Of a stretch of 64,000 bases of DNA, positions 1 to 64,000 are shown piece after piece. The stretch is taken from positions 4,821 through 68,820 of the forward strand of contig JAURFW010000001.1 in NCBI GenBank assembly GCA_030834125.1. The letters run 5' to 3'. Below the pieces are notes generated by a model. The model was not told the origin of the DNA, did not search any database, and saw only the letters and a list, made by a program, of their open reading frames with translations. The DNA comes from Bacteroidota bacterium. Lineage in GTDB: Bacteria; Bacteroidota; Bacteroidia; NS11-12g; UBA955. The number at the start of each line of letters is the position of its first letter. Within the stretch, counting starts at the first letter, position 1. Position numbers and translations under genes: made by a program.

Positions 1-175
1 AGACGGTTACAACTGGGTAAAAACATTTGTTTACACAGATCGTTCAGATATGTTATCCCTTGCAGTTACAATGAATGATGATGCTATTATTAAAGGTGAA
101 ATCATTGTAAATGAAGAAGTAGTTGCAGAAAAAGAAGTTGAAACCGAGGGTGCTCGTTTTTACTTGCAATTCTAG
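1..175 (+). CDS. C-terminal fragment of an unidentified protein (gene runs off the left edge)
   Basis: Frame 2 is open from nt 2 to TAG at 173-175 (...NEEVVAEKEVETEGARFYLQF*). A strong intrinsic terminator follows 23 nt later. It is below the ORF-track length cutoff and no family was recognised. Confidence 0.4.
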   Translation, partial: DGYNWVKTFVYTDRSDMLSLAVTMNDDAIIKGEIIVNEEVVAEKEVETEGARFYLQF

Positions 176-197
176 TAAATAATTAATAAACAATAAG

Positions 198-223
198 AAA
201 GGCGCTTAACGGCGCCTTTTTTT
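198..223 (+). terminator. Rho-independent terminator
   Basis: AAAGGCGC (198-205) pairs with GCGCCTTT (212-219) around a 6-nt loop, and the T run continues to 223. Confidence 0.75.
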
Positions 224-445
224 ATGGTTATTAAGAGTAGTATTTGAATAACGATTTTATTATAATGGTTTTTAGCCATGTTAACGTTCCTTGAATTCTA
301 TAAATACTGAAATATTCCGAAGAAGTGAGAATTATAAACTATACAGCTATATGAAATGAGTAATCCTGGATTTGATGAAATCAACTATATAAAGGTTTAA
401 AATAATATAATTTAACATAATGTAAATTATAAAACAAATATACAT

Positions 446-479
446 ATAAATAAAGGAAGCTCTAACTCCTTTTATTTAT
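446..479 (-). terminator. Possible AT-rich terminator hairpin downstream of the 1338-aa gene
   Basis: ATAAATAAAGGA (446-457) pairs with TCCTTTTATTTAT (467-479) with one bulged T and a 9-nt loop. It lies 23 nt past the minus-strand stop at 502. The stem is weak because it is AT-rich. Confidence 0.3.
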
Positions 480-501
480 AACTATATCATCAATATAGAT
501 T

Positions 502-3500
502 CTATTTGTTTTTCAATAGCTTCTGAGAACTAAATAATTCTTCGCCAGATTCTGCATAGCCGCTCATAAAGTAAATTCCATCAGCATAACTACTCAGATC
601 AATTGGCGTTTTATCATTGCCAATTGAAACTTTTAATTCAGAAATGATTTTACCCGTGGAATTTTGAATTCTTATAAATCCATTAAAATTCGACTTCCAA
701 TAGAAAATTCCATTTGACGGATTTGGGAATATTTCCCCATGTCTAGTAATATCGTTTTTATTTACTGTTGTAAGAACTATCGTATTTGATTCTGGACTTA
801 AACATTGTTGAACGTAACTTTTTGCTGTGTAATTGCCATTATTCAATGCAATTATGTGATCTGCTTGTCCAATTTGAGTTCCGTTTAAATACCATCGTAT
901 TAAATGTCCTTGTGGCTTATTTACTAAAAATAAACTATCACCAATTCTATCGATTGTTAAAGTAGAATTATTTCCATCTATAAGGTATGTTGCTGATTTT
1001 GATTCTCTTGGAATAATACAGGTTTGATTACTGAAAGTTTTAGCGAAATAAATCCTACCATCAATCAATGCAGGTAATATTCTTAATGTATTTGATGTTT
1101 CACCAGATAATTCTTCAGGTATTGGTTGTAAAGCAGTACTGTAATACCATTGCATTGAATCATGGTATTTTGGATAAAGTGCAAGTGTAATTGTATCGTT
1201 CCAGCATGCATCAGCATTTTTTACCCCATTTACAGAATAACTAAAATCACTTAAATCCATTGGGTTTGAAGTCTTTATTCTTAAGGGAATACTATTTTCC
1301 GAATATAATAAACCCATGTGCGATCTATGCGTTATAGTGTAGTAACCAATGTTTTGTATTGTAAATTGCGCGGTATCAGACGTTGAGTCAGACATAATTA
1401 TTTGATTACTTGCATCTTTGATTATCCAAACCCACTTGTCTGCATTTTTATTTGGAGAACTTAGAACTAGATGTTCATTGGCACATAAAACACTATCATT
1501 GTAATTAAAACTAGCAATCGGAGTTCCAATTTTTGCTGTAGCCTTTAGAATTGCTTGATCTGCACATTTATTATGTGAAAAAACTTCAACCCAATATTCG
1601 TTTCCATCTATTTGTTTTGGATTGATTGTAAAAGGATTTACGTTGCTATTCGCAATTGCCGAACCGTTGGGATTACTTAGTGTTGACTTGTACCATGTCA
1701 ACGAATCAATATTACTTCCATTTGCTGTTAATTTTAAAGTACTTGATTCTGATACTAGTTTTTTACTTGTTCCGTCAATCAATACGTTAAATCCTGTAAA
1801 CGTCAAATTTACTATAGAATTTACGGTAATATTCTTGGTTTGGTCTGTACTAATACCAGAGCCGTAGGATGTAAGTTTTACAATGAAGTTTCCAGCATTA
1901 TTAAACTTAATATTTGTATTAGCTGATGTTGGCTTGCTAATTGTTACACCGGTATTTGGGTTAACCGACCAGCGTAAACTATCCACATTATTGGAGTTTG
2001 ATGTTGCAGAAATAGTGCTGCCTTGACAAGCCAAAGTGTCAGAAAAAGAAATTGTTGACACAGGGTCTTGTTTAATCCATGCATCAGAAGTAAACACCCC
2101 TCGACCGTGAGTCGTAGCCATCACTACCCCATCAGATTTTCTAAATCTTAACGCCATAGTTTTTACTGCGCCCATCCCTTCGTTACAAGCTGCCCATTTT
2201 GGAGAATTAGCATAGATATCCTCGCAAATGTAAACGCCCAATTCTGTTGCGATAAGTGCGCTTTTATTATCATATGGATTAGATACTATACTATGAACAG
2301 GCATATTTGATAAATCACCGTCTATTGCCGTCCATGTAGACCCAGCATTAATACTTCTGTAAATATTGTTTACGCCGTAGTTACTTAAAGTTACAAAGAG
2401 CGTATCATCCCCTCCATTATGATTGTAAATTGAAGAAATGCTACCAGCATTTATTCCGGTTGAAATATCAGTGAATGATGGCGAAGATGTCTCGGCGTTG
2501 TCACTGTATAATAGTTTTCCAACATCACTACCTACAATTAGCCTATTTTTATTGTTTGATTTTCTCTTATATGAATATAATGCTGATGCCTTACCAGAGC
2601 TTGAACCGCCAAAAGATATAGTGCTGGCATTACTAGAATTTTGTGTAATACTGTTTCTGTATAGTTCACCTGTTGTTTTGCCAGAATACAATATATTGTT
2701 TACATAATCTAGATCTGCAGGATTAATAAATTTACCGGTGCTTGCATCACTTAGAACCTGTACATAAGAAGACCAGTTATTTGTGGTTGCAAAAAAGTTG
2801 TTGTAAGTAAAAGACACAACATGTGTTATTTCTGAAGTTTCACTAATCATGCAATATCCCCCGTCTCCTCCAGCCAACGTTGTTTCATCGTTAATTCCAG
2901 AAATATAAAAGTATTTAGTTCCATTGTCTTGCGCTCCTGCAATCATTACATTTGAATTTTTTATCATAGACATGTCGCCACAATAAAACTGGGTTATCAT
3001 GTATCCATTGTTTTTTTCGACAAATGCTGAACTACGATTTTCTGGACTATTTGTAATATCAGAGCAATAAAACACTCCTCCATCATTTCCTATAATAATT
3101 TGCTTCCCGTCTGAATGGTATTTTATTGCGTGTTGATCCGCATGAACATAAGAGCAGCTAAGTTGGTTCATGTTAGCATTTTCAGACCATTTGCTAATTT
3201 GTTTCCAATTTGAACCAGCATTGGTGCTTCTAAATAGATTAATACCGCCAATTGTTACATCTGCAGCATTTTTTGGGTTTACACTAACTTCTAAATCATA
3301 CCAAGCTTGTCCTCTTGTGAAGTCAGTAGAAGCTATGCCATTATCAGCGTCAGAAGGTTCAGTCACAGTTGACCAATTGCTTCCTCCATTAAATGAACGA
3401 ACTACCGCATGAAGTTTCCCACCTGACTCTATGAGTGCGTAAAGTGTGTCTGCGGAGGATGGTGCACATGCTAAAGATACTCTACCTTCTAAAGCTCCAG

Positions 3501-4518
3501 AATTTTTGTATGCCTCTGTGAATGATGTGCCATTACTGCTGTAATAAATTCGTCCCCCTCCTCTATCCGACGAGCTATTTCCTGCATTTTTTCTAGTTCC
3601 AACCCAAAGTGTATTGTTAGCATCAATTTCTAAATCAGAAGGTGCGCCTGGATAATTTTGACCAGATATTTTGGGTAATACTTGTGAGAAAGAACTGCCC
3701 CCATTAGTACTTCTAAATAATCCAACGTTTGATCCATTACCATGCCATATTCCAGCAAAAAAGTTTATATCAACTGCAGCATACAGTACACTAGTTCCAC
3801 TTTCGTTCCTAACTATTATATCGTTAATATATAAATAATTAGAAGATGAGCTTAAATTACTCCATGAAGTTCCTCCATCGGTACTCTTGAAAATTCCATA
3901 TCCTCTTGAAGTGGATGAAGTTGAACCAAACCCTTCACCTGTCCCTACGTAAATTATTTTATTGTCATTAGGATCAAAAGCAATGCAGGTTACTGTTATG
4001 TTTGACCAAACATCAGATACTGATTCCCATGAACTTGTACTCGAAGTAATGTCGTTATTGTACCACAATCCACCAGTCACACCTCCAGCCCATACTTTTT
4101 TTCCTTTTGAATCATTCGGATCCCAAGCAAGAGCTCTAGTTCTTCCGCCCACATTATTTGGACCTCTCATTTTCCAAGGGAAGTTTTTAGTTCCAGGAGT
4201 GCCTCGCTTAATTACGCTATTTTTTGAATTTAGTGATGATAATAATGGAAGTAATACTTCTGGTGTAGGTCTTCCCAATTTTGGATCCATCGTAGCAATA
4301 AATTCTTGCTTCCACCATCCCAGTGGGGTTTCCTCGTTGAAATTTTTAGTCTTTATTAATTCTCTGAATGATTTGTTTAATTGCTTGTCAACTTTCTTTA
4401 CTGTTTTATGGTATTTTCTTTTAACAACCTTTTTTGTCCAATCGTTATTCGTATTTTGGGAGTATGATGAGCTAAAAAGTGTTAAGCACAATGCTAATAA
4501 TTTTATTTTATTTAACAT
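502..4518 (-). CDS. Secreted BNR/Asp-box repeat beta-propeller protein (sortilin/VPS10-like) with Ig/PKD-like modules and a T9SS type-A C-terminal sorting domain
   Basis: N-terminal signal peptide (MLNKIKLLALCLTLFSSSYSQ). Repeated SxDxGxxW boxes (STDGGTSW, STNGGSSF, SFNGGSNW, STNAGSNW, SINAGSTW). The C-terminus (IFPNPSNGIFYW...GIYFMSGY...) is typical of a Por secretion tail. Confidence 0.8.
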   Translation of the reverse strand: MLNKIKLLALCLTLFSSSYSQNTNNDWTKKVVKRKYHKTVKKVDKQLNKSFRELIKTKNFNEETPLGWWKQEFIATMDPKLGRPTPEVLLPLLSSLNSKNSVIKRGTPGTKNFPWKMRGPNNVGGRTRALAWDPNDSKGKKVWAGGVTGGLWYNNDITSSTSSWESVSDVWSNITVTCIAFDPNDNKIIYVGTGEGFGSTSSTSRGYGIFKSTDGGTSWSNLSSSSNYLYINDIIVRNESGTSVLYAAVDINFFAGIWHGNGSNVGLFRSTNGGSSFSQVLPKISGQNYPGAPSDLEIDANNTLWVGTRKNAGNSSSDRGGGRIYYSSNGTSFTEAYKNSGALEGRVSLACAPSSADTLYALIESGGKLHAVVRSFNGGSNWSTVTEPSDADNGIASTDFTRGQAWYDLEVSVNPKNAADVTIGGINLFRSTNAGSNWKQISKWSENANMNQLSCSYVHADQHAIKYHSDGKQIIIGNDGGVFYCSDITNSPENRSSAFVEKNNGYMITQFYCGDMSMIKNSNVMIAGAQDNGTKYFYISGINDETTLAGGDGGYCMISETSEITHVVSFTYNNFFATTNNWSSYVQVLSDASTGKFINPADLDYVNNILYSGKTTGELYRNSITQNSSNASTISFGGSSSGKASALYSYKRKSNNKNRLIVGSDVGKLLYSDNAETSSPSFTDISTGINAGSISSIYNHNGGDDTLFVTLSNYGVNNIYRSINAGSTWTAIDGDLSNMPVHSIVSNPYDNKSALIATELGVYICEDIYANSPKWAACNEGMGAVKTMALRFRKSDGVVMATTHGRGVFTSDAWIKQDPVSTISFSDTLACQGSTISATSNSNNVDSLRWSVNPNTGVTISKPTSANTNIKFNNAGNFIVKLTSYGSGISTDQTKNITVNSIVNLTFTGFNVLIDGTSKKLVSESSTLKLTANGSNIDSLTWYKSTLSNPNGSAIANSNVNPFTINPKQIDGNEYWVEVFSHNKCADQAILKATAKIGTPIASFNYNDSVLCANEHLVLSSPNKNADKWVWIIKDASNQIIMSDSTSDTAQFTIQNIGYYTITHRSHMGLLYSENSIPLRIKTSNPMDLSDFSYSVNGVKNADACWNDTITLALYPKYHDSMQWYYSTALQPIPEELSGETSNTLRILPALIDGRIYFAKTFSNQTCIIPRESKSATYLIDGNNSTLTIDRIGDSLFLVNKPQGHLIRWYLNGTQIGQADHIIALNNGNYTAKSYVQQCLSPESNTIVLTTVNKNDITRHGEIFPNPSNGIFYWKSNFNGFIRIQNSTGKIISELKVSIGNDKTPIDLSSYADGIYFMSGYAESGEELFSSQKLLKNK

Positions 4519-4566
4519 CTTTATATTTATATAATTGAATGATTTATTTTAATTGATTGTTTAAGG

Positions 4567-5724
4567 TTAATTTGTCCATGATTTATAATAATTAGGATCT
4601 TCGAGTTTAATTGCTTCCTCAGTTATCATTAATGGATAAAAAGGATCAATCATAACTGCCAATTCCAATGTTTCTTTCGCCCCGATACTCTTTTCTACGG
4701 TTCCTGGATGTGGACCATGTGGTATCCCTTTTGGGTGTAGAGTGATCATACCCTGTTCAACGTGTTTTCTGCTCATAAAATCGCCGTCAACATAATAGAG
4801 AATTTCATCACTATCTACATTGGAGTGGTTATAGGGGGCTGGGATTGATAATGGATGATAGTCAAACAACCTCGGCACAAAACTACAAATTACGAAGTTT
4901 CTTGCTTCAAAGGTTTGGTGAATTGGCGGTGGCATGTGAACTCTACCTGTAATTGGCTCGAAGTCGTGAATGCTAAAGCCAAAGGGATAAGCGTATCCAT
5001 CCCAACCTATTGCATCAAATGGGTGTGTTGCATACGTATAAGGGTACAACGCGTTCTGTTTCTTGATAATTACCTTGAAATCCCCTTCCTCATCAAAAGT
5101 TTGCAGATTTGTAGGCACTTTGATATCTCTTTCACAGTAGGGAGAATGTTCCAATAATTGACCAAATGAATTTTGATATCGTTTTGGAGGGTAAATTGGT
5201 GTAGGTGATTCTATGACTAAAATCCTATTTTCTTTATTGTCAAATTCCAATTGATAAATAGTACCTCTTGGAATAACTAAATAGTCACCATATTCAAAAC
5301 TTATCTCTCCAAAAATAGTCTTTAACTTACCCGTTCCTTTATGAATAAATAATACCTCATCACTATCGGAATTCTTAAAGAAATAATCAATCATTGATTT
5401 TCTAGGTGCTGCTGTGCCAATATGTAAATCTGAATTGAACAATAATACCTTTCTGCTTTCTAAATAGTCGTCCTCTGGGGGTACATCAAAAGTTGTGAAA
5501 CTTCTACTTAACATGTTTTTTTTAAAAGCAACCTTAGGTTCAATGTCTATTGCATCTCCTACTTCTTTAACTAATGTGGGTGGATTGCAATGATATACTA
5601 ACGAATAAAGGCTATTGAAGCCTTCAGTACTGATAAGCTCTTCAGCATACAAACTGCCATCTGGTTTTCGGAATTGTGTATGTCTTTTTGGAGGAATTTG
5701 ACCTGATTTATGATAAAATGCCAT
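4567..5724 (-). CDS. hmgA: Homogentisate 1,2-dioxygenase
   Basis: 385 aa. The N-terminus MAFYHKSGQIPPKRHTQFRKPDGSLYAEEL and the overall cupin-like pattern match the bacteroidetal short HmgA family. Confidence 0.85.
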   Translation of the reverse strand: MAFYHKSGQIPPKRHTQFRKPDGSLYAEELISTEGFNSLYSLVYHCNPPTLVKEVGDAIDIEPKVAFKKNMLSRSFTTFDVPPEDDYLESRKVLLFNSDLHIGTAAPRKSMIDYFFKNSDSDEVLFIHKGTGKLKTIFGEISFEYGDYLVIPRGTIYQLEFDNKENRILVIESPTPIYPPKRYQNSFGQLLEHSPYCERDIKVPTNLQTFDEEGDFKVIIKKQNALYPYTYATHPFDAIGWDGYAYPFGFSIHDFEPITGRVHMPPPIHQTFEARNFVICSFVPRLFDYHPLSIPAPYNHSNVDSDEILYYVDGDFMSRKHVEQGMITLHPKGIPHGPHPGTVEKSIGAKETLELAVMIDPFYPLMITEEAIKLEDPNYYKSWTN

Positions 5725-5738
5725 ATATTCTTTTTGTT

Positions 5739-5765
5739 TACGAATATAAGAATTTCATATTCGTA
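5739..5765. promoter_or_regulatory. Perfect 9-bp inverted repeat (candidate operator) in the hmgA / lipoprotein-operon divergent region
   Basis: TACGAATAT (5739-5747) and ATATTCGTA (5757-5765) are separated by a 9-nt spacer. The left arm lies 15 nt upstream of the hmgA ATG at 5724. Confidence 0.3.
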
Positions 5766-5812
5766 CATTCAATGTTATGAATGATTTTATTGAAGTAATA
5801 ATCATTGTTCCG

Positions 5813-5820
5813 TATATTTG
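5813..5820 (+). promoter_or_regulatory. Bacteroidota -7 promoter box (TAnnTTTG)
   Basis: TATATTTG lies 14 nt upstream of the ATG at 5835. It sits inside the TTG-extended ORF of the track, which argues for the ATG start. Confidence 0.45.
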
Positions 5821-5834
5821 ATATTTACAAACTT

Positions 5835-6752
5835 ATGCGAATAATAAAGTATATTATTATTTTATTGGTCTTATTCAGTTTTAACTTTTCATGTAAAAAA
5901 ACGGAAAACGTAACCGTAAATGATAATAACGCTCCTGATTACTCTGGTATTCCTTCCATACATATTGAAAACTACATCAACCGATTATTCATTGATCTTT
6001 TGGGTCGTGAATCCACTAATTTAGAACGAGAAACATTAACAGAAAGACTTAAAGCAGCGAATCTTGATTTTAATACGAGGGATTCTATAGTATATGAGTT
6101 GCAATTTGATACTACTTACCGTGATGGAGATTCATCATACAGGCATGCGTATTGCCAAAGAGTTTATGATTTGATGAAATTTAGATTCCTGGAAGGTGCC
6201 TCAGACCCAGAAATAGGTCAAAAGTTGGGTAATTTGAATTTCGCAATCAAAATTGCTCGGCTCAACGGTGATACAATAAGAGTCCATCAGTATGAATATG
6301 AAAAGTCAAAATATGAGAATGTCTTAAAGAGTAAATATTTCTACCGATTAGATTCCATTAGCTACAACGACATGTGTGGATATATGATGAATAATGGTAT
6401 TTATGATTTAATAAACATGGGCAGTTTTAATTTTGTTAATGCAGCATTTGATGATGTTTTGGGTAGAAATCCTACCCAAGATGAATTCACAGCAGCTTAT
6501 GAGGTTATTGATAAGAATGAACCTACTGTTGTGTTTAATAAAGTTGCATCAAATAAGAATGAATTTATTAATATCTTAGTTTATTGTGATGCATTTTACG
6601 AAGCACAAGTTAGATGGTGGTATTATCAATATGTAAGAAGAGAAATTCCACCTTCAAGCCTATATACATGGATGAATCAATATCGTAATGTACAACGATT
6701 GGAATATGTACAACGTCAAATATTAATAACCGATGAATATGCTCAGTTTTAA
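5835..6752 (+). CDS. DUF4214-like lipoprotein (first gene of the six-gene envelope operon)
   Basis: From ATG 5835 the product starts MRIIKYIIILLVLFSFNFSCKK (lipoprotein signal with Cys). Two DUF4214-type motifs are present (YINRLFIDLLGRESTNLE, FVNAAFDDVLGRNPTQDEF) and it ends ...ITDEYAQF. Confidence 0.65.
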   Translation: MRIIKYIIILLVLFSFNFSCKKTENVTVNDNNAPDYSGIPSIHIENYINRLFIDLLGRESTNLERETLTERLKAANLDFNTRDSIVYELQFDTTYRDGDSSYRHAYCQRVYDLMKFRFLEGASDPEIGQKLGNLNFAIKIARLNGDTIRVHQYEYEKSKYENVLKSKYFYRLDSISYNDMCGYMMNNGIYDLINMGSFNFVNAAFDDVLGRNPTQDEFTAAYEVIDKNEPTVVFNKVASNKNEFINILVYCDAFYEAQVRWWYYQYVRREIPPSSLYTWMNQYRNVQRLEYVQRQILITDEYAQF

Positions 6753-7230
6753 ACCGTTAACTATAATAGCACTTATCACATCTTTACTAATTAGTTGCAC
6801 ACGAGAAATAAACGTAGATTATGGAGTAAATGATGTTGCTATTTATGAAACAAAAGCGCAAAAACATAAAGCAAAAAATGAGGCAGAATATATAGCCATT
6901 TTGTATACTAATTTAACACAGGAAGCAATTTCGCCTAATCTGTTATATCAAACACAAAATGTAATGTACTCTATTGGAGATCAAAATGTTGCTAAAGAAA
7001 TGCTACTTAGTAATTACTTCAATTCTCAAAATTTAAAAATTCCTTCTGATGTTGAAATGCGACTAAACGTTGAGCAATTTGTTATAGCTACCTATAAACG
7101 TTTCTTACTTAGACTTCCAAGTGAAGCAGAAAAGCAATGGTTCATCAGATATATTGAAAATAATTCAAATGTTACTGTCGAAATGGTTTACACAGCATTT
7201 GCCGCTTCAGATGAGTATGGATTTTATTAA
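6733..7230 (+). CDS. DUF4214-like lipoprotein
   Basis: Lipoprotein signal ...ITSLLISCTRE. The segment FVIATYKRFLLRLPSEAEKQWFIRYIENNSNVTVEMVYTAFAASDEYGFY follows the DUF4214 pattern. It overlaps the upstream gene by 20 nt. Confidence 0.65.
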   Translation: MNMLSFKPLTIIALITSLLISCTREINVDYGVNDVAIYETKAQKHKAKNEAEYIAILYTNLTQEAISPNLLYQTQNVMYSIGDQNVAKEMLLSNYFNSQNLKIPSDVEMRLNVEQFVIATYKRFLLRLPSEAEKQWFIRYIENNSNVTVEMVYTAFAASDEYGFY

Positions 7231-8579
7231 TGAGATCTAATATGAAGAGAAAAGAATTTATCAAAAAATCAGCAATTACCTTGGGCGGTGCATTAGTTGG
7301 TCCATATATTCTTCCCTCGGGTAGATTGTTTGCTAGAACGGGAGCAGAAAAAGCAGCGCACGTTGTTATGGTTATGTTTGCCGGCGGAGTGAGGCAGCAA
7401 GAATCTGTTCTAGGTAGATATTTAGAGGATAGTCAAGGAGTTTCAGGGGCTGCTGGAAATATAATGCCCAATTTATTTACAGGAAATGCACCAACAAAAA
7501 AAGTAGTTTATGGTTTAGATATCCCGGGTGAACCTAAAGGAACAGATCCAATTCCTAGAATTGTATCCTCTCCCCTAGCTTCCCAAGGTTTAGTGTTTAA
7601 TGAAGTTACGGCTCAAAGCGCGGGCCATTATGTTGGGTTAAATACTTTAATAACCGGTTCTAGAGGAATTGCTCAAGGTTTGAAAGTTCGCCCTAAGTCC
7701 CCTACTGTATTTGAATATTTGAGAAAACATCGGGGATTTGCTGCGACAGATTGTTGGTTTTTAGGAAACGGCATTGGTAATTCAACACCATTGTTAAATT
7801 CAAGTGATAATCTAGATTATGGATTAGATTATGGTGCTAATATGTTTATTCCTCCAGTAACATTTGGCAGTTTTGGTAGGACCGTATTAAGTAATGCAAA
7901 GCCCTATTCTAATTTAGAACTTGAACCAATGTACAATATGAAGTCCTTCTTGGATCAGAGTTTTGCATTAGAGAAGTCTTTACAAACAACAATAAAAAAT
8001 ACTGATGAAGAGAGAACACGTGTAAAAGCGTTTATAAGGAATACCTACACCAAACAATCTCTTGGTCAAATTGCATATCCACCATCAGGAAGTGGAGGAG
8101 ATGCCGTAAATGTAGCCTATGCAGGCGAAATACTTAAGGAATTTAAACCTAGAATGTTGGCATTAAATCTATCTCAAGTTGATGGTTGTCATTCCAATTT
8201 TACTGGGTATTTAAGAAGTTTACACAGAGCCGATCACATTGTAGGTTGGTTGTGGGAGTTCATCCAAAGTATTCCGGAAATGAAGGATAATACGATAATT
8301 ATTGTAGCTCCTGAGTGCGGTAGAAATTTAAATCCAAATCCAATTTTAGATGAGAATGATTGGTTAGCATTTGATCATTCTGATCGAAATGCAATGCGAG
8401 TTTGGAGCGTGATGGTAGGTAAAAATGTTCCTCAATTGTCGGTTGGAGATGAAGACAATCCCGTAGGTAGGTTAACTGATATTGTTCCAACCATAGCTGA
8501 TATTTTTGGGGTCTATGAAGAAGTTATGGGTAGTGGATATATCGATCCATTAGCAATGAGTCAGTTCTTAAGAGTTTAA
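7230..8579 (+). CDS. DUF1501-like protein (alkaline phosphatase/sulfatase superfamily) with a Tat-like signal
   Basis: The ATG overlaps the upstream stop (TAATG). The N-terminus is MKRKEFIKKSAITLGGALVG (Tat-like, KRK instead of RR). VVMVMFAGGVRQQ, QVDGCHSNF and APECGRNLNPN...FDHSD resemble DUF1501 metal-site motifs. Confidence 0.6.
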   Translation: MRSNMKRKEFIKKSAITLGGALVGPYILPSGRLFARTGAEKAAHVVMVMFAGGVRQQESVLGRYLEDSQGVSGAAGNIMPNLFTGNAPTKKVVYGLDIPGEPKGTDPIPRIVSSPLASQGLVFNEVTAQSAGHYVGLNTLITGSRGIAQGLKVRPKSPTVFEYLRKHRGFAATDCWFLGNGIGNSTPLLNSSDNLDYGLDYGANMFIPPVTFGSFGRTVLSNAKPYSNLELEPMYNMKSFLDQSFALEKSLQTTIKNTDEERTRVKAFIRNTYTKQSLGQIAYPPSGSGGDAVNVAYAGEILKEFKPRMLALNLSQVDGCHSNFTGYLRSLHRADHIVGWLWEFIQSIPEMKDNTIIIVAPECGRNLNPNPILDENDWLAFDHSDRNAMRVWSVMVGKNVPQLSVGDEDNPVGRLTDIVPTIADIFGVYEEVMGSGYIDPLAMSQFLRV

Positions 8580-8581
8580 TA

Positions 8582-9517
8582 ATGAAAATTACAAAAATTG
8601 TCATATTGCCAATGTTGTGTTTTGTATTTCAGTCCTGCGAAAGATCAATAGACACAGGGGAAAATCCATACTCCAATATTGAGGATAATACAACTGAAAC
8701 CAATGACACTAATACCTATGACCCCTATTCTATTTTTGGGTTACATAAGGATATATTCTTACCAACTTGTGCCAATTCTGGTTGCCACGACGGGACCTTT
8801 GAACCTGATTTCAGAACAGTAGAGAGTAGTTATTATAGCTTGGTATGGCAATCTCCAATAAAGAATGATACAAATTATTCATATGAATATCGTGTAGATC
8901 CCGGTAATTCCACTGAGAGTATGCTAATGCATCGATTAACTGTAGATTTAAATGGTAATTCAGGTATAATGCCTCTCGGGCTAGAACAAGACTCGGATTA
9001 TCCTGAAAAAAAAGATGAATACATTAATCGAATAGAAACATGGATAAATAATGGGGCTCCGGATTTTTATGGAAACAAGCCTCAATCTGCAAACTTTCCT
9101 CCAGTTGTGAATGGAGTGATAATTTTTCAAAATGGTTCAATAAAAAATAGAATTGGTATTTATGAAGCAGTAGATGTAAATATTGGTTCAAATGTGCAAA
9201 TGTGGTTTTCCTTTACCGATGATAAAATGGATGCTAGAAATTTTACCAATGCAACTTATAATGTGAGCACTAGGCCTGATTCTTTTGATTTGAACTCTGA
9301 AAAAGCACTCATTTTGGGTAATAAACAAACACTTAATGGCTTGTTTGGAGCGCAAGTGGATTACGACTGGTATGCAGATATTGATGTTAGTCAAGCCAAG
9401 GAATTAGATGTTTACTACGTACGTGTTACATTAAACGACGGTGATGAGACTGTCCAAATCCCAAACCAGTTTTCCATGTTTCAGATGAAGAAATACTTTG
9501 CAATTAGATTTAATTAA
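8582..9517 (+). CDS. Lipoprotein with a PSCyt-like (planctomycete cytochrome-c-like) domain carrying CX4CH
   Basis: Lipobox FVFQSCE. The segment IFLPTCANSGCHDG...PGNSTESMLMHRL...IMPLG...INRIETWINNGAP parallels the PSCyt1 layout (C..CH ... pG..e.S.L ... MP ... WI..GA). The C-terminal half looks like a beta-sandwich. Confidence 0.5.
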   Translation: MKITKIVILPMLCFVFQSCERSIDTGENPYSNIEDNTTETNDTNTYDPYSIFGLHKDIFLPTCANSGCHDGTFEPDFRTVESSYYSLVWQSPIKNDTNYSYEYRVDPGNSTESMLMHRLTVDLNGNSGIMPLGLEQDSDYPEKKDEYINRIETWINNGAPDFYGNKPQSANFPPVVNGVIIFQNGSIKNRIGIYEAVDVNIGSNVQMWFSFTDDKMDARNFTNATYNVSTRPDSFDLNSEKALILGNKQTLNGLFGAQVDYDWYADIDVSQAKELDVYYVRVTLNDGDETVQIPNQFSMFQMKKYFAIRFN

Positions 9518-9958
9518 ATGAGGTTAAGTATTTTATTTTCCATGCTATTGATGATTATTTTATCGTGTAAAGACGATTTAATTAAATCCGGTGATCCTCA
9601 ACCCAAAATTCAATTCATTTCAATTAATCCTAATTCAGTTATTCAATTTCAAGATAGCGTTGTAATTACTATATCCTATGAGGATGGAGACGGAGATCTT
9701 GGTGATTATTCTGCTGATTCATTATCAATAAGTATTAGGGATACTCGGTTGTTAAAACCAGATTTTTATCATCTTAAACCATTAGCTCCTAAGGATGCCA
9801 ATATCAAAATCAAGGGTCAATTAGATATTAAACTTAAAAACCTATTTCTATTGGGGCAAGGAAAAGCAGAACAAACCCAGTTCGAAATAAAATTAAAGGA
9901 TAGAAATCAAAACTGGAGTAATACGGTAACTTCATCAACTATTGCTATTAATCGATAA
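9518..9958 (+). CDS. Small Ig-like lipoprotein, function unknown
   Basis: The ATG directly abuts the upstream stop. Lipobox MIILSCKDD is present, with a beta-rich sequence and the motif ISYEDGDGDLGD. Confidence 0.55.
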   Translation: MRLSILFSMLLMIILSCKDDLIKSGDPQPKIQFISINPNSVIQFQDSVVITISYEDGDGDLGDYSADSLSISIRDTRLLKPDFYHLKPLAPKDANIKIKGQLDIKLKNLFLLGQGKAEQTQFEIKLKDRNQNWSNTVTSSTIAINR

Positions 9959-9961
9959 TAA

Positions 9962-12900
9962 TTGAGAATTTCTAGGATTCTAAATATTGTAATTTTACTA
10001 TTAGGGATATTAAAAATTCCTTTAAATTCTTATGCGCAAACTCCAATGCAAAATGGTATATTTAGAATTTGCAATGGAAAAATAACTGATTCTGAAGAAG
10101 GCGATAATACTGGATATTATGATCATAATGAAAATTATATTATGACTTTATCAATGCCAGGCGCCAAGTCTATAAGTTTGAAATTTAATGCTTTTTGTAC
10201 TGAGTTAGATAATGATATACTTTCAATTTTTGATGGAAAGGATACGAATGCTACTCTAATTGGCCGTTATAGCGGCAGTTCCGGACCATCTACCGTTAAA
10301 AGTACCGATAGTTTTATTACTTTGCACTTTATTTCAGATAAATCAGTGGCATGTACTGGTTGGGATGCACAGGTAATAAATGATATCATCCCTCCTACTG
10401 CAGCAAAATTTTCAATCAAATCCGTTATTAATTGTCTTGATAGTGTTATTGATATTTTATTAGATAAGTTTATTGTTTGTGATTCATTTAATATATACAA
10501 TACAGATATTAATGGATTGACTATCAAATCAATAAATCCATTTAACTCATCAGATACTTTAAGTAATCGGTTTTTAATATCTATAGATGGTGGAATTCAG
10601 AAAAACGGAACATATACAATAAATCATACACATGGGTATCGTGATTATTGCGACAGTGTTTATTTTTTAAACTCAAAGCTGAATTTCTCAATTAAAGATT
10701 GTCCCATTTTTGTCGAATTAACATCTACTGCAGATACTATATGTAGAGGTGATTGTATCCGATTGTCAGCATCAGCAACTGGAGGACAATCTAGTCTTTA
10801 TAAATACAAATGGAATTTATCTTCAATCCCAGATACATCAATATGGGATTTCTGTCCTACTGCGACGACCAATGTAGTTGTTACTGTCTCCGATGGAAAT
10901 GCAATTCCAGATTCCGATTCTATAACTATAGTAGTTTTAGACCCACCAAAGGCACAAAATGATACCCAGTTGTGTTATTATGGTGATAATATTTTACTTA
11001 AAGCTTCTCCATCTGGTGGGTATTGGACTGGTCCGGGAATAGTTGATTCAAAAAAAGGAGAGTTTAAACCTTATGGTCAGTGGGGTTATAAGAGTGTAGT
11101 TTATCATATTGGAGATTGTACAGATACTGTTGTGATATATGTGTATCGACCCTATTGCTATGAAAATGTTTTTTGCCCAGGCAATACTCCGCTTCCCGTT
11201 TATTGGTATGGCCCTCCAGGTGGTTATTGGACCGGAGAAAATATTGACTCTATTGGAAGATATTTACCAGACTCTTCAGGAACTTTTACTGTTACCTATC
11301 ATTGGCAGGGTTGTTCGGCAGACAAGACTATAGTGGTTGAAGAAATTGATGTTCCTGCTTTCGATACTACCTGTGAGTCAGTAATTAGAGATACTTTAAA
11401 TTTTGAACCTAAAGGATTAATTCCATCATATTTTAAGGGGATTGTAAATTATTATTGGGGATGGTATAACCCAAGTATGATGGGTGGTCCAGGTAATTAT
11501 AATATTGTTTACAGAGGTCGCGGCAGTTGTAGTGACACTACTCAACTTACGGTATTACCTTGTTATGCAGGATTGGATGATACGATTTGTCCTTCTGTTG
11601 CAGCTCAAAAGCTTACAGGTTTTCGTGCATCTCCAGGTTATTTATGGGAAGGTTTGGGTATTGTTGATCCTAAATCTGGGATTTACGATCCATCTTTTAC
11701 TAAAAATGATTATGTAGATACCCTGGTTTTAAAAACTAAATTCTGTACAGACACTAAGCTCGTTTATATAATTAACACTAGAATTGAAATGCCGGATACA
11801 CTAGAAGTATGTAACGATTGGGATAGTGTTGATCTATCTAATATATTTAAAACTAGTGTTCCTGGTGGTGTTTGGAGTGGAATTACTGTTAAGTTCGGGA
11901 AATGGTTTTATCCAAATAAATTATCTCCGGGATATTATTCTGTAGGGTATAAAAAGAATAATTGTGAAGATTTTGCCACTATTAAAGTTCTACCAGCCCC
12001 GTTAATTATGAATGATACTCACCTTTGCGAAGATGTTAATTATTTGAATTTACTTAGTAAGGAACCGGGAAAGTATTATGGTGACTATATTTGGGGCAAT
12101 AGCATGCAAAGATTTTATCCGAAATCAGCGGGTAAAGGTTTACATGAAATTGGCTTTTTATCAGATCGGGGTTGTAGAGATACAATGTTAGTTCTACTCG
12201 ATAGTTTAACTACAATTGATAAGACCCAATTACCTTCTGTATTATGTTTTAATAGCAGTGTTTACAATCCAGTTATTAAACCATTGGGAGGAAAATATAT
12301 TATTAATTTGGATACTTTTAGTAATTGGATTACTTCAAATTGGGGAAGTGGGAATCATCTAGTAAAATATCATTATTCTGAGGGCCTATGCATCTCTAAG
12401 GATTCTTTTACAGTAAAAGTATTAGATACGTTGAAGGTAATACCCATTATATCTGATGATAGTGTTTGTTATGGTGAAAGCATAGTACTGCAAGCAAACG
12501 GATTTGGGGGTAACGGCAATTACACTTTCGATTGGTCTCATGGTCAATCAGGCGCAAAGGTTTTTGCTAATCCATCCCAGAACACCAACTATATAGTAAC
12601 TATAAGTGATGGATGCAGTGATAATGATAATGATGAAATTGATGTTGTTATACACCCAAGAATGTGGCTAGATTGTATAACTAGTGCACCAGTTTGTTAT
12701 GGAAATAATGGATTTATATACGTTCAACTGCAAAGTGGAAATGAATCCGAAATAATATGGGATTACCCAGGAATAATTGTAAATGATACTTTTTTTGCCC
12801 CAAGTGGTTCTTGGTATAAGGCATTTATAAGCGATGCTGAAACAGGATGTTTTACCGATACAAATATTTACATTGATGGATTTTCAGCAGTACAGGCTGA

Positions 12901-13435
12901 TTTCATTCTTCCTCCACCAATTTCCGGTAATTGCTATTCCCCGTTGGATAAATCGATAGTAATTTCTGATGCATCTTTAGGAGCCAGCAAAGGGCAATGG
13001 ATATTAAACGGTCAATATTTTGCAGATTATTCAGTTAACCCATCTCCTATTGTTGGATTCGATGCAAATTTATCAACGCATAGTATAGAATTAATTGTAG
13101 AAAATGATGGAGGATGTAAAGATACTGCAAATAAAAATGTATGTTTTCGCGATACAGTAATCATTTATATGCCCAATGCATTCTCACCAGATGGAAACAG
13201 TCTCAATGATGAATATAAATGGTTTACAGTTGGTGCAACGGAAGTTAATGTATTAGTATATAACCGATGGGGTGAAATCGTTTTTGAAAGCAAAGATGTA
13301 AATGGCTCATGGGATGGTTGTTATAAAAATGTGGATTGTCCAGAAGGAGTGTATTTGGTTTATATTGAATATCGAGGTAATAAAAAGGCAAGAAGACAAA
13401 AAGTTCAATCGGTTCTTTTGATGAGGGATAAATAA
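9962..13435 (+). CDS. 1157-aa surface protein: N-terminal CUB-like domain, Cys-rich Ig-like repeats, T9SS type-B (gliding-motility-associated) C-terminal domain
   Basis: TTG start 3 nt after the upstream stop, with a signal peptide ending ...LNSYAQ. A CUB-like block spans aa 37-138. The C-terminus PNAFSPDGNSLNDEY...VYNRWGEIVFES...WDG...GVYLVYIEY matches the type-B CTD consensus. Confidence 0.75.
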   Translation: MRISRILNIVILLLGILKIPLNSYAQTPMQNGIFRICNGKITDSEEGDNTGYYDHNENYIMTLSMPGAKSISLKFNAFCTELDNDILSIFDGKDTNATLIGRYSGSSGPSTVKSTDSFITLHFISDKSVACTGWDAQVINDIIPPTAAKFSIKSVINCLDSVIDILLDKFIVCDSFNIYNTDINGLTIKSINPFNSSDTLSNRFLISIDGGIQKNGTYTINHTHGYRDYCDSVYFLNSKLNFSIKDCPIFVELTSTADTICRGDCIRLSASATGGQSSLYKYKWNLSSIPDTSIWDFCPTATTNVVVTVSDGNAIPDSDSITIVVLDPPKAQNDTQLCYYGDNILLKASPSGGYWTGPGIVDSKKGEFKPYGQWGYKSVVYHIGDCTDTVVIYVYRPYCYENVFCPGNTPLPVYWYGPPGGYWTGENIDSIGRYLPDSSGTFTVTYHWQGCSADKTIVVEEIDVPAFDTTCESVIRDTLNFEPKGLIPSYFKGIVNYYWGWYNPSMMGGPGNYNIVYRGRGSCSDTTQLTVLPCYAGLDDTICPSVAAQKLTGFRASPGYLWEGLGIVDPKSGIYDPSFTKNDYVDTLVLKTKFCTDTKLVYIINTRIEMPDTLEVCNDWDSVDLSNIFKTSVPGGVWSGITVKFGKWFYPNKLSPGYYSVGYKKNNCEDFATIKVLPAPLIMNDTHLCEDVNYLNLLSKEPGKYYGDYIWGNSMQRFYPKSAGKGLHEIGFLSDRGCRDTMLVLLDSLTTIDKTQLPSVLCFNSSVYNPVIKPLGGKYIINLDTFSNWITSNWGSGNHLVKYHYSEGLCISKDSFTVKVLDTLKVIPIISDDSVCYGESIVLQANGFGGNGNYTFDWSHGQSGAKVFANPSQNTNYIVTISDGCSDNDNDEIDVVIHPRMWLDCITSAPVCYGNNGFIYVQLQSGNESEIIWDYPGIIVNDTFFAPSGSWYKAFISDAETGCFTDTNIYIDGFSAVQADFILPPPISGNCYSPLDKSIVISDASLGASKGQWILNGQYFADYSVNPSPIVGFDANLSTHSIELIVENDGGCKDTANKNVCFRDTVIIYMPNAFSPDGNSLNDEYKWFTVGATEVNVLVYNRWGEIVFESKDVNGSWDGCYKNVDCPEGVYLVYIEYRGNKKARRQKVQSVLLMRDK

Positions 13436-13459
13436 TAATTAACCCCGTACTTTGCAGAA

Positions 13460-14995
13460 GTGATTGCTTCTCATTGGGTATATAGAATTTGGGCAGAACA
13501 ATATTTATCGCCATTAATTGATACAAAATTTGATCTTGGAATAAGTTTTAGTTCGGATTTATTAAGCCTGAAATTTAGTTCAAATGATTTATTACATTTT
13601 ATTGATTGTAAGTGGGTTGATGGTGAGCTATTGCTTTCTAATGGAAATGAAATCAAGGAGTCGTCTAAAAATAAAAAGAATGCGCTCGTTCAATTAAAAG
13701 CATTAAATGGAGAGATTGTAAAATCTGTTTCACTAATGTTCTTAGATCGCTTGGTTAGGATCGACTTCTCCAATAACTTTAAACTTGTTTTTAAAGGCTT
13801 CGGAAGATTTTCAAACGTTATTTTATTAGGGTCTAATAATTCAGTGGTTCAAGTTTTTCGTTTAAATTTTAAGGAAGATTGGAATTTTATCCTTGACGAA
13901 AATGATGAGCGGTGGTGGGAATTAAATAAACCAATTAATCCTACTGCTTTGAAGGAATATCTTATTAAATTTAAAAATATTATATCAAAAGATGAAGTTT
14001 TCTGGGATTGCTTTGATTTTAATAAATTCTTTGAAAGTTACGCCAATTTGGATATGAAATTTCAATATTCAAATGGCAAAATAGAACTAGTTGAATATGG
14101 TATAGAAATATCAAAAAAATCAGTTTTTGAAAATATCGATAAGATTATAAAACAATTAGTTAAGGCATATTACTTCAATAGTAAATATAGATTATTAAAA
14201 ACTGATTTAATAAAGAAGTTAACAAAGTTAAATTCGTACAACACAGGTCTTCAACAACAAAGGTCTATTTTGCAAGAAAGAAGAAGTTATAAAGAAATTG
14301 GAGATCTTGTAATGAGCAATGCTCACAGTATTAAAAAAGGGGTTTCAGAAGCATTGATAACTGATTATTTTACAGGTAATCGAATAAGGATAAAGCTAAA
14401 TAAAGAACTTACTGCTTCTCAGAATGCTGAGAAGTTTTACAAAAAGGCGAAAAATGAGTCTTTAGAATTGGCTGCAATTGAAGAGAAATTGAACAATACG
14501 GCGGAATTAATCTCTAAAACGAATAATGATCTAGAAGAACTAAGTAAAGTTACAACACTTACAGATTTTCAAAATCTGAAATTCTCTTTAAAAGAGAAAG
14601 CTGCGAGTCCTGGAAAACAAAACCAGTCTACAGCTAGGAAATATTCATGGAATGGAATTGAATTTTGGGTTGGTAAAAATGCAAAGAGTAATGATTGGAT
14701 CCTCAGAAATGCTACAAAAAATGATATTTGGATGCATGCATCTGGTGTTGCGGGTTCTCATGGATTAATTAGAAAAATCAATTTATCACAATTGAAAAAT
14801 AAAGACCTAGAAATAGCGGCAAGCATTACAGCATTCTATTCGAAAGGTAAAAATCAAGCGTTGCAAACAGTAATGTATGCAGAACGAAAGTTTGTATCAA
14901 AGATAAAAGGCGGTAATGCAGGACAGGTTAAGGTTCAAAAATGGGAGACCATAGATGTTGAACCGAAGGATTTTGTAAAATTTATTCAATCGTAA
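13460..14995 (+). CDS. NFACT-family RNA-binding protein (RqcH/FbpA-like, DUF814)
   Basis: The C-terminal GIEFWVGKNAKSNDWILRNATKNDIWMHASGVAGSHGLIRK is the NFACT-R/DUF814 signature, preceded by a coiled-coil middle and an NFACT-N-like N-terminus. The GTG start is assumed. Confidence 0.7.
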   Translation: MIASHWVYRIWAEQYLSPLIDTKFDLGISFSSDLLSLKFSSNDLLHFIDCKWVDGELLLSNGNEIKESSKNKKNALVQLKALNGEIVKSVSLMFLDRLVRIDFSNNFKLVFKGFGRFSNVILLGSNNSVVQVFRLNFKEDWNFILDENDERWWELNKPINPTALKEYLIKFKNIISKDEVFWDCFDFNKFFESYANLDMKFQYSNGKIELVEYGIEISKKSVFENIDKIIKQLVKAYYFNSKYRLLKTDLIKKLTKLNSYNTGLQQQRSILQERRSYKEIGDLVMSNAHSIKKGVSEALITDYFTGNRIRIKLNKELTASQNAEKFYKKAKNESLELAAIEEKLNNTAELISKTNNDLEELSKVTTLTDFQNLKFSLKEKAASPGKQNQSTARKYSWNGIEFWVGKNAKSNDWILRNATKNDIWMHASGVAGSHGLIRKINLSQLKNKDLEIAASITAFYSKGKNQALQTVMYAERKFVSKIKGGNAGQVKVQKWETIDVEPKDFVKFIQS

Positions 14996-15083
14996 AATAT
15001 AGATTTACAATTGATTTAATTCGATGGTGTGATTTTTTTGAATTTTTTTTCAAAATACTGCAATCAATAATCAATTCTTTATC

Positions 15084-15091
15084 TATATTTG
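15084..15091 (+). promoter_or_regulatory. Bacteroidota -7 promoter box for tRNA-Val
   Basis: TATATTTG lies 18 nt upstream of the mature tRNA 5' end. Confidence 0.5.
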
Positions 15092-15109
15092 CACTCCCTA
15101 AAGCAAAAA

Positions 15110-15184
15110 GGGAGCTTAGCTCAGTTGGTTCAGAGCATCTGCCTTACAAGCAGAGGGTCACAGGTTCGAATCCTGTAGCTCCCA
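15110..15184 (+). tRNA. tRNA-Val (anticodon TAC)
   Basis: A 75-nt cloverleaf folded by hand. Acceptor stem GGGAGCT/AGCTCCC and D stem GCTC/GAGC. Anticodon stem TCTGC/GCAGA with loop CTTACAA. T arm ACAGG-TTCGAAT-CCTGT and discriminator A. CCA is not encoded. Confidence 0.92.
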
Positions 15185-15194
15185 CAAAAAAAAA

Positions 15195-15226
15195 GAGCCT
15201 CGCGAAAGCGGGGCTTTTCTTATTTT
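15195..15226 (+). terminator. Rho-independent terminator after tRNA-Val
   Basis: AGCCTCGC-GAAA-GCGGGGCT forms an 8-bp stem with one G-U pair and a GNRA loop, followed by TTTTCTTATTTTT. Confidence 0.75.
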
Positions 15227-15322
15227 TAGAATTCACAGTATTATTTTGCGTTTTTAATATAACTGAGTTTTTAAGTTCAAATCTCTACTCCTTTAATTTT
15301 TCTTCACTCAATCATTATTGCT

Positions 15323-15330
15323 TAAATTTG
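15323..15330 (+). promoter_or_regulatory. Bacteroidota -7 promoter box
   Basis: TAAATTTG ends 5 nt before ATG 15336. It lies inside the TTG-extended ORF, which favours the ATG start. Confidence 0.4.
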
Positions 15331-15335
15331 TGATT

Positions 15336-16403
15336 ATGGAAAAAAGCTCGAAAGATTTCTTGCATCGTTATTTGGATAATGTTAGCCCTACTGGTTTTGA
15401 ATCTTCAGGACAGAAAATTTGGTTAAATTATTTAAAGTCATTTATCGATGAAGAATTTGTGGATGTATATGGTACAGCGGTTGGGGTGATTAACCCGGGT
15501 AAAGATTTTAAAGTTGTGATAGAAGCACATGCGGATGAAATTAGTTGGTTTGTTAATTATATTACTGATGATGGTTACCTTTACGTAATTAGAAATGGCG
15601 GTAGTGATTTTCAAATAGCTCCTAGCATGAGATGCCATGTTTATACTGAAAATGGGGAGGTTATAAAAGGCGTTTTTGGATGGCCTGCTGTACATGTTCG
15701 TCACGATAAGAATCCAGAAGCTAAGCAAGAAAATATTTTTATAGATATTGGATGTTCGTCAAAGGAAGAAGTTGAAAAAAGAGGTATTCATATAGGTTCC
15801 GTCGCAGTATTTGAAGCAAATTCAGAGTGGTTAACGGATGATTATTTAATTGCAAGAGCATTAGATAATCGTATCGGCGGATTTATGATTGCCGAAGTTG
15901 CTAGAAAAATAAAAGAAAACAATATAGAACTACCCTTTAGTCTTTATGTGGTTAACAGCGTTCAGGAAGAAATAGGTTTACGCGGTGCAGAAATGATTTC
16001 AAGGAGAATAAATCCAGATGTTGCTATTGTTACTGATGTAACTCATGATACTTATTCCCCACTCTACAATAAAAAGAAACAGGGTGATTGTAAATGCGGA
16101 CGAGGTCCAGTAGTTTCTTATGGTCCAGCAGTACAAAATAACCTACTAAAGCATATTATCGATACTTCTAAAGAAAAAGAAATCTCCATACAACGCACTG
16201 CCGCTAGTCGTTCAACTGGAACTGATACCGATGCTTTTGCTTATTCTGCATCTGGTGTAGCCTCTGCACTAATTTCTCTACCATTAAAGTACATGCATAC
16301 AACTGTAGAAATGGTGCATAAAGACGATATTCAAGGTTGTATAGATTTAATTTATTATTCTGTAATTGGATTAGAATCAGGTCAACGTTTTAACTATTTA
16401 TAA
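15336..16403 (+). CDS. M42 family metallopeptidase (glutamyl aminopeptidase / FrvX-like)
   Basis: EAHADEISW, ALDNRIGG and VQEEIGLRGA metal-ligand motifs are typical of M42. The start is set at ATG (MEKSSKDF...). Confidence 0.8.
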   Translation: MEKSSKDFLHRYLDNVSPTGFESSGQKIWLNYLKSFIDEEFVDVYGTAVGVINPGKDFKVVIEAHADEISWFVNYITDDGYLYVIRNGGSDFQIAPSMRCHVYTENGEVIKGVFGWPAVHVRHDKNPEAKQENIFIDIGCSSKEEVEKRGIHIGSVAVFEANSEWLTDDYLIARALDNRIGGFMIAEVARKIKENNIELPFSLYVVNSVQEEIGLRGAEMISRRINPDVAIVTDVTHDTYSPLYNKKKQGDCKCGRGPVVSYGPAVQNNLLKHIIDTSKEKEISIQRTAASRSTGTDTDAFAYSASGVASALISLPLKYMHTTVEMVHKDDIQGCIDLIYYSVIGLESGQRFNYL

Positions 16404-16406
16404 ATC

Positions 16407-17303
16407 ATGTATAAATCGGAAATACCAAATTCCAGTATCTCTTTTAAACTGTTGGTATTTCCGTTTTTTTGGCTTTTGTCAAAACTTCCTATAACTTTCC
16501 TCAAAGGATTAAGCAATATCTTTTATTACATTTTATATTATATCCTCAGATATAGACGGAAGGTAGTACGAGAAAATCTGAAAAATAGTTTCCCAAGTTG
16601 GTCGGATTCTCAACTTTTATCAATTGAGAAGAAATTTTTTAAATACCTTTCAGATCTAATCTTTGAAATAATTAAAGGGATTTCAATAACAGGTGAAGAG
16701 ATTGATAAAAGAATATCTAATAAAAGCATACCTCTTTACGATAAACTATTCAATGAAAATCAATCTATTATTGTGGCATTAAGTCATTCAGGCAATTGGG
16801 AATGGGTTTCTCTAATTTCACAAAGAACAGTGAAATTCCAAGTTTACATTACTTACAAACCGCTTTCTAACAAAAACTTCAATTGGTTAATGTACATAAC
16901 TCGTAGTAAGTTTAATGCACTTCCAGTACCAATGAATGAAACTTTAAGGCAATTAAATGTAAATAAAGAGCTGAATATAAAAACCATAACAGCATTAGTA
17001 GCCGATCAAAATCCTGCTTCTGCAAAGGGTGCCCAATGGGAATCGTTTTTAGCTCAAGATACCGCTTTTTTAAATGGACCAGGGAAATTGTCAAAAAGAT
17101 TTAGTATGCCAGTTGTTTATTTTAAATGTAAACGATTAGCAAGATTTAAATATGCCACTGAATCTAAAATAATTGTTTCTGATTCTTCAAATTACTCATC
17201 TGAAGAAATAAATCGTATGATTATTTGTGAAATGGAGAAGGATATATTAGAACAACCAGAAATATGGTTGTGGAGCCATAAGAGATGGAAACATTCTCGA
17301 TAA
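16407..17303 (+). CDS. Lipid A biosynthesis late acyltransferase (LpxL/HtrB family)
   Basis: N-terminal membrane anchor, the HSGNWEW catalytic motif (HxGNWE), and a size of 298 aa. Confidence 0.75.
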   Translation: MYKSEIPNSSISFKLLVFPFFWLLSKLPITFLKGLSNIFYYILYYILRYRRKVVRENLKNSFPSWSDSQLLSIEKKFFKYLSDLIFEIIKGISITGEEIDKRISNKSIPLYDKLFNENQSIIVALSHSGNWEWVSLISQRTVKFQVYITYKPLSNKNFNWLMYITRSKFNALPVPMNETLRQLNVNKELNIKTITALVADQNPASAKGAQWESFLAQDTAFLNGPGKLSKRFSMPVVYFKCKRLARFKYATESKIIVSDSSNYSSEEINRMIICEMEKDILEQPEIWLWSHKRWKHSR

Positions 17304-17309
17304 TTTTTC

Positions 17310-17317
17310 TATATTTG
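17310..17317 (+). promoter_or_regulatory. Bacteroidota -7 promoter box
   Basis: TATATTTG lies 16 nt upstream of ATG 17334. Confidence 0.45.
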
Positions 17318-17333
17318 TAAATAACGATAAAGT

Positions 17334-17663
17334 ATGAAAAACAAACAGTTTTTTGAGGACTCGGTAAATCAACTATCGGATTTAACGAAAGCCATAGGAC
17401 ATCCAGCTAGGATCCAAGTATTGTTATATTTAAAAGAGAACGGCTCAAGTACCTGTCAAAATTTGGTAGATGCACTACCATATTCTCAGAGTACTGTTTC
17501 TGGTCATCTTCAAAAACTGAAAGATGCAGGATTGATAGTTATGAAATCAAAACAAACTTCTTCAATTTATTCAATCAAAAAAGATGTATTAGTTGATTTG
17601 AATGCCCTTTTCCAGTCAGTATTTGGATTAACTCCCGAAAGAAATCAACTTTCCCTATTTTAA
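17334..17663 (+). CDS. ArsR/SmtB-family HTH transcriptional regulator
   Basis: LTKAIGHPARIQVLLYL...STCQNLVDALPYSQSTVSGHLQKLKDAGLI is a winged-helix ArsR pattern. No CxC metal site is present. Confidence 0.8.
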   Translation: MKNKQFFEDSVNQLSDLTKAIGHPARIQVLLYLKENGSSTCQNLVDALPYSQSTVSGHLQKLKDAGLIVMKSKQTSSIYSIKKDVLVDLNALFQSVFGLTPERNQLSLF

Positions 17664-18868
17664 CGACGATAATCGTCAATTATCATCCCTGTAAGCAGTT
17701 TGGGTTCTATAAAAGTTGATTTTGGTGGCATTATATTCTTTTCATCCGCAATTTTTCTAATCTCTGTCATTGTATTTGGATGAAATAGAAATGCAATTTC
17801 GCCTTTGCCTTCAATTAAAGTTTGCTGAATATCTTTAACGGGATCATCTCCCCTAACAAATGAAATTCGATCATCACTGGAACTGTCATAAATCCCAAGT
17901 GCAGGTTTAAGAATTTCATCTTCAAATAAAGAGATGTCTAATGATTTAAGAGCACTTGCATCCTCACTTGGAACTTTCAAATCAAGTAAGATTCTACGTT
18001 CCTTTGTTATGCATAATACACTTCTAAGCGGAATTTGTGAATAATCTACTATGTTATTAGATTCAACGTAATCAAAGTTTTGGCTATCTAAGTAGTTGAA
18101 TACCAACTCTGGATTGACATGTTTTAAAACTCTATAAAATGGCTTTATTAACACCTGAGACTCATCCATAACTAAGGCCATTATCCCTTGATTTGTATTT
18201 TTACCAAATTCCGATTCAATATATTTAGCCACGCTAGAAATTCTATGGTGCCCATCAGCAATATATAATGAGTCAATACCTTCAAAAGCATTCTGTATTA
18301 AGTCATTTGTGTTATTAATTATCCATAATTGGTGTGTGTTAAAGTACTCGTCGGTTACGCTAAGATATGGATCTGAAATTAGTATTTCTTCAGAGAATTC
18401 TTGAAGTTCTGATGGAAGATTTTGTGTAAGTAACACAGGTTCAGCCATTGATTGTAATACTTTTACATGTTTTATAAGTCTATCTTCTTTAGCTTTAATA
18501 GTATTTTCGTGTTTTTTTATTTTACCGTTAAAATAATCATTGATGTCAACTCCCAAAATCCATCCACAAAGATCAACCCCAGAATGATGTTGCTGACGAT
18601 ATAAATAAAATGCCTCAGATTTTGACTCGATTAAATTCGAGTCAATTAGATTATTTAAAAAATCTAAACTACAACGGTAAAATGCATCAGTACCCTGTTC
18701 TATTTCATGATGTACAAACTGAGGTTTTACAACACGTATATAATTATTTTCAAGCTTTAATGCTTTTGCTTGTAATACATTACTCGGAATTTTACCCGAA
18801 CCAAGTGTTGCAATTTCATTGACAGTTTCTGGTTTTGGTAATAAGGTTTTTAGAGGATAAACCCACAT
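17660..18868 (-). CDS. DUF1015 family protein (function unknown)
   Basis: 402 aa with the conserved SLYIADGHHR motif. It starts 2 nt after the serA stop. Confidence 0.7.
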   Translation of the reverse strand: MWVYPLKTLLPKPETVNEIATLGSGKIPSNVLQAKALKLENNYIRVVKPQFVHHEIEQGTDAFYRCSLDFLNNLIDSNLIESKSEAFYLYRQQHHSGVDLCGWILGVDINDYFNGKIKKHENTIKAKEDRLIKHVKVLQSMAEPVLLTQNLPSELQEFSEEILISDPYLSVTDEYFNTHQLWIINNTNDLIQNAFEGIDSLYIADGHHRISSVAKYIESEFGKNTNQGIMALVMDESQVLIKPFYRVLKHVNPELVFNYLDSQNFDYVESNNIVDYSQIPLRSVLCITKERRILLDLKVPSEDASALKSLDISLFEDEILKPALGIYDSSSDDRISFVRGDDPVKDIQQTLIEGKGEIAFLFHPNTMTEIRKIADEKNIMPPKSTFIEPKLLTGMIIDDYRR

Positions 18869-18870
18869 TT

Positions 18871-19818
18871 TTAATTCAAGTGTTGAATAATTCTTTCGGC
18901 AAGCTCAATTCCTACACGTTCTTGTGCTTCTTTAGTACTAGCACCAATATGAGCAGAAAGCGATGCATTTTGCAATGAAAGAATCGAATCATTTATAGGC
19001 GGTTCAGATTCAAAAACATCTACTCCAGTAAAAGCAACTTTACCTGTATTTACAGCATTGTTTAGTGCAGATTCATTAATCACCCCACCTCTAGCACAGT
19101 TAATAATAATAACACCATCTTTCATTTTTGAAATCTCACTATCTCCTATAACTTCAGTACTTCCTGGTGTGTGAACACTGATTATATCACTACTAGTTAA
19201 GATTGTATCAAGGTCTTCTCCCTTCAAGTTTACGCTAAAGTTATTAGTTTGGTAATGTTTATTAAATGTAACGGTTAAGTCAAATGATCGGCCTTTGTAA
19301 TCATAAACTAACACTTTCATTCCAAGGCCAATTGCCATTTTTGCAACTTCTTGCCCTATCCTTCCAAAACCAATAATTCCCAAAGTTTTATTAGCTAATT
19401 CAAACCCTTTTGATGCCGTTTTCTTTAAAATTTTAAACTCTTCCTTGCCGAATTCAGGCATTCTTCTATTTGAAAGGTGTAGCATTCTGGCTACCGAAAA
19501 CAAATGAGCAAAAACTAATTCCGCAACCGATTTGGACGATGCATTTGGTGTATTTACAACGGGTATATTATACTCACCTGCAGCTTTTAGGTCAATATTA
19601 TCTAGTCCTACGCCAGCACGTGCAATTAATTTTAAATTGCTTTTTTCAATGATATCACGTTTTACCTTTGTTGCACTCCTTACTATAAGCACATCGAATT
19701 GATCAATTTTAACTAATAACTCATCTTGTGGGATGTTTTCTGTAGTTACCTCAAAACCTGCTTTTTCAAGCAAATCTTTTCCAATTTTATCTATTCCGTC
19801 GTTTGCTAAAATTTTCAT
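18871..19818 (-). CDS. serA: D-3-phosphoglycerate dehydrogenase (short form, D-2-hydroxyacid dehydrogenase family)
   Basis: NAD-binding GIIGFGRIGQEVA, a catalytic region containing ARGG, and its position between serC and DUF1015. Confidence 0.8.
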   Translation of the reverse strand: MKILANDGIDKIGKDLLEKAGFEVTTENIPQDELLVKIDQFDVLIVRSATKVKRDIIEKSNLKLIARAGVGLDNIDLKAAGEYNIPVVNTPNASSKSVAELVFAHLFSVARMLHLSNRRMPEFGKEEFKILKKTASKGFELANKTLGIIGFGRIGQEVAKMAIGLGMKVLVYDYKGRSFDLTVTFNKHYQTNNFSVNLKGEDLDTILTSSDIISVHTPGSTEVIGDSEISKMKDGVIIINCARGGVINESALNNAVNTGKVAFTGVDVFESEPPINDSILSLQNASLSAHIGASTKEAQERVGIELAERIIQHLN

Positions 19819-19819
19819 T

Positions 19820-20890
19820 TTATAAACCCTTAATAATATCCGCTAATACCTGCACACTTTCAGTTGGCATTGCATTGTAAATGGATGCTCTGTATCCACC
19901 CACACTTCTATGTCCTTTAATTCCGCTAATTCCCGCTTCTTTGCATAAATTATTGAATTTTTCTTCCAATGCTTGATGTTCCTCCTTAAATACAAAACAA
20001 ACGTTCATTTTACTTCTCGAATTTACTTCTGCCGTTCCAATAAAATAAGGACTCTCATCTATAGCTGAATACAGAATATTAGCCTTTTCTTCATTTATTT
20101 TTTGGATAGCTTCAACTCCCCCTAAATCCTTCAACCATTTTAAATTATGCATTGAAGCTAATATGGCAAATACAGGCGGTGTGTTATACATACTTCCAGC
20201 CTCCGCATGAGTATCATACTTGAGCATTGTAGGAATATGTCTGTGAGCTGTTTTATTATAAAGTTCTTTATTAATTATAACCAAAGTAACCCCTGCTGGT
20301 CCCATATTCTTTTGAGCTCCAGCATAAATTAGGTCAAATTTGCTAACATCTACTGGTCTCGAGAAAATATCTGAACTCATATCACAAATTAATGGAACTG
20401 AAGAATAGGGAAATCCCTGCATTTGAGTACCAAAAATTGTATTGTTGCTTGTGCAGTGGAAATAATCTGCAGAAGAATCAATATCATAACCAGTTGGAAT
20501 ATAATTGAAATTTGAATGAGCACTTGAAGCGCACTCAATAACTTCTCCGTATGCTTTTGCTTCTGTTATAGCTTTCTTCGACCAAGTACCAGTGTTTAGA
20601 TAGACTGCTTTTCCAGATAGGAAATTCATGGGTATTTGAAAGAATTGTGTTGAGGCTCCACCTTGAAGAAAAAGAATATCATGTGTATCCGGAATATTGA
20701 GTAATGTTTTAACCAGATCACATGCATCATCCATTACTTTTTGAAATTCTTTTCCTCTGTGTGAAACTTCAATTGCACTTAATCCGGTACCAGAGAAATT
20801 TTGTAAATCGGCAATACTCTGTTCAATTGCATAAGTAGATAATATTGAAGGACCCGCCGAGAAATTATGAATCTTTTTAATGCTCTCCAT
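19820..20890 (-). CDS. serC: 3-phosphoserine aminotransferase
   Basis: MESIKKIHNFSAGPSIL matches the SerC N-terminus, and YAGAQKNMGPAGVT carries the PLP lysine. The start is set at ATG 20890 rather than the TTG at 20902. Confidence 0.88.
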   Translation of the reverse strand: MESIKKIHNFSAGPSILSTYAIEQSIADLQNFSGTGLSAIEVSHRGKEFQKVMDDACDLVKTLLNIPDTHDILFLQGGASTQFFQIPMNFLSGKAVYLNTGTWSKKAITEAKAYGEVIECASSAHSNFNYIPTGYDIDSSADYFHCTSNNTIFGTQMQGFPYSSVPLICDMSSDIFSRPVDVSKFDLIYAGAQKNMGPAGVTLVIINKELYNKTAHRHIPTMLKYDTHAEAGSMYNTPPVFAILASMHNLKWLKDLGGVEAIQKINEEKANILYSAIDESPYFIGTAEVNSRSKMNVCFVFKEEHQALEEKFNNLCKEAGISGIKGHRSVGGYRASIYNAMPTESVQVLADIIKGL

Positions 20891-20934
20891 ATAGAACTGC
20901 AATTTTACATGTATAATTGCGTGTAAACAAGAAA

Positions 20935-21513
20935 ATGAAAGGGAAACTAGCGATATTTAGTGTTATCTTAATCTTTATTGCTACGAATAAGTCGCATGCT
21001 CAATATGAAGGTTTAGATAGTAACCGCAGGCAAAGCCCTGAATATAAGTATGATTACTCTCAAGAGCCAGGTACGTCAGAATTTGATTATGAAAAAATCA
21101 AATATAACGGAACTGACTTTTCTGCATTTGGAAGTGGAACTGTTTATTCGCTTGAGTTGATTCCTTTCACAGGCATTACATTGAAGGATAGGTTCTACTT
21201 TGCCGCTGGCGGGGTTTTGTCATTGTATTCCGATAATCTTAGGATGATCTATTCTGGAAATTACGGTGTAACAAGTATGATGAGAATTCCTATTTCAAAT
21301 TTTTTCCTACATTTAGAATATAGAGCTCAAAATGCTCTCACAGATTTAGATTATAGAGTTAGAAACTGGTATACAACTCCAATTATTGGTGGAGGATTTG
21401 TTTATGAATCTAAACTAAATACTATTGTACTAGTTGGATTGGCACTAAATCCAGATTACGGTAAAACAAACCCTCTTGGAGGTATAGTATATCGATTCGG
21501 AATTCGTTTTTAA
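20935..21513 (+). CDS. Small putative outer-membrane beta-barrel protein
   Basis: Signal peptide ending ...NKSHAQ, an alternating amphipathic pattern, and a terminal ...YRFGIRF (C-terminal Phe). The start is set at ATG 20935. Confidence 0.45.
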   Translation: MKGKLAIFSVILIFIATNKSHAQYEGLDSNRRQSPEYKYDYSQEPGTSEFDYEKIKYNGTDFSAFGSGTVYSLELIPFTGITLKDRFYFAAGGVLSLYSDNLRMIYSGNYGVTSMMRIPISNFFLHLEYRAQNALTDLDYRVRNWYTTPIIGGGFVYESKLNTIVLVGLALNPDYGKTNPLGGIVYRFGIRF

Positions 21514-22905
21514 TTAGAGTAAATACTCTAAAATAGTCGGAAAGATTCCTATAATCACTGTAATTACAATTAAAATTAATAAATAAACAGAATTTAAATT
21601 CAGTTCAAATCGTTCACTATTATCAGTTTTTTCAAATCCAGAATTATCGAAAGCATATTTAAATGGTTTGAAGTAATAGGCGATACTTATCGCTGAACCT
21701 ACCAAAGCTATTAATACTGCAGATTGATTGTAAGCAAATGCTGATGAAAATAATTGATATTTTGCGATAAACCCAATCGTTGAAGGAACACCCGCAATTG
21801 ATAATGTTGCTATAATTAATAAAAATCCATGTAACTTATTTTTAGAAAACAAAGCTGTATACATACTAAACTCCTTATCTTCTCTAGAATACTGATCCAT
21901 TAAGTAAAATAGTGAAATAGTTCCTAGACCATAAGAAAATGAATAAGTGGCTAATACATTAATATTTTCTTCAAATGGAATGAGAATAAACAACAGTAAA
22001 TAACCGGCATGAGAAATACTTGAGTATGCTAGCATCCGTTTTACCTTACTTTGACCAATAGCCATTATGTTTCCACCTAAAATAGTAATTCCTAGTATTG
22101 GTAAAATCCATTGTTCCGACCAAGCTGACATTGGTGCGAACGAATTAAATATATTTCCCAAAGTATAAAAGCCAGAAATCTTTACAATTACGGCCATAAA
22201 AACTGCTATTCTATTGGGGCTTCCTTCATACACATCTGGACTCCAGAAATGAAAGGGAACTGCGGATACTTTAAATAGTAATCCAACTGATACCAAAATT
22301 AATCCCGCTTTTAACAAAATTGGAAATTCTCCAAAATGAGAAGCAAATGATAATTTTAATTGGATTTCATTGAGGTTCAAGGTACCAGTACCACCGTAAA
22401 TAAATGCCGTTCCCAACAATAAAATTGCTGTAGAAAACGCACCCATTATGAAATATTTAAGAGCGGCCTCATTAGAATTTAAATTATCTTTATTACTTCC
22501 TGCAAGTACAAATAAAGGGATTGACAAAATTTCCAATCCTAAGAAAAGCATAACAAAGTGTTCTGCTCCCATTAATAATATCCCTCCAGATAATGAAAAC
22601 AGCATCAATGCTGGAATATCAGCTCCTTTTTTATCATTACTTGGCATGATATTCATTATCATAAAGCCAAGGAATAATAACAATGCAGACATCCATTCTG
22701 TAGTTCCTGAAATATCTAACATTTGTTGAGGAACCCATTTAAATAACAGGTCAAAATTTAAAATGCCTTTATACTCAAACCAAGAAGAAGCACTCGCCAA
22801 TAATAATAATAATGCTGAAGTGTTCTTTGACCATTGCTCAGGTTTATTCAACCCTAAAAATAGGGTTAAAATACCACCCATAAAGATAATTGAAACCCCA
22901 ATCAT
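21514..22905 (-). CDS. nuoN: NADH-quinone oxidoreductase subunit N
   Basis: Polytopic antiporter-like subunit and the last gene of the nuoI-N block. It overlaps nuoM by 4 nt. Confidence 0.85.
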   Translation of the reverse strand: MIGVSIIFMGGILTLFLGLNKPEQWSKNTSALLLLLASASSWFEYKGILNFDLLFKWVPQQMLDISGTTEWMSALLLFLGFMIMNIMPSNDKKGADIPALMLFSLSGGILLMGAEHFVMLFLGLEILSIPLFVLAGSNKDNLNSNEAALKYFIMGAFSTAILLLGTAFIYGGTGTLNLNEIQLKLSFASHFGEFPILLKAGLILVSVGLLFKVSAVPFHFWSPDVYEGSPNRIAVFMAVIVKISGFYTLGNIFNSFAPMSAWSEQWILPILGITILGGNIMAIGQSKVKRMLAYSSISHAGYLLLFILIPFEENINVLATYSFSYGLGTISLFYLMDQYSREDKEFSMYTALFSKNKLHGFLLIIATLSIAGVPSTIGFIAKYQLFSSAFAYNQSAVLIALVGSAISIAYYFKPFKYAFDNSGFEKTDNSERFELNLNSVYLLILIVITVIIGIFPTILEYLL

Positions 22906-24350
22906 GATAAAACTCCTTTCACGTTTAATAATTCTTTAAGTATTTGATCCATGCTAGGATTAATAATATCTATAAGATTTTGAGGAAATACACCGATTAG
23001 GATCACTGTAATGGATAAAATAAGAAACAATATAAGTTCCAGATTAACTGAAATACACATGTCTTTATTTGATTCATTCTTTCCCTCTCCCAACATGCTA
23101 AATTGAAACAATCTTAACATATAAACTGCGCATAGTATGACTGTTAATCCAGCGAAAACAACCATAGTAGTATTGTAGTTAAACAACGACTTTAATAACA
23201 TAAATTCACCGGGAAAACCGTTAGATAAAGGAGCCGCTACTGATCCAATTACAAAAAGGAAAAACCCTATGGTAAACCATTTTGATTTAGAAGCAATTCC
23301 ACCTAGATCATTTAAATCCCTTGATTTGTATGTTCTTTCGATTAAACCAATACCCCAAAACAGACCTACAACATTCACCCCGTGTACTAACATCTGCAAA
23401 CCTGCACCATTTAAACCATCAATACTTAATGTCAATATACCCGCAGTAATTAAACCTACGTGAGACAATGAACTATAGGCGATTATGCGTTTCATGTCGT
23501 CTTGTCTGATAGCGATTAGTGCACCATAAACAATACCGATAACTGCTAAACAAATAACAATTGGCTGATAGAAATCTATACTTTCAGGGACTAATAATAA
23601 ATACCATCTAATCAGTCCGTATAGACCCATCTTTAGCATAATACCACTCAAAAGCATTGATCCTTGAGAAGGAGCCCACACGTAAGTATTTGGTTGCCAT
23701 AAGTGAAAAGGAAACACTGGAATTTTTATCAAGAAGGCCAATAGAAATCCAGATCCAACCCATATTGATTCAGCGTAGTTAAGGTTTACCGCAAATAGAT
23801 TATCATAAGAAAATGAGGAATAATCAGTTTTCCCGTATAGGTAAATCAAGGAGGCTAACATTGCTAGAGAACCAACAAATGTGTAAATAAAAAATCTAAT
23901 AGTTGTTTTAAAACGTTCTCTTTCGGAATGAATTAGTGTAATGAAGTAAATGGGTATCATCGCCAACTCCCAGAATATGTAGAATAACAAGCCATCAAAA
24001 GCCATGAAAACACCATTTAATCCTACTTGCATTAAGAATATTAAAGGTGTGATTTTTGAAACTTTATCTTCTGATTGTGATGCAATTATAAATGGAATTA
24101 ATCCGTTCGTTAAAAGCAATAAAAGCCATGTTAAACCATCAACTTTTAAGTTAAATCGTATATTATCTCCAAGCCATGGAATATCAACTATTGATTCGGA
24201 CAAAATGAAATTATGACTACAATGCAGATTAAGAACTAATGTGAATCCAGCTATTAATGAAATTCCACTCCAAATCCATTTATTTGATAGCATTTTACCT
24301 AGCATCGTCGATGCTAATGCCAATATTAAAGGTATATATAATAACTCCAC
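22902..24350 (-). CDS. nuoM: NADH-quinone oxidoreductase subunit M
   Basis: Antiporter-like subunit of 482 aa, with PFHLWQPNTY and MLKMGLYG motifs. Confidence 0.88.
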   Translation of the reverse strand: MELLYIPLILALASTMLGKMLSNKWIWSGISLIAGFTLVLNLHCSHNFILSESIVDIPWLGDNIRFNLKVDGLTWLLLLLTNGLIPFIIASQSEDKVSKITPLIFLMQVGLNGVFMAFDGLLFYIFWELAMIPIYFITLIHSERERFKTTIRFFIYTFVGSLAMLASLIYLYGKTDYSSFSYDNLFAVNLNYAESIWVGSGFLLAFLIKIPVFPFHLWQPNTYVWAPSQGSMLLSGIMLKMGLYGLIRWYLLLVPESIDFYQPIVICLAVIGIVYGALIAIRQDDMKRIIAYSSLSHVGLITAGILTLSIDGLNGAGLQMLVHGVNVVGLFWGIGLIERTYKSRDLNDLGGIASKSKWFTIGFFLFVIGSVAAPLSNGFPGEFMLLKSLFNYNTTMVVFAGLTVILCAVYMLRLFQFSMLGEGKNESNKDMCISVNLELILFLILSITVILIGVFPQNLIDIINPSMDQILKELLNVKGVLS

Positions 24351-26233
24351 TAGAAAAATATCAAATTAACGCCTAACAATACAATAACTGCAATAATCAT
24401 ATACAATAGATAAAACTCTATATTTCCATTTTGAATTCGCTTATTTAATCGCGACACAACTTGAAGTAAAGGATAAATACCAAAGGAAAATATCTTAAGA
24501 AAAATACCTTCCCCGATTAAATGAAGTAAATCCCCAAGAATCTCTAACGGTCTAACAATAACCAAATTGTATGCTTCATCTACATAGAACTTATCTCTCA
24601 TAACAGAGAAAAATCCGGTTTCCGAATCAGTTGGAACTCTATTTCTTTTGAGGAAGACAATCCTAGTGTAGATTAATGCTGTTAAGAATACTAAAACTGC
24701 TAATCCTAATAAAATAATCTCTTCAGAATGACCGATTTCATGGTGTTCCATTATTGGCAACATTGGTTTGAGCCATTCTACAAGAGATCCTGATTCTGTG
24801 ATGTATTTTGGTAGATTTATTAGTCCACCAAATACGCTAAATACTGCTAAAATCATTAATGGAATAGTCATCACTAAAGGAGATTCATGAACTTTGCTAT
24901 AATCCCATTTTTCATTTCTGTATGTTCCGTGGAATGTTACGAAGAACATTCTAAACATATAAATGCCAGTTAACAAAGCACTAAGTAATAATAATATGTA
25001 AGGAATAAGTCCGTGAGAGTATGTTGCTGCTAAGATTTCATCTTTTGAGAAGAATCCACTAAAGAATGGAAATCCAGAAATTGCGAGCGTTCCTGCCAAA
25101 AAAGTCCAATAAGTTAATGGCATTTTCTTTTTAAGTCCACCCATGAATCTCATATCCTGTTCATGATGCATTCCATGTATAACTGATCCAGCACCTAAGA
25201 ATAACAACGCTTTAAAAAATGCATGAGTAGTTAAATGGAATAGAGCCGTAGAGTACGCACCCACTCCTAACGCTACAAACATGAATCCTAATTGACTGAC
25301 AGTAGAATAAGCCAGTACTTTCTTTATATCGGTTTGTTTTAATCCAATTAATGCGGCAAGCATAGCGGTAGCTAAACCAATCCACAGAATAAATTCAGTG
25401 GCAAATGGCGATAAAGCAAATAAAATTTGATTTCTTATTATCAAATAAATACCAGCTGTTACCATTGTAGCTGCGTGTATTAGAGCAGAAACCGGTGTTG
25501 GTCCTGCCATTGCATCTGGTAGCCACGTGTAAAGTGGTATCTGAGCACTTTTTCCCATGGCTCCAATAAATAACAGTATGCTAATTGCATTTAATAAATT
25601 ATCAGAATGATTTCCGGCAGCAATTTGATTACTAAATTCTGAATATTCTAGAGTATGGAATTTAGAAAATATCAAATACAAGCCTAATAATAAGCCAAGG
25701 TCGCCAATTCTGTTCATTACAAAAGCTTTTCTAGCAGCTTTCCCAAATTCGACATTTTTGTACCAGAATCCAATCAATAAGTATGAACACAAACCTACCC
25801 CTTCCCATCCGAAGAACATCATCAAGAAATTCGATCCTAAAACAAGAAGGAGCATATTGAAAATGAAGAAATTTAAATATGAAAAGAACTTGTAAAAGCC
25901 TTCATCATTCTTCATGTAACCTGTTGAATATAAATGTATTAATGCGCCTACTCCAGTTATTATAAGGGTCATCCAAACTGACAGTCTATCTATTGTAAAT
26001 GAAACCGACAGAGGAATATTATCAAGGGTAAGAAAAGTATATGCTTTCCAGTTAACTGAGTATTGAGCATCATTGCTTAAATCTCCAATCATACCAAAAG
26101 CGACAAAAAATGGTATTGCAACCATAAGGGAAGCAATACTTCCCACAACTGATTTTGGTAAATATTTACCCACTAATCCATTGAAAATAAATCCAAAAAG
26201 TGGGAAACCTAAAATGATAAGTAAATTACTCAT
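24350..26233 (-). CDS. nuoL: NADH-quinone oxidoreductase subunit L
   Basis: 627 aa, with GWEGVGLCSYLLIGFW and LPDAMAGPTPVSALIHAATMVTAG motifs. Confidence 0.92.
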   Translation of the reverse strand: MSNLLIILGFPLFGFIFNGLVGKYLPKSVVGSIASLMVAIPFFVAFGMIGDLSNDAQYSVNWKAYTFLTLDNIPLSVSFTIDRLSVWMTLIITGVGALIHLYSTGYMKNDEGFYKFFSYLNFFIFNMLLLVLGSNFLMMFFGWEGVGLCSYLLIGFWYKNVEFGKAARKAFVMNRIGDLGLLLGLYLIFSKFHTLEYSEFSNQIAAGNHSDNLLNAISILLFIGAMGKSAQIPLYTWLPDAMAGPTPVSALIHAATMVTAGIYLIIRNQILFALSPFATEFILWIGLATAMLAALIGLKQTDIKKVLAYSTVSQLGFMFVALGVGAYSTALFHLTTHAFFKALLFLGAGSVIHGMHHEQDMRFMGGLKKKMPLTYWTFLAGTLAISGFPFFSGFFSKDEILAATYSHGLIPYILLLLSALLTGIYMFRMFFVTFHGTYRNEKWDYSKVHESPLVMTIPLMILAVFSVFGGLINLPKYITESGSLVEWLKPMLPIMEHHEIGHSEEIILLGLAVLVFLTALIYTRIVFLKRNRVPTDSETGFFSVMRDKFYVDEAYNLVIVRPLEILGDLLHLIGEGIFLKIFSFGIYPLLQVVSRLNKRIQNGNIEFYLLYMIIAVIVLLGVNLIFF

Positions 26234-26565
26234 TAATCCTTCAAACTATCCAAGAAACTCACATCAGTTTTACGCGTATTGCGATAAACCATTACTATAA
26301 TTGCTAATCCCACTGCCGCTTCTGCTGCCGCCACAACCATAATGAAAAACACAAACATTTGTCCATTTGCTTGAGCATCTCCCATGTATTCGGAAAATGC
26401 AACCATTAATAGGTTGACGGCATTTAGCATTAATTCTATGCACATCAAAAGAACAATTGCATTCCTCCTAAATAATACCCCAAACATACCTATACTGAAT
26501 AAAACAGTAGATAGATAGATGTAATGGCTAATGTCTAAAGACTTAAAAATATTTAATAATTGCAT
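26233..26565 (-). CDS. nuoK: NADH-quinone oxidoreductase subunit K
   Basis: 110 aa with 3 TM segments and MCIELMLNAVNL...AAAEAAVGLAI. Confidence 0.9.
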   Translation of the reverse strand: MQLLNIFKSLDISHYIYLSTVLFSIGMFGVLFRRNAIVLLMCIELMLNAVNLLMVAFSEYMGDAQANGQMFVFFIMVVAAAEAAVGLAIIVMVYRNTRKTDVSFLDSLKD

Positions 26566-27107
26566 TATGAATTACCCTTATCTAATAAACTCTCTGAATT
26601 CGACTCTCTTTTTCCAAGTAAAACAGCACCTACCATAGCAGATACGAATAATATTCCGGATAATTCAAATGGAACCAAATAGTCCGTCATTAGCACTCTA
26701 CCCAGATTTTTTACTAAACCAATATCATCTGCACTACCTTTGTAAATAGCCACACCTGATTTTTGGAATGCTGCAGTAATTACAAGCAATAACATTCCTG
26801 CCGAAATAGTAGCGGCTATTCCCCAAATTTTAGATTTAACAGGCTCACTATCCTTATTTAAATTTAAAAGCATCAATACAAAAAGGAAAAGCACCATAAT
26901 TGCACCAGCATAAACCATTAAGTTTACAATTGCTAAAAACTGAGCATTCAACAATACATAGTGAGCAGAAATGCTAAAAAAAGCTAATATTAAAGCCAAT
27001 ACTGAATGTACTGGATTTTTACTTGTAACCACGTACAATGCACATAGAATGGTAATGAATGACAACACCAAAAAAGGCAGTGGTAAACTAAATAAACTAT
27101 TCATCAT
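26565..27107 (-). CDS. nuoJ: NADH-quinone oxidoreductase subunit J
   Basis: Polytopic ND6-like protein. The start is placed at the ATGA overlap with the nuoI stop (27107). The track ORF extends to 27125. Confidence 0.8.
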   Translation of the reverse strand: MMNSLFSLPLPFLVLSFITILCALYVVTSKNPVHSVLALILAFFSISAHYVLLNAQFLAIVNLMVYAGAIMVLFLFVLMLLNLNKDSEPVKSKIWGIAATISAGMLLLVITAAFQKSGVAIYKGSADDIGLVKNLGRVLMTDYLVPFELSGILFVSAMVGAVLLGKRESNSESLLDKGNS

Positions 27108-27643
27108 GAATTTTGATATTCCCAAATCTGGCGCTTTGTAATATCAATGCGCTCATCAACTTTTTCTACTAGTTTGTCTTTACCGTAGATGAACTCATCA
27201 CGGCCAAAATCAGCATCAACGATACGCTCGGTTAAGAAAATAGCCTGTTTAGGACAAGCTTCTTCACATAAACCACAAAATATGCATCTTAACATATTTA
27301 TTTCGTAAGTCTTTGCATACTTTTCCTCGCGATATAGTTTTTCATCACCGTTGTTTCGTTCAGCTGCTTCCATCGTGATCGCCTCTGCAGGACAAGCAAC
27401 AGCGCATAGTCCACAAGCTGTGCAACGTTCTCTTCCTTCATCATCTCGCTTTAGAACATGTTGACCTCTAAAAATAGGTGTAACCGGCTTTTTCTGTTCT
27501 GGATACGAAACTGTCGTTTTCTTCATAAAAAAGTGCTTGAGAGTGATACTCATACCCTTGAAAATGGCTGGAAGATATATTCTTTCCATCAAACTCATTT
27601 TTTTATCAACGACGTTTTTTGATCTGTTTGTTAATGACTGCAT
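27104..27643 (-). CDS. nuoI: NADH-quinone oxidoreductase subunit I (2x[4Fe-4S])
   Basis: CTACGLCAVACP and CIFCGLCEEACP ferredoxin motifs. Confidence 0.92.
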   Translation of the reverse strand: MQSLTNRSKNVVDKKMSLMERIYLPAIFKGMSITLKHFFMKKTTVSYPEQKKPVTPIFRGQHVLKRDDEGRERCTACGLCAVACPAEAITMEAAERNNGDEKLYREEKYAKTYEINMLRCIFCGLCEEACPKQAIFLTERIVDADFGRDEFIYGKDKLVEKVDERIDITKRQIWEYQNS

Positions 27644-27675
27644 TTAAATCCTTTTGTCTTAAGACTTTTAACCAA

Positions 27676-28920
27676 TTAATTCCTTAAATGTTCAAGTTTT
27701 ATCTTGTACTTTGAGTCGATTATTTTTTGTTTTCTTTGCTTTTCATCAAGACCACACATTTCCTCTAAAGATAACTCTTCGGTATATGAATCATCAGACA
27801 ATTTGAAAATAAAGTATGGATCTTCTATCGTTTTGTAATGAAAAACGAATTCATTTCCCTCTTTTAAGCCTTTGATTATTTTTACTGGGTTATTTTGTAC
27901 CAAATAAGCTTCTTCAATCTGTTGAGTTTTGTCCTTGAGTATGGTAGAATGTGATTTGCCTTCTGCATCGGCTAAAAGCATCGCACCTTCAGGATCCAGA
28001 TTACTCGGGCATTTAGTACTGATTTCAAAAGTCACAGATTCTCTACCTTGAACTCTTCGAACTACAGATTTTGCACCAGTTCTAGATCTACCCGCGGAAT
28101 TAGTTTTTGTGTTCAATGCAAGAACCTTAACTCTTGATTTTTTGTATGCTTCATAGTTATTAGGATCATAGGATACTTTTATCGGTCTTTCCAAACAAGT
28201 ATCTATTGTAAAATCAATCTTAGCAACCCCTACCCAACTCATACCTTGGTCCTTCTTGTAAACTAATGGCACACCACTTTTAATAATATCGATTGGAGTA
28301 GTTAACATTTTAACGTTAACACCAAAGTCTTTTTTACGCGATTTTGCACCTAAAAGAGCAGCATCGCACTTTTTCATAGTCAACATCAGACCAGAAGAAA
28401 GTTTAATAGTTGTATCTTCTTCACAGCTAGGACCAGTTGGAGCGGCCGGCTTTGATGCTGGTTTTGGCTTGGGTTTCTCAATTACAGCAATTTCTACTCT
28501 TCGGTTTCTAGACGCTTTTTCTTCTGAAGTTTCATTTACTCTAGGTTTTGATCTGCCAAAATATTTAGGTGGTAATATAAAATCGGGATTTAATTCTAAA
28601 TCAACCAATATATCGAATACATTATCGACCCTGTCTTTTGAGAGTTCTAAATTATATTCATCATTCCCTGTACTATCTGTATGTCCAGTAAGTATTAATC
28701 GATACTCTTCGATGTTTTTTAATTTCTTTACCAGTACTTTAAGCTTGCTTTCTTCTTTCGAGGTAATCTCTGAAGAGTTTACTTCATAATAAATATTTAC
28801 TGCAGGTGTCAATTCACGAGGTTCGTCAGGAATTGTGATTTTTTGAGCAAATAAATTAGAACTTGTTTTGATTAAAATCAATCCCGTGAAAATCCATCTG
28901 TTAATATTGAAGTATTTCAT
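27676..28920 (-). CDS. Secreted protein with an N-terminal OmpA-like peptidoglycan-binding domain and an unknown 260-aa C-terminal domain
   Basis: Signal peptide ...SNLFAQ. LTGHTDSTGNDEYNLELSKDRVDNV...NRRVEIAV is the OmpA_C-like motif. A KPKPKPASKPAAPTGP linker follows, then an unrecognised domain. The gene ends 32 nt upstream of nuoI. Confidence 0.7.
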   Translation of the reverse strand: MKYFNINRWIFTGLILIKTSSNLFAQKITIPDEPRELTPAVNIYYEVNSSEITSKEESKLKVLVKKLKNIEEYRLILTGHTDSTGNDEYNLELSKDRVDNVFDILVDLELNPDFILPPKYFGRSKPRVNETSEEKASRNRRVEIAVIEKPKPKPASKPAAPTGPSCEEDTTIKLSSGLMLTMKKCDAALLGAKSRKKDFGVNVKMLTTPIDIIKSGVPLVYKKDQGMSWVGVAKIDFTIDTCLERPIKVSYDPNNYEAYKKSRVKVLALNTKTNSAGRSRTGAKSVVRRVQGRESVTFEISTKCPSNLDPEGAMLLADAEGKSHSTILKDKTQQIEEAYLVQNNPVKIIKGLKEGNEFVFHYKTIEDPYFIFKLSDDSYTEELSLEEMCGLDEKQRKQKIIDSKYKIKLEHLRN

Positions 28921-29028
28921 AATAAGACTACAATTTGGTGCGAAAATAAATCAAAACTTTATGTCTTTCTCCATATGTTTATAATATGCCAATCATTTTT
29001 TTAAACAATGTTTTAGAATTGCAATTCT

Positions 29029-29036
29029 TATATTTG
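29029..29036 (+). promoter_or_regulatory. Bacteroidota -7 promoter box
   Basis: TATATTTG ends 8 nt before ATG 29045. Confidence 0.45.
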
Positions 29037-29044
29037 GAAATCAT

Positions 29045-31105
29045 ATGAGAAACTTCTTTAAAAGAATAACGCTATTGAGTTTATTAATGGTCTTAAATTC
29101 AAGTATACTTCACTCTCAGGTCGCAAAAACACAAGTAGTAATGGCTGAAATTAAATTCGTGGATAATTCTATGAAATTAATTTGGGATATACCCACTGGA
29201 TTTTCAGGTACACATAGAATTTACAAAAGAAATCTATTTGATTGGGGTAAGAGTTTCAATTATGTTACGGAATTTGATCAAAACTTTTTTGAATATTCTC
29301 TAACATCGAGTGATGTAGAAACACCAACAGAATGGCTAATTAACAGAGTAGATGGATCGGGAAATATAATCTCACTGGGATATATTGCCAGTGTAAAAGA
29401 TTACAAGCCAGATATTAACCGTGGTTGGGTTCATTTATTAATTGATTCAACTTATGCTACACCTTTAAAAGATGAATTGGATGTTTTAATACTTGAATTA
29501 AGGGATTTGGGGCATTTTGTCACCTTTAATTATGCAAGCAGAAATTCTACTCCTACAGAGGTTAAAAACACCTTAATGGATTCAATCTATTCTAAATTGT
29601 CAAAGGCTGGCAAACCATTGGAATCAATTTATATAATTGGTCATGTACCCGTTCCTTATTCAGGTTATTTTTCTTCTACTGGGCATCGATATCCACCAGA
29701 TGGTCATGCAGAAGGTTCTGGAAATCATACTGGGGCTTGGCCAGCAGATTGTTTTTACGGTGATTTCGATGGATCTTGGACGGATACACGTGTAAGTTGT
29801 ACAACTGGAAACCAAGCTAGACATCATAATGAGCCCGGTGATGGTAAATTTGATGCTTCTGTTATTATAGGCACCGGAACTGAAGGAACATGGTCGCCAA
29901 TTGAGATTCAGGTTGGTAGAGTAGACTTTTTTAATATGCCTGCATTTTTAGAATCTGATACTTCCCTGTTAAAAGAATACTTACAAAGATGCTCAGATTG
30001 GAGAACTGGAAAGATTAAAGTAATCAAACGTGCTCTAATTGATAATAATTTCAGTTCTCTCAATCTGGCATCATCAGGATATCAAAACTTTCCTTGTTTT
30101 GTTGGTATTGATTCAGTATTTGATGATCGAGATTATTTTACGTTTCAAAATTCAGAGAATTATTTATGGAGTTATGGTTGTGGGGCTGGAAGCTATAAAA
30201 GTTGTAATGGAATAGGAACCACAAATGATTTCGCTAACAATAAGGGCAAATTTAGTAATGCGTTTACAATGTTAGCTGGTAGTTATTTTGGTGATTGGGA
30301 TTCTCAAAATAATTTACTTAGAGCAGCACTTGCAAGTGGATCTTTAGCTACTTTTTGGGGTGGAATTCCTAAATGGTATGTTCACCATATGGCTGTAGGT
30401 TCTAATATTGGACTTGGAGCTTGGTTAACAATGAATAATAATAATGAATACTTTAATGGTTTTTTCAATGGGTCAGCTCAAGGTATTCATATTGCGCTAA
30501 TCGGAGACCCTACCCTTACTCTTGCTCCGCCAAAGCCTGTATCAAATATAAAAATCTCTTCAATTAATGGTAAAGTTGAATTAAACTGGGATGCCCCTTC
30601 TGATGAACATATTGATTACTACAAAGTGTTCACATTGAAAGATGCTGCATTCAATAATTTTCAAATTGAACCTTTGAAACATAGTTCCGATGACGGAATT
30701 ACGGCAACTAACAGTTACACAGATAATGGAAATTGGGTATCAGGAAATTATAGATACGCAATATCAGCAGTTAGGATCGACACAACAGGATCAGGGTCTT
30801 ACCATAATTACAGCAAATTGACAATGGTTGAAGTTCAGCACACAAACTCTTTTGAGGCGATTTATGGAGAAACACTTCGAATTTTACCAAACCCTACCAG
30901 TGGTATACTTTTTATTGAATCTAATTGTCAAATTATTCGATACGAAATATTCGACATACTTGGAAGGCTTCAGATGCAGGGAGATTCTTTGGAAAAAGAT
31001 GCCTCAATTAAACTGAGTCCCAATATGATTGACGGTGTTTATCTTATCAACATTTATAGTGAAAACGGTTCAAAGACTTTAAAATTGGAATTAAGTAGGT
31101 CTTGA
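29045..31105 (+). CDS. T9SS-secreted protein with a peptidase-C25-like (gingipain-fold) region, an FN3 domain and a type-A CTD
   Basis: A signal peptide is present. IYIIGHVPVPY...ADCFYGDFDGSW...IQVGRVDF resembles the C25 N-terminal core. PPKPVSNIKISSINGKVELNWDAP is FN3-like. LRILPNPTSGILFIES...GVYLINIY is a T9SS tail. Confidence 0.5.
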   Translation: MRNFFKRITLLSLLMVLNSSILHSQVAKTQVVMAEIKFVDNSMKLIWDIPTGFSGTHRIYKRNLFDWGKSFNYVTEFDQNFFEYSLTSSDVETPTEWLINRVDGSGNIISLGYIASVKDYKPDINRGWVHLLIDSTYATPLKDELDVLILELRDLGHFVTFNYASRNSTPTEVKNTLMDSIYSKLSKAGKPLESIYIIGHVPVPYSGYFSSTGHRYPPDGHAEGSGNHTGAWPADCFYGDFDGSWTDTRVSCTTGNQARHHNEPGDGKFDASVIIGTGTEGTWSPIEIQVGRVDFFNMPAFLESDTSLLKEYLQRCSDWRTGKIKVIKRALIDNNFSSLNLASSGYQNFPCFVGIDSVFDDRDYFTFQNSENYLWSYGCGAGSYKSCNGIGTTNDFANNKGKFSNAFTMLAGSYFGDWDSQNNLLRAALASGSLATFWGGIPKWYVHHMAVGSNIGLGAWLTMNNNNEYFNGFFNGSAQGIHIALIGDPTLTLAPPKPVSNIKISSINGKVELNWDAPSDEHIDYYKVFTLKDAAFNNFQIEPLKHSSDDGITATNSYTDNGNWVSGNYRYAISAVRIDTTGSGSYHNYSKLTMVEVQHTNSFEAIYGETLRILPNPTSGILFIESNCQIIRYEIFDILGRLQMQGDSLEKDASIKLSPNMIDGVYLINIYSENGSKTLKLELSRS

Positions 31106-31173
31106 TTTCCAATAAACTGAACATTATTAATGTAAAAACATATGAAAATTGGTGTTTACCAATAAAGATTCCT

Positions 31174-31181
31174 TAATTTTG
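31174..31181 (+). promoter_or_regulatory. Bacteroidota -7 promoter box
   Basis: TAATTTTG lies 25 nt upstream of ATG 31207. Confidence 0.45.
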
Positions 31182-31206
31182 CGCCCTATTTGAAACTTAA
31201 ATTATT

Positions 31207-33627
31207 ATGAATAATAGTGTTGTTTATTTAGTTCCAGCATTAGGAGTACTTGGTCTTATCGTAATGGCCATTAAAAGTGCTTGGGTATCAAAACAAGATG
31301 CTGGGGACGAGAAAATGCAAAACCTTGCAGGAAAAATTGCTGCAGGAGCAATGGCTTTTCTAAAAGCCGAGTGGAAAGTGTTAACTTATTTTGCTGTAAT
31401 TGCAGCTGCATTGTTAGCATATACTGGAACAATCACTGAAGTTAATGGCAAAGAGATTCATTCTCATTGGATTATTTCCGTTGCTTTCTTGATTGGTGCA
31501 TTCTTTTCTGCGTTAGCAGGTTATTTCGGAATGCGTATTGCTACAAAAGCAAATGTTCGAACAACAAATGCGGCAAAAACTAGTTTATCTCAAGCATTAA
31601 AAGTAAGTTTCAACGGCGGAACTGTTATGGGATTAGGAGTTGCAGGCCTTGCAGTTCTTGGACTTGGCGGTTTATTCATTGTTTTCTACAATATGTTTGT
31701 TGCTGGAGCTGATGAAGCACTAAAAGATATTGAATTAAAAAGAGCAATTGAGGTATTAACTGGATTTAGTTTGGGTGCTGAATCAATTGCACTATTTGCT
31801 CGTGTTGGTGGTGGTATTTACACCAAGGCTGCTGACGTTGGAGCTGACTTGGTAGGAAAAGTAGAAGCAGGTATTCCCGAAGATGATCCACGTAATCCAG
31901 CTACTATTGCGGATAACGTGGGTGATAACGTGGGTGACGTTGCAGGCATGGGTGCTGATTTATTTGGTTCTTATGTTGCAACAATCCTAGCCACCATGGT
32001 ATTAGGATCAGAAATTAAAGTTACAGATAATTACGATGGTCTTTCTCCTGTATTATTGCCAATGGTAATCGCAGGATTGGGATTGGTGTTTTCAATAATT
32101 GGAACATGGTTTGTTCGTATTAAGAATGATAATGGTAATGTCCAAAACGCCCTAAATTTAGGAAACTGGGCAAGTATTGTATTAACTGCTATTGCTAGTT
32201 TTTTTGTAGTAGATTTATTGTTGCCAGAAACCCTTTCACTTCGTGGTGTTGAGTTTGCTAAATTGGATGTTTTCTATGCTATAATGGTTGGTCTTGTTGT
32301 AGGAGCAATTATGAGTATTGTAACAGAATACTATACTGCAATGGGTAAAAAGCCGGTTATGTCTATTGTTCAGAAATCTGCAACAGGTCATGCGACAAAT
32401 ATCATTGGTGGTTTAAGTGTAGGTATGGAATCTACAGTAATTCCAATTTTAGTTTTGGCTGGTGGTATTTATATGTCTTATGCTTTTGCTGGACTTTACG
32501 GTGTTGCCATTGCTGCTGCCGGAATGATGGCAACTACTGCAATGCAGTTAGCTATTGATGCATTTGGACCTATTGCGGATAACGCAGGTGGTATTGCTGA
32601 AATGAGTGAGTTACCCGAAGAGGTTCGTGGAAGAACAGATATTTTAGATGCTGTTGGAAATACTACTGCTGCTACTGGTAAGGGTTTTGCTATTGCATCT
32701 GCTGCATTAACTGCACTTGCTTTATTTGCTGCCTTTGTTGGTGTTGCAGGTATTGATAGTATCGATATTTATAAAGCAAAAGTTCTTGCTGGTTTATTCG
32801 TTGGTGCTATGATTCCATTTATTTTCTCTGCATTAGCAATTAGTGCTGTTGGTCGTGCTGCAATGGATATGGTAAAAGAGGTTCGTAGACAGTTTAAAGA
32901 GATTCCTGGTATTATGGAATACAAAGCTGAACCTGAGTATGAAAAGTGTGTTGAAATTTCCACGAAGGCCTCAATTCGTGAAATGCTTATGCCAGGCGCT
33001 ATTGCTCTGTTATCCCCTGTAATTGTAGGATTTGCTTTCGGACCTGAAGTATTAGGAGGTATGTTAGCAGGTATCACAGTTTCTGGCGTATTGATGGGAA
33101 TTTTCCAAAATAACGCCGGTGGTGCTTGGGATAACGCTAAAAAATCATTCGAAAAAGGTGTTGATATTGATGGAGAGACTTTTTACAAAGGATCTGAGCC
33201 TCATAAGGCATCTGTTACAGGAGATACAGTTGGTGATCCATTTAAAGATACTTCAGGACCATCAATGAATATCTTAATTAAGTTAACCTCAATAGTTTCA
33301 TTAATTATTGCTCCTTACATTGCTGTAGGAGGTGATGCTTGTGCTGAGGGTGATGATTGTTGCAAAGACAAGACAGAAATGACTTCAACGCTTAAAAATT
33401 CTGATAAACAATGTACAGCTAAATCAACTAATGAAGACGGAAGTTGTTGTGATATGTCAGAATGTGCAGGTTTAACCTTGGCAGAATGTATGAAGAAATG
33501 TGATGAAAAAGGTTGTTCTGATGCTCAAAGAGCTGAGTGTATCAAAATGTACGATAAAGATGGAAAGTACATTGGAAAGAAAGAAGAAAAAGCATGTTGT
33601 TCTGAGGAATCTGAAACAGTAAAATAA
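31207..33627 (+). CDS. hppA: Membrane-integral K+-dependent-type ion-pumping pyrophosphatase with an extra Cys-rich C-terminal tail
   Basis: DNVGDNVGD, GGIYTKAADVGADLVGK and DAVGNTTAATGKGFAI motifs. The Ala in GNTTAA marks the K+-dependent class. The 806-aa product has its last 99 aa beyond the conserved core. Confidence 0.92.
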   Translation: MNNSVVYLVPALGVLGLIVMAIKSAWVSKQDAGDEKMQNLAGKIAAGAMAFLKAEWKVLTYFAVIAAALLAYTGTITEVNGKEIHSHWIISVAFLIGAFFSALAGYFGMRIATKANVRTTNAAKTSLSQALKVSFNGGTVMGLGVAGLAVLGLGGLFIVFYNMFVAGADEALKDIELKRAIEVLTGFSLGAESIALFARVGGGIYTKAADVGADLVGKVEAGIPEDDPRNPATIADNVGDNVGDVAGMGADLFGSYVATILATMVLGSEIKVTDNYDGLSPVLLPMVIAGLGLVFSIIGTWFVRIKNDNGNVQNALNLGNWASIVLTAIASFFVVDLLLPETLSLRGVEFAKLDVFYAIMVGLVVGAIMSIVTEYYTAMGKKPVMSIVQKSATGHATNIIGGLSVGMESTVIPILVLAGGIYMSYAFAGLYGVAIAAAGMMATTAMQLAIDAFGPIADNAGGIAEMSELPEEVRGRTDILDAVGNTTAATGKGFAIASAALTALALFAAFVGVAGIDSIDIYKAKVLAGLFVGAMIPFIFSALAISAVGRAAMDMVKEVRRQFKEIPGIMEYKAEPEYEKCVEISTKASIREMLMPGAIALLSPVIVGFAFGPEVLGGMLAGITVSGVLMGIFQNNAGGAWDNAKKSFEKGVDIDGETFYKGSEPHKASVTGDTVGDPFKDTSGPSMNILIKLTSIVSLIIAPYIAVGGDACAEGDDCCKDKTEMTSTLKNSDKQCTAKSTNEDGSCCDMSECAGLTLAECMKKCDEKGCSDAQRAECIKMYDKDGKYIGKKEEKACCSEESETVK

Positions 33628-33644
33628 TATATTTTTCAAATAAC

Positions 33645-33675
33645 AAAAAAGGCCGAGCAATGCTCGGCCTTTTTT
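33645..33675. terminator. Bidirectional rho-independent terminator
   Basis: AAAAAA-GGCCGAG-CAATG-CTCGGCC-TTTTTT lies between the convergent hppA and the 1080-aa BNR gene. Confidence 0.85.
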
Positions 33676-33690
33676 GTTACTAAACTATGA

Positions 33691-36600
33691 CTAGTTCTCA
33701 ATCAATTTTAATTTATTATTTATTGATTTCCACTCATCATTTAAATTATCATACTTTGCAATAAAAGTTTTTACATACCTATTTACCTCATCAACTACAT
33801 TCATATGAGTTAAAGTGGGCGCTTCCATTGATCCCTTCATTTCCCAATAAACTTTTAATACATCCATTTTCATTGAACTATGTGTTTCAAATTCATATTT
33901 ACCAACAGGATCAGAGCCATTTATTTGAGTTAGAATATCGTTAATAGACTTCTGGATACTTACAATTTTATTGTAAACTTCAACATTATTTGAATTCCAA
34001 ACTTGATTTTCGATAACCCTAGTGGTTTTATTGAATAAATCTTCTAATCCATTGGAGATGAGCAGTAAATCTTTTCGGCTAGAATTGAGTTTTTTTAAAT
34101 TATCTATCCTCGCAACATTTTCTTGAATACTACGATGATTTTGTTGATACAAGTATTTTATTTCAATTGTATCAATAGAGGTATGGTTTCTTAATACTCC
34201 ATTATGAGAAATAGATATAACCTTCCAAATATATTTTCCTTCATTAACATAAGGACCTTTTAATTTATTAGCCAATTCGCCTTCCGACGATAATGCTGCA
34301 AATTCATAGCAAACATCCCACTTCGCGGAATTCCAACCTTTGGAAGGTGTAATTTCAATTTGACTTACAATATTTTCAGGATCTTCAAGACTGTATATAG
34401 AAATATAATATTTGTTTTTTATCTCCGTAGATTCAGCTCTTATTGAATCCATGGAAGGATATATAAAATCCTGTCCTTTTGCTTCATTCTCACGTTTTTT
34501 TCTTCTCTTTTCTATATCAGTAATATCGTTATCAATAAAATATCTTAAAGTTAGTTTTTCATCAAGATTATCACCTCTGAATCTAGAAGCACCCTTAAAA
34601 CCATTTCCTGCTCTCCCAAGTTTATTATATGGAATGAATAACTTATGAGTATTATCTGCAATTGTATTGCTTTTTGATTTTTTATACTCTCTAATCAGAC
34701 CATAATCATCACAAACTAAAAATCCTCTTCCAAAAGTTGCTAATACTAAATCATCTTCTCTTTCTTGATAAACAATATCTTTAATCGCAACGGGTGGTAA
34801 ACCTTTCATGAACTTATGGAAGTGAACCCCACCATCAACTGAAATGTACAATCCAAATTCTGTACCTACGGTTATTATATCTTCGTCAATAGGATCAATT
34901 AATATTGATTTTGCCGGCTGATTTTCTGGTATCCCCTTTCCAATTCTCTCCCATTTTCCATTTGTATATTTAACAACAAATGCATCAAATATACCTTGTC
35001 GATGATGATCTAGTACTGCAAATATTTCATTTTTAGTATTTATTTGAATTCCACTAACAAAAGGATAAATTTCAAATTCTGCATTTTTCTTAGATTTTAA
35101 TTCAATTTGTTCGACCCAGTTAGGTACATCCTTGTAAGTTCCATTTCCTATTAATTCCCAATTTTCACCATCATCTTCGGTAATGTATATTAAACCATCG
35201 TCTGTTCCAGCAACAAGTTGCCCTTTTTTACCTTCAACTAAATATGTAATGTTGCCATATATACTTGTACTTTTATTTTTAGCCACAGCATCTAACCCCC
35301 ATATTTTACCCATTACTGGAAATTCATTACGGTCAACAGAACGTGATAAATCTTTACTTATCACATTCCAAGAATTCCCTTTATCATTTGATGCGAATAC
35401 CCGATTAGCAGCGAAATACAACTTATTGTTATCGTATTTTGATATGAGCAATGGTGCATCCCAATTCCAACGAAGTGGCTTTTCTTTTCTTGAAATACTA
35501 GGCTTAATATCTACAGCTTCACCAGTTGTTCTGTTATATCTTATTAAACCTCCATATTGCCATTGGCTGTAAACAATAGTAGAATCTTTTGGATCAATTT
35601 GAGATTTAAATCCATCTCCACCCACTGTAACATACCATTCTTCATTTGTTATTCCATTGTCCGTATTGTTCCTACTTGGACCACCTAAAGAATAATTATC
35701 CTGAGTACCTCCATATACATGGTAAAAAGGATGACTATTATCAACACTTACCCTGTAAAATTGAGTCACTGGAATATTTTCTTTGAAATTCCAATTTTCA
35801 CCGTAATCAAAAGTCTCGTACAATCCCCCATCACAACCTACTAATAAGTGCTTATAATCGTTTGGGTCAATCCAAATAGTATGATTGTCAACATGTTTAA
35901 ATTTTTCTGAAAAACGCGAAATAGTTTTTCCCCCATCTTCTGAAAAATGAAGATAGGTATCCATGAAAAATAATCGATTTCCATTTTTTGGATCTGCATA
36001 AACTTCTTGATAATAATTTCCAGATGTTTGATAATCATTTGTTTTATTCCAGCTAGCTCCATAATCTGTAGATTTATAAACACCGCCCTTTTTACCTTCG
36101 GCCTCAATAATGGCTATTATATTACCTTCTTTAGTTTCGCTACATTCAATTGATATTCTTCCTAAATCGCCAGATGGGAATCCGTTACCAACTTTATTCC
36201 ATGTTTTCCCATTATCTACTGATTTATATAGAGCAGATTCAGGACCTCCTCCTAAGTATGTAAATTCATGTCTTCTTCTCTGATGTGCTGCTGCATATAA
36301 TATTTTTGAATTATATGGATCAATGTGTATTTCATTGAAACCTGTATTCTCAGAAACAGAAAATGCTTTTTCCCAAGTTTTACCACAATCTACCGTGTGG
36401 TAGATTCCTCTATCTCCCCCTTTGCCCCATACATTTCCATAAGCTGCAACCCATATTTCATTTGTATTTTCTTGATTTATTGTAATCATTCCAACGCTAT
36501 ATGATTCCCTTAATCCCATATTTTTAAAAGTCTTTCCTCCATCTTCACTTAAATAAATACCATTTCCATAACCAACACTGCGCTGATTATTGTTTTCACC

Positions 36601-36933
36601 AGTTCCAACCCAAACCCTATTAGGGTTTACCGGATCAATTGCCAAACAACCGATACTGAGAGTACCATATTTGTCAAAAATTGGTTCGTATGTGGTTCCT
36701 GAATTTTCTGTTTTCCAGACACCTCCGTAAGCTGATGCTACATAATATTCACTGTGGTTTTTAGGATTAACTGCAATATCCACAATACGGCCTGAAGTTG
36801 TTGCAGGGCCAATGAATCTAAATGGGATTTGAGATACAAATTGTTGCATTCCCGTATCTTTTTGCGCATTTGATGTATTCAATAATGACAAAAAGACTAA
36901 TAGTAAACTGATTGATTGTATTGGTTTCTTCAT
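33691..36933 (-). CDS. Secreted sortilin/VPS10-like BNR (Asp-box) double-propeller protein
   Basis: A signal peptide is present. Nine SxDxGxxW/F boxes occur (SEDGGKTF, TVDCGKTW, SVDNGKTW, STDYGASW, SEDGGKTI, TFDYGENW, SNDKGNSW, TEDDGENW, SVDGGVHF). The C-terminal ~300 aa look helical and no T9SS tail was seen. Confidence 0.75.
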   Translation of the reverse strand: MKKPIQSISLLLVFLSLLNTSNAQKDTGMQQFVSQIPFRFIGPATTSGRIVDIAVNPKNHSEYYVASAYGGVWKTENSGTTYEPIFDKYGTLSIGCLAIDPVNPNRVWVGTGENNNQRSVGYGNGIYLSEDGGKTFKNMGLRESYSVGMITINQENTNEIWVAAYGNVWGKGGDRGIYHTVDCGKTWEKAFSVSENTGFNEIHIDPYNSKILYAAAHQRRRHEFTYLGGGPESALYKSVDNGKTWNKVGNGFPSGDLGRISIECSETKEGNIIAIIEAEGKKGGVYKSTDYGASWNKTNDYQTSGNYYQEVYADPKNGNRLFFMDTYLHFSEDGGKTISRFSEKFKHVDNHTIWIDPNDYKHLLVGCDGGLYETFDYGENWNFKENIPVTQFYRVSVDNSHPFYHVYGGTQDNYSLGGPSRNNTDNGITNEEWYVTVGGDGFKSQIDPKDSTIVYSQWQYGGLIRYNRTTGEAVDIKPSISRKEKPLRWNWDAPLLISKYDNNKLYFAANRVFASNDKGNSWNVISKDLSRSVDRNEFPVMGKIWGLDAVAKNKSTSIYGNITYLVEGKKGQLVAGTDDGLIYITEDDGENWELIGNGTYKDVPNWVEQIELKSKKNAEFEIYPFVSGIQINTKNEIFAVLDHHRQGIFDAFVVKYTNGKWERIGKGIPENQPAKSILIDPIDEDIITVGTEFGLYISVDGGVHFHKFMKGLPPVAIKDIVYQEREDDLVLATFGRGFLVCDDYGLIREYKKSKSNTIADNTHKLFIPYNKLGRAGNGFKGASRFRGDNLDEKLTLRYFIDNDITDIEKRRKKRENEAKGQDFIYPSMDSIRAESTEIKNKYYISIYSLEDPENIVSQIEITPSKGWNSAKWDVCYEFAALSSEGELANKLKGPYVNEGKYIWKVISISHNGVLRNHTSIDTIEIKYLYQQNHRSIQENVARIDNLKKLNSSRKDLLLISNGLEDLFNKTTRVIENQVWNSNNVEVYNKIVSIQKSINDILTQINGSDPVGKYEFETHSSMKMDVLKVYWEMKGSMEAPTLTHMNVVDEVNRYVKTFIAKYDNLNDEWKSINNKLKLIEN

Positions 36934-36936
36934 AAA

Positions 36937-38112
36937 CTATGATTTGAAATAATTTTCTAATTTTAGTGAAATCCCTTTCCAGGAAAAATTCTGTTCAACA
37001 TGCCGTCTTCCTTTTTCAGACAATTCATTTCTATACTCAGGGGAAATTAAAATTTCCCTTATGTTATTTATGATTTCATCAGAATTACGCGATGGAAGAA
37101 CTCCATTTTTGTTATTAGGCATTTCCAACCCAGCATAACCCACATAAGTTGAAACTACTGGGATACCGCATGCAAGCGCCTCTAAGACCTTATTCTGAGT
37201 TCCAGCACCAATTCGTAATGGCGAAACCACTAGGTGTGCTTTTCTGTATTCATTAGCCAAATTCTCAACAAAACCCATAACGTGAATATTGTCACTTGCC
37301 AATGCTTTTACTTTGGAAACCGGTCGTTGTCCTGCAATAATAAATTGAGCATCAGGTTGAAATTTAAGAATTTCGGGAAATATTTCTTGTGTAAAGTACT
37401 CAACAGCATCAATATTAGGAGCATAATCCATATTGCCTGTAAATAAAATCCTATTTTGTTTTAATTGAATGTTTTTATCTGGGAAAAATGATTGAACATC
37501 TACCCCATTTTGCAATAATTCAACTGAAACATTTGTAGAATCTACCAAGTATTGTTGGTCTTCTTTGCTACAAACAAGAGTTTTACTAAATTTTGGAATT
37601 ATTTTCTTTTCAAATCGCGCCAATCTTTTGTATTCAATAAAATTAAAAGCCCTAAGGAATATGTTTCCTTCTTTTTCAAAACGTCTTTTCCAATACATAG
37701 AAAACGCATCTGGCAAGTCTAAAATTGCTTTACCCATTATATAATCTGGAATAAATTGAGACATCCTCACGTGTTGGACATGAACCGCATGATATTCAAT
37801 TTCTTGTAATTTTTTATTAAGTATATTCTCAAATTTCCTGCTTTTAAAGTAACCTACTTGAAAGGGCTTTATAGAAAAAATAGTAAATAATACATTTAAA
37901 TAGGACTTCCATTTTGGTATATATATATAATCGATAGACTTGAAATATTTATTCAATTCCTTAATATATACTATGTCTTCTTTTGTTTCAGCTATTGTGA
38001 TTAAATCTAGGTCGTTTGAAATTGATAATTCTTTTGCCAAATTGTAAATTTTGAGTTTATCTCCTCGGAAAGGTGGAAATGGCATTCGATTCGCGACAAA
38101 AAGTATCCTCAC
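36937..38112 (-). CDS. GT4-family (GT-B fold) glycosyltransferase
   Basis: The N-terminus MRILFVANRMPFPPFRGDKLKIYNL and the C-terminal QNKVLEALACGIPVVST (E..EA..G.PVV) motif. GTG start. The stop lies 3 nt before the BNR gene start. Confidence 0.75.
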   Translation of the reverse strand: MRILFVANRMPFPPFRGDKLKIYNLAKELSISNDLDLITIAETKEDIVYIKELNKYFKSIDYIYIPKWKSYLNVLFTIFSIKPFQVGYFKSRKFENILNKKLQEIEYHAVHVQHVRMSQFIPDYIMGKAILDLPDAFSMYWKRRFEKEGNIFLRAFNFIEYKRLARFEKKIIPKFSKTLVCSKEDQQYLVDSTNVSVELLQNGVDVQSFFPDKNIQLKQNRILFTGNMDYAPNIDAVEYFTQEIFPEILKFQPDAQFIIAGQRPVSKVKALASDNIHVMGFVENLANEYRKAHLVVSPLRIGAGTQNKVLEALACGIPVVSTYVGYAGLEMPNNKNGVLPSRNSDEIINNIREILISPEYRNELSEKGRRHVEQNFSWKGISLKLENYFKS

Positions 38113-38117
38113 AAAGA

Positions 38118-38125
38118 CAAAAATA
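38118..38125 (-). promoter_or_regulatory. Bacteroidota -7 promoter box (minus strand)
   Basis: Plus-strand CAAAAATA equals TATTTTTG on the minus strand. It ends 5 nt before the GTG start at 38112. Confidence 0.4.
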
Positions 38126-38164
38126 CCCTTAAAAGTTTAAAGTATTCGGTATTATTGTGATACA

Positions 38165-39358
38165 ATGAAACTTAGTAGTCGAATGGATCGTGTCATTGAG
38201 AGTCAAACTTTGGCAATGACGAAAAAAGCTAGAGAATTATCTGAAAAAGGTATAGACGTAATTAGTCTCAGTATAGGTGAACCGGATTTTAATACACCTT
38301 TAAACATATGCGATGAAGCAACCGCGGCAATGAAGCGTGGTGAAACCCACTATCCTCCTGTATTGGGTACTTTAAATTTTAGAAAAGCTATTCAAAATAA
38401 ACTTCTTAAGGAAAATAATATTCAGGTTGGACTTAATGAAATAATTGTAAGTAATGGGGCAAAACATAGTTTATTCAATGCTATAATGACATTAATAAAC
38501 CCCGGAGATGAAGTAATAATCCCTGCACCATATTGGGTGAGTTATCCAGCCATGGTTCATTATGCTCAAGGAAAAGTCGTTGAAATCCCAACTTCCGTTG
38601 AAAATGAATATAAAGTTCCTGCTGCTGATCTTCGATCAAAAATTACAAATAAAACAAGATTATTGATGTTTTCTTCTCCATGCAACCCTAGTGGTAGTGT
38701 TTTGTCTGAAACGGAACTTGATGAGTGGGTACAAGTTTTAAAGGACCATCCTGAAATCATGATTATTAGTGATGAGATTTATGAGAAAATAAATTACGGT
38801 GAACGCACAAAATCTATTGGTAGTTATAATGAATTAAAGGGAAGAGTTGCAACAATAAATGGATTAGCTAAAGGATTTGCAATGACAGGATGGAGAATCG
38901 GTTATATGGCCGGTCCCGCGGAATGGGTAAAGGCTTGTGAAAAATTTCAAGGGTTAGTTAGTAGTGGTTCAAATAGTATTGCTCAAGCAGCTGGAATTGA
39001 AGCACTTGAAGGCGATCAGTCTGAGATTGAAAAAATGAAACAAATATTTGAATCCAGAAGAAATTTGATGCGTGATTTATTGACTCAAATTAAAGGTCTA
39101 AAAGTGAGTAATCCAATGGGTGCATTTTATCATTTTCCAGATGTTAGTTATTACTTAGGAAAATCAACTGATGATGGAATTAAAATTAATACAAGCAGTG
39201 ACTTGTGTTTACACTTATTGTCTGATGCCCACGTTGCTACTGTTGCCGGTGATGCTTTTGGCAACCCGAATTGCATAAGATTGTCATACGCAACTGAAGA
39301 AAAAACTATCAAGGAGGCTATTTTAAGAATATCCAAATCTCTTAAAAAGCTTAATTAA
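38165..39358 (+). CDS. Class I pyridoxal-phosphate aminotransferase (aspartate aminotransferase-like)
   Basis: 397 aa, with NPSGSV and the PLP-lysine motif GLAKGFAMTGWRIGY. Confidence 0.85.
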   Translation: MKLSSRMDRVIESQTLAMTKKARELSEKGIDVISLSIGEPDFNTPLNICDEATAAMKRGETHYPPVLGTLNFRKAIQNKLLKENNIQVGLNEIIVSNGAKHSLFNAIMTLINPGDEVIIPAPYWVSYPAMVHYAQGKVVEIPTSVENEYKVPAADLRSKITNKTRLLMFSSPCNPSGSVLSETELDEWVQVLKDHPEIMIISDEIYEKINYGERTKSIGSYNELKGRVATINGLAKGFAMTGWRIGYMAGPAEWVKACEKFQGLVSSGSNSIAQAAGIEALEGDQSEIEKMKQIFESRRNLMRDLLTQIKGLKVSNPMGAFYHFPDVSYYLGKSTDDGIKINTSSDLCLHLLSDAHVATVAGDAFGNPNCIRLSYATEEKTIKEAILRISKSLKKLN

Positions 39359-39359
39359 G

Positions 39360-39367
39360 TATTTTTG
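39360..39367 (+). promoter_or_regulatory. Bacteroidota -7 promoter box
   Basis: TATTTTTG overlaps the TTG of the track ORF and lies 9 nt upstream of ATG 39377, which supports the ATG start. Confidence 0.4.
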
Positions 39368-39376
39368 CACCGAAAA

Positions 39377-40369
39377 ATGACTGAAAACGAAATCAAAAAA
39401 ATCTTTAAAGATTTTGAGAAGCTAAAAGTTCTTATTGTCGGTGATGTAATGATCGACAAATATGTTTATGGCAAAGTAGAAAGAGTATCGCCAGAGGCTC
39501 CTGTTCCGGTAGTAGATGTTCAGAGAACGGATTCTCGATTAGGAGGTGCCGGAAACGTTGCATTGAATTTATCCTCACTCGGAAGTAAGCCTATTCTGTG
39601 TTCAATAATTGGAGATGATGATGCGGGTAATGAGTTAATCGAAATATTCTTCAATCATAATGGCTTAGATACGAAAGGGATTATTAAATCAAATAATCGA
39701 AAAACCACAATAAAAACAAGAATAATAGGTAATCAGCATCAATTATTAAGAATAGATTCTGAAATTAAAGATGATTTAAATAAAAAAGATAATGAATTAC
39801 TTATTCAGAAGTTTGAGGAGTTAATCCATGAAGTGGACGTCGTGATTTTTCAAGATTACGATAAAGGAGTATTATGCTCTGCTAATATCTCTAGACTAAT
39901 TAAGATTGCCAAAAGTGCAAATAAAAGAACTATCGTAGATCCGAAGAAAAAGAACTTTTTTGAATACAAAAACACGGATTTATTTAAGCCAAATTTAAAA
40001 GAAATTAAAGATGGATTAGGTAAAGAAAATCTTGAAACCGTAGATGATATTAAATTTTCTATAAGTGAACTAGAGGGAAAGTTAAACAATAGCCAAACAA
40101 TGGTTACTCTGAGTGAAAAAGGAGTTATAATTAGTGCTGATTCTAATTTTATTCATATTCCAGCACACGTAAGAAATATTTCAGATGTTTCAGGTGCAGG
40201 TGATACGGTTGTAAGTGTTGCTGCACTTTGTTTAGCATTAAATTTAGAACCAAGAATATTGGCTGAAATAAGTAATTTATCTGGTGGATTAGTATGTGAG
40301 GAACTTGGTGTAGTTCCAATAAACAAAGACAGACTAATAAAAGAAGCAGCAAAAATACTCGTTAGTTAA
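39377..40369 (+). CDS. PfkB-family sugar kinase, RfaE domain-I-like (heptose-7-phosphate kinase-like)
   Basis: VLIVGDVMIDKYVYGKVERVSPEAPVPVV and the C-terminal DVSGAGDTV anion-hole motif. Confidence 0.75.
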   Translation: MTENEIKKIFKDFEKLKVLIVGDVMIDKYVYGKVERVSPEAPVPVVDVQRTDSRLGGAGNVALNLSSLGSKPILCSIIGDDDAGNELIEIFFNHNGLDTKGIIKSNNRKTTIKTRIIGNQHQLLRIDSEIKDDLNKKDNELLIQKFEELIHEVDVVIFQDYDKGVLCSANISRLIKIAKSANKRTIVDPKKKNFFEYKNTDLFKPNLKEIKDGLGKENLETVDDIKFSISELEGKLNNSQTMVTLSEKGVIISADSNFIHIPAHVRNISDVSGAGDTVVSVAALCLALNLEPRILAEISNLSGGLVCEELGVVPINKDRLIKEAAKILVS

Positions 40370-41797
40370 TTAACCCTTATATCCGGAAAGATTATATTCT
40401 GCATCTTCTTGATAGTCAGAATCTGAATTTATCTCCCAAAGGTTTTGTTTTTCACCTGTGGCAATTTCTTTGGCAACTAACAATCCCATTAATATTGAGT
40501 GGTCTTGATTGTTATATTTAAACGATCCATACCTTCCAATAAGAAATAGATTATTTATTCCTTTTAGATAATCAACAACTGGTTGCAGATTATTCATATA
40601 ACCCGTCTCATATACTGGATAACATTTTGGTATTCTTACCACATGGTTATTTAATATTTCTGAATTTTCAGGTAAAAGATTTAACGTCCTTAATTCCTTA
40701 TTAGCCAATTCAAATAATTCTTCATCTGAAGCAAGCCAGAATTGATCATTTTCAAAACTCCAATATTCCAAGCATAATATTGAATTTTTAGACTCTCTAT
40801 ACAATGATGGACACCAATTTCGAAAATTAGTAATTCGTCCATGTTGAACTTCTGGAGAATGAACATAAATCCAATTATCGGTAAATAGTGATGAATTATT
40901 TATTTCACAATAAACAAGAGTAGTATTTCTAAAATATAATTTATTTACTTTATCTAATATTTCGTTGGGAATATCATTGGTATTATTCACCAAATGCGTA
41001 AGTGGCATTGTTGAAATATAATAATCAGCTTTTAATTTTCTTCCATCACTTAGTTCAATGCTTTTTATTTGATTTTTTTCTTTTTTTAGATGTACAACTT
41101 TAGTATTTAAAATGATCTCTCCACCCAATTTATTAATATTATTCTCAATCTTTTTATAAAATGCACCTGTTCCATTAATAGGGTAAGCAAATTGATCTAT
41201 TAATGTTTTATGCTTATTCCCTGTATTACCAATAAATGCGGCTTTAACAGTTTCCCATAATGATAATTTTTTTATTCTTTGAGATGCCCATCGTGCATCT
41301 ATTTTAGAACAAGGTATTCCCCATAATTTTTCAGTGTATGTTTTGAAAAAAATATTGAAAAGCTTCCTGCCAAACTTAGCTACAACCCATTCCTCAAATG
41401 TATTTGTTTCTTTTGGAGGGTTTAGTCTAACTAATCCGTAACTAATAAGAATTCCAGCTATATGAAATATTCCTAGATTCGACAGCACATTGCCCACTTT
41501 CAATGGGTAATCAAAAAATCTATTCTTGTAATAAATTCTTGTTTGTCTATTTACCGTGGTAAAATCTTCACCTATTATTTCACGAAAATAATCGTTGATG
41601 ATTTTATCAGAAGAGAAAAATCTGTGAGGGCCTAAATCAACAATTTGATTAAAAATATGTTTGGATTGACACATCCCACCAATCGCATTAGATGATTCAA
41701 TAATGGTTACATCATACCCGAATTTAAGAAGACTATGAGCGGCTACAAGTCCAGATGGGCCTGCTCCAATTACCAGACATTTTATTTGATTTGTCAA
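40370..41797 (-). CDS. FAD/NAD(P)-dependent oxidoreductase (amine-oxidase / UDP-galactopyranose-mutase-like fold)
   Basis: Rossmann motif CLVIGAGPSGLVAAHSLLKFGYDVTIIES...GG. The start is uncertain. I prefer TTG 41797 because the GTG-extended 5' end (to 41836) is a terminator hairpin. Confidence 0.7.
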   Translation of the reverse strand: MTNQIKCLVIGAGPSGLVAAHSLLKFGYDVTIIESSNAIGGMCQSKHIFNQIVDLGPHRFFSSDKIINDYFREIIGEDFTTVNRQTRIYYKNRFFDYPLKVGNVLSNLGIFHIAGILISYGLVRLNPPKETNTFEEWVVAKFGRKLFNIFFKTYTEKLWGIPCSKIDARWASQRIKKLSLWETVKAAFIGNTGNKHKTLIDQFAYPINGTGAFYKKIENNINKLGGEIILNTKVVHLKKEKNQIKSIELSDGRKLKADYYISTMPLTHLVNNTNDIPNEILDKVNKLYFRNTTLVYCEINNSSLFTDNWIYVHSPEVQHGRITNFRNWCPSLYRESKNSILCLEYWSFENDQFWLASDEELFELANKELRTLNLLPENSEILNNHVVRIPKCYPVYETGYMNNLQPVVDYLKGINNLFLIGRYGSFKYNNQDHSILMGLLVAKEIATGEKQNLWEINSDSDYQEDAEYNLSGYKG

Positions 41798-41806
41798 TAC
41801 ATTCGC

Positions 41807-41840
41807 AAAGAAAACAAAAAAGGTGGCCTGCGCCACCTTT
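41807..41840 (-). terminator. Rho-independent terminator downstream of the POT transporter gene
   Basis: The minus strand reads AAAGGTGGC-GCAG-GCCACCTTT followed by TTGTTTTCTTT, giving a 9-bp GC-rich stem. It lies 28 nt after the POT stop. Confidence 0.7.
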
Positions 41841-41867
41841 AATTATATTATTATTTGAATATTATCA

Positions 41868-43865
41868 CTATCTCACTCCGTGCATCATCTTTATTAACCT
41901 CTTACTTAAGAAGAATAAAATAATTGAAGCAACACCTGCTAATATTACAAAAATCATAAAGAAATCATAAAGATCTACAATTGGGAAACCTGCAAACTTT
42001 GGTTTTTCTGGATTTAAATTCCACACTTGTAATACTTCTTTATCGATTAATTTTCCCTCAGAATTTTTCTTTTGAATTTTTTCAGATGTTAGTAACATTC
42101 CGTTTTCTAACAATACTGCATTTTCAAAATATGAATCAAGTGGACTATTCATTGATTTTTTCTTAGCTTTTATCAATTTTAACTTAAAGACTTCAACGCT
42201 TTTCATACTGTTGCTTGATAAAAGTTTAACAGTCGGTAATGAATCTGAATTAGACTTGCTTGCTGCATCAAAAACTGCTAAATTTTCAAAATCTAATCCT
42301 ATTATGCTATCCTTTTGATTTTCAGCTTTACCAATTTTTACGGTTGTAATCGTAGCAACTGGTAACATATATTGTTTATCCGGAGCGTCTTTAACGAAAT
42401 TACTATCCAAAGTATTTGTTGCTAATTTATCCAAAACATTTGAGCCTGCATCTCCAATATAGGAAGTCTCAAGAACTATGTCTTCTGGATAATATTCGCT
42501 TAATGTACCAGCAAACTTATTTGCTGCCGCCGTCGATAAAAACCAAACACCCATTAACAAAGAAGCGAATCTCACCGGAGAAAGCTTATTTACCATGGAC
42601 AATCCGATTGGTGATAAACACAATTCACCAAGAGTATGAATAGTATAAACACTCACGAGCCACATCATACTAACCTTAGTTGAAGGATTTATACCTTTTA
42701 CACCTATTGCTATTACTAAATAACCTAAAGCCAACAAGAATAATCCTAGTGACTGTTTAAATGGAGAAGCGGGTTCTCTATTTCTTTTGCCGAGGAAACC
42801 CCAAATCCAAACAAATATTGGAGCAAAAATAACAATAGCCAGAGCATTGATTGATTGAAAATATGAAGCTGGTATCACAGAACCAAAGAGGTTTCTATCT
42901 GTTTGTTCTTCTGCAAAGAATGTAAGTGATGCACCAGCCTGCTCAAAAGCAGCCCAAAAGAAAATAACAAAAAAGGCAACTATGTAAATCACCCATAACC
43001 TATCTCTTTCTTGTTTAACTAAACTTGAATCAGTTATTATAAAACCTGGGGCGGCAATCGCCGAGCCAAAAATAAACGCTCCAATCACATCCATACCCAT
43101 TTGGTAGAATCCGAAAAACAATGCACCAAATACACCAATCCATGATATTAGTCTTCTTGGATTAATTGGTACTTTTACCTCGTCTTCTTTTCTCGCATTA
43201 TTTGGCTTTTCTCCAATCTGTACACCATCTGGAGTAACAATGTACTTGTTTTTAAGCGAGATAAATAGAATCAAACTCAATATCATCCCCATACAGGCAG
43301 CTAAGAAGCCCCATCTGAAATCTTCTGGATTCCCAGTATCACCAAGGTATCCACACAAAAGAGGAGCGATAAATGCACCCAAATTGATACCCATATAGAA
43401 AATTGTAAATGCCGATTCTACCCTCTTATCTCCTTCTGGATATAACTGCCCTACCATAGTTGAAATATTGGGCTTGAAAAATCCATTTCCTAAGATCAAA
43501 AAGGCCAATCCACCATACATAATCATAGGTGCCATTGATTGCTCATAGAAACTACCTGCAATAAACATGAAGAATTGCCCTAAAGCCATTAGGATTCCGC
43601 CAATAATAATTGATTTTCGATTTCCCCAATAGCGATCAGCCATATAACCGCCAATTAATGGAGTTAAATAAACAAGTCCGGTATAACTACCGTAAATTTC
43701 TGATGCCTGTGCTTTTTCAAAAAAAAGGGCTTTTACCATAAACAGTACAAAAAGTGCTCGCATTCCATAATAGCTGAAGCGCTCCCACATTTCTGTTACA
43801 AAAAGTACGTACAGGCCTTTTGGATGTCCTTGGCCTGAATTTGCAGTTGTAGCAGTTCCACTCAT
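41868..43865 (-). CDS. POT/PTR2-family di/tripeptide:proton symporter with a large extramembrane insertion before the last TM
   Basis: GHPKGLYVLFVTEMWERFSYYGMRALFVLFM is the PTR2 signature. The start is set at ATG 43865 (MSGTATT...). About 170 hydrophilic aa precede the final TM helix. Confidence 0.85.
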   Translation of the reverse strand: MSGTATTANSGQGHPKGLYVLFVTEMWERFSYYGMRALFVLFMVKALFFEKAQASEIYGSYTGLVYLTPLIGGYMADRYWGNRKSIIIGGILMALGQFFMFIAGSFYEQSMAPMIMYGGLAFLILGNGFFKPNISTMVGQLYPEGDKRVESAFTIFYMGINLGAFIAPLLCGYLGDTGNPEDFRWGFLAACMGMILSLILFISLKNKYIVTPDGVQIGEKPNNARKEDEVKVPINPRRLISWIGVFGALFFGFYQMGMDVIGAFIFGSAIAAPGFIITDSSLVKQERDRLWVIYIVAFFVIFFWAAFEQAGASLTFFAEEQTDRNLFGSVIPASYFQSINALAIVIFAPIFVWIWGFLGKRNREPASPFKQSLGLFLLALGYLVIAIGVKGINPSTKVSMMWLVSVYTIHTLGELCLSPIGLSMVNKLSPVRFASLLMGVWFLSTAAANKFAGTLSEYYPEDIVLETSYIGDAGSNVLDKLATNTLDSNFVKDAPDKQYMLPVATITTVKIGKAENQKDSIIGLDFENLAVFDAASKSNSDSLPTVKLLSSNSMKSVEVFKLKLIKAKKKSMNSPLDSYFENAVLLENGMLLTSEKIQKKNSEGKLIDKEVLQVWNLNPEKPKFAGFPIVDLYDFFMIFVILAGVASIILFFLSKRLIKMMHGVR

Positions 43866-43973
43866 ATTAATTTTGGTTTTAAAGTTGGCTAAAATAGACA
43901 GAATTTTTGAAATACACATCAATCTTAATAACTCAATGACTTATCCACGAAAGAAAGTATTTAATTTGTGGTG

Positions 43974-45017
43974 ATGATAGAATTATCGATAGAGAAAATT
44001 GCTAGCGAAATTGGTGGAAAAATAATACATGGTTCTAATGGCTCAATTGTTTCTGTGGCTAAATTAGAAGAAGGAAGTGAAGGAAGTCTTGGTTTTTTTG
44101 CAAATCCTAAATATGAAGAATCACTTTACAATACCAATTCATCAGCGGTAATTGTTCCAGATAATTTTAATCCTAGGAAAGATTGTAAAGCAACACTAAT
44201 AAGCCACAACAACCCATATTTTGCTTTTTGCACTATACTCGTAAAATACTTCAATCCAAATAAAATCAAATCGGGGATACATCCTACTGCAATTATTGCC
44301 GCAAGCGCATCAATAGAAGAAAATTCTTACATAGGACCTTACACTGTCATTGAAGAAAATGTTACAATAGGAAGTAATTCTCAAATTTATTCACATGTAC
44401 AAATTTCTGAAGGCACAAAAGTTGGTAAAAACGTAACTTTATTCAGTGGTGTAAAAATATATTCAAATTCGATTATTGGAGATAATTGCATTTTACACTC
44501 AGGGTCTGTTATAGGGAGTGATGGATTTGGGTTTGCACCTGTTAATGGTAGATATCAAAAAATACCACAAGTAGGAAATGTTATTTTAGAGCAAGATGTT
44601 GAAATTGGTGCAAACTGTTGTATCGATCGTGCAACAATGGGAAAAACTATAATAAAGGAAGGTACAAAATTGGATAATCTCGTTCAGATTGCACACAATG
44701 TTGAATTAGGTTCACATTCTGTAATTGCTTCTCAGACGGGAATTTCCGGAAGTACTAAAATTGGACATAATACGGTAATGGGTGGCCAAGTTGGAGTTGC
44801 AGGTCATATTGAAATTGCACCATTCAATTCATTTGGAGGTCAGGCAGGAGTTACCGGCAATATCAAAACAGAAAATGGTAAATATTCGGGGACCCCTGCT
44901 GTGGACATAAATTTGTATCTTCGTGCCGTAGCTGGATCAAGGAAAATTGGTGAGTTAATTAAACAAGTTCAAAATTTACAAAAGGAAATAAACATTCTTA
45001 AAAAGGAAAATGAGTAA
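43974..45017 (+). CDS. lpxD: UDP-3-O-acylglucosamine N-acyltransferase
   Basis: Left-handed beta-helix hexapeptide repeats, an N-terminal LpxD-type domain ([12 protein letters not shown]), and its position upstream of lpxC/fabZ. ATG 43974 is preferred over GTG 43968. Confidence 0.88.
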
Positions 45018-46419
45018 AATCAATCCCAAACAAACTACTCTTTGCAATAAAATTAGTTTTAAAGGTGTAGGTTTACATACCGGAGCGCCAGCTACAATTA
45101 CAATTTGTCCTGCTCCTGAAAATCATGGATATAAGTTTCAAAGATTGGATGTCGAAGATCAACCTATAATTGATGCTGACTGTGATCTAGTAACTGATAC
45201 TTCAAGGGGAACTTCAATAGAAAAAGATGGAATAAGTATTTCAACAATTGAGCATGTTCTTGCATCTCTTGTAGGATCTGAAATTGATAACGCATTGATT
45301 CAAATTGATGGCCCAGAAATGCCTATTTTAGATGGAAGTTCAATTGAATTTATTAAGGGAATTAAAAAAATAGGTAGTGTTGAACAGGAGGCAGATCGAG
45401 AATATTTTGAAATTCCACACAATATCCATTATGTAGATGAAGATAATTCTGTTGAAATAATTGCAATGCCTGTAGATGATTACCGGTTGACAGTTATGGT
45501 AGATTACAACTCGCCTGTTTTAGGTACACAACATGCTTCATTGACTCACATTAATGATTTTGCTGAAGAAATTGCCCCATGTAGAACTTTTTGTTTTCTT
45601 CATGAATTAGAATATTTATTAGATAACAATTTAATAAAAGGCGGTGATTTAAATAACGCAATTGTAGTTGTTGATAAACCCGTAGAGCAAAATGAGTTAG
45701 ATAGATTAGCAAAGGTATTTCAAAAAGATAAGGTAGAAGTAAAGAAAGACGGATTATTGAATAATCTAGAATTAAGATTCAGTAATGAGCCTGCTCGACA
45801 TAAACTATTGGATATGGTTGGTGATTTAGCCTTAATTGGTATGCCAATAAAGGGCCAAATCATGGCAGCCAGACCCGGACACGCATCTAATGTTGCATTC
45901 GCGAAAAAAGTAAAACAAGCTATAAAAAAAGAACAAAGAAGAAAACTCGAAGGACGTCCTAATTATATCCCAAATGAAAAACCAATTCATACAACAAAGG
46001 ATATAATTAAGATGCTGCCTCATGCACATCCTTTTCTTTTAGTAGATAAAATAATTGAAATTGGAGAAAATTATGTTGTTGGCGTAAAAAACATTACCTA
46101 TGATCAACCTTTCTTTAATGGTCATTTCCCTGGAGACCCGATTATGCCCGGTGTTTTACAAATTGAAGCAATGGCACAAACAGGTGGTATTTTAGTTTTA
46201 AGTACAGTAGATGATCCTGAAAATTATGGAACCTACTTTTTAAAAATTGACAATACACGATTTAAAGATAAAGTTGTTCCGGGCGATACATTAATAATGA
46301 AGTTAGAATTAACTGAACCTGTGCGAAGAGGTATTTGTATTATGAAAGGACGTGCTTGGGTTGGAGAAAAACTAGTTTGCGAATCGGAATTAATGGCACA
46401 AGTTGTAAAAATAAAATAA
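45010..46419 (+). CDS. lpxC: Bifunctional UDP-3-O-acyl-GlcNAc deacetylase / 3-hydroxyacyl-ACP dehydratase (LpxC-FabZ fusion)
   Basis: The N-terminal LpxC region contains GVGLHTG, TIEHVLA and [12 protein letters not shown]. The C-terminal FabZ region contains [11 protein letters not shown] and [12 protein letters not shown]. Confidence 0.92.
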
Positions 46420-46420
46420 C

Positions 46421-47203
46421 ATGATTCAACCTTTAGCATACGTACATCCAACGGCAAAAATTGCCGATAATGTGGTTATTGATCCTTTTGTTACCATTCA
46501 CGCCGATGTGGAAATAGATGAGGGAACCCATGTAATGTCAGGAGCAATTATCTTTAAAGGGTCCAGAATTGGTAAAAATTGTAGGGTATTTCCTGGAGCT
46601 TCAATTGGTGCAATTCCTCAAGATTTAAAGTTCGATGGCGAAGAAACACTTACAATAATTGGCGACAATACTACTATTCGCGAATATGTAACCATAAACA
46701 AGGGTACGAAAGCTCTGGGTTATACAAAAGTTGGTGCAAATGTATTATTAATGGCCTATGTCCATCTTGCTCACGATTGTGTGGTTGGTGATAATGCGAT
46801 TCTAGCAAATGGTGTTCAGGTTGCAGGTCATGTAAGCATAGGAGATTGGGCGATATTAGGTGGAGCTGCGCTTGTTCATCAGTTTGTAAAAATCGGAAAG
46901 CATACTATGATTAGTGGTGGATCTTTAGTTAGAAAGGATGTGCCACCATATACAAAAGCTGCAAGAGAGCCATTATCATATGAAGGTATAAATAGCATTG
47001 GATTGAGAAGAAGAGGATTTGAAAATGACAAAATTGCCGAAATTCAAGATATTTACAGGACCCTTTTCGTGAAATCTTCTAATACAGCAAAAGCATTAAA
47101 ACTTATTGAAACGTCCTTCGTTCCTACTCCAGAGCGTGATGAGATATTAGCATTTATTCAAGATTCTGATCGTGGAGTTATGAAGGGTTATATTACAAAA
47201 TAA
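46421..47203 (+). CDS. lpxA: Acyl-ACP--UDP-GlcNAc O-acyltransferase
   Basis: 260 aa, with hexapeptide repeats followed by the helical C-terminal domain (INSIGLRRRGF). Confidence 0.9.
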   Translation: MIQPLAYVHPTAKIADNVVIDPFVTIHADVEIDEGTHVMSGAIIFKGSRIGKNCRVFPGASIGAIPQDLKFDGEETLTIIGDNTTIREYVTINKGTKALGYTKVGANVLLMAYVHLAHDCVVGDNAILANGVQVAGHVSIGDWAILGGAALVHQFVKIGKHTMISGGSLVRKDVPPYTKAAREPLSYEGINSIGLRRRGFENDKIAEIQDIYRTLFVKSSNTAKALKLIETSFVPTPERDEILAFIQDSDRGVMKGYITK

Positions 47204-47206
47204 TTC

Positions 47207-47851
47207 ATGGATAGAATCCATTTAAAAGATTGCGGTAAAAACTATCATAATTCATGGTTGTTTCGTAATGTAAATCTTGAAATGGACTTAACCGTAGGTA
47301 ATTCCTATGGAATTCTTGGAGATAATGGTTCGGGAAAGTCTACTTTTTTATTGATGCTCACTGGTCAAGTTGGTCCAACCGAAGGCTTTATTAATTATTC
47401 AAATCAAGGAAAAGAATTAATGGTTTATGATTTACATAATAATTATTCTCATTCATCACCGGCAATGGAGTTGCCTGAAGAATTAAGCTTAGTTGATTGG
47501 TTTAGATTTCAAAACAAAATAAAACCATTTTATAAAGAGTTTACGTTGGAAGAACTTTGCGATATATGTCAATTTACATCCAAAACAAAAACTAAAGCCA
47601 TAATTAATTATTCCTCGGGCATGAAACAGAGACTAAAGTTAGTTTTATCGTTTTTTACAGATACAAAAATATGTTTATTAGACGAACCATTGTCGAATTT
47701 AGATTCGAAAGGAGTAGAATTATATAAAAATCTTATCGATAAACACATCTCTAATAAAGCAATTATTGTTGCGTCGAATAGAGAGGATGAATATTATTTC
47801 ACTAGAAATCATTTTTTAATTTCAAACAAAGAAATTACTGCGGTAGAATAA
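47207..47851 (+). CDS. Orphan short ABC-type ATPase with apparently degenerate Q- and H-loops
   Basis: Walker A GDNGSGKST, signature YSSGMKQR, Walker B ICLLDEP and D-loop SNLD are present. It is only 214 aa and no permease gene is adjacent. Confidence 0.7.
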   Translation: MDRIHLKDCGKNYHNSWLFRNVNLEMDLTVGNSYGILGDNGSGKSTFLLMLTGQVGPTEGFINYSNQGKELMVYDLHNNYSHSSPAMELPEELSLVDWFRFQNKIKPFYKEFTLEELCDICQFTSKTKTKAIINYSSGMKQRLKLVLSFFTDTKICLLDEPLSNLDSKGVELYKNLIDKHISNKAIIVASNREDEYYFTRNHFLISNKEITAVE

Positions 47852-50120
47852 TTAATTTCTTAGTGGAATTAATACCAGATATTTCATCGAATAACTTAAC
47901 ATAATATACTCCGGGAGCCCAATTCACCATTGGGATTCTAATTCCCGCCTCATTTTTATTAATTATTGAAACATACTCTAGTTGGGCATTAGAGTTAAAT
48001 ACAAAAACCGAAATATTACTATTAAAATGTGTATTTACAATAATATTTCCATTAGAATTCACTGGATTAGGATACATGCTAAAGTCTAATTTTTTTATAT
48101 AGTCGTTAGAAGCATCGGGTTTTTTAGTTCGTGTATTTTTCCAATAGGTTAGCCCTCCCCTCGTATTTCCTAATAAAATTTCAGGAATTGAATCGTTATT
48201 TAAATCTGCAGAGGCAATTGCAAGCCCACCATCTAATAATGCAATTATTGTATCTGACAACATATTTTGTCTAATGAAAAAATCTTCATCTGCAATTAAG
48301 CTATCAAATATATTATGGTTTTCTGGGTGATAAATACGAGCAATTCCATCTTCACCAGTAACTAAAATCTCAACTGAACCATCATTATCAAGATCACTTG
48401 CATTTACAACAGCATTTCCAACTGATGAAAATGTAGGATCAGAAATATCAACTAACCATTTGTTAGATTTCATTCCAAATGCTCGGTTTGAAATAAGGGT
48501 AAATGACATACCTATTCCATCAGTATTTTCAAATAAAGCAATATTTCCATTATAGAATCCAACTAATAAATCATTTTTTCCATCGTTATTATAATCCCAA
48601 ACTGCGGGAGAAGCAGCAGACTCACCTGATTTATTTACATAGTTTAATAAATCATTAGTTGAATATTCAAAAGTTGCTTTCGCAGAAGAACCCGCTGTAT
48701 TCAAATAACAACGTATAGATCCTTTTACATCACCGATTAATAAATCAATATCTCCGTCGTTATCAATATCTCCAAAACAAGGCTTTAATTGCTGAATTCC
48801 TGAATCACTTAAATATAAAAAATCATCGTCCATTAATGTAAATTCTGGAATATCTTTCGTGCCTGTATTTTCAAAATATGCAATCCTATCATTCAAACCT
48901 AGAGTATTGTGATAATCCCCATTATTCGCAATAAATAAATCGATATCACCGTCTTGATCATAATCAAAAAATGCCGGAACTGTTTTTGCTCCTAAATCAA
49001 GCATTTGGTCAACCAAAAAATTTGTTTGTTGTAAATCAAATTTAGCGCTATTAATAGTACCTGTATTCTTGTAATAGTATACTTGTTGTGTTTGTTTGCC
49101 CGTAGATACTGCATTGGGAGCTATAATCATGTCTTTTAACCCGTCTTTATCTACATCCATTACATAGCCAGCTGGAAAAATATAATCATGAAAAGGCTTA
49201 CCATCTAAAAATGCCGTATCGATTGATATCATGGTGTCATAGTAATGAGAATAATCAGCTTTACCATTTTCTAACTTTGTAATAAGTGAAAAATCAAGAT
49301 TAGCTATACACATTTCCTTGTCACCGTCATTATCTTCATCAAAAAACCAACAAGCGGCTCCTCCCAAATGTCTTGGTTTAAGTTTCATGTCAAAATTTAG
49401 ATCTAATGGACAAGTGTTTAAAATTATTTCGGAATTGAAATTTTCCCAAAAATACCCAAAACAATAATCCATATTCTGAAATTCAAAGGTGTCACTGTTC
49501 CAACCCTTTTCCGAACGAACATCCTTAAACATGTAGTATGTTAAATTAAAGGCATCATATGTCACAATATCAATATCACCATCTCCATCTATATCCTCAA
49601 TTGCAGGGATATCGGTTATAGTTCCGCTAAAAGATAAAGGATTATATAAAACGGAAAAGTTACTATCGTATTGATTGCGATAATACCAAGGACCTAAATG
49701 CTCGAATGTAAGAGTATCGCCTGGTTGTGAACGATTTATACTGATTAATAATTTACCACTAGAATTCAAGGTAAATAAATCTAAAAGACCATCACTATTG
49801 AGATCTGCAGTTTTGTAAATATTCCTACCAGATGGAAATTGTTTTTCATATTCTGGTGCATAATTCAACTCTCCTTTGTTGGTTCTTATAAACGGTAATA
49901 ATCTAAAGTCGCTTCTGTCAAAAACAATTAAATCCAAAATATCATCATTATTTATATCAATCTCTGAAAATTGCGGTGAATTAAAACCACCAATAAACGG
50001 ATCAGTTAATTGAAATCCATCAATCTCAACGGGAATACCCTTAGAACTGATATACTGTATTTGTGATTTCAAAACACATCCGCTAAAAAATAAAATTAAA
50101 AAAAATAAATTCTTGATCAT
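47835..50120 (-). CDS. FG-GAP/VCBS-repeat (integrin-alpha-like propeller) protein with a T9SS type-A CTD
   Basis: Repeated DxDxDGxxD calcium loops (DIDGDGDIDIV, DYDQDGDIDLFIAN, DIDNDGDIDLLIGD, DYNNDGKNDLLVG, DLDNDGSVEILV). The C-terminus is MYPNPVNSNG...GVYYVKLF. The start is set at ATG 50120 (MIKNLFFLILFFSGC...). Confidence 0.8.
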   Translation of the reverse strand: MIKNLFFLILFFSGCVLKSQIQYISSKGIPVEIDGFQLTDPFIGGFNSPQFSEIDINNDDILDLIVFDRSDFRLLPFIRTNKGELNYAPEYEKQFPSGRNIYKTADLNSDGLLDLFTLNSSGKLLISINRSQPGDTLTFEHLGPWYYRNQYDSNFSVLYNPLSFSGTITDIPAIEDIDGDGDIDIVTYDAFNLTYYMFKDVRSEKGWNSDTFEFQNMDYCFGYFWENFNSEIILNTCPLDLNFDMKLKPRHLGGAACWFFDEDNDGDKEMCIANLDFSLITKLENGKADYSHYYDTMISIDTAFLDGKPFHDYIFPAGYVMDVDKDGLKDMIIAPNAVSTGKQTQQVYYYKNTGTINSAKFDLQQTNFLVDQMLDLGAKTVPAFFDYDQDGDIDLFIANNGDYHNTLGLNDRIAYFENTGTKDIPEFTLMDDDFLYLSDSGIQQLKPCFGDIDNDGDIDLLIGDVKGSIRCYLNTAGSSAKATFEYSTNDLLNYVNKSGESAASPAVWDYNNDGKNDLLVGFYNGNIALFENTDGIGMSFTLISNRAFGMKSNKWLVDISDPTFSSVGNAVVNASDLDNDGSVEILVTGEDGIARIYHPENHNIFDSLIADEDFFIRQNMLSDTIIALLDGGLAIASADLNNDSIPEILLGNTRGGLTYWKNTRTKKPDASNDYIKKLDFSMYPNPVNSNGNIIVNTHFNSNISVFVFNSNAQLEYVSIINKNEAGIRIPMVNWAPGVYYVKLFDEISGINSTKKLIILPQ

Positions 50121-50135
50121 TTGAATGGTGCTAAC

Positions 50136-50143
50136 CAAAGTTA
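50136..50143 (-). promoter_or_regulatory. Bacteroidota -7 promoter box (minus strand)
   Basis: Plus-strand CAAAGTTA equals TAACTTTG on the minus strand, 15 nt upstream of ATG 50120. It overlaps the alternative TTG at 50138 and so argues against that start. Confidence 0.4.
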
Positions 50144-50175
50144 CGAAGAATATCGGCGAAATAATACAATTAACG

Positions 50176-50183
50176 TATTTTTG
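50176..50183 (+). promoter_or_regulatory. Bacteroidota -7 promoter box
   Basis: TATTTTTG lies 12 nt upstream of ATG 50196 (murF). Confidence 0.45.
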
Positions 50184-50195
50184 ACAATTATAATA

Positions 50196-51509
50196 ATGAC
50201 TGAAATATCTGATTTATACTCAAAATATATAGAATGTAATTACCAAATATCAACAGATACTAGAGATATAACTATTGGTAGTATGTTTATTTGTCTTAGG
50301 GGTGAAAAATACGATGCCAATGCTTTTGCGGATAAAGCAGTAAAAGCTGGAGCCAAATATGTAATAACAGATAATGAATCATGGAGTGGACCACAATATA
50401 TATATGTAAATGACTCAAATATCATTTTGAGTGAATTAGCAAAATTTCACTCGCATCAAGTGAATACAGAGTTTATTGCAGTTGGAGGAAGCAACGGAAA
50501 AACAACAACTAAGGAAATATTATCTCTTATTCTAAGTACTAAATTTAATACTATTCATACTTATGGAAATTTTAATAACCATATTGGAGTTCCATTAACT
50601 CTTCTTAGAGTTCGGCCTGAAACGGATGTAGCAATAATTGAATTAGGAACGAATCATCCAGGTGAGATGGATGTTATTTGTCAGCTATTTCCATATAAAT
50701 ATGGACTTCTTACTAATATAGGTAAAGAGCATTTAGAGGGTTTTGGAGATATAGAGAATGTTGCAAGAGAAGAAAGTGTTTTATATCAGTATTTAATAAA
50801 AAACAATGGTAAAGCAGTTATAAATTCAGATGATGTTTGGTTAGACTCTATGAGCAAGAGGATCTCCAACAAAATCACATATAGCATTAATTCGGATGCT
50901 GATGTTAATGCAAAACTCAGGCAGGAAATGCCCAATATTGAATTTGAGGTTAACAGTACAGTATATGTAGCAAAATACTTGAGTGGAGACTATAATGTAT
51001 ATAATTTATTAGCAGCAACTACTTTAGCTACATATTTTGGATTTTCAATTGAAGAAGCCCTAAAAAATGGTTGTTCTTATAAATCTACAAATAATAGATC
51101 TCAATGGATTGAAACAAATGGTAAAAAGATTTTATTAGATGCATATAATGCTAATCCCAGTAGTGTTCGTGCAGGTTTAGAATCTTTCTCTAAATTATCT
51201 GGAACCAAAGCAGTTTTATTAGGAGACATGTTAGAACTAGGTAATTTCGAAAATCAAGAACATTTGGAAATTTTCAATTTAGCATCCTCTCTTAACTTCA
51301 ATGAGTTACACATTGTTGGCTTTAGATTTAAAGCTGCAGCATTGAATTATCCTTATAAATATGATGATATTGATAGTTTATTAGCTTGGCTTGATACACA
51401 TCCATTAAAAGCTGATTACATATATATAAAAGGTAGTAGAGGCTTAAAAATGGAAAAAGCCTTAGATCACTATGGCCTTAATCCAAATGATTTAATCAAA
51501 ATTTCTTAA
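50196..51509 (+). CDS. murF: UDP-N-acetylmuramoyl-tripeptide--D-alanyl-D-alanine ligase
   Basis: The Mur ligase P-loop VGGSNGKTTTKE and the DAYNANPSS motif. The start is set at ATG 50196. The longer track ORF would overlap the divergent gene. Confidence 0.88.
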   Translation: MTEISDLYSKYIECNYQISTDTRDITIGSMFICLRGEKYDANAFADKAVKAGAKYVITDNESWSGPQYIYVNDSNIILSELAKFHSHQVNTEFIAVGGSNGKTTTKEILSLILSTKFNTIHTYGNFNNHIGVPLTLLRVRPETDVAIIELGTNHPGEMDVICQLFPYKYGLLTNIGKEHLEGFGDIENVAREESVLYQYLIKNNGKAVINSDDVWLDSMSKRISNKITYSINSDADVNAKLRQEMPNIEFEVNSTVYVAKYLSGDYNVYNLLAATTLATYFGFSIEEALKNGCSYKSTNNRSQWIETNGKKILLDAYNANPSSVRAGLESFSKLSGTKAVLLGDMLELGNFENQEHLEIFNLASSLNFNELHIVGFRFKAAALNYPYKYDDIDSLLAWLDTHPLKADYIYIKGSRGLKMEKALDHYGLNPNDLIKIS

Positions 51510-52528
51510 GTGAACAGGAGTATTCCAGCTCCAGTTAATACCATGTTTATAATTGCTAACGGAATCATTGATTTCCAACCTAAATGCATTAATTGATCAT
51601 ATCTAAATCTTGGTAAGGTCCAACGAATCCACATAAATACAAAGATGAAGAATGAAATTTTCAAAAACATTACAGCAACCTGTGCAATTCCTAACCAAAG
51701 GGGATCAGAAATTGATGTCATTCCGGGGAAATTATAACCTCCTAGATAAACGCTTGCCATTAATGCACTTGATACAAACATATTAACGTATTCTGAAAAA
51801 AGATAAAAACCTAATTTCATACTTGAATACTCGGTGTGATAACCACCAATAAGCTCGGTTTCACATTCAGGTAAATCAAAAGGTGCTCTATTACATTCGG
51901 CTAATGCACAGATAAAGAATATCAAAAAGCCTAGAGGTTGATAAAAAATATTCCAGTTCATCCCCTCCTGTTGAGCAACTATTTCTCTTAAGCTCAATGT
52001 TCCACTCATCATTATTACAGCAATCAGAGCTAAACCCATGCTTAATTCATAAGATATCATTTGTGCACTAGCTCTAATAGCTCCAAAAAGAGAATATTTA
52101 TTGTTACTTGCCCATCCACCAATCATAATTCCGTATACACCAACCGAAACAATACCCATTATATATAATACACCTATGTTCACATCGGCAACTTGAAGCA
52201 TTACCATTCGATCTCCAATTGGTATTTCAGTTCCCCATGGAATAACTGCACTAGTAATAGTAGCGGTAACCATGGCAACTGCAGGGCCAAGAATAAACAT
52301 CCATTTTTCAGCAGTTTTAGGAATGAATTCTTCTTTGAAAAAGAGTTTTCCTGCATCCGCTATAGGTTGTAAAAGTCCAAATATACCTGCACGATTAGGG
52401 CCAATCCTATCTTGCATAAAAGCTGCAACTTTACGTTCTCCGTATGTGAGATAAGCTGCAATTCCCAAAGTTACAAGTGTTAAAATTGAAACTAAAATTG
52501 TTTTTTCTAATAATAACGCACTATCCAT
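51506..52528 (-). CDS. nuoH: NADH-quinone oxidoreductase subunit H
   Basis: A 340-aa ND1 homologue, with ERKVAAFMQDRIGPNR and PFDLPECETELIGGYHTEYS. Confidence 0.93.
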   Translation of the reverse strand: MDSALLLEKTILVSILTLVTLGIAAYLTYGERKVAAFMQDRIGPNRAGIFGLLQPIADAGKLFFKEEFIPKTAEKWMFILGPAVAMVTATITSAVIPWGTEIPIGDRMVMLQVADVNIGVLYIMGIVSVGVYGIMIGGWASNNKYSLFGAIRASAQMISYELSMGLALIAVIMMSGTLSLREIVAQQEGMNWNIFYQPLGFLIFFICALAECNRAPFDLPECETELIGGYHTEYSSMKLGFYLFSEYVNMFVSSALMASVYLGGYNFPGMTSISDPLWLGIAQVAVMFLKISFFIFVFMWIRWTLPRFRYDQLMHLGWKSMIPLAIINMVLTGAGILLFT

Positions 52529-52529
52529 T

Positions 52530-53498
52530 TTAAGCTTTATTTAGTAAAGTTGTATGTTTTGGGGTTTCCTTTTCGTAATGATTTGCAGAGATAACACTAT
52601 GTCGTTTAATCTTTCTTGGTCCTTCAATATTCCATTGATTCGTATCCTTTTTATTAAATCGGCAATCATTACAAATAAATTCTTTAACCTCACCATATTC
52701 ATCTTTTCTCGCAGTTACACGTGCAATTTCATCGCCTATCATCCAAACCACAGCTTTTCCTGAACATTTATCGCAATTACACGATGCATCCATCGGTTTC
52801 GTATACCAAACACGACTTTTAAATCTAAAGGTCTTATCTGTTAATGCACCAACAGGACAAACATCGATTACATTTCCAATGAATTCATTATCAAGACTAT
52901 TTTCGATAAATGTTCCAATTTCTGCAGCATCACCCCTTTTAAGAACGCCATGTTCTCTTTTTTCAGTTAACTGATTAGCCGTGTAAACACATCTGTAACA
53001 CAAAATACATCTAGTCATGTGAAGTTTGATATATTCACCGATATCTATCTTATCGAATTCTCTACGGTTGAATTCATATCTGGTCTTTGAATGTCCATGT
53101 TCATAAGCAAGATCTTGCAAATGGCATTCACCAGCTTGATCACAAATTGGACAATCTAAAGGATGATTCATTAAAAGGAATTCAACAACTCCACCTCTAG
53201 CTTTCACTACTCTTTCACTAGATTTATTTTTAATTTCCATGCCGTCCATAACTGTCGTTGAACAACTGGCCATAAGCTTAGGCATTGGTCGGGGATCTTT
53301 TTCACTTCCTTTAGAAACTTCTACTAAGCAAGTTCTACATTTTCCTCCGCTACCTTTTAACGAAGAGTAATAACACATTGCTGGGGGAACAATATCACCT
53401 CCTATTTGCCTAGCAGCATTTAGTATGGTGGTCCCAGGCTCAACTTCAATTGTTTTGCCGTCAATGGTAACTTTGAATTTTTGAATTTCCTCGGACAT
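52530..53498 (-). CDS. nuoG: NADH-quinone oxidoreductase subunit G, short Fe-S-only form
   Basis: N-terminal 2Fe-2S (CYYSSLKGSGGKCRTCLV), HPLDCPICDQAGEC and CILCYRCV cluster motifs. The molybdopterin-like C-terminal domain is absent, as is usual in Bacteroidota. Confidence 0.85.
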   Translation of the reverse strand: MSEEIQKFKVTIDGKTIEVEPGTTILNAARQIGGDIVPPAMCYYSSLKGSGGKCRTCLVEVSKGSEKDPRPMPKLMASCSTTVMDGMEIKNKSSERVVKARGGVVEFLLMNHPLDCPICDQAGECHLQDLAYEHGHSKTRYEFNRREFDKIDIGEYIKLHMTRCILCYRCVYTANQLTEKREHGVLKRGDAAEIGTFIENSLDNEFIGNVIDVCPVGALTDKTFRFKSRVWYTKPMDASCNCDKCSGKAVVWMIGDEIARVTARKDEYGEVKEFICNDCRFNKKDTNQWNIEGPRKIKRHSVISANHYEKETPKHTTLLNKA

Positions 53499-53499
53499 A

Positions 53500-54852
53500 T
53501 TATGCGTTCACTTTTTCAAAAACTTTTTCTGATATCAAACCGTAATTTCTTTTAGTAGCCTCGTTAGGGTTAGTAACGTGCCATTCGAATTCTTCTCTAA
53601 AATGTCTAATAGCAGCAGCCACGGGCCAAGCTGCAGCATCTCCTAGCGGACAAATTGTATTTCCCTCAATATTGCCTTGAATATCCCATAGAAGATCAAT
53701 ATCCTCCATTGTTCCACGTCCATTTTCTAAACGGTGAAGAACTTTTTCCATCCATCCCGTCCCCTCTCTACAAGGTGAACATTGTCCGCAACTTTCATGA
53801 TGATAAAATCTTGAAAAATTCCATGTATTCCTTACTATACATTGGTCTTCGTCGTACACAATAAAACCACCGGAACCTAACATACTGCCTGTTGCAAAAC
53901 CTCCTTCAGCAAGACTTTCATAAGTCATTAATCGATCATTACTTTCAGCGGTTTTAGTGATTAAAAAGTGAGGTAAAATTGGTACAGAAGAACCTCCAGG
54001 TACACATGCTTTAATTTTTTTACCGTTTTTAATACCTCCACAGTATTCTTCGCTATATATAAATTCTTCAACAGATAAACCTAATTCAATCTCATAAACT
54101 CCTGGATTATTTATATTTCCCGATGCAGATATTAATTTTGTACCAGTACTTCTTCCGATTCCAATCTTAGCATACTCATCGCCACCATTATTAACGATAG
54201 GAACAACTGCAGCAATGGTTTCAACATTATTAACAACTGTTGGTCTTTGCCATAATCCTTGAACCGCTGGAAATGGTGGTTTCATCCTAGGATTCCCTCT
54301 ATTGCCCTCTAAACTTTCAATCAATGCTGTTTCCTCTCCGCAAATATAAGCACCTGCACCAGGGGTAACTGACAAATCTAAATCAAAGCCGCTTCCAAGT
54401 ATATTCTTTCCTAACCATCCGTTTGCATATGCTTCTGCTATAGCTTTCTCCAGAATTCTAAGCACAAACATATATTCTCCTCGTATGTATATGTACGATT
54501 GATTTGCGCCTAATGCAAATGAAGAAAGTATCATACCCTCAATTAATAAATGAGGAATTTTTTCCATTAAATATCTATCCTTGAAGGTCCCTGGCTCACT
54601 TTCATCGGCATTGCACAATAAATGTCTAGGAACACCTTCTGGCTTTGCTAAGAAACTCCATTTCATTCCCGTAGGAAATCCTGCTCCTCCTCTACCCCTT
54701 AATCCACTTTTCTTAACTTCTTCAACAATATCATCCGGAGACATTTTTTTTAATGCCTTTTCAACTGCCGAATATCCACCATTCTTTCTGTATACATCGT
54801 AGGAATTGATACCTTCAATGTGCACATTTTCTAATAGTAACTTCTTAGTCAT
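53500..54852 (-). CDS. nuoF: NADH-quinone oxidoreductase subunit F
   Basis: GLRGRGGAGFPTGMKW (FMN/NADH site) and ESCGQCSPCREG (N3 cluster). Confidence 0.93.
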   Translation of the reverse strand: MTKKLLLENVHIEGINSYDVYRKNGGYSAVEKALKKMSPDDIVEEVKKSGLRGRGGAGFPTGMKWSFLAKPEGVPRHLLCNADESEPGTFKDRYLMEKIPHLLIEGMILSSFALGANQSYIYIRGEYMFVLRILEKAIAEAYANGWLGKNILGSGFDLDLSVTPGAGAYICGEETALIESLEGNRGNPRMKPPFPAVQGLWQRPTVVNNVETIAAVVPIVNNGGDEYAKIGIGRSTGTKLISASGNINNPGVYEIELGLSVEEFIYSEEYCGGIKNGKKIKACVPGGSSVPILPHFLITKTAESNDRLMTYESLAEGGFATGSMLGSGGFIVYDEDQCIVRNTWNFSRFYHHESCGQCSPCREGTGWMEKVLHRLENGRGTMEDIDLLWDIQGNIEGNTICPLGDAAAWPVAAAIRHFREEFEWHVTNPNEATKRNYGLISEKVFEKVNA

Positions 54853-55378
54853 TGATCATTCCCATATAATTGGCTGTTGGATTAGCCCTGTACTCATCAA
54901 TTAAAGCATCAACTTTTTCTTCGGTTAGATGCTCATGAAAATTCTCTCCTGCTTGTAACATTGGCGCATAACCACAAGCGCCTAAACATTCAACACCTTT
55001 CAATGTAAATATTCCATCTTTCGTAGTTTCCCCAACTTTTATACCCAATCTTTTCTCAATGTGGGTGATAATTCGCTCCGCCCCTTCAATCATGCAAGGA
55101 CCAGTTTGGCAAACCTCTAATTTCACTTTACCTGTTTTTTTTGTGTCATACATGCTGTAAAACGTAGCAACTTCATATACTTCTATGGGTTGAATGTGCA
55201 ACATTCTAGCAATGTAATCCATTACTTCCACCGATAACCATCCAAAATGGGCCTGGGCAATGTGCAATATTCTTAATAATGCAGATTTCTGTTTGCCTTC
55301 TGGAAACAATTGGATAACTCTGTTGCATTCATCGAGAATGGATTGTGGAAATTCTATATTTTTTTCAGTACTCGTCAC
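54845..55378 (-). CDS. nuoE: NADH-quinone oxidoreductase subunit E
   Basis: Thioredoxin-like 2Fe-2S pattern (CQTGPC...CLGACGYAP). Confidence 0.9.
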   Translation of the reverse strand: MTSTEKNIEFPQSILDECNRVIQLFPEGKQKSALLRILHIAQAHFGWLSVEVMDYIARMLHIQPIEVYEVATFYSMYDTKKTGKVKLEVCQTGPCMIEGAERIITHIEKRLGIKVGETTKDGIFTLKGVECLGACGYAPMLQAGENFHEHLTEEKVDALIDEYRANPTANYMGMIND

Positions 55379-55390
55379 GATAAATAATAA

Positions 55391-56611
55391 TTATGCGTCT
55401 AACTCCCCTGCAATGACATTCATACTACTCATGGTGAGAATAGCGTCTGAAAGCAATGCCCCTTTAATCATTTCAGGATAAGCTTGATAATAAATAAAAC
55501 ATGGTCTTCTGAAGTGCAATCGATAAGGTGTTCGGCCACCATCAGAAACCAAATAATAACCTAATTCACCATTCCCACCTTCCACACTGTGGTAAACCTC
55601 GCCTTTTGGAATAGCAGTTTCACCCATAATAATCTTGAAATGATATATTAGGGCCTCCATACTTGAATATACTTCTTCTTTCGGAGGAAGATAAAAATCT
55701 GGAATATCGGCGTGGTAACTACCGTCGGGCATATTATCTAATGCCTGTTGAATGATTTTTAGACTTTCTCGAATTTCTTGCTGTCTTACCATAAAGCGAT
55801 CATAAGTGTCACCATCGGACCCTATAGGAATCTCAAAATCAAAATCTTCATATGAAGAATATGGTTTCATTACTCGAACATCGTAATCAACTCCTGCAGC
55901 TCTCAGATTTGGCCCTGCAAAAGAATAACTTAACGCTTTATCTGCACTTATTGGTCCAGCTCCAACACACCTATCCATGAAAATTCGATTTCGTTCAAGC
56001 AAACTTCCAAATTCATCGAATCTTTTGGGGAATTCTTTAAGAAATGCATTCAATTTTGAATAAAAATCTGGAGTGAAATCTCTATCAAAACCACCTATTC
56101 TTCCAACATTAGTAGTTAATCTAGCTCCACAAATTTCTTCGTAAAGGTCATATATTTTCTCCCTTTCTTGGAACATGTAAGTGAAACCTGTTAAGGCACC
56201 GGTATCAACACCAATTACGGAATTACAAACAAGATGGTCAGCAATACGCGCTAATTCCATAACAATAACTCTCATGTAATCTACCTTTTTTGGCATTTCA
56301 GCTCCAATTAACTTTTCTACAGTCATATGCCACCCAATATTATTAATTGGAGAGGAACAATAGTTAAGTCTATCAGTAATAGGTGTTATTTGATTATATG
56401 GTCTTCTTTCAGATAACTTTTCAAAAGCTCTATGGATATATCCAATCGTCTGCTCCGCACTTATAATTCTTTCACCATCAACCTTTAATATATTTTGAAA
56501 AATACCATGCGTTGCTGGATGTGTAGGGCCTAAATTAAGTGTGGCTATTTGTCCATCGATTGTCTCGGTTGAAACCGCAGCGTTTTGTCGTTTTAAATCT
56601 AACTCAATCAT
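55391..56611 (-). CDS. nuoD: NADH-quinone oxidoreductase subunit D
   Basis: 406 aa, with LNLGPTHPATHG, ERRPYNQ and a C-terminus MNVIAGELDA typical of the 49-kDa subunit. Confidence 0.93.
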   Translation of the reverse strand: MIELDLKRQNAAVSTETIDGQIATLNLGPTHPATHGIFQNILKVDGERIISAEQTIGYIHRAFEKLSERRPYNQITPITDRLNYCSSPINNIGWHMTVEKLIGAEMPKKVDYMRVIVMELARIADHLVCNSVIGVDTGALTGFTYMFQEREKIYDLYEEICGARLTTNVGRIGGFDRDFTPDFYSKLNAFLKEFPKRFDEFGSLLERNRIFMDRCVGAGPISADKALSYSFAGPNLRAAGVDYDVRVMKPYSSYEDFDFEIPIGSDGDTYDRFMVRQQEIRESLKIIQQALDNMPDGSYHADIPDFYLPPKEEVYSSMEALIYHFKIIMGETAIPKGEVYHSVEGGNGELGYYLVSDGGRTPYRLHFRRPCFIYYQAYPEMIKGALLSDAILTMSSMNVIAGELDA

Positions 56612-57096
56612 CTTCCAAAATATTTGTCTGATTTATCATTACGAGTTTCATCCTCTAATTTATATTCTTTTCTCATAGGATGATAGTCCATATCATCCAA
56701 GTTTAAAATTCTCTTCAAATTAGGGTGCCCAGTAAAGATAATGCCGTAAAAATCAAAAGTTTCTCTTTCCATCCAATTCGCAGCATTATAAAGATCTACA
56801 ATACTAGATACCTCATTCTTTTCAGTCGTTAAATTTACCTTGATTCTTACCCTTAAATTCTCAATGAGATTTTGAACATGATATACTACCTGATATTCGT
56901 ACTCTGTATCGGGGTAATGTGCCCCCGTTAAATCTATTAGGTATTGGTACCCATTTTCTTTTAGAGCTTTAATAACATCAAACAATAAATCACTCGAAAC
57001 AATAAAGTTATGTTCATTCCAATTATCTAAACTATAAGAAGCCGAATCATCAACTGCTTCGATAATAGTTCTGGTATTTTCAAAAAAATCTGGCAT
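56608..57096 (-). CDS. nuoC: NADH-quinone oxidoreductase subunit C
   Basis: A 30-kDa-subunit pattern (ANWMERETFDFYGIIFTGHPNLKRIL). Confidence 0.9.
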   Translation of the reverse strand: MPDFFENTRTIIEAVDDSASYSLDNWNEHNFIVSSDLLFDVIKALKENGYQYLIDLTGAHYPDTEYEYQVVYHVQNLIENLRVRIKVNLTTEKNEVSSIVDLYNAANWMERETFDFYGIIFTGHPNLKRILNLDDMDYHPMRKEYKLEDETRNDKSDKYFGR

Positions 57097-57638
57097 TATT
57101 GCTGTTCAATATTATAGCTTTCTAACATCTTTTTGTACTCTGCACTATCTCTTCGTCTTAAACTTTCATTTTTAGCCAGTTCTTGAATTTTCAATACCCC
57201 TTCAATAATTTGTTCAGGCCTTGGCGGACAACCTGGAACGTAAACGTCAACTGGAATTACATGATCTATACCTTGCAAAACACTATATGTATCGAATATT
57301 CCACCGCTTGAAGCACAGGCACCAACCGACAAAACCCATTTCGGCTCTGCCATTTGGTCGTAAACTTTCTTCAAAACTGGACCAAGTTTCTTTGAAATAG
57401 TACCAGCGACAATTAATAAATCGGCTTGTCTTGGACTAAAACTCATTCTTTCACTTCCAAAACGAGCTAAATCATAATTTGGACCCATAGTTGCCATAAA
57501 CTCAATACCGCAACAACTGGTAGCAAAAGGCAAAGGCCATAAGGAATTAGCTCTTGCTAAACCTATTACTTTATCGAAAGATGTGGCAAAGAAACCTTGT
57601 CCTTCTAATCCTTCAGGGGAATTTACAATTTTTACCAT
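57096..57638 (-). CDS. nuoB: NADH-quinone oxidoreductase subunit B
   Basis: [15 protein letters not shown] and the PGCPP N2 cluster ligands. Confidence 0.93.
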
Positions 57639-57648
57639 TTTCGTTAAG

Positions 57649-58014
57649 TTATTTCTCCCATTCTAATGCACCTTTTTTCCATACATAGAGGAATCCAGCA
57701 AGAAAAAATCCAACAAATGTTAGGACGGCTGCAAAACCTTCCCATCCCATTTCTTTAAAATTTACTGCATATGGATAAAAAAATATCACCTCCACATCAA
57801 ATAACACGAACAGAATTGCAGAAAGAAAATATTTCACAGATACTGGAAATCTCGCATCTCCATCACTCACTATTCCACACTCGAAATTTTCTAACTTATT
57901 CTTAGTCTTTTTCTTAGGTCCAAGTATTTGTGATAATGTTAAAGCTAACACTACAAACCCGATAGAAAATCCGATTTGAATAAGTATCGGAATATAACTT
58001 TCTGGATTATTCAT
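57649..58014 (-). CDS. nuoA: NADH-quinone oxidoreductase subunit A
   Basis: A 121-aa, 3-TM ND3 homologue (YECG-like [14 protein letters not shown]). Confidence 0.9.
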
Positions 58015-58022
58015 ATTTGCGA

Positions 58023-58030
58023 CAAAAATA
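58023..58030 (-). promoter_or_regulatory. Bacteroidota -7 promoter box for nuoA-H (minus strand)
   Basis: Plus-strand CAAAAATA equals TATTTTTG on the minus strand. It ends 8 nt before the nuoA ATG at 58014. Confidence 0.45.
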
Positions 58031-58105
58031 ATACAACCTAAGCGTTGAATTGTTTAATTTATTGGGAGAAATGCAAAAAATATTAACATGTTTTGTCTTA
58101 AAACT

Positions 58106-58113
58106 TATTTTTG
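58106..58113 (+). promoter_or_regulatory. Bacteroidota -7 promoter box
   Basis: TATTTTTG lies 20 nt upstream of ATG 58134. Confidence 0.45.
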
Positions 58114-58133
58114 CTTCTAAACGTTTGTAAAAT

Positions 58134-58931
58134 ATGAATAAAAAAATACTAAAGCCCGTAATTCTCACAGCCTTTTTAGGTGTATCAATTTTAATGTTTC
58201 TTGGTAACTCAAGTGGACCCGGAGGAAACAGAACAGGTTCACCTAAATCGGCAGGATCTTGTAGTGGTTGTCACTACAGCTCTATGCTCGATGGCTCAAT
58301 TACTGTTGAATTGATCGATCCAACAACTTCAGAGGTCGTTACTGGTACTTACATGCCTGATAAAACCTACACAATTAAAGTTACTATGAATGGTAACTCA
58401 AGTAAGATGGGATTTCAAGTAACATCTATGGATGGTTCTAACGTTAAAGCAGGTTCAATATCTAATTCACCAACAAATACTTCAATTTATTCGGCTTCAG
58501 GTGCGGAGATTTGGGGACATACATCTCCTGCAACAAATCAAAATACAAATAGTTGGGAAGCCTCTTTTACCGCTCCAACTGCAGGTACTGGAATAATAAC
58601 ATTCTATGCTGCTGGTATTGTTGCAAACGGAAATGGAAACAATTCGGGCGATGAAGTTGTAACCAATTCTTTCTCATTTGAAGAATCCAAAACTAATGAA
58701 GTTATATCGGTAAAAGACGTTAAACCTCATATCTGGATTAATCACAATACTGGTCAATTTATTTCAGATGTAAAATTGACTGAAGTGGCCATTTGGAATA
58801 ATCAAGGACAATTAATTTCAAAAATGAAAAACACCAATTCTATTGAGTTAATAAACTATCCAAAAGGTATTTACTATGTTAATTACAAAGGTCAAACAGA
58901 TAAATGGAATTCAACAGCAATTAGCTGGTAA
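58134..58931 (+). CDS. Secreted CXXCH-motif protein with a T9SS type-A CTD
   Basis: Signal/anchor segment, then GNSSGPGGNRTGSPKSAGSCSGCHYS (a single CSGCH), a beta-rich middle, and the C-terminus KGIYYVNYKGQTDKWNSTAISW. Confidence 0.6.
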   Translation: MNKKILKPVILTAFLGVSILMFLGNSSGPGGNRTGSPKSAGSCSGCHYSSMLDGSITVELIDPTTSEVVTGTYMPDKTYTIKVTMNGNSSKMGFQVTSMDGSNVKAGSISNSPTNTSIYSASGAEIWGHTSPATNQNTNSWEASFTAPTAGTGIITFYAAGIVANGNGNNSGDEVVTNSFSFEESKTNEVISVKDVKPHIWINHNTGQFISDVKLTEVAIWNNQGQLISKMKNTNSIELINYPKGIYYVNYKGQTDKWNSTAISW

Positions 58932-58954
58932 TTTTAGTTTAATAAATAAAAAAA

Positions 58955-58984
58955 AGGCACTCTACTGAGTGCCTATTTTTTTTT
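58955..58984. terminator. Bidirectional rho-independent terminator
   Basis: AGGCACTC-TACT-GAGTGCCT forms a perfect 8-bp stem flanked by an A-run (58947-58954) and a T-run (58976-58984). The hairpin overlaps the last codons and stop of mltG. Confidence 0.8.
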
Positions 58985-59990
58985 GTAACTTATCTAATTT
59001 TCGTTGAAATTTTCTGGCATTGACTAAATGCTCATTATAGGTTTTAGCAAAGTTATGATATCCAGATAAATCATCTTTTGCACAAAAATAGAGATATTGG
59101 TGTCCAGAATAATTTAAAACGGCATCAATTGAATTTATATTAGGAATACAAATAGGTCCAGGAGGCAACCCTTTATGAATATATGTGTTGAACGGACTTT
59201 CTAACAACATATCTTTTTTATAGACCCTTCCTCCCTTCCCCCGAATAAACACAAGCGTTGGATCAGCTTGTAATTTCATTCCTCTTCTGTAACGATTAAT
59301 ATATACGCCAGCAATGTTTTCATACTCAGCTGATTTATTACTCTCTTTAGTCACGATACTAGCAATAGTGTAAGTTTCAATTTGAGAAATACTTTGACTT
59401 TGCAATTTGCTTATTCTAATAGAATCCCAAAATTTATTTTTCTCAATTTGCATTCTTTCAAAAAGTTCAGAAATTCCTGACTTCATAGCAATATTGTAAG
59501 TATTCGGAAGAAATAAACTTGGCCATGTATATTTATTTACATCAAAAATTGACAATTGAGATTCATCGTTTATGAAAATTTCAAACTCTTCTTTAGAGAT
59601 CAATAATTTGCTCGTTACTGTAGAAATGAGTTTCCCAGTATTACTCCCAGGTATAATAACGAGATTTACGGTTTGGCCTCTATGTTTTCGTAATTTACTG
59701 AGGAGTGAAATAAAATTTATTCCATTGTCAACTACAAACTTGCTTGGACTTGGCTTGTATCCCAACTTTGATGCCCAAAAACTAAATCCACCTGGAACAT
59801 ACAAACCAAGGGAATCACGTACATAATTATCAAGTTGTTTTTCTGTAATATTCCTAGGTATTACTATTTGCTTGTAACCTTGAGTAATTGTTTTCTGGAA
59901 ATAAAATATTGAGAGAAAAAACAATATAAAAATCAATCCAGAAATCCCCATCCAATAAAATGCTGTTCTATACTTGCCTCTTTTACTCAT
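58962..59990 (-). CDS. mltG: Endolytic murein transglycosylase MltG (YceG family)
   Basis: N-terminal TM anchor, plus LQADPTLVF and NTYIHKGLPPGPICIPN motifs. Confidence 0.88.
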   Translation of the reverse strand: MSKRGKYRTAFYWMGISGLIFILFFLSIFYFQKTITQGYKQIVIPRNITEKQLDNYVRDSLGLYVPGGFSFWASKLGYKPSPSKFVVDNGINFISLLSKLRKHRGQTVNLVIIPGSNTGKLISTVTSKLLISKEEFEIFINDESQLSIFDVNKYTWPSLFLPNTYNIAMKSGISELFERMQIEKNKFWDSIRISKLQSQSISQIETYTIASIVTKESNKSAEYENIAGVYINRYRRGMKLQADPTLVFIRGKGGRVYKKDMLLESPFNTYIHKGLPPGPICIPNINSIDAVLNYSGHQYLYFCAKDDLSGYHNFAKTYNEHLVNARKFQRKLDKLQKKIGTQ

Positions 59991-60056
59991 TCGACGTAAA
60001 ATTAATAGTTTTACCTAAAACAAAATTGTAATTACATGAATTAAATTCCACTAACC

Positions 60057-60064
60057 TATTTTTG
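60057..60064 (+). promoter_or_regulatory. Bacteroidota -7 promoter box
   Basis: TATTTTTG ends 5 nt before the dapB ATG at 60070. Confidence 0.4.
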
Positions 60065-60069
60065 TTGTA

Positions 60070-60789
60070 ATGAATGTGGCATTAATTGGGTATGGAAAAA
60101 TGGGAAAGACAATTGAAAGTCTTTCAGGCGAAATGAATTTTACGGTAACTCATAAATTTGATGAACTTAACCCATTTGAAAAATGCTCCGATTTAAAAGT
60201 GGATGTTGCCATTGATTTCACAACGCCTGATCTTGCCGTTAGGCATATAATCCATGCAATTAATTTAAAAATACCGATTGTTGTTGGCACTACAGGCTGG
60301 TACGATAGATTTAATGAGGTTTGTGAATATGTAAAAAATAATGATGGCAGTCTATTTTATGCAACTAACTTCTCTTTAGGGGTAAATTTGTTTTTTAATC
60401 TAACTGAAAAATTTACAAAATTGATGAATCCACATCAATCTTATACTGCATCACTTGAGGAAATTCACCATACAGAAAAATTAGACGCGCCTTCGGGAAC
60501 AGCTATCACAATTGGAGAAAAGCTCATTGGATCTTCAACACAATACAAATCTTTTGAATTAATTGAAAATAAAGAAACGCAATTTAACACTTCAATACTC
60601 CCAATTAGGGCAATTCGTGAACCAAATGTACCTGGAACTCATACTCTAAAGTTTGAAAGTGATGTCGACTTCATAGAAATAAAACATGAGGCAAAAGGTA
60701 GACTTGGTTTTGCAAAGGGTTCCGTTTTAGCCGCAAAATATATAATCGGAAAAACAGGCATACACACAATGAGTGACTTATTAAAATAA
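60070..60789 (+). CDS. dapB: 4-hydroxy-tetrahydrodipicolinate reductase
   Basis: MNVALIGYGKMG Rossmann start and the EIHHTEKLDAPSGTA signature. Confidence 0.9.
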   Translation: MNVALIGYGKMGKTIESLSGEMNFTVTHKFDELNPFEKCSDLKVDVAIDFTTPDLAVRHIIHAINLKIPIVVGTTGWYDRFNEVCEYVKNNDGSLFYATNFSLGVNLFFNLTEKFTKLMNPHQSYTASLEEIHHTEKLDAPSGTAITIGEKLIGSSTQYKSFELIENKETQFNTSILPIRAIREPNVPGTHTLKFESDVDFIEIKHEAKGRLGFAKGSVLAAKYIIGKTGIHTMSDLLK

Positions 60790-60796
60790 AATTGAA

Positions 60797-62344
60797 ATGA
60801 ACAGTTATAATCTTAACATATTTATTATCATCTGGATAACGGCATTTATCCTAACACGTTTAGGTTTATCTAAAATGTTTAAGCTAGCAGGCAAAAACCC
60901 ATTATTAGCCTGGATTCCTATTTTAAACTGGTGGTACTGGATACAATTGGTAAATAGACCCAAGTGGTATATGATTGGAATGATTATTCCTGGTCTTAAT
61001 ATATTATTTAGCTTCAATATTAAACTAGACATATTAAGAAGTTTTGGTAAGGATAAATTCTGGGAACAGTTTGCTGGTATCGTACTTACTTTTGCTTATT
61101 TCCCTTATTTGTTTTTTGATAAAAGTTTGAAATTCATAGGTGGCGCTGGCAGTAAGGAATGGCGTGAAAAGAACCTCAAAAAACAGGGTGGTATTAGAGA
61201 ATGGTCAGATGCTATTCTTTTTGCGGCTTATGTTGCAGGGGGAATGAGAGCATTGTATTTTGATCTATACCAAATCCCTACTCCATCTATGGAGTCAAAC
61301 CTTATGGTTGGCGATTATTTAGTAGTTAGCAGAACTAATGTGGGCATGAGAATACCACTAACACCTATTACGGTTCCTGTTCTAGCGCCAAAAGAAATAG
61401 CTGGAATTAAAGCATACTCAGAACTTGTAGAATTTCCATATATGAGACTTCCTGGTTGGTATACAATCCAAAACAATGATGTAATTGTATTCAATTGGCC
61501 AGCTGACAAAGGATTTCCAACTGATAAAAAAGATAACTACGTAAAAAGATGTGTTGGTATTCCAGGAGATAGTATTAAAATTATAAATAGCAAGGTAGTT
61601 GTAAATAACACTCCACTTCCTGCTTTTGGGAAGCAACAGCAGAGATATTTGGTACTTTTAAAATACCCTATGTCCACAGAATTCTTATTAGAAAATGAAT
61701 TGGGAGACTTCAATACTCCAAGTTCACTATCAAAATTAAATCAAGACAAAATCCAACAAGAAGGTTTATATCCTTATCATATTTACACTTGGAAAACAAA
61801 TAGCGAAAAAATCGCAAAATATACTGGTGTAGCCAGTTTAGAACTGGATATTGAAGATCAAGGATACGACAGGTTTTTATTTCCTGATGCGAGAAACAAT
61901 AAATACCTTAAACATGGTTGGGACTTAAATAATTACGGTCCATTTTATTTACCCAAAAGAGGTGAAACAATCAAGTTAACTTCAGAAAGTTGGGATTGGT
62001 ACAAATTAGCAATTCAAGAATATGAAGGAAGAGAAGATATTATTGAAAGTGAAGGAAAATTCTATCAAAAAGGTGGATCTGAACCAATTTCTGATTATAC
62101 ATTTAAATATGGATATTATTGGATGATGGGTGATAACCGATACAATAGTTATGATTCTCGCATGTGGGGATATGTTCCAGAAGATCACATTCTTGGCAAG
62201 CCTTTATTTACTTTCTTCTCATTGAGAAAAGTTATCGGCATAATGAATACTGAATACGGACCTCAACCTATGATTGAAGGACAAACCATGATGTATGAAT
62301 CTCACGGCATACGTTGGAACAGGATCTTTAGGAAAATTGAGTAA
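60797..62344 (+). CDS. lepB: Signal peptidase I with an N-terminal DUF5684-like membrane module
   Basis: Catalytic Ser box IPTPSMESNLMVGD, VKRCVGIPGD, and the box E GDNRYNSYDSRMWGYVPEDHILGKP. The N-terminus KLAGKNPLLAWIPILNWWYWIQLVNRPKWY is a DUF5684-type motif. Confidence 0.88.
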   Translation: MNSYNLNIFIIIWITAFILTRLGLSKMFKLAGKNPLLAWIPILNWWYWIQLVNRPKWYMIGMIIPGLNILFSFNIKLDILRSFGKDKFWEQFAGIVLTFAYFPYLFFDKSLKFIGGAGSKEWREKNLKKQGGIREWSDAILFAAYVAGGMRALYFDLYQIPTPSMESNLMVGDYLVVSRTNVGMRIPLTPITVPVLAPKEIAGIKAYSELVEFPYMRLPGWYTIQNNDVIVFNWPADKGFPTDKKDNYVKRCVGIPGDSIKIINSKVVVNNTPLPAFGKQQQRYLVLLKYPMSTEFLLENELGDFNTPSSLSKLNQDKIQQEGLYPYHIYTWKTNSEKIAKYTGVASLELDIEDQGYDRFLFPDARNNKYLKHGWDLNNYGPFYLPKRGETIKLTSESWDWYKLAIQEYEGREDIIESEGKFYQKGGSEPISDYTFKYGYYWMMGDNRYNSYDSRMWGYVPEDHILGKPLFTFFSLRKVIGIMNTEYGPQPMIEGQTMMYESHGIRWNRIFRKIE

Positions 62345-62415
62345 CTCAGGTTTAATCAATATTGAGATTTTACCTCTTATTTTGGACGGTGATAAGGAAT
62401 AATCATTGATTTGTT

Positions 62416-62433
62416 GGATCTTAATTAAGATCC
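62416..62433. terminator. 18-nt perfect palindrome (possible weak bidirectional terminator)
   Basis: GGATCTTAATTAAGATCC lies between the convergent lepB and the asparaginase-II-family gene. It contains the stop codon of the latter and has no clear U-tract. Confidence 0.3.
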
Positions 62434-63422
62434 ACAGGAAAACTTTCACCAACAACCTTACCTGAAAAATTCCGTAATTCAATTTTTCTATACTCTTCTA
62501 GTTTATTGTATTCCTTTTGTGAGACCCATCCGTTAATCTTCAAAATCTCTTGTACTACTTGATATTGCGGCCCCATCTTACCATCATCTATTTTTACTGT
62601 AATTCCAATGCCTTCAGAAGGTATTACTAACGAATAAATACCATCAGCACCGGTTTTCCCTATAATTCTCCCCTCGGTAACTTTGATTAAATCGGTACAG
62701 TATCTATTTGTGCCCGCTAACATTTCAGGATGCTTTTTAATTGATTCTAATATTACTTGAGAAGCTTTGTATTGGACTTTAGTAATGTTAGAATTAGGAT
62801 TACACAAATTTTTAAAGGCAATGGCCATATTTTTAACTGGCATTGCAAATGTAGGTGCACTACATCCATCGATTCCAGTAATTAAATCATTTTCATCGAC
62901 TTCATAATAAACCGAAACAGTTTTACGAATTTCCTTCTGCAATTTATGATCGAATTCCAGATAGCTTTCAATATCGTAACCTTTTTTCTTACACAAGGCT
63001 AAAAAACCTGCATGCTTTCCACTACAATTATTATGTACTTGCATCTCAGGTTTCCCAGTTCGAATAAGCTCTTCATAATCAGATTTTAATGTTGGTTTTT
63101 GAGCACCACATTTTAGGTGACTTTCATTCAAGCCCAATTTATCTAATATAGAATAGACTACTTCCTGGTGTTGATTTTCGCCATTATGAGAGCCACACAT
63201 AATTGATATCTCCTTGCTAGAAAATTCAAATACTTTATGAATACCTGATGAAATCAATGGAATGTGTTGAAATAGCTTCATTGCGCTTCTTGGATAGCTT
63301 ATCTGCTCTATATCCCCTTTTGAAAAAATTATCTCTCCTTGAGCATCAACAACGCACACAACCCCACGATGAAAACTTTCTAAAACCCCACCACGCCTTA
63401 CTTCAACCAATATTGGGTTCAT
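62421..63422 (-). CDS. Asparaginase-II family protein (Rhizobium-type L-asparaginase-like)
   Basis: MNPILVEVRRGGVLESFHRG..., YPRSAMKLFQ and HNNCSGKHAGFLALC motifs. The start is set at ATG 63422. The track ORF extension to 63542 overlaps pyrB. Confidence 0.75.
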   Translation of the reverse strand: MNPILVEVRRGGVLESFHRGVVCVVDAQGEIIFSKGDIEQISYPRSAMKLFQHIPLISSGIHKVFEFSSKEISIMCGSHNGENQHQEVVYSILDKLGLNESHLKCGAQKPTLKSDYEELIRTGKPEMQVHNNCSGKHAGFLALCKKKGYDIESYLEFDHKLQKEIRKTVSVYYEVDENDLITGIDGCSAPTFAMPVKNMAIAFKNLCNPNSNITKVQYKASQVILESIKKHPEMLAGTNRYCTDLIKVTEGRIIGKTGADGIYSLVIPSEGIGITVKIDDGKMGPQYQVVQEILKINGWVSQKEYNKLEEYRKIELRNFSGKVVGESFPVDLN

Positions 63423-63426
63423 ATTT

Positions 63427-64000
63427 TTACAAAGATTTTTGAGCAAGCAGAAATAAAACTGCCATTCTAATAGCCACACCATTCTCAACTTGTTGGAGAA
63501 TAATACTATTGTGAGAGTCAGCAACATCACTAGAAATCTCAACGCCTCTATTTATCGGACCGGGATGCATAATCAATAATTCTGGATTTACATTTTTCAT
63601 CCTTTCCATATTCAAACCATACAGCGTACTATATTCTCGTATTGACGGAAAATACCGTTCATCTTGGCGCTCCATTTGTATTCTCAGCATATTAGCAACA
63701 TCAGCCCACCTCAATGCATTATCAAGGTTTGTGCTAACTTTCACACCTGTTGATTCGATATACTTTGGTATTAATGTTGCTGGACCACAAACCATTACTT
63801 CTGCTCCTAGCAGTTGTAGACAATAAATATTACTTAAGGCTACTCTAGAATGCTTAATATCTCCAACAATTACAACTTTTTTTCCTGATAAATTGTTTTT
63901 GTAATGATTTCTCATCGAAAACGCATCCAATAATGCTTGTGTTGGGTGCTCGTGTGTTCCATCTCCAGCATTTATAATTTGACATTTAACATGCTTTGAA
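63427..64000 (-). CDS. pyrB: Aspartate carbamoyltransferase catalytic subunit (5' end outside the window)
   Basis: The frame is open to the window edge. NAGDGTHEHPTQALLD, VGDIKHSRVA and HPGPINRGVEI are ATCase signatures. Confidence 0.9.
   Translation of the reverse strand, partial: SKHVKCQIINAGDGTHEHPTQALLDAFSMRNHYKNNLSGKKVVIVGDIKHSRVALSNIYCLQLLGAEVMVCGPATLIPKYIESTGVKVSTNLDNALRWADVANMLRIQMERQDERYFPSIREYSTLYGLNMERMKNVNPELLIMHPGPINRGVEISSDVADSHNSIILQQVENGVAIRMAVLFLLAQKSL

Follow-up and report, generated by a model that had tools for sequence, protein, structure and literature searches.

A conserved operon of exported envelope proteins

Six genes (g1 to g6; Table 1) of a Bacteroidota bacterium form a single operon, strongly conserved and closely packed, that encodes exported envelope proteins within the 64,000-nucleotide stretch of DNA that was analyzed, hereafter the window. 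On balance, we think that this operon encodes an envelope assembly that is the Bacteroidota counterpart of the two-gene PSCyt/DUF1501-like modules, with the partner protein split into separate lipoproteins. Modules combining PSCyt1, PSCyt2 (DUF1549), and PSD1 (DUF1553) with DUF1501 are found in Planctomycetes, Verrucomicrobia, and Lentisphaerae, carry a Tat motif, and are uncharacterized (Kamneva et al. 2012, PMC3542564; He et al. 2017, PMC5615132).

The open reading frame coordinates (5835-13435) agree with the six same-strand genes, overlaps, and gaps described in an earlier, sequence-only reading of this DNA. Genes g1 and g2 overlap by 20 nt and g2 and g3 by 1 nt, and the three junctions that follow are gaps of 2, 0, and 3 nt. 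Most g3 orthologues begin at the equivalent of M5 (445-446 aa), so the g2/g3 junction may be an 11-nt gap rather than a TAATG overlap. Across 83 related loci, representing 80 species, the gene order g1-g6 was identical wherever the contig was long enough, giving perfect synteny. All six genes were complete in 56 of the 83 loci, and a g1/g2 overlap of 14-26 nt was kept in 73 of 74.

The operon had been placed behind a single TAnnTTTG box at 5813. The box is present and its position is conserved (49 of 72 orthologous loci have a TAnnTTTG in the 80 nt preceding g1, versus 3.8% of background 80-nt windows), but it is not the sole match, as six more occur on the + strand inside the operon. The motif is found in the window at chance frequency (83 found versus 98.6 expected); the box is therefore supported by its conserved position upstream of g1 and not by motif frequency. 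A TAnnTTTG match at 8501 falls on the codons for DIFG, a conserved peptide of g3. Internal promoters or terminators had been named beforehand as a sign of independent transcription; terminator-like and sigma-70-like sites showed no excess inside the operon.

Three loci of a sister Bacteroidota subfamily (L084, L085, and L086) contain homologues of g1-g5 (own profiles; E values of 1e-32 to 1e-122), and g6 is absent from all three. The conserved core is five genes, g1-g5, and g6 is accessory. The proposal that the system is hard-wired to a giant adhesin exported by the type IX secretion system (T9SS) consequently holds for some clades, including that of the window, but not for the sister subfamily. 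The source genomes are mostly from freshwater and marine samples, and a marine variant of the operon has an inserted Alginate_exp-like outer membrane barrel.

Table 1. Positions of genes, motifs, and domains of the operon, numbered from the first nucleotide of the window
Feature	Position	Strand	Description
Promoter box (-7), Bacteroidota type	5813-5820	+	TATATTTG; 15 nt before the g1 ATG; read from the sequence
g1	5835-6752	+	305-aa lipoprotein; helical DUF4214/PBS-linker/PSCyt2-like repeats with "LGRxPTxxE" units; ATG start (alternative upstream TTG at 5805 less likely)
g2	6733-7230	+	165-aa lipoprotein; DUF4214-like domain at the C terminus; start 20 nt inside g1
g3	7230-8579	+	449 aa, or 445 aa if from M5 at 7242
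Tat-like motif of g3	7245-7259	+	K-R-K-E-F; family consensus K-R-R-E-F
g4	8582-9517	+	311 aa; helical cytochrome-c-like domain in the N-terminal part (about residues 48-160) and Ig-like beta-sandwich in the C-terminal part (about 175-311)
CX4CH motif of g4	8768-8788	+	C63-ANSG-C68-H69; candidate covalent heme-binding site
M130-P131 of g4	8969-8974	+	Candidate axial Met ligand; followed by a helix ending WINNGA
g5	9518-9958	+	146 aa
Y-x-D-G-D-G-D-L-G motif of g5	9677-9703	+	Suggestive of a Ca-binding loop
g6	9962-13435	+	1157 aa; TTG start; Sec signal; Cys-rich, multidomain surface protein with a T9SS type-B C-terminal domain
CUB domain of g6	10115-10372	+	Residues 52-137; PF00431, 45.9 bits versus a cutoff of 21.4, 8e-12
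T9SS type-B C-terminal sorting domain of g6	13169-13393	+	Residues 1070-1144; PF13585 CHU_C

Helical and heme-c-like lipoproteins

The four predicted lipoprotein signals are borne out by an invariant lipobox Cys in g1 (C20), g2 (C22), g4 (C19), and g5 (C17). A K-(D/E)-rich stretch after the lipoprotein Cys can signal surface exposure in Bacteroidota. Such sequences occur in the operon's lipoproteins, and the C-K-D-D after the lipobox of g5 resembles a surface-export signal; lipoproteins exposed in this way would be separated from a periplasmic g3.

The DUF4214-like character suggested for g1 and g2 is evident at the family level but not in the window copies. Window g1 had no significant Pfam match and window g2 scored below the DUF4214 cutoff (19.3 versus 23.2 bits), whereas, of 31 orthologues each, 21 of g1 and 22 of g2 matched DUF4214. 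The g1 orthologues also matched PBS_linker_poly (n = 14), PSCyt2 (n = 10), and PSD1, the g2 orthologues matched PSD1 weakly, and the g1 family profile gave a weak match to phycobilisome linkers in the PDB. DUF1800 was not matched by g1, g2, or their orthologues (31 each).

The g4 protein reads as a heme-c-like domain followed by an Ig-like domain, with heme binding at CX4CH proposed from its motifs. CX4CH is invariant in 33 aligned homologues and in 77/77 full-length orthologues, and it appears in sister-subfamily homologues as CALPGCH, CNNPGCH, and CAVSGCH. An MP dipeptide follows the motif's His within 110 aa in all 77 orthologues (at 61-62 aa in 72 and at 37 aa in 5), and W[ILVM]xxG[ACS] is present in 76 of them. 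The AlphaFold model (pLDDT 82) is of low confidence at residues 64-67 and 125-127; confidence is lowest precisely in the CX4CH loop, as would be anticipated if a cofactor is missing from the model. Foldseek matched the beta-sandwich alone, and searches against Pfam, NCBIfam, and PDB sequences yielded no match to g4. The earlier description of g4 as a PSCyt-like CX4CH lipoprotein is accordingly sustained for the motif and the lipobox but not for PSCyt, the models of which matched none of 33 g4 members.

An alkaline-phosphatase-fold protein without a conserved nucleophile

The g3 protein is the most conserved product of the operon (orthologues 56-80% identical) and a putative catalytic subunit. 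Its AlphaFold model (pLDDT 81, pTM 0.82) and the Foldseek matches agree in placing it in the alkaline phosphatase superfamily, as the sequence-only reading had done: sulfatases, NPP, AP, and MCR-1 were matched at E values of 1e-9 to 1e-7, with TM scores of only 0.35-0.43, and the best structural matches were sulfatases, NPP, and PafA-type phosphatases. As modeled, g3 has the overall fold of this superfamily (type I sulfatases, NPP/PF01663, PafA, and phosphoethanolamine transferases). The more specific assignment as DUF1501-like fails the HMM searches that the sequence-only reading had itself named as a possible refutation: the window protein had no DUF1501 match and, among 38 family members, a single one matched (E = 0.034), so g3 is not a member of Pfam DUF1501. 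The window protein matches no Pfam or NCBIfam family. It belongs to a Tat-exported family that comprises no fewer than 1573 clusters (90% identity) and for which Pfam has no model; a profile search of 1.8 billion representatives gave only 855 matches. Remote members touch Sulfatase, Phosphodiest, Metalloenzyme, and DUF1501 weakly, and a sister family matches PF01663 (precomputed matches).

The predicted Tat-like signal is present at the N terminus of g3, albeit with R-K in the window copy. Its R-R is found in 41 of 82 orthologues and R-K in the other 41, which leaves Tat export of g3 uncertain. The TAT_signal model gave weak matches in some family members and remote relatives, and the Tat RRxF, GGxR, H133, DxxH, ExGR, and DH motifs are kept across the whole g3 superfamily.

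Eleven residues of g3 are invariant (R55, H133, D291, D318, H321, H332, D335, E362, R365, D382, and H383). The DxxH and DH motifs are placed where the metal ligands of the alkaline phosphatase superfamily usually sit. Unlike that superfamily, g3 has an invariant Arg in GGVR after strand 1, has E-x-G-R after the central strand, where D-H is usual, and lacks a conserved Ser, Thr, Cys, or formylglycine nucleophile at residue 130. This residue, assigned from the secondary structure of the model as the presumed canonical nucleophile position, varies among S, N, and T, so g3 could be noncatalytic; the variation lends no support to the earlier "metallo-hydrolase" reading.

These features bear on the strongest alternative, which we regard as fairly unlikely, namely, that the operon serves purely hydrolytic nutrient scavenging (e.g., by cleaving phosphoesters or sulfoesters in dissolved organic matter). 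Here, g3 would work as an ordinary metal-dependent hydrolase, the CX4CH domain of g4, lacking heme, would bind a metal or have a structural role, and g6 would capture polymers or particles, following the logic of a polysaccharide utilization locus without SusC/SusD. The fold and best structural matches of g3 are consistent with this alternative, as are the match of its sister family to PF01663 (named "alkaline phosphatase family protein" in the sources), the predominance of freshwater and marine genomes, and the barrel of the marine variant, which fits substrate import. Against it stand the nonconserved residue 130 and the G-G-V-R sequence, with its invariant Arg, at the position of the first metal ligand following strand 1. 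In g4, moreover, conservation of the C, C, H, and M residues is absolute. Distant relatives repeatedly have cytochrome-type partners (see below), which simple hydrolysis would hardly explain. Polysaccharide utilization loci (SusC/SusD) resemble the operon in having surface binding proteins, lipoproteins, and a periplasmic enzyme-like protein, and they resemble its marine variant in having their own outer membrane barrel. The surface protein of the operon is, however, T9SS cargo rather than a lipoprotein, and no SusC, SusD, glycoside hydrolase, or regulator gene was found in or adjoining the operon.

The small lipoprotein g5 and the surface protein g6

In g5, C17, D56, D60, and G62 are invariant and D58 and G59 are each shared by 90% or more of the sequences, and the motif listed in Table 1 suggests a Ca-binding loop; there was no Pfam or PDB match. 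For g6, the expected Sec signal, CUB-like region, and T9SS type-B C-terminal domain were all recovered, both domains scoring above the Pfam cutoffs (CHU_C, 51.4 bits versus a cutoff of 27, 1e-13); TIGR04131 scored 34.6 against a cutoff of 35. The g6 orthologues are 32-48% identical, have 32 conserved Cys residues, and are always encoded last in the operon, and CUB is their best-conserved block in the conservation profile.

In Enterobacteria, PbgA/YejM is a noncatalytic alkaline-phosphatase-fold protein, and T9SS type-B cargos need dedicated partners (SprB/SprF). The operon might likewise be a surface structural or assembly module in which a noncatalytic g3 and the lipoproteins anchor, mature, or regulate g6 or another envelope component. 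We consider this improbable. It would account for the nonconserved nucleophile position of g3, for the constant last place of g6 and its well-conserved CUB block in the window's clade, and for a type-B cargo next to which no SprF/PorP-like gene was found adjoining the operon. The five-gene core nonetheless exists without g6 in the large sister subfamily, a two-gene form exists outside Bacteroidota, where T9SS is absent, and the many invariant His, Asp, and Arg residues of g3, the most conserved protein, are typical of an active site.

High-GC relatives link the operon to PSCyt/DUF1501 modules

The link to PSCyt/DUF1501-type modules comes from high-GC (57-75%) metagenomic loci, in which relatives of g3 sit directly downstream of PSCyt2/DUF4214-type partners. 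In 18 of 31 loci, the g1 or g2 profiles matched the ORF that immediately precedes the g3 relative (best E value, 1.2e-12). PSCyt2 was matched by all ten upstream partners tested, in five of them above the gathering score, and DUF4214 exceeded its gathering score in two of the same ten; DUF1800, PSD1, and PBS_linker gave weaker matches (best DUF1800 score, 24.8 bits versus a cutoff of 26.1). These partners lend indirect support to the miniature PSCyt/DUF1549/DUF1800 plus DUF1501 pairing seen in the sequence-only reading. High-GC partners unite cytochrome-c-like, PKD, and PSCyt2/DUF4214 parts in one protein, and some carry N-terminal cytochrome-c modules, one with CX4CH. The partner at locus L130 has three cytochrome-like modules (CX2CH, CX3CH, and CX4CH), PKD, and helical repeats, and its "RRCALPDCHGG" can be set beside "TRCALPGCHDG" of a g4 homologue; the profile-profile match of the g4 N-terminal domain to these modules was weak (hhalign probability, 9%; E value, 0.004). 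In L106, L107, and L109, the next gene downstream encodes a multiheme c7-like protein (the Pfam search covered that of L106; the ORFs of L107 and L109 are nearly identical to it, equal in size, and share its CxxCH site), and L126 encodes a fusion of two PSCyt1 domains, TPR, and a degenerate g3-like part.

That the likeness to these modules is convergent or superficial, the operon being an unrelated lineage-specific mix of common envelope folds, is the least probable explanation, for although every direct HMM test of the window proteins against DUF1501 and PSCyt1/2/3 failed and the hhalign probability and g3 TM scores are low, the sequence bridges are continuous (the superfamily profile reaches high-GC g3 relatives at E values of 1e-99 to 1e-123), the g1/g2 profiles match upstream partners that are bona fide PSCyt2/DUF4214 proteins, and both systems share the Tat signal and the gene order, with the partner first and the alkaline-phosphatase-like protein second.

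In both the operon and the PSCyt/DUF1501 modules, the gene for a Tat-signal alkaline-phosphatase-fold protein immediately follows that for a secreted partner, which is assembled from cytochrome-c-like, Ig/carbohydrate-binding-like, and "LGRxPTxxE" helical parts; in both, all products are exported and gene linkage is strongly conserved. The operon differs in that g3 lies outside Pfam DUF1501, the partner is divided among four lipoproteins, the g4 motif is CX4CH rather than CXXCH and is missed by PSCyt models, and a small lipoprotein with a DGDGDLG motif and, in the window's clade, the T9SS CUB surface protein are added. Its loci lie in small Bacteroidota genomes and have one copy each, whereas PSCyt/DUF1501 modules have dozens of paralogues. 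DUF1800 and DUF1501 gene pairs occur in Proteobacteria, Bacteroidota, and PVC bacteria; they too have a helical PBS-linker-like partner upstream of a Tat-exported alkaline-phosphatase-fold protein, but in the operon g1 and g2 are two short lipoproteins and a cytochrome-like subunit is present.

In the PSCyt/DUF1501-type assembly that we favor, g1 and g2 would be the helical parts of the split partner, g4 its CX4CH heme-c-like and Ig-like part, g5 a small component with a Ca-binding-type motif, g3 the enzyme-like subunit, and g6 a CUB-domain surface protein exported by T9SS and added in the window's clade. The g3 protein would fold in the cytoplasm, possibly with a metal, and then be exported, probably by Tat, and the lipoproteins g1, g2, and g4 would keep it on the periplasmic side of a membrane. 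The reaction in its conserved His/Asp/Arg pocket may involve a phosphoryl- or sulfuryl-like substrate group, small and anionic. Surface g6 would bind the source of the substrate, with g5 as a possible adaptor; the heme-like domain of g4 would pass electrons to or from the reaction or sense a ligand. The operon looks like a Bacteroidota version, taken apart, of the pairs of cytochrome-like partner and DUF1501-like enzyme of Planctomycetes and Verrucomicrobia.

Conservation and layout of the operon

The six genes g1 to g6 constitute one operon, and all of its products are predicted to be exported. ORF coordinates agree with the junctions of the sequence-only reading (overlaps of 20 and 1 nt, then gaps of 2, 0, and 3 nt); since most g3 orthologues start at the equivalent of M5, g2 and g3 may be separated by a short gap instead of overlapping. 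When one genome was scanned for each species, 461 species proved to have g3 relatives, and the 80 best of these were all represented by uncultured Bacteroidota metagenome-assembled genomes. With the six proteins as tblastn queries, the gene order was identical in every sufficiently long locus, and the synteny expected of a real unit was thus recovered. All six ORFs were complete in 56 loci. An overlap of 14 to 26 nt between g1 and g2 was seen in 73 of 74 loci; at both g3/g4 and g4/g5, related loci had a median spacing of -1 nt. The flanks vary with distance, and distant relatives carry ribosomal protein or mevalonate-pathway genes there instead. The constant order and junctions within changing flanks indicate that the six-gene block is a conserved unit in the clade of the window.

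Features of the operon and its surroundings (window positions)
Feature	Position	Strand	Remarks
g1	5835-6752	+	Helical lipoprotein; ATG start
g2	6733-7230	+	Helical lipoprotein
g3	7230-8579	+	Protein with alkaline-phosphatase-type fold (predicted)
g4	8582-9517	+	CX4CH and Ig-like lipoprotein
g5	9518-9958	+	Small lipoprotein
g6	9962-13435	+	CUB/T9SS surface protein (predicted); TTG start
TAnnTTTG box (TATATTTG)	5813-5820		15 nt 5' of the g1 ATG; read from the sequence
Tat-like motif of g3	7245-7259		K-R-K-E-F
TAnnTTTG copy in g3	8501-8508	+	74 nt before g4
NFACT/RqcH-like gene	13460-14995	+	NFACT_N, NFACT-R_1, NFACT-R_2; GTG start 24 nt past the g6 stop
Homogentisate 1,2-dioxygenase-like gene	4567-5724	-	HgmA_N; divergent from the operon, common 110-nt intergenic region
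Sortilin/VPS10-like gene	502-4518	-	1338 aa; T9SS type-A C-terminal domain (Por_Secre_tail)
tRNA-Val	15110-15185	+	Anticodon TAC

The NFACT/RqcH-like gene follows g6 in 28 of the 56 related loci, is not found there in more distant ones, and is probably cotranscribed with the operon by read-through. We rejected it as a seventh member, given its cytoplasmic family, its presence in only these 28 loci, and its replacement by ribosomal protein genes in distant relatives. On the other side, the homogentisate-dioxygenase-like gene occupies the same upstream position in 25 of the 56 loci, and the Sortilin/VPS10-like gene recurs upstream in 16, placing one T9SS cargo beside another of type B. The tRNA-Val gene was the sole RNA family match in the 64-kb window. 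Neither a SusC-like TonB-dependent transporter nor a SusD-like lipoprotein was found in the operon or among its recurrent neighbors, and the locus thus differs from a polysaccharide-utilization locus, which has an adjacent SusC/SusD pair. A PHROGs scan of g1 to g5 returned nothing meaningful, and members of the homologue clusters are named only "hypothetical protein."

The operon had been described as lying behind a single TAnnTTTG box, which is not literally true, since six further plus-strand copies occur within it; in a window this rich in AT, the motif is about as frequent as chance predicts. Across orthologous loci, the box lies within 80 nt 5' of g1 in 49 of 72 cases, compared with 3.8% of background 80-nt windows, and is almost never present 5' of g2, g3, g5, or g6. 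It also precedes g4 in 20 of 77 loci. The corresponding copy in the window was rejected as an internal promoter; it consists of the codons GAT ATT TTT GG of a conserved DIFG peptide and is probably a coding by-product. Terminator-like and sigma-70-like sites within the operon showed no excess over the shuffled expectation.

A predicted alkaline-phosphatase-type fold in g3

The most conserved protein of the operon is g3 (56 to 80% identity across 80 species), which had been called DUF1501-like (DUF1501, PF07394; gathering score, 27 bits). Membership in DUF1501 did not hold. The window protein matched nothing in Pfam or NCBIfam and had no DUF1501 match at an E value of ≤1. Among 38 family members scanned singly, one matched DUF1501 below threshold (E = 0.034), and the Sulfatase (two members) and TAT_signal (three members) matches were likewise subthreshold. 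Remote members gave weak matches to Sulfatase, Phosphodiest, Metalloenzyme, and DUF1501, the last including P0269, a remote relative that scored 17.1 bits over 29 residues. DUF1501 is a large family. A g3 profile searched against 1.8 billion representatives retrieved only 855 proteins, where many more would be expected if g3 were within HMMER reach of DUF1501.

A single-sequence search of the PDB with g3 returned only noise. The AlphaFold model (pLDDT, 81; pTM, 0.82) matched more than 400 alkaline-phosphatase-superfamily chains at E values of ≤1e-3 (best, 3e-9), with TM scores of only 0.35 to 0.43; type I sulfatases, NPP, Escherichia coli alkaline phosphatase, PafA, MCR-1, and LtaS-type enzymes were matched at E values of 1e-9 to 1e-7. 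As judged from this predicted structure, g3 has the alpha/beta core fold of the alkaline phosphatase superfamily (Pfam clan CL0088), and the broader placement in that superfamily is thereby upheld.

The features kept across the wider g3 superfamily are a Tat-type N terminus, G-G-x-R after strand 1, H133, D318-x-x-H321, D335, E362-x-G-R365, and D382-H383; D318, H321, D335, E362, D382, and H383, the putative His/Asp metal-binding residues, are invariant in g3. A conserved Ser/Thr/Cys (formylglycine) nucleophile, expected where the helix following the second core strand begins, was not found at residue 130, the position indicated by the secondary structure of the model rather than by a residue-level structural alignment. 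This position is Ser in 22 sequences, Asn in 14, and Thr in 2, and is followed by Gly or Ala at 131, an invariant Gly at 132, and the invariant H133. The g3 sequence contains no C/S-x-P-x-R motif. In the subfamily of the window, C320 and C363 are near invariant (VDGCH and PECGR), with Ala and His at these positions in other subfamilies (DxAH and PEHGR); next to the putative metal ligands, they look like a covarying pair that may form a disulfide or alter metal coordination.

In the Tat-like signal previously proposed for g3, the twin residues of the window copy are R-K, not R-R; the orthologues are evenly divided (R-R and R-K in 41 of 82 each), and Tat is thus only a candidate export route. 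Across the wider superfamily, RRxFLK occurs generally. The segment that follows the motif, PYILPSGRLFA, is conserved far above what is normal for a signal peptide.

The lipoproteins and the surface protein

The signal peptides of g1, g2, g4, and g5 carry a lipobox Cys that is invariant in all four alignments, in agreement with their reading as predicted lipoproteins. The DUF4214-like label (PF13946; gathering score, 23.2 bits) given to g1 and g2 is clear at the family level but not in the window, where g1 had no match and g2 scored 19.3 bits. Of 31 g1 orthologues, 21 matched DUF4214 (best E value, 6e-7), 14 PBS_linker_poly, 10 PSCyt2, and 3 PSD1; DUF4214 was matched by 22 of 31 g2 orthologues (best E value, 8e-5). 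The PSCyt2 and PSD1 matches of g1 orthologues and the PSD1 matches of g2 orthologues were all subthreshold. In the PDB, the sole matches of the g1 profile were weak ones to phycobilisome linkers, and the g2 profile gave nothing relevant. Although both match DUF4214, we do not claim that g1 and g2 are paralogous, since hhalign aligned their signal peptides alone.

The identification of g4 as PSCyt-like fared less well. Neither g4 nor any of 33 homologues matched PSCyt1 (PF07635) at an E value of ≤10 or any other family, whereas the same Pfam search found PSCyt1 at 79.6 bits in L126, one of the related loci. Searches of the PDB by sequence and by profile gave no relevant match. In the AlphaFold model (pLDDT, 82), a helical domain forms the N-terminal part and an Ig-like sandwich the C-terminal part. 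Instead of the CXXCH heme attachment motif of PSCyt1, which is absent from all 77 orthologues, g4 carries C63-x4-C68-H69 in 77 of 77. An M-P dipeptide (M130-P131 in the window) lies past this motif in all 77, at a distance of 61 to 62 residues in 72 of them, and a C-terminal helix ending in W-I-x-x-G-A (WINNGA in the window) is present in 76. From the motif pattern, we read this as the layout typical of class I c-type cytochromes, with a candidate heme site. The least confident parts of the model are the CX4CH loop and the stretch immediately before the Met, as would be expected of a model from which the cofactor is missing. A second type of CX4CH protein (CTQTSCH ... MPPGG ... WLEKGA; 121 to 127 aa) occurs about 7 kb downstream of the Bacteroidota-type module in two other loci (L159, 19968-20333; L160, 11430-11813), an indication that cytochrome-like domains of the CX4CH kind are recurrent in such genomes.

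No match was obtained for g5 with a profile against the PDB or in family searches. The motif Y-x-D-G-D-G-D-L-G shows little or no variation in g5 and may be read as a DxDxDG-type calcium loop. The predictions made for g6 are sustained by its domain scores: a CUB domain (PF00431; 45.9 bits against a gathering score of 21.4; residues 52 to 137) that is also called in orthologues, a signal-like N terminus (MRISRILNIVILLLGILKIPLNSYAQ), and a CHU_C domain (PF13585; 51.4 bits against a cutoff of 27; residues 1070 to 1144 of 1157), with a TIGR04131 score of 34.6 against a cutoff of 35. The protein is thus a predicted Sec-exported T9SS cargo with a type-B C-terminal domain; it has 32 conserved Cys residues, and the CUB block is its best-conserved part.

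A five-gene core with clade-specific additions

A sister Bacteroidota g3 subfamily comprises about 1600 clusters, some with precomputed PF01663 matches and some named "alkaline phosphatase family protein" at the source. Its loci carry homologues of g1 to g5 in unchanged order (family profile E values, 1e-32 to 1e-122; CX4CH and MP retained) and have no g6. A low-GC variant (about 31 to 33% G+C; L153, L155 to L157, L161, L162, and L164), several members of which are ocean derived, retains g6 with CUB, MAM, PKD, and CHU_C domains, MAM having been gained. In this variant, g1 and g2 are also separated by two additional genes (e.g., L156, 7055-9489), which encode a 350-aa protein without a family and an Alginate_exp-like outer-membrane beta-barrel of 456 aa. 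From the absence of g6 in the sister subfamily and its presence in the low-GC variant, g1 to g5 are the conserved core, and g6 is to be seen as accessory, carried in certain clades and not fixed in the module. The tie between the module and a T9SS surface protein that had been proposed from the window therefore stands for its own clade and some others, but not for the sister subfamily.

Proposed relationship to PSCyt/DUF1501-type modules

Modules of DUF1501 with PSCyt1/PSCyt2/PSD1 proteins have been described with unknown function (PMC3542564, PMC5615132) and were singled out in 2012 as a conserved machine with an unknown function (PMC3542564); we found no later functional work on such modules in the literature searched. 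A metagenome scan seeded with five distant g3 relatives yielded 80 loci, about 50 of which have 57 to 75% G+C and are thus not Bacteroidota-like. Upstream sequence was sufficient in 31 of the high-GC loci; in 18 of them, the same-strand ORF directly 5' of the g3 relative matched the g1 or g2 profile (best E value, 1.2e-12). All 10 of these ORFs tested matched PSCyt2 (DUF1549), 5 of them above the gathering score. DUF4214 exceeded its gathering score in two upstream partners, matches to PBS_linker_poly, DUF1800, and PSD1 were weak, and some partners also contain PKD domains.

Cytochrome-type partners recur across these distant g3 relatives. The L130 partner starts with three cytochrome-like modules (CX2CH, CX3CH, and CX4CH), the third of which (RRCALPDCHGG...WILEGA) can be compared with a g4 homologue (TRCALPGCHDG...WIMNGA). 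In L106, L107, and L109, genes for multiheme c7-like proteins (Pfam on the L106 protein only) lie 3' of the alkaline-phosphatase-like gene. L126 encodes a 1214-aa fusion (9642-13286) of two PSCyt1 domains, a TPR region, and a C-terminal degenerate g3-type domain that lacks the GGxR, H, ExGR, and DH motifs, with an intact g3 relative about 6 kb away. The remote g3-related protein P0349 (997 aa), an apparent fusion of g1-like, g3-like, and multiheme parts, was rejected; it reads as a frame-shifted high-GC contig, and the same neighborhood consists of separate genes in L106, L107, and L109.

A single partner of this type has the domain inventory (cytochrome-like, Ig/PKD-like, and helical repeats) that is distributed over g4, g1, and g2. 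On balance, with confidence a little above even, we regard the operon as a Bacteroidota variant of the PSCyt/DUF1501-type module. Convergence with that module is a rival and much less likely reading. The link is weak in that g3 lies outside DUF1501 by HMM and g4 has no statistical tie to PSCyt1: the g4 N-domain profile did not match the cytochrome modules among the ORFs of the high-GC loci (hmmsearch --max), hhalign gave a probability of 9%, and the case for homology of g4 to PSCyt1-type modules is thus one of motif order only. A genuine DUF1501 gene was sought inside the loci examined, and none was found. The PSCyt2 scores of the upstream partners and their matches to the g1 and g2 profiles stand on the other side. 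The family labels of the sequence-only reading were thus half right. Its undescribed system is real and better conserved than could be read from the sequence alone, but is best seen as a variant of a known, unexplained module. What is new is best seen as the split, lipoprotein-tethered form, which extends the module to Bacteroidota and is joined to a T9SS surface protein in some clades.

Possible function and implications

For the variant reading, we envisage that g3 would cross the membrane already folded, through Tat or, in proteins with the R-K motif, through Sec, and would be tethered at the membrane face by the helical lipoproteins g1 and g2. The g3 pocket of His, Asp, and Arg would act without the usual covalent nucleophile, g4 would supply heme, and g6, perhaps via g5, would bind at the surface in the clades that bear it. 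The electron-transfer detail of this scheme is doubtful. A plain hydrolase complex, in which the invariant putative metal ligands of g3 would serve ordinary hydrolysis, is a less likely rival; the recurrence of cytochrome-type partners, the invariant Cys-Cys-His-Met of g4, and the lack of a conserved nucleophile at residue 130 speak against it. A noncatalytic role in surface assembly is less likely still, and the invariant g3 residues and the sister loci that have no g6 speak against it. An improbable reading is that g3 and g4 form a new enzyme, a nucleophile-less alkaline-phosphatase-fold subunit with a CX4CH c-type heme that couples electron transfer to phosphorus or sulfur oxyanion or ester chemistry, such as reduced-phosphorus oxidation or reductive or oxidative ester cleavage. 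If true, this chemistry would explain hundreds of PSCyt/DUF1501-type pairs in Planctomycetes and Verrucomicrobia.

Few gene sets in Planctomycetes and Verrucomicrobia have been multiplied as much as the PSCyt/DUF1549/DUF1553-DUF1501 and DUF1800-DUF1501 modules; the counterparts there are multidomain proteins of 800 to 1200 aa with dozens of paralogues and are harder to probe than the split operon. Here, small Bacteroidota genomes (about 2 Mb) hold the module in a single copy with one domain per gene. Half of its six proteins (g3, g4, and g5) have no family model, and g3 and g4 each have about a thousand or more homologue clusters (both searched). Because the parts are separate, small, and highly conserved proteins, heme binding, g3 enzymology, and contacts between the parts are tractable in this form, with the practical limit that the carriers are nearly all uncultured. 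The operon gives an easier way into a long-standing puzzle and indicates that the module is not specific to the PVC phyla, to which Planctomycetes and Verrucomicrobia belong.

Follow-up and report, generated by a model that had tools for sequence, protein, structure and literature searches.

Organization of the serC-serA-DUF1015 block

The window, that is, the whole 64,000-nucleotide stretch of Bacteroidota DNA that was analysed, contains three consecutive minus-strand genes in the order serC-serA-DUF1015, next to a divergently oriented open reading frame (ORF). The features of the locus are as follows, in the direction of reading of the three genes:

20935-21513, plus strand: signal-peptide ORF, 192 aa, diverging from serC
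20891-20934, no strand: divergent intergenic region of 44 nt, from the serC start to the start of the signal-peptide ORF; presumed operon promoter
19820-20890, minus strand: serC, phosphoserine transaminase, 356 aa from the ATG at 20890; matches NF003764 and Pfam Aminotran_5
19819-19819, minus strand: serC-serA spacer, 1 nt; serC stop TAA, then serA ATG
18871-19818, minus strand: serA, short-form (ACT-less) D-3-phosphoglycerate dehydrogenase (PGDH), 315 aa; matches Pfam 2-Hacid_dh and 2-Hacid_dh_C
18869-18870, minus strand: serA-DUF1015 spacer, 2 nt; serA stop TAA, then DUF1015 ATG
17660-18868, minus strand: DUF1015 (SerBK-type) gene, 402 aa; PF06245, with a predicted SerK/SbnI-like core and an N-terminal extension

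The ORF listing and the sequence bore out the original prediction, in which the three genes lay on the minus strand with gaps of 1 and 2 nt; the junctions read TAA-A-ATG between serC and serA and TAA-AA-ATG between serA and DUF1015. The open frame of serC reaches a TTG at 20902 (19820-20902). The ATG at 20890, which had been taken as the start in that prediction, is likely to be the true one, since it gives a protein of 356 aa, the same as the called gene in the 90% relative L122. The position of the 44-nt intergenic region was likewise taken from the sequence and the gene calls in L122. SerC scored 456 bits on NF003764 (cut-off 253). The best NCBIfam match of SerA was the PGDH model TIGR01327, at 299 bits; this is under the cut-off because the protein covers only model positions 1-301 of 525, the ACT part being missing. 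SerA was assigned as a PGDH from its family membership and gene context, and on these profile matches we regard the assignments of both serC and serA as secure.

The close spacing suggests that the three genes are transcribed together, presumably from a promoter in the 44-nt region. Motif scans of the operon were uninformative: sigma-70-type sites were rarer than in shuffled sequences, the Bacteroidota-type TTTG...TAnnTTTG pattern had no occurrence near the operon, and no terminator-like site was found on the minus strand within it.

Conservation of gene order and selection

The block was contiguous and in the same order in all ten same-genus and all four same-order genomes that were fetched, and DUF1015 thus keeps the fixed third position ascribed to it in the original prediction. 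The same block and order were also present at loci L086-L088 and L122, and L122 retains both the 1-nt and the 2-nt gap. The DUF1015 proteins at the ten same-genus loci were 46-49% identical to the window protein (serA, 68-74% in same-genus genomes). Those at the four same-order loci were 28-30% identical, and are therefore no closer to the window protein than mainstream DUF1015 proteins are. Among 80 DUF1015 loci from several phyla, 39 had serA and/or serC within 6 kb on the same strand. Two gene orders were seen: serC-serA-DUF1015 in Bacteroidota and Bacillota, and DUF1015-serA-serC in Acidobacteriota and Planctomycetota. The adjacency of serA, serC and DUF1015 is not due to chance. The dN/dS ratio of the DUF1015 gene was 0.059-0.060, indicating purifying selection, and is comparable to the values for serC (0.046, against L122) and serA (0.069).

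A divergent DUF1015 clade

The window protein matched PF06245 over residues 4-267 with 142.3 bits (cut-off 25.8). Of the 273 genomes with a match in our phylum sample of 301 Bacteroidota genomes, this one scored lowest, most of the others exceeding 300 bits. A search of NCBIfam with the protein matched no model, including serB. Three motifs stand out: HEN (residues 120-122), YIADGHHR (202-209, with ADGHHR at 204-209) and MPPKSTFIEPK (380-390). Using the patterns YIADGHHR and MP[PA]KST[FW][IV]E (the latter at residues 380-388 of the window protein), we retrieved 597 relatives. In both the window's clade and the mainstream clade, 29 positions are at least 90% conserved, including H120, E121, H179, D205-R209, R246, K383, T385, E388 and K390. 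At four positions (R10, N245, W292 and R392), the residue that the mainstream clade conserves is replaced in the window's clade.

Identities between the window protein and mainstream DUF1015 proteins are 24-30%, with a median of 27%. This comparison takes in the proteins of Clostridium and Bacteroides species, which share 50% identity with each other. In the tree, a very long, fully supported branch sets off the clade of the window protein. By these measures the protein belongs to a fast-evolving DUF1015 clade, and its function is extrapolated across a large distance because of the low identity and the long branch. GapMind assigns high confidence at an identity of at least about 40% to an experimentally supported member; the window protein was 27-29% identical to our proxies for the tested members, which came from Clostridium species (L013, L059, L081) and from Bacteroides and Prevotella (L014, L044). 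The low-scoring DUF1015 genes in family f7, at first suspected to belong to the window's clade, turned out to be a third type, N-terminally shorter (369-378 aa) and 25-32% identical. A feature search of the ESM Atlas with PF06245 excluded gave no usable match. Price et al. (PMC13759103) list one "diverged SerBK" prediction, from Sediminibacterium; the supplement of the GapMind preprint holds no entry for SerBK, DUF1015 or A0A521P7R6.

Predicted fold and relationship to SerK and SbnI

The AlphaFold2 model of the DUF1015 protein had a pLDDT of 93.6. In the model, an N-terminal extension of about 85 aa precedes a SerK/SbnI-like core on a ParB/Srx fold (residues ≈86-402). When the model was compared to the PDB with Foldseek, ranks 1-9 were all SerK or SbnI (E = 1.6e-9 to 6.7e-7), followed by a sharp drop, the next match having E > 1e-3. 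VIA-align gave Z scores of 11.3-12.5 to SerK/SbnI and about 5 to Srx and ParB. The window protein is thus predicted to have the two-domain fold of SerK and SbnI, with a ParB/Srx-type nucleotide-binding domain and a C-terminal domain.

The relationship is remote at the level of sequence. A single-protein search of the PDB sequences (phmmer) found neither SerK nor SbnI, only a chance match to PilA (E = 1.8), and the match to ParBc_2 had E = 0.16. With the family profile, SerK was the only match among the PDB sequences, at an E of 0.3-1.2, which is not significant similarity; in this alignment, IADGHHR pairs with IVDGHHR of SerK and PPKST with SPKTT, and D205-R209 align to SerK D69-R73. Both DUF1015 clades conserve E121 of the HEN motif; judging by the aligned ranges (model 94 to SerK 7), this residue would fall near the expected site of SerK E30, the catalytic glutamate mutated in the E30A and E30Q structures.

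The best structural match, SerK, is the ADP-dependent free serine kinase TK0378 of Thermococcus kodakarensis (PDB 5x0b, 5x0e, 5x0g, 5x0j and 5x0k; Pyrococcus furiosus homologue, 1vk1), for which free serine and phosphoserine are substrate and product. The match had Foldseek E values of 1.6e-9 to 3.5e-9 and Z scores of 11.4-12.5 over 208-228 of about 240 residues, with the DGHHR and PK(S/T)T motifs aligned. However, the DUF1015 protein is about 160 aa longer, owing to the N-terminal extension and insertions, and SerK is archaeal and serves physiologically as a kinase in the synthesis of cysteine and the assimilation of serine rather than as a substitute for SerB. SbnI (PDB 5uje, 5ujd and 6nr6), an ATP-dependent free serine kinase of the staphyloferrin B pathway, shares the fold of the model (Z = 11.3-12.4) and is the structural relative that was also found for mainstream SerBK by Price et al. 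(PMC13759103). It differs in being only 11-14% identical to the window protein, in its gene context, and in making phosphoserine for siderophore precursor synthesis while also acting as a regulator.

Distribution of serB and DUF1015

SerB, the HAD phosphoserine phosphatase described by TIGR00338, carries out the last step of the same pathway, and its loss in E. coli is complemented by a DUF1015 family member, but its fold and motifs are unrelated to those of the DUF1015 protein. The original prediction had noted that the window encodes no phosphoserine phosphatase, and profile searches extended this to the whole genome (98% complete): the best TIGR00338 score was 20.9 bits, so that no canonical serB, which would have counted against the prediction, is present, and PF12710 had no match. 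The only four HAD ORFs (a 757-aa ATPase-like protein, a bPGM, a YjjG nucleotidase and a 182-aa ORF) are not SerB-like. There is no PspA equivalog, the single His_Phos_1 protein scoring 59.6 bits against a cut-off of 350. One IMPase-family protein scored 200 bits to SuhB-type and 163 bits to HisN models; this protein and the other phosphatases of the genome are candidates for a phosphoserine phosphatase.

None of 41 relatives had serB above the cut-off, and DUF1015 was present in all 30 relatives of at least 90% completeness. In the phylum sample, DUF1015 was found in 273 of the 301 genomes (about 91%); for serB the share was about 29%. On these figures, DUF1015 would be more frequent than SerB in Bacteroidota. 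An anticorrelation of the two genes, proposed as a check of the original prediction, did not appear in the raw 2 x 2 table: serB was present in 79 of 273 DUF1015-positive and 9 of 28 DUF1015-negative genomes, 194 of the positives lacked it, and 19 genomes had neither gene. The pattern is instead structured by lineage. In genus g4, all seven genomes without DUF1015 carried serB.

Function of the third gene

Over-expression of promiscuous phosphatases can rescue E. coli serB mutants, so plasmid-borne complementation is a sensitive assay of limited specificity. When bacterial amino-acid biosynthesis was reconstructed, a missing serB was one of the gaps that were still most often left (Price et al.). 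A non-canonical last step of serine synthesis was proposed for the C. difficile operon by Hofmann et al. in 2018 (PMC6110889), and C. difficile extracts convert 3-phosphoglycerate to serine without a recognisable SerB (PMC6110889, PMC13759103). Price et al. (bioRxiv 10.1101/2024.10.14.618325, 2024; PLoS Genet 2026, PMC13759103) named the family SerBK and found that E. coli serB::kan could grow on minimal medium when supplied with the DUF1015 protein CBO1128. Of 50 genomes in which a close homologue is linked to serA, they reported 47 to lack serB. They also found BT1151 to be required for growth on serine as nitrogen source in B. thetaiotaomicron, which has serB as well. The statement in the original prediction that DUF1015 has no assigned function is therefore out of date, except that its biochemistry is still unassigned.

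The window protein resembles the known SerBK proteins (CBO1128 of Clostridium botulinum, CDIF630erm_01132 of C. difficile and BT1151) in its PF06245 domain, length of about 400 aa, position downstream of serA in a serC-serA-DUF1015 operon, YIADGHHR and MPPKSTFIEPK motifs, serB-less genome and remote structural link to serine kinases. It differs in its identity of ≈27-29% to the fetched Clostridium and Bacteroides DUF1015 proteins, themselves about 50% identical, in its long branch, and in the four replaced positions. We consider it likely that the third gene encodes a divergent SerBK that acts at the O-phospho-L-serine/L-serine step in place of SerB. It would be the positional orthologue of SerBK in a fast-evolving, uncultured freshwater Bacteroidota lineage, and by analogy we infer that this clade retains SerBK function. 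Published genetics and the absence of serB thus support the predicted missing third step, an idea that was already in print; the SerBK concept is known, and what is particular here is a divergent clade in which 29 core residues are kept.

The serC, serA and DUF1015 genes are probably co-transcribed and co-translated. The pathway would lead from 3-phosphoglycerate through 3-phosphohydroxypyruvate and phosphoserine to serine, with the DUF1015 protein probably catalysing the last step in this genome, which has no SerB. With serine in plentiful supply, the three reactions could be reversed, returning serine via phosphoserine to glycolysis. The chemistry could be phosphoserine hydrolysis or phosphoryl transfer between phosphoserine and a nucleotide. 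The predicted phosphatase is supported as to the step, but the name may describe the wrong chemistry, since the protein shares its fold with SerK and SbnI, which are free serine kinases, and with no known phosphatase. A kinase fold in turn makes a net flux from phosphoserine to serine thermodynamically problematic, the equilibrium constant of the reverse kinase reaction being about 4e-4 (Price et al., PMC13759103).

As an alternative, the protein may be a serine kinase for assimilation only, with SerC and SerA in reverse (serine to phosphoserine, 3-phosphohydroxypyruvate and 3-phosphoglycerate), while an unrelated, unrecognised or promiscuous phosphatase elsewhere performs the biosynthetic step. 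Such a role would fit the fold and motifs of free serine kinases, the thermodynamically easy kinase direction and the need for BT1151 on serine nitrogen despite the presence of serB (PMC13759103). The IMPase-family, His_Phos_1 and HAD phosphatases of the genome are of unproven specificity, DUF1015 and serB occur together in 79 genomes of the phylum sample, and no Fe-S L-serine dehydratase was found in the genome, so that another route of serine entry would be useful. However, a kinase acting in assimilation alone fits poorly with the rescue of E. coli serB by CBO1128 and the 47 of 50 genomes without serB (PMC13759103), with the extracts of C. difficile, and with the lack of serB above the cut-off in 194 of 273 DUF1015-positive Bacteroidota and in 41 of 41 relatives, and we regard it as quite unlikely.

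Drift of the divergent clade to another substrate, such as a different phospho-amino acid or a hydroxy acid, with the gene left in the operon for historical reasons, would be in keeping with the long branch, the identity of about 27% to the mainstream proteins and the loss of the mainstream arginines R10 and R392. It is nevertheless very unlikely, given that the operon position is strictly kept across genus and order, no serB was found in the genus, the gene is under purifying selection of the same strength as serA and serC, and the 29 core residues are kept. The original prediction had also allowed for a regulator. Such a protein could be a nucleotide-binding partner (ParB/Srx-type switch) of SerC or of the ACT-less SerA, replacing the missing serine feedback domain instead of catalysing a step of the pathway. 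SerA is indeed of the short form without an ACT domain, its tight coupling to DUF1015 is conserved, and the ParB/Srx fold serves as an NTP-dependent switch in other proteins (PMC12704722). This role is hardly probable at all, since what a protein of the family repairs in a heterologous host is a purely catalytic defect (PMC13759103); moreover, the closest structural relatives are enzymes (Z of 12 to SerK/SbnI compared to about 5 to ParB/Srx), and the many invariant charged residues held in common with the SerK motifs fit an active site.

If the reading of the third gene as a divergent SerBK holds, the SerBK solution would extend to fast-evolving, uncultured freshwater Bacteroidota whose protein lies under the identity thresholds for confident annotation, and metabolic models should not call these genomes serine auxotrophs. 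The shared residue set, together with the PDB matches to SerK and SbnI, provides biochemists with a short list of residues.

A more speculative and rather unlikely extension is that SerBK, including the divergent clade, is not a simple reverse kinase but a new class of phosphoserine-cleaving enzyme on the ParB/Srx fold. In one version, a bound nucleotide would act as a catalytic phosphate shuttle: the phosphate of phosphoserine would pass to an NDP, and the resulting NTP would then be hydrolysed while bound to the enzyme, much as CTP is by ParB. Overall, the reaction would be irreversible and might draw the unfavourable SerA step forward. In another version, the phosphate would be handed to a low-energy acceptor. 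Under either version, the 29 residues common to both clades would represent the minimal active site, and the replaced arginines R10 and R392 would mark a changed co-substrate.

The serC-serA-DUF1015 Operon

In the window, serC, serA and a DUF1015 gene lie end to end on the minus strand, flanked by a divergent small ORF and a convergent regulator gene:

19820–20902 from TTG, minus strand: serC; likely start ATG 20890, 356 aa (ORF list and sequence)
18871–19818, minus strand: serA, 315 aa (ORF list and sequence)
17660–18868, minus strand: DUF1015 gene, 402 aa (ORF list and sequence)
20935–21513, plus strand: 192-aa ORF, N-terminus resembling a signal peptide (MKGKLAIFSVILIFIATNKSHA)
17334–17663, plus strand: ArsR/SmtB-type regulator, 109 aa, downstream of the DUF1015 gene and convergent with it

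The ATG at 20890 is the likely start of serC, because the resulting 356 aa match the length of the serC gene call in L122, a relative with 90% identity. The junctions read from the sequence are TAA-A-ATG between serC and serA and TAA-AA-ATG between serA and the DUF1015 gene, in agreement with the gaps of 1 and 2 nt in the original prediction, and the three-gene block described there was confirmed by the ORF list, the sequence and the family matches. The serC product reached 456 bits on NF003764, an equivalog model whose cut-off is 253. The serA product contains both 2-hydroxyacid-dehydrogenase domains, with the phosphoglycerate dehydrogenase (PGDH) model TIGR01327 as its top match (299 bits, model positions 1–301 of 525); it lacks the ACT regulatory domain and so is a short form. 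The DUF1015 product matched PF06245 with 142 bits (cut-off 25.8) and no NCBIfam model; its ADGHHR motif occupies residues 204–209. The family assignments of all three genes are secure.

Upstream of serC and divergent from it are the 192-aa signal-peptide ORF, then nuoN and nuoM. The 192-aa ORF, which lies between nuoN and serC and 44 nt from the serC start, had no Pfam or NCBIfam match, and is conserved in the genus at 32–46% identity. On the other side, the stop codons of the ArsR-type regulator and the DUF1015 gene share the palindrome TTAA in a 4-nt overlap (17660–17663) that leaves no room for a terminator; this overlap is kept in the relatives' loci L122, L123 and L088. The regulator is adjacent in L086–L088 and 10 same-genus regions (61–68% identical), and was not found in the same-order regions (0/4). 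An NFACT/RqcH-like gene (fibronectin-binding protein A type; 13460–14995, plus strand) is found in the same neighbourhood in relatives.

Conservation of the Gene Block

The block nuoM-nuoN, small ORF, serC-serA-DUF1015, ArsR, lpxL and M42 peptidase is kept in the relatives L086–L088, where DUF1015 is 47%, 47% and 38% identical to the window protein, as well as in L122, with identical 1- and 2-nt gaps, and in all 10 same-genus regions fetched. The three genes are also contiguous in four of four same-order regions, in which DUF1015 is 28–30% identical, no nearer than mainstream proteins, i.e., those outside the window's divergent clade. Among 80 DUF1015 loci from one-genome-per-species contigs, serA and/or serC was present no more than 6 kb away, in every case on the same strand, in at least 39 (both genes in 30, serA only in 8 and serC only in 1); the true number may be higher, several of the contigs being short. 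The order is serC-serA-DUF1015 in Bacteroidota and Bacillota, and DUF1015-serA-serC in Acidobacteriota and one Planctomycetota locus. The two differing orders argue for a functional rather than a historical linkage.

Distribution of serB and DUF1015

The host assembly (2.30 Mb, 94 contigs, 98% complete) has a single DUF1015 copy. The best match to the canonical serB model TIGR00338 over the host genome was 20.9 bits, within a 757-aa ATPase-like ORF, and PF12710 had no match there. The four HAD proteins of the genome are this ATPase-like ORF, a beta-phosphoglucomutase, a YjjG-type nucleotidase and a 182-aa ORF. The single His_Phos_1 protein, at 59.6 bits on PspA, is far below the cut-off of 350, and the single IMPase family protein is under the cut-off for both SuhB-type (200 bits) and HisN (163 bits). 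The genome contains glyA; no Fe-S serine dehydratase was found in it.

No serB above cut-off was found among 41 relatives (24 of the same genus, 16 of the same order and the host genome), while DUF1015 was present in 37 of them, among these each of the 30 with a completeness of 90% or more. In a sample of 301 genomes spread over Bacteroidota, DUF1015 was present in 273 and serB, above cut-off, in 88. Of genomes with DUF1015, 79 have serB and 194 do not; of those without, 9 have serB and 19 do not. The original prediction had proposed a check for anticorrelation between the two genes; none was seen in these raw counts, which come from genomes akin to each other (serB in 29% of DUF1015-positive vs. 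32% of DUF1015-negative genomes).

The pattern instead goes by lineage. DUF1015 is present in 48 of 49 genomes of family f29, all 14 of f25 and all 16 of f30, where serB is found in 0, 0 and 1, respectively, and families f23 and f19 are also listed among the DUF1015-only families. Family f22 carries both (DUF1015 63/63, serB 61/63), as does B. thetaiotaomicron. Genus g4 is complementary: all seven genomes without DUF1015 have serB, and two of the four with DUF1015 lack it. A fair summary is that most DUF1015-bearing Bacteroidota genomes lack SerB, and that co-occurrence is common in some families. The 19 genomes with neither gene above cut-off (e.g., G077, G093, G117, G157, G188, G205 and G209), nearly all of them reported complete, must either rely on a different phosphoserine phosphatase or be auxotrophic for serine.

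ORFs of 627–657 aa with a weak SerB-like HAD domain (50–77 bits, under the serB cut-off) occur in many Bacteroidota genomes (G111, G291, G295, G055, G215, G091, G191, G155, G247, G199, G235, G175, G135 and G257), including two, G199 and G257, with neither DUF1015 nor canonical serB. Such ORFs may encode fused or variant forms of phosphoserine phosphatase, or else be HAD fusions unrelated to it.

Fold of the DUF1015 Protein

An AlphaFold2 model of the DUF1015 protein, made from a 40-sequence alignment, was confident (mean pLDDT 93.6, pTM 0.90). When the PDB was searched with Foldseek, ranks 1–9 were all free serine kinases, with E values of 1.6e-9 to 6.7e-7 and the following match above 1e-3: T. 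kodakarensis SerK (5x0b, 5x0e, 5x0g, 5x0j and 5x0k), a P. furiosus homologue (1vk1) and SbnI (5uje, 5ujd and 6nr6). VIA-align gave Z scores of 11.3–12.5 over 208–228 of about 240 target residues for the nine structures; sulfiredoxins and ParB proteins came next, at about 5. Both searches point to a predicted core (approximately residues 86–402) with the SerK/SbnI two-domain fold, built on a ParB/Srx nucleotide-binding domain; beyond it, the model has an N-terminal extension of about 85 residues and insertions. Entry 5x0e shows SerK together with phosphoserine and AMP. SerK is ADP-dependent and phosphorylates free serine specifically (PMC5120207), and elsewhere the ParB/Srx fold serves ATP or CTP binding and hydrolysis (PMC12704722).

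The family profile against all PDB sequences returned SerK entries only, at non-significant E values of 0.3–1.2. In that alignment, the two most conserved DUF1015 motifs, IADGHHR and PPKST, pair with IVDGHHR (67–73) and SPKTT (219–223) of SerK, and a weak ParBc_2 match (E 0.16) spans the DGHHR-containing motif. From the aligned ranges, E121 in the conserved HEN motif would fall at the glutamate mutated in the SerK E30A and E30Q structures.

Function and Mechanism

That DUF1015 provides a non-canonical last step of serine synthesis, as originally predicted, is supported, and the proposal has been in print since 2018, with genetic evidence added in 2024–2026. The C. difficile DUF1015 protein CDIF630erm_01132, in an operon with serA and serC, was proposed to dephosphorylate phosphoserine (Hofmann et al. 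2018, PMC6110889). Price et al. (bioRxiv 10.1101/2024.10.14.618325; PLoS Genet 12 Nov 2026, PMC13759103) named the family SerBK and reported that its homologues often adjoin serA and serC, that of 50 genomes in which a close homologue is linked to serA, 47 lack serB, that C. botulinum CBO1128 allows E. coli serB::kan to grow on minimal medium, and that B. thetaiotaomicron needs BT1151 to grow with serine as its nitrogen source. They likened their AlphaFold model to the serine kinase SbnI, and left the chemistry undecided because the equilibrium constant of the reverse kinase is about 4e-4.

On the best-supported reading, the DUF1015 protein would catalyse the pathway's third step, acting between phosphoserine and serine, and would take the place of SerB in the host genome. 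Given established biochemistry and the constant of about 4e-4 (PMC13759103), simple reversal of a kinase reaction would scarcely suffice to draw the unfavourable SerA step forward, so that net hydrolysis, possibly nucleotide-assisted, appears more plausible for biosynthesis. Run as a kinase, the enzyme could take part in serine assimilation; this would fit the host genome, in which no Fe-S serine dehydratase was found. Over-expressed promiscuous phosphatases rescue E. coli serB mutants, and plasmid complementation alone is thus no proof of a dedicated activity. What the window locus adds is a divergent, uncharacterised SerBK clade, whose operon context is conserved and in whose lineage no serB was found. 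It also contributes direct matches between the modelled structure and the SerK and SbnI entries of the PDB, and a small group of residues common to two very distant clades.

Divergence and Selection

The window protein is 24–30% identical (median 27%) to 80 mainstream proteins, Clostridium and Bacteroides species included, while a Bacteroides and a Clostridium protein share 50% identity. A maximum-likelihood tree of 100 proteins divides the 20 rows of the window's clade from the 80 mainstream rows, with full support for a separating branch of about 3.7 substitutions per site; because the tree search was quick and the tree has long branches, only the split should be trusted. Within the GTDB genus, DUF1015 identity is 46–49%, compared to 64–71% for SerC, 68–74% for SerA, 74–82% for the M42 peptidase, 41–51% for LpxL and 51–58% for NuoN; DUF1015 thus evolves faster than SerC and SerA, yet inside the range of its neighbourhood. 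The gene is not decaying: comparison with the 90% and the 78% relative gives dN/dS values of 0.059 and 0.060, respectively (serC 0.046, serA 0.069).

The same residue is at least 90% conserved in both clades at 29 positions: P11, Y90, G102, H120, E121, P144, H179, W182, Y202–R209, R246, L310, F337, G340, D375, M380, P381, K383, T385, E388, P389, K390 and G394. Four mainstream-conserved positions (R10, N245, W292 and R392) are replaced in the window's clade. We read the window gene as a fast-evolving orthologue rather than a paralogue, because the operon position is continuous from mainstream- to divergent-type within one order.

A third DUF1015 type, of 369–378 aa and without about the first 75 residues, occurs in family f7 (genomes G067, G071, G143 and G207; loci L092–L095). 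It has low Pfam scores and is 25–32% identical to the window protein; serB is found in none of the five f7 genomes. At the Pedobacter locus L010, the DUF1015 match begins only at query residue 38 and the branch is very long, and the gene still follows serC-serA.

Follow-up and report, generated by a model that had tools for sequence, protein, structure and literature searches.

Membrane-integral pyrophosphatases (mPPases) are usually treated as minimal, single-polypeptide ion pumps, and the papers and databases that we searched describe no regulatory domain on any of them. An mPPase gene in a 64,000-nucleotide stretch of Bacteroidota DNA (hereafter the window, at its full length) ends in a 99-residue cysteine-rich extension, which raises the questions of whether this extension is a real part of the enzyme and what it might do there. 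The 806-residue product (Table 1) is a full-length member of the Pfam family H_PPase: PF03030 matches its residues 14-701 over profile positions 1-645 (E=6.3e-269; 894.5 bits against a curated cut-off of 29.7). Further, the protein scores 1266 bits with the NCBIfam model NF001955, whose cut-off is 1059, and it aligns with the V. radiata H+-PPase (VrPPase) structure 4a01 at E=1.3e-171. Inspection of the core, by eye on the alignment with VrPPase, showed that: 1) it contains the motif GNTTAA (within GNTTAATGKG), with the Ala in place of Lys that marks the K+-dependent type; 2) GAES stands opposite GGSS of VrPPase, which places the semi-conserved gate Glu at position 5.43; and 3) GSYVATIL stands opposite GSYAESSC, which leaves TM6 without Glu at 6.53 or 6.57. 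By the subfamily residue rule and the significance given there to E5.43 (PMC10897367), the core is predicted to be a K+-dependent H+ pump of the Flavobacterium johnsoniae type (Luoto et al. 2011, discussed in PMC10897367), whose namesake belongs to the same phylum. The published work on that type that we consulted deals with the core and with ion selectivity, and mentions no Cys-rich C-terminal tail. PPases are encoded by 392 of 401 sampled Bacteroidota genomes.

Table 1. Coordinates in the window of the pyrophosphatase gene, its parts and the adjoining hairpin
Feature	Position	Strand	Basis or remark
hppA-like gene, membrane-integral pyrophosphatase, 806 aa	31207..33627	+	ORF including tail and stop codon
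Conserved PPase core, residues 14-701	31246..33309	+	Pfam match limits; residues by eye, VrPPase alignment
C-terminal tail, 99 aa, residues 708-806	33328..33624	+	translation; 13 Cys, three CC pairs
Membrane-proximal vicinal-Cys motif CCKDKTEM, residues 718-725	33358..33381	+	recurrence in relatives' tails
Six-Cys module CDMSECAGLTLAECMKKCDEKGCSDAQRAECIKMYDKDGKYIG, residues 748-790, 43 aa	33448..33576	+	invariant columns
C-terminal vicinal Cys pair KACCSEE, residues 797-798	33595..33600	+	recurrence in relatives' tails
Perfect 18-bp hairpin, A-run and T-run flanks	33641..33679		-28.1 kcal/mol, z=-8.63

Translation of the tail region reproduces the residues quoted in an earlier note on this DNA, with its CC pairs at tail positions 11-12, 40-41 and 90-91 and a stop codon directly behind. 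The tail consists of 15% Lys and 23% Asp plus Glu and contains no hydrophobic segment. At the 1.2% Cys background of the window the chance of 13 or more Cys in 99 residues is 2.5e-10, and among the 2002 long open frames of the complete genome sequence only 2 are as Cys-dense. The tail is laid out as a linker with a CC pair, a folded six-Cys module and a linker with a second CC. AlphaFold gives the module a pLDDT of ~85 within the tail model and 83 when modelled alone, with helices at module residues 5-8, 13-23 and 27-34 and a hairpin, i.e. a predicted small three-helix domain with a hairpin; the tail outside it is predicted to be disordered (pLDDT ~40). The Cys pattern is C-x4-C-x7-C-x3-C-x4-C-x7-C followed by MYDxDGKxIG, and can be decomposed into two C-x4-C-x7-C half-repeats with an x3 joint and a terminal Y-D-x-D-G-K-aromatic-I-G hairpin. 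We defined the module as CD...C..MT.EEC...CD..GC[ST]..[EQ]K..C, usually followed by [YF]-x-x-[DN]-G-K-aromatic-[IV]-G, located C-terminal to PPase TM16, and the window segment fits this definition. A profile built from ten sequences, the window's own module among them, finds a single copy in the window's genome (95.5 bits, E=4.5e-27). Five of the Cys are invariant among 93 unique modules and the sixth is present in 92 of them. Of the vicinal pairs, a CC followed by ..TEM or ..EM recurs 10-20 residues past TM16 in most module-bearing tails as well as in 5 of 11 module-free PPase tails, and the model NF001955 reaches into this stretch in the window protein. Overall, 84 of 86 tails contain a CC, and 42 of 86 have one within 15 residues of the tail end, often as ..CCKKK or ..CCKGH.

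Neither Pfam, NCBIfam and PDB sequence searches nor two Foldseek searches recognised the module significantly, and the window tail as a whole had no match in Pfam (E<=1), the OmpA family (PF00691) included, or in NCBIfam. A literature search likewise recovered no Cys-rich PPase tail. The module is a domain family not previously catalogued, and within these searches the suspicion that the tail had no existing description is supported. With its ~40 residues, three short helices and six Cys it resembles the twin CX3C/CX9C proteins of the CHCH type and the Euplotes pheromones, but its Cys spacing (x4, x7, x3, x4, x7) differs from theirs and the similarity is non-significant (module profile against pheromone Er-10, E=0.39).

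The tail is no peculiarity of one genome, for its core proved to be a recurrent module found in the PPase tails of at least 244 species genomes, labelled Bacteroidota almost throughout. Its distribution is patchy, with 3 of 179 genera positive in an even sample of Bacteroidota. All 92 module-bearing ORFs in the loci that we fetched are C-terminal tails of PPases, with one or two module copies each, and a profile search against 1.84 billion representatives returned 68 matches that were mostly C-terminal PPase fragments. In the data examined, several Bacteroidota lineages carry the module, almost always on a PPase tail. An exhaustive profile search recovered rare standalone homologues (P0051, P0026 and P0028), of which P0051 bears a lipoprotein signal peptide; the gene neighborhoods of two of the standalone homologues offered no functional clue. 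The module is often embedded in low-complexity sequence rich in Cys, Met and His, and the linker between TM16 and the module, ~40 residues long and predicted to be disordered in the window, varies greatly in length and sequence among relatives. Variable C-terminal tails were also found on the module-free Bacteroidota PPases that we sampled (n=11, plus open frames), which makes the C-terminus of these enzymes look like a hot spot for periplasmic add-ons. In the relative L079 the module is followed by an OmpA domain (PF00691, E=5e-23), and L093 and its genus have OmpA-like ends.

That the extension is an artefact, whether through a missed frameshift or stop codon, a chimeric assembly or the erroneous joining of a separate small ORF to the PPase, is effectively refuted. 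A few module-carrying database proteins do look chimeric (P0023 and P0045), and the existence of the rare standalone homologues might be held to favor a wrongly joined ORF. Against this, the frame runs on unbroken into the tail in the PPase relatives surveyed, which comprise 8 protein clusters that derive from independent assemblies and another 91 PPase ORFs. When only proteins of 54-173 residues were searched, the tail by itself matched no standalone relative. The tail is also under purifying selection: its dN/dS is 0.02-0.06 when three congeners are compared with each other and 0.28-0.40 when they are compared with the window's lineage (the window and L091); the core gives 0.003-0.07. A contig from the public run X2, which may be the window's own source sample, spans 33150-33700 with zero differences; other public-run pieces on this stretch are short and cover the conserved core only. 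Finally, the stop codon is directly followed by a hairpin that none of 200 shuffled sequences matched in folding, positioned between the convergent PPase and BNR-repeat genes; it probably acts as an intrinsic terminator in both directions. The tail is a genuine and selected part of the PPase. The suggestion that it is a fused former small ORF therefore fails as a matter of annotation; since rare standalone homologues exist, the tail may nevertheless have arisen by an evolutionary fusion.

The published mPPase architecture comprises 16 transmembrane helices, with the hydrolytic centre on the cytoplasmic side and the exit channel on the periplasmic side (PMC5150537). The window PPase aligns end to end with the solved 16-helix structures 4a01 and 4av3, so that 16 helices with both ends of the chain outside the cytoplasm are predicted for it, and this architecture, together with the OmpA domain that follows the module in L079 and the lipoprotein nature of the standalone homologue P0051, supports the non-cytoplasmic placement that had been proposed for the tail. 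Hence the tail is likely to be periplasmic, close to where the ion exit channel opens on the homodimeric pump. The same genome encodes a secreted CCKK-rich protein, which we counted towards the periplasmic location.

As to function, we give roughly an even chance to the explanation as a whole, namely that the tail is a periplasmic appendage of a K+-dependent Glu 5.43 mPPase with a role in metal or thiol chemistry, and an even chance at best to its more specific element, that the tail is a putative thiol-rich site for soft metals. Soft metals, for example Cu(I) or Zn(II), would be bound by the Cys thiolates, aided by Met and His in the relatives; metal would stabilise the small fold of the module, and the CC linkers would provide flexible extra sites, making the tail a membrane-tethered periplasmic metal-binding or thiol-buffering element on the pump. 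Several features of the tails point towards such metal/thiolate chemistry: 1) 86 tails average 12.6% Cys and 8.6% Met (background 2.3%), and many have His-rich ends; 2) there are linkers such as CEGEMMECTEMHEGC and sister tails such as HHQEMHGEMHGEMHNQMHG; 3) the Cys count is odd in 37 of the 86 (43%); 4) the module Cys that is replaced is nearly always Cys2, by Met in 5 of 7 cases; and 5) CxxC occurs in only 3 of the 86 tails. Metallothioneins (SmtA/BmtA-type) and periplasmic proteins that store or bind copper (Csp1, CopG-like Cys proteins) contain 20-30% Cys. The module-bearing tails share with these proteins a high Cys content with CC and CxxxC, Cys on short helices, disorder outside a small core, variable copy number and length and, in the relatives, the co-enrichment of Met and His, but differ from them in having only ~13% Cys, conserved aromatic residues and a covalent link to an ion pump. 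Moreover, no metallothionein or DUF326/Csp model matched seven of the richer tails at E<=1 in a Pfam scan, and known metal-binding families in Pfam, the PDB sequence search and Foldseek matched neither tail nor module. A second parallel lies in the N-terminal domains of P1B-ATPases and the His-rich loops of CDF and ZIP transporters, which are cytoplasmic and serve the transported metal. Like these, the window PPase is a transporter with many membrane passes and a flexible extension at its terminus that abounds in thiol or imidazole groups; unlike them, it handles PPi and H+ and its tail is periplasmic. Other observations weigh against metal binding. No tail of the family is poorer in Met and His than that of the window (4 Met, 0 His), and the conserved Met11 of the module is Leu in the window, suggesting that at least some of the module Met merely belong to the hydrophobic core. 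The PPase gene is flanked by genes for a T9SS cargo protein and a BNR/sortilin-like protein, and the gene neighbors in the window and in a close relative include no link to metal homeostasis and give no other hint of function. A generic metal module would further be expected on many kinds of protein, and the near-exclusive association of this one with PPases hints at a role specific to the pump.

The main rival explanation holds that three S-S bonds alone stabilise the module, which would be a metal-free mini-domain acting as a rigid periplasmic spacer, a dimer clasp or a docking site, for instance for a periplasmic or cell-wall partner. We regard this as rather unlikely, though well ahead of the alternatives considered below. 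In its favor, a compact helical domain of 43 residues that has six near-invariant Cys and is confidently predicted to fold as three helices and a hairpin also bears the classic signature of three disulfides. The periplasmic location, the near-exclusive PPase association with the structural role at the pump that it suggests, and the clearly structural domains that other lineages carry at the same position are all consistent with it, as is the degenerate copy P0062, in which Cys5 and Cys6 are lost jointly as would be expected of a bonded pair. However, the loss of Cys2 alone, mostly to Met, would strand an unpaired partner, and the odd total of Cys in so many tails and the strong Met and His co-enrichment among relatives fit poorly with a purely disulfide-bonded unit. 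Pfam searches also detected no DsbB, VKOR or Thioredoxin_4-type DsbA in the host genome (a 98%-complete MAG) or its genus, and the only DSBA-family ORF of the host genome lacks a signal peptide. Even Cys counts are no commoner among predicted exported proteins (47.3%) than among cytoplasmic ones (47.1%), as sorted by a crude home-made signal-peptide rule in this genome alone; this missing bias is only suggestive, but favors metal/thiolate chemistry. Because the periplasmic end of TM16, from which the tail extends, lies next to the exit channel, the tail could alternatively form a redox- or metal-responsive lid, along the lines of the earlier note, in which Cys oxidation or metal loading opens or occludes the channel or alters the asymmetry of the dimer. 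This appears improbable to us. TM16 leads to the exit channel and holds the gate residues N16.46 and K16.50 (PMC5150537), which in the window lie within SMNILIKL immediately N-terminal to the tail; TM16 ends and the tail starts ~17 residues past K16.50, and the module is nearly restricted to PPases. Yet the disordered and variable linker disfavors a precise lid geometry, and many related PPases have quite different or short tails. There is an equally slim chance that the module and the CC linkers constitute a periplasmic thiol/metal sensor at the mouth of the exit channel, with redox state or Cu/Zn load gating the pumping; conversely, the expelled protons might locally free metal from the thiolates. 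Very improbable is a periplasmic calcium sensor, in which the helix-loop ending in YDKDGKYIG would be an EF-hand-like Ca2+ site. The module profile matches troponin C weakly and non-significantly (E ~0.7-1), and the sole Foldseek match is the EF-hand of polycystin-2, likewise non-significant (E=1.9, TM 0.49). No match is significant, the loop is one residue short of the canonical DxDxDG..I....E, Gly takes the place of its first Asp in 44 of 93 modules, and its position 5 is an invariant Lys. We therefore rejected an EF-hand identity, as the segment departs from the 12-residue loop in both length and ligand positions.

If the tail binds metal, as in the explanation that we prefer, it would be the first of a class of metal-binding elements that are tethered to the membrane on its periplasmic side, in bacteria that abound in fresh water and estuaries. 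[quoted passage not shown] The module, being small and predicted with good confidence, is easily testable. The only C-terminal extension of an mPPase that we found in the literature is an OmpA-like domain, reported from Paucibacter and other Burkholderiales (PeerJ 2024 review, PMC11210485). The window PPase likewise carries a periplasmic domain after TM16, and L079 joins the module to a true OmpA domain, but the folded unit of the window tail is the 43-residue Cys module, which matched none of the known families. The periplasmic C-terminus of Bacteroidota PPases often bears add-on sequence, of which the conserved six-Cys domain is one recurrent form; in other lineages OmpA-like and weakly Big_1-like domains occur at the same C-terminal position.

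The H_PPase model of Pfam is matched end to end by residues 14-701 of the predicted membrane pyrophosphatase (mPPase; E=6.3e-269), and NF001955, the best NCBIfam model for this core, exceeds its cut-off of 1059 bits with a score of 1266 and a match that reaches residue 731. The core (31207-33309) displays a GNTTAA motif, a glutamate at position 5.43 (GAES, residues 188-191) and no glutamate at 6.53 or 6.57 (TM6 GSYVATIL); these signatures place it among the ordinary mPPases that are K+-dependent and have Glu at 5.43. The exemplar of this signature is the H+-pumping PPase of F. johnsoniae; hence the name of NF001955, 'sodium-translocating pyrophosphatase', probably misstates the ion that is pumped. 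Past ...LIIAPYIAV the reading frame runs on for 99 residues with 13 cysteines and three CC pairs, and translation of the window gave this extension exactly as quoted in the earlier note. At the local cysteine frequency of 1.2% the probability of at least 13 cysteines in 99 residues is 2.5e-10, and just one further frame among the 2002 long open frames of the genome has an equal cysteine density. The hairpin that separates the PPase gene from the convergent BNR-repeat gene is probably a bidirectional terminator; it was not picked up by a simple terminator scan. Synteny of the PPase gene with both flanking genes is also present in the close relative GCA_038153365.1, and no metal-linked gene occurs among the PPase neighbours in the window or in this relative.

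Table. Features of the window at and around the PPase gene
Feature	Position	Strand	Remarks
686-aa secreted protein	29045-31105		PPase neighbour; counterpart in L091 has T9SS Por_Secre_tail
PPase ORF, 806 aa	31207-33627	+	long open frame
C-terminal tail	33328-33624	+	residues 708-806
Six-cysteine module	33448-33576	+	residues 748-790
Hairpin	33641-33679		perfect, 18-bp, GC-rich; A-run on one side, T-run on the other; between convergent genes; folding -28.1 kcal/mol, z = -8.6
1080-aa BNR/sortilin-like protein	33691-36933		convergent with PPase gene

A word-indexed search limited to residues 706-806, with matches from assemblies in NCBI, ENA, JGI and Logan, recovered eight clusters of PPases, 806-837 aa long, all with the tail, at identities down to 59%. 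Among three congeners (L087-L089) the dN/dS of the tail is 0.02-0.06 at dS 0.4-1.8, and between these and the window's lineage (the window and L091) it is 0.28-0.40 for the tail and 0.04-0.07 for the core. The tail is faster-evolving than the core, yet clearly constrained. Neither a stop nor a frameshift, of the kind that the earlier note considered near 33328, was found: 33150-33700 shows zero differences to a contig from the public run X2, which is perhaps not independent of the window's assembly. The tail is not an artefact.

An alignment of the tails revealed a conserved 43-residue unit, present in two copies in the two most distant proteins, with the pattern C-D-M-x-x-C-A-x-[ML]-T-x-x-E-C-x-x-x-C-D-x-x-G-C-[ST]-x-x-[EQ]-K-x-x-C-x-x-M-Y-x-x-D-G-K-[YFW]-I-G. 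In this module a C-x4-C-x7-C half-repeat occurs twice, with a three-residue join, and is followed by a turn motif. The best loci gave 93 unique modules: five of the cysteines never vary among them, and 92 retain the sixth; the second is the sole cysteine commonly substituted in more divergent representatives (Met 5, Ser 1, Val 1). AlphaFold models from an alignment of 86 tails gave a pLDDT of ~85 in the module and ~40 in the rest of the tail. The module alone, with 88 sequences, was modelled at pLDDT 83 with three predicted helices (module residues 5-8, 13-23 and 27-34), and its two-residue bridge is consistent with a hairpin. Foldseek searches of the PDB with both models returned no significant match, the best being the EF-hand of polycystin-2 (E=1.4-1.9), and the module profile had no significant match among PDB sequences. 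An EF-hand was rejected: the loop falls one residue short, close to half of the modules have Gly where the first ligand should be, and Lys is invariant at position 5.

In the 86 unique tails, which extend for 68-244 residues past TM16, lysine makes up 15.5%, cysteine 12.6%, glutamate 10.7% and methionine 8.6% (against 2.3% Met in the long ORFs of the window). CC is found in 84 and CxxxC in all 86, CxxC in 3. TM16 is usually followed by a vicinal CC and then ..TEM, a variable Cys/Met(/His) linker and one or two modules, often with a second CC plus a Lys- or His-rich terminus. The window's tail, with 4 Met and no His, is a lean form within this family. Some lineages have an additional Cys block, ...CMEGCTHGCxTKEECxKxCGExCAKxH. 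This conserved, extreme C-terminal block, with the consensus C-M-x-G-C-x-x-G-C-x-[ST]-K-x-E-C-x-x-x-C-G-x-x-C-x-K-x-H, differs from the six-cysteine module, has no Pfam match and was seen in loci L009, L030, L032, L039, L045, L049, L052, L058 and L075. In Flavobacterium-type tails (L008, L033, L035, L047, L048, L065, also L102) the module is followed by an alpha/beta unit of ~45 aa conserved as ...V(K/R)VEM..NGK.KATVTT....Q.FEGT..EV.AK(V/I)(D/E)ALK; its sole match, to Big_1, is weak (E=0.002), and it looks like a further small periplasmic domain that no database has catalogued.

Scanning the module profile against one genome per prokaryote species recovered 244 loci, so the tail is not unique to this genome. 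Nearly all come from genomes, of MAGs or isolates, that bear a Bacteroidota label (Flavobacteriales, Crocinitomicaceae, Flavobacterium, Chitinophagales), with a few under other labels, taken as given (Klebsiella, Akkermansia, Limnohabitans). All 92 module-bearing ORFs from the kept loci are C-terminal PPase tails: the PPase core or TM16 is in frame with the module in 91, and the remaining one is a contig-start fragment from APILG. One module is present in 56 and two in 36. The earlier note asked whether the tail also occurs as a standalone ORF: a tail-only search among proteins of 54-173 aa had no match, and 68 matches came from an exhaustive HMM search across 1.84 billion representatives, most of the 34 examined being C-terminal PPase fragments on short contigs, with a few standalone homologues. 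P0051 is one of these, 139 aa long, complete on its contig and equipped with a lipoprotein signal peptide; the others are the small, membrane-anchored P0026 and P0028. In two further metagenomic proteins the module-bearing PPase tail is joined to an MFS-transporter fragment (P0023) or to an asparagine-synthase-like N-terminus (P0045); both have the look of chimeras, from assembly or gene calling, and not of real fusions. The module is present once in the host genome and in 19 of the 25 genomes of its genus. Among the module-less congeners, three were inspected (two without a detectable PPase, one with the gene broken at a contig end), and the other three are just 69-77% complete. Of 401 high-quality Bacteroidota genomes sampled evenly, 392 have a PPase and 11 the module, the latter representing 3 of 179 genera.

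C-terminal extensions occur in some mPPases, including an OmpA-like domain in Paucibacter whose role was left open (2024 review, PMC11210485); a PPase with an OmpA-like end has been reported for Burkholderiales only, and in this review the word 'cysteine' is absent and Flavobacterium is unmentioned. Pfam (2025) and NCBIfam (2026) hold no model for the module, and a full-text literature search found no description of a Cys-rich PPase tail, in agreement with the earlier note. The pump is thus known, and its conserved, apparently periplasmic accessory domain is undescribed in these sources. We regard the module family as solid and new; its place on a well-studied pump is attractive, its distribution patchy.

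Solved mPPase structures show 16 TMHs, with the hydrolytic centre on the cytoplasmic side and the exit channel on the periplasmic or lumenal side; the gate residues N/D16.46 and K16.50 come from TMH16 (PMC5150537). TM16 in the window reads SMNILIKL, with the N and K gate residues, and continues for 15 hydrophobic residues up to the tail. Given this architecture and these gate residues, the tail is predicted to leave the membrane at its periplasmic side, close to the exit channel. The same placement, proposed earlier from topology, receives independent support from: 1) the OmpA domain (PF00691, E=5e-23) beyond the module at L079:3845-4597; 2) the OmpA-like PPase ends of L093 and its genus; 3) the lipoprotein P0051; and 4) a secreted protein full of linker-like ..CCKK.. 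motifs. The last is a 120-aa ORF outside the window (contig C6 of the host genome, ~34.5 kb, + strand). It has a clear signal peptide, MKKFIILSIVAFGFATVSFAQ, and its mature part is rich in Lys and repeats ..SCCKK.. and ..DCCKKK..; the protein is similar to the PPase tail linkers and to the metagenomic P0026, and Pfam gave no match.

The tail may well bind metal or perform thiol chemistry, a reading that we hold tentatively. The earlier note's idea of a metal or redox character stands as a possibility, in that Cys, Met and His are jointly enriched in the tails, whose linkers resemble metal-binding sequence, the total cysteine count is odd in 43% of tails, and the second module cysteine is substituted mostly by Met. 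The compact helical fold with six near-invariant cysteines is instead what a purely structural, disulfide-stabilised domain would offer, as are the replacement of the conserved Met11 by Leu in the window's lineage, expected of a core residue, the near exclusivity of the module to PPases and the structural domains that hold the same position in other lineages; we consider such a role less likely. Recognisable periplasmic disulfide machinery is missing, which we count for thiolate/metal chemistry: DsbB, VKOR and Thioredoxin_4-type DsbA were not detected in the host genome (98% complete), nor VKOR in its congeners or in genus g4, and the sole DSBA-family ORF of the host (C14:86824-87399; L108:325-900, - strand) starts with MKIEIWSDILCPFC, without a signal peptide. 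This lineage may form periplasmic disulfides in a non-canonical way or not at all. Further, the even-cysteine share shows no bias between predicted exported (47.3%) and cytoplasmic (47.1%) proteins under a crude classification, which is counted likewise. The tail could also be a regulatory lid over the exit channel, a role combinable with either metal/thiol chemistry or disulfide stabilisation that we judge improbable.

In this clade the PPase C-terminus appears to be a hot spot for add-ons in the periplasm, because module-less Bacteroidota PPases also carry varied tails, and the six-cysteine module is one recurrent, well-conserved type. The module-less open frames are 689-912 aa (stop-to-stop, hence overestimating gene length), and the 11 such tails inspected include other Cys-rich sequences, a His/Met repeat, acidic low-complexity sequence and an OmpA-like domain. 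The terminal repeat of L096 (genome G034), HHQEMHGEMHGEMHNQMHG, is like the His/Met repeats of periplasmic copper-binding proteins, which suggests that metal-binding-like tails may have arisen on this pump more than once. OmpA-like ends are found in L093 (G066) and its genus, also in G250 and G310 with open frames of 909-912 aa. In some Bacteroidota PPases these ends are of the peptidoglycan-binding type, and it would be odd for a pump that generates pmf to be held to the cell wall in this way.
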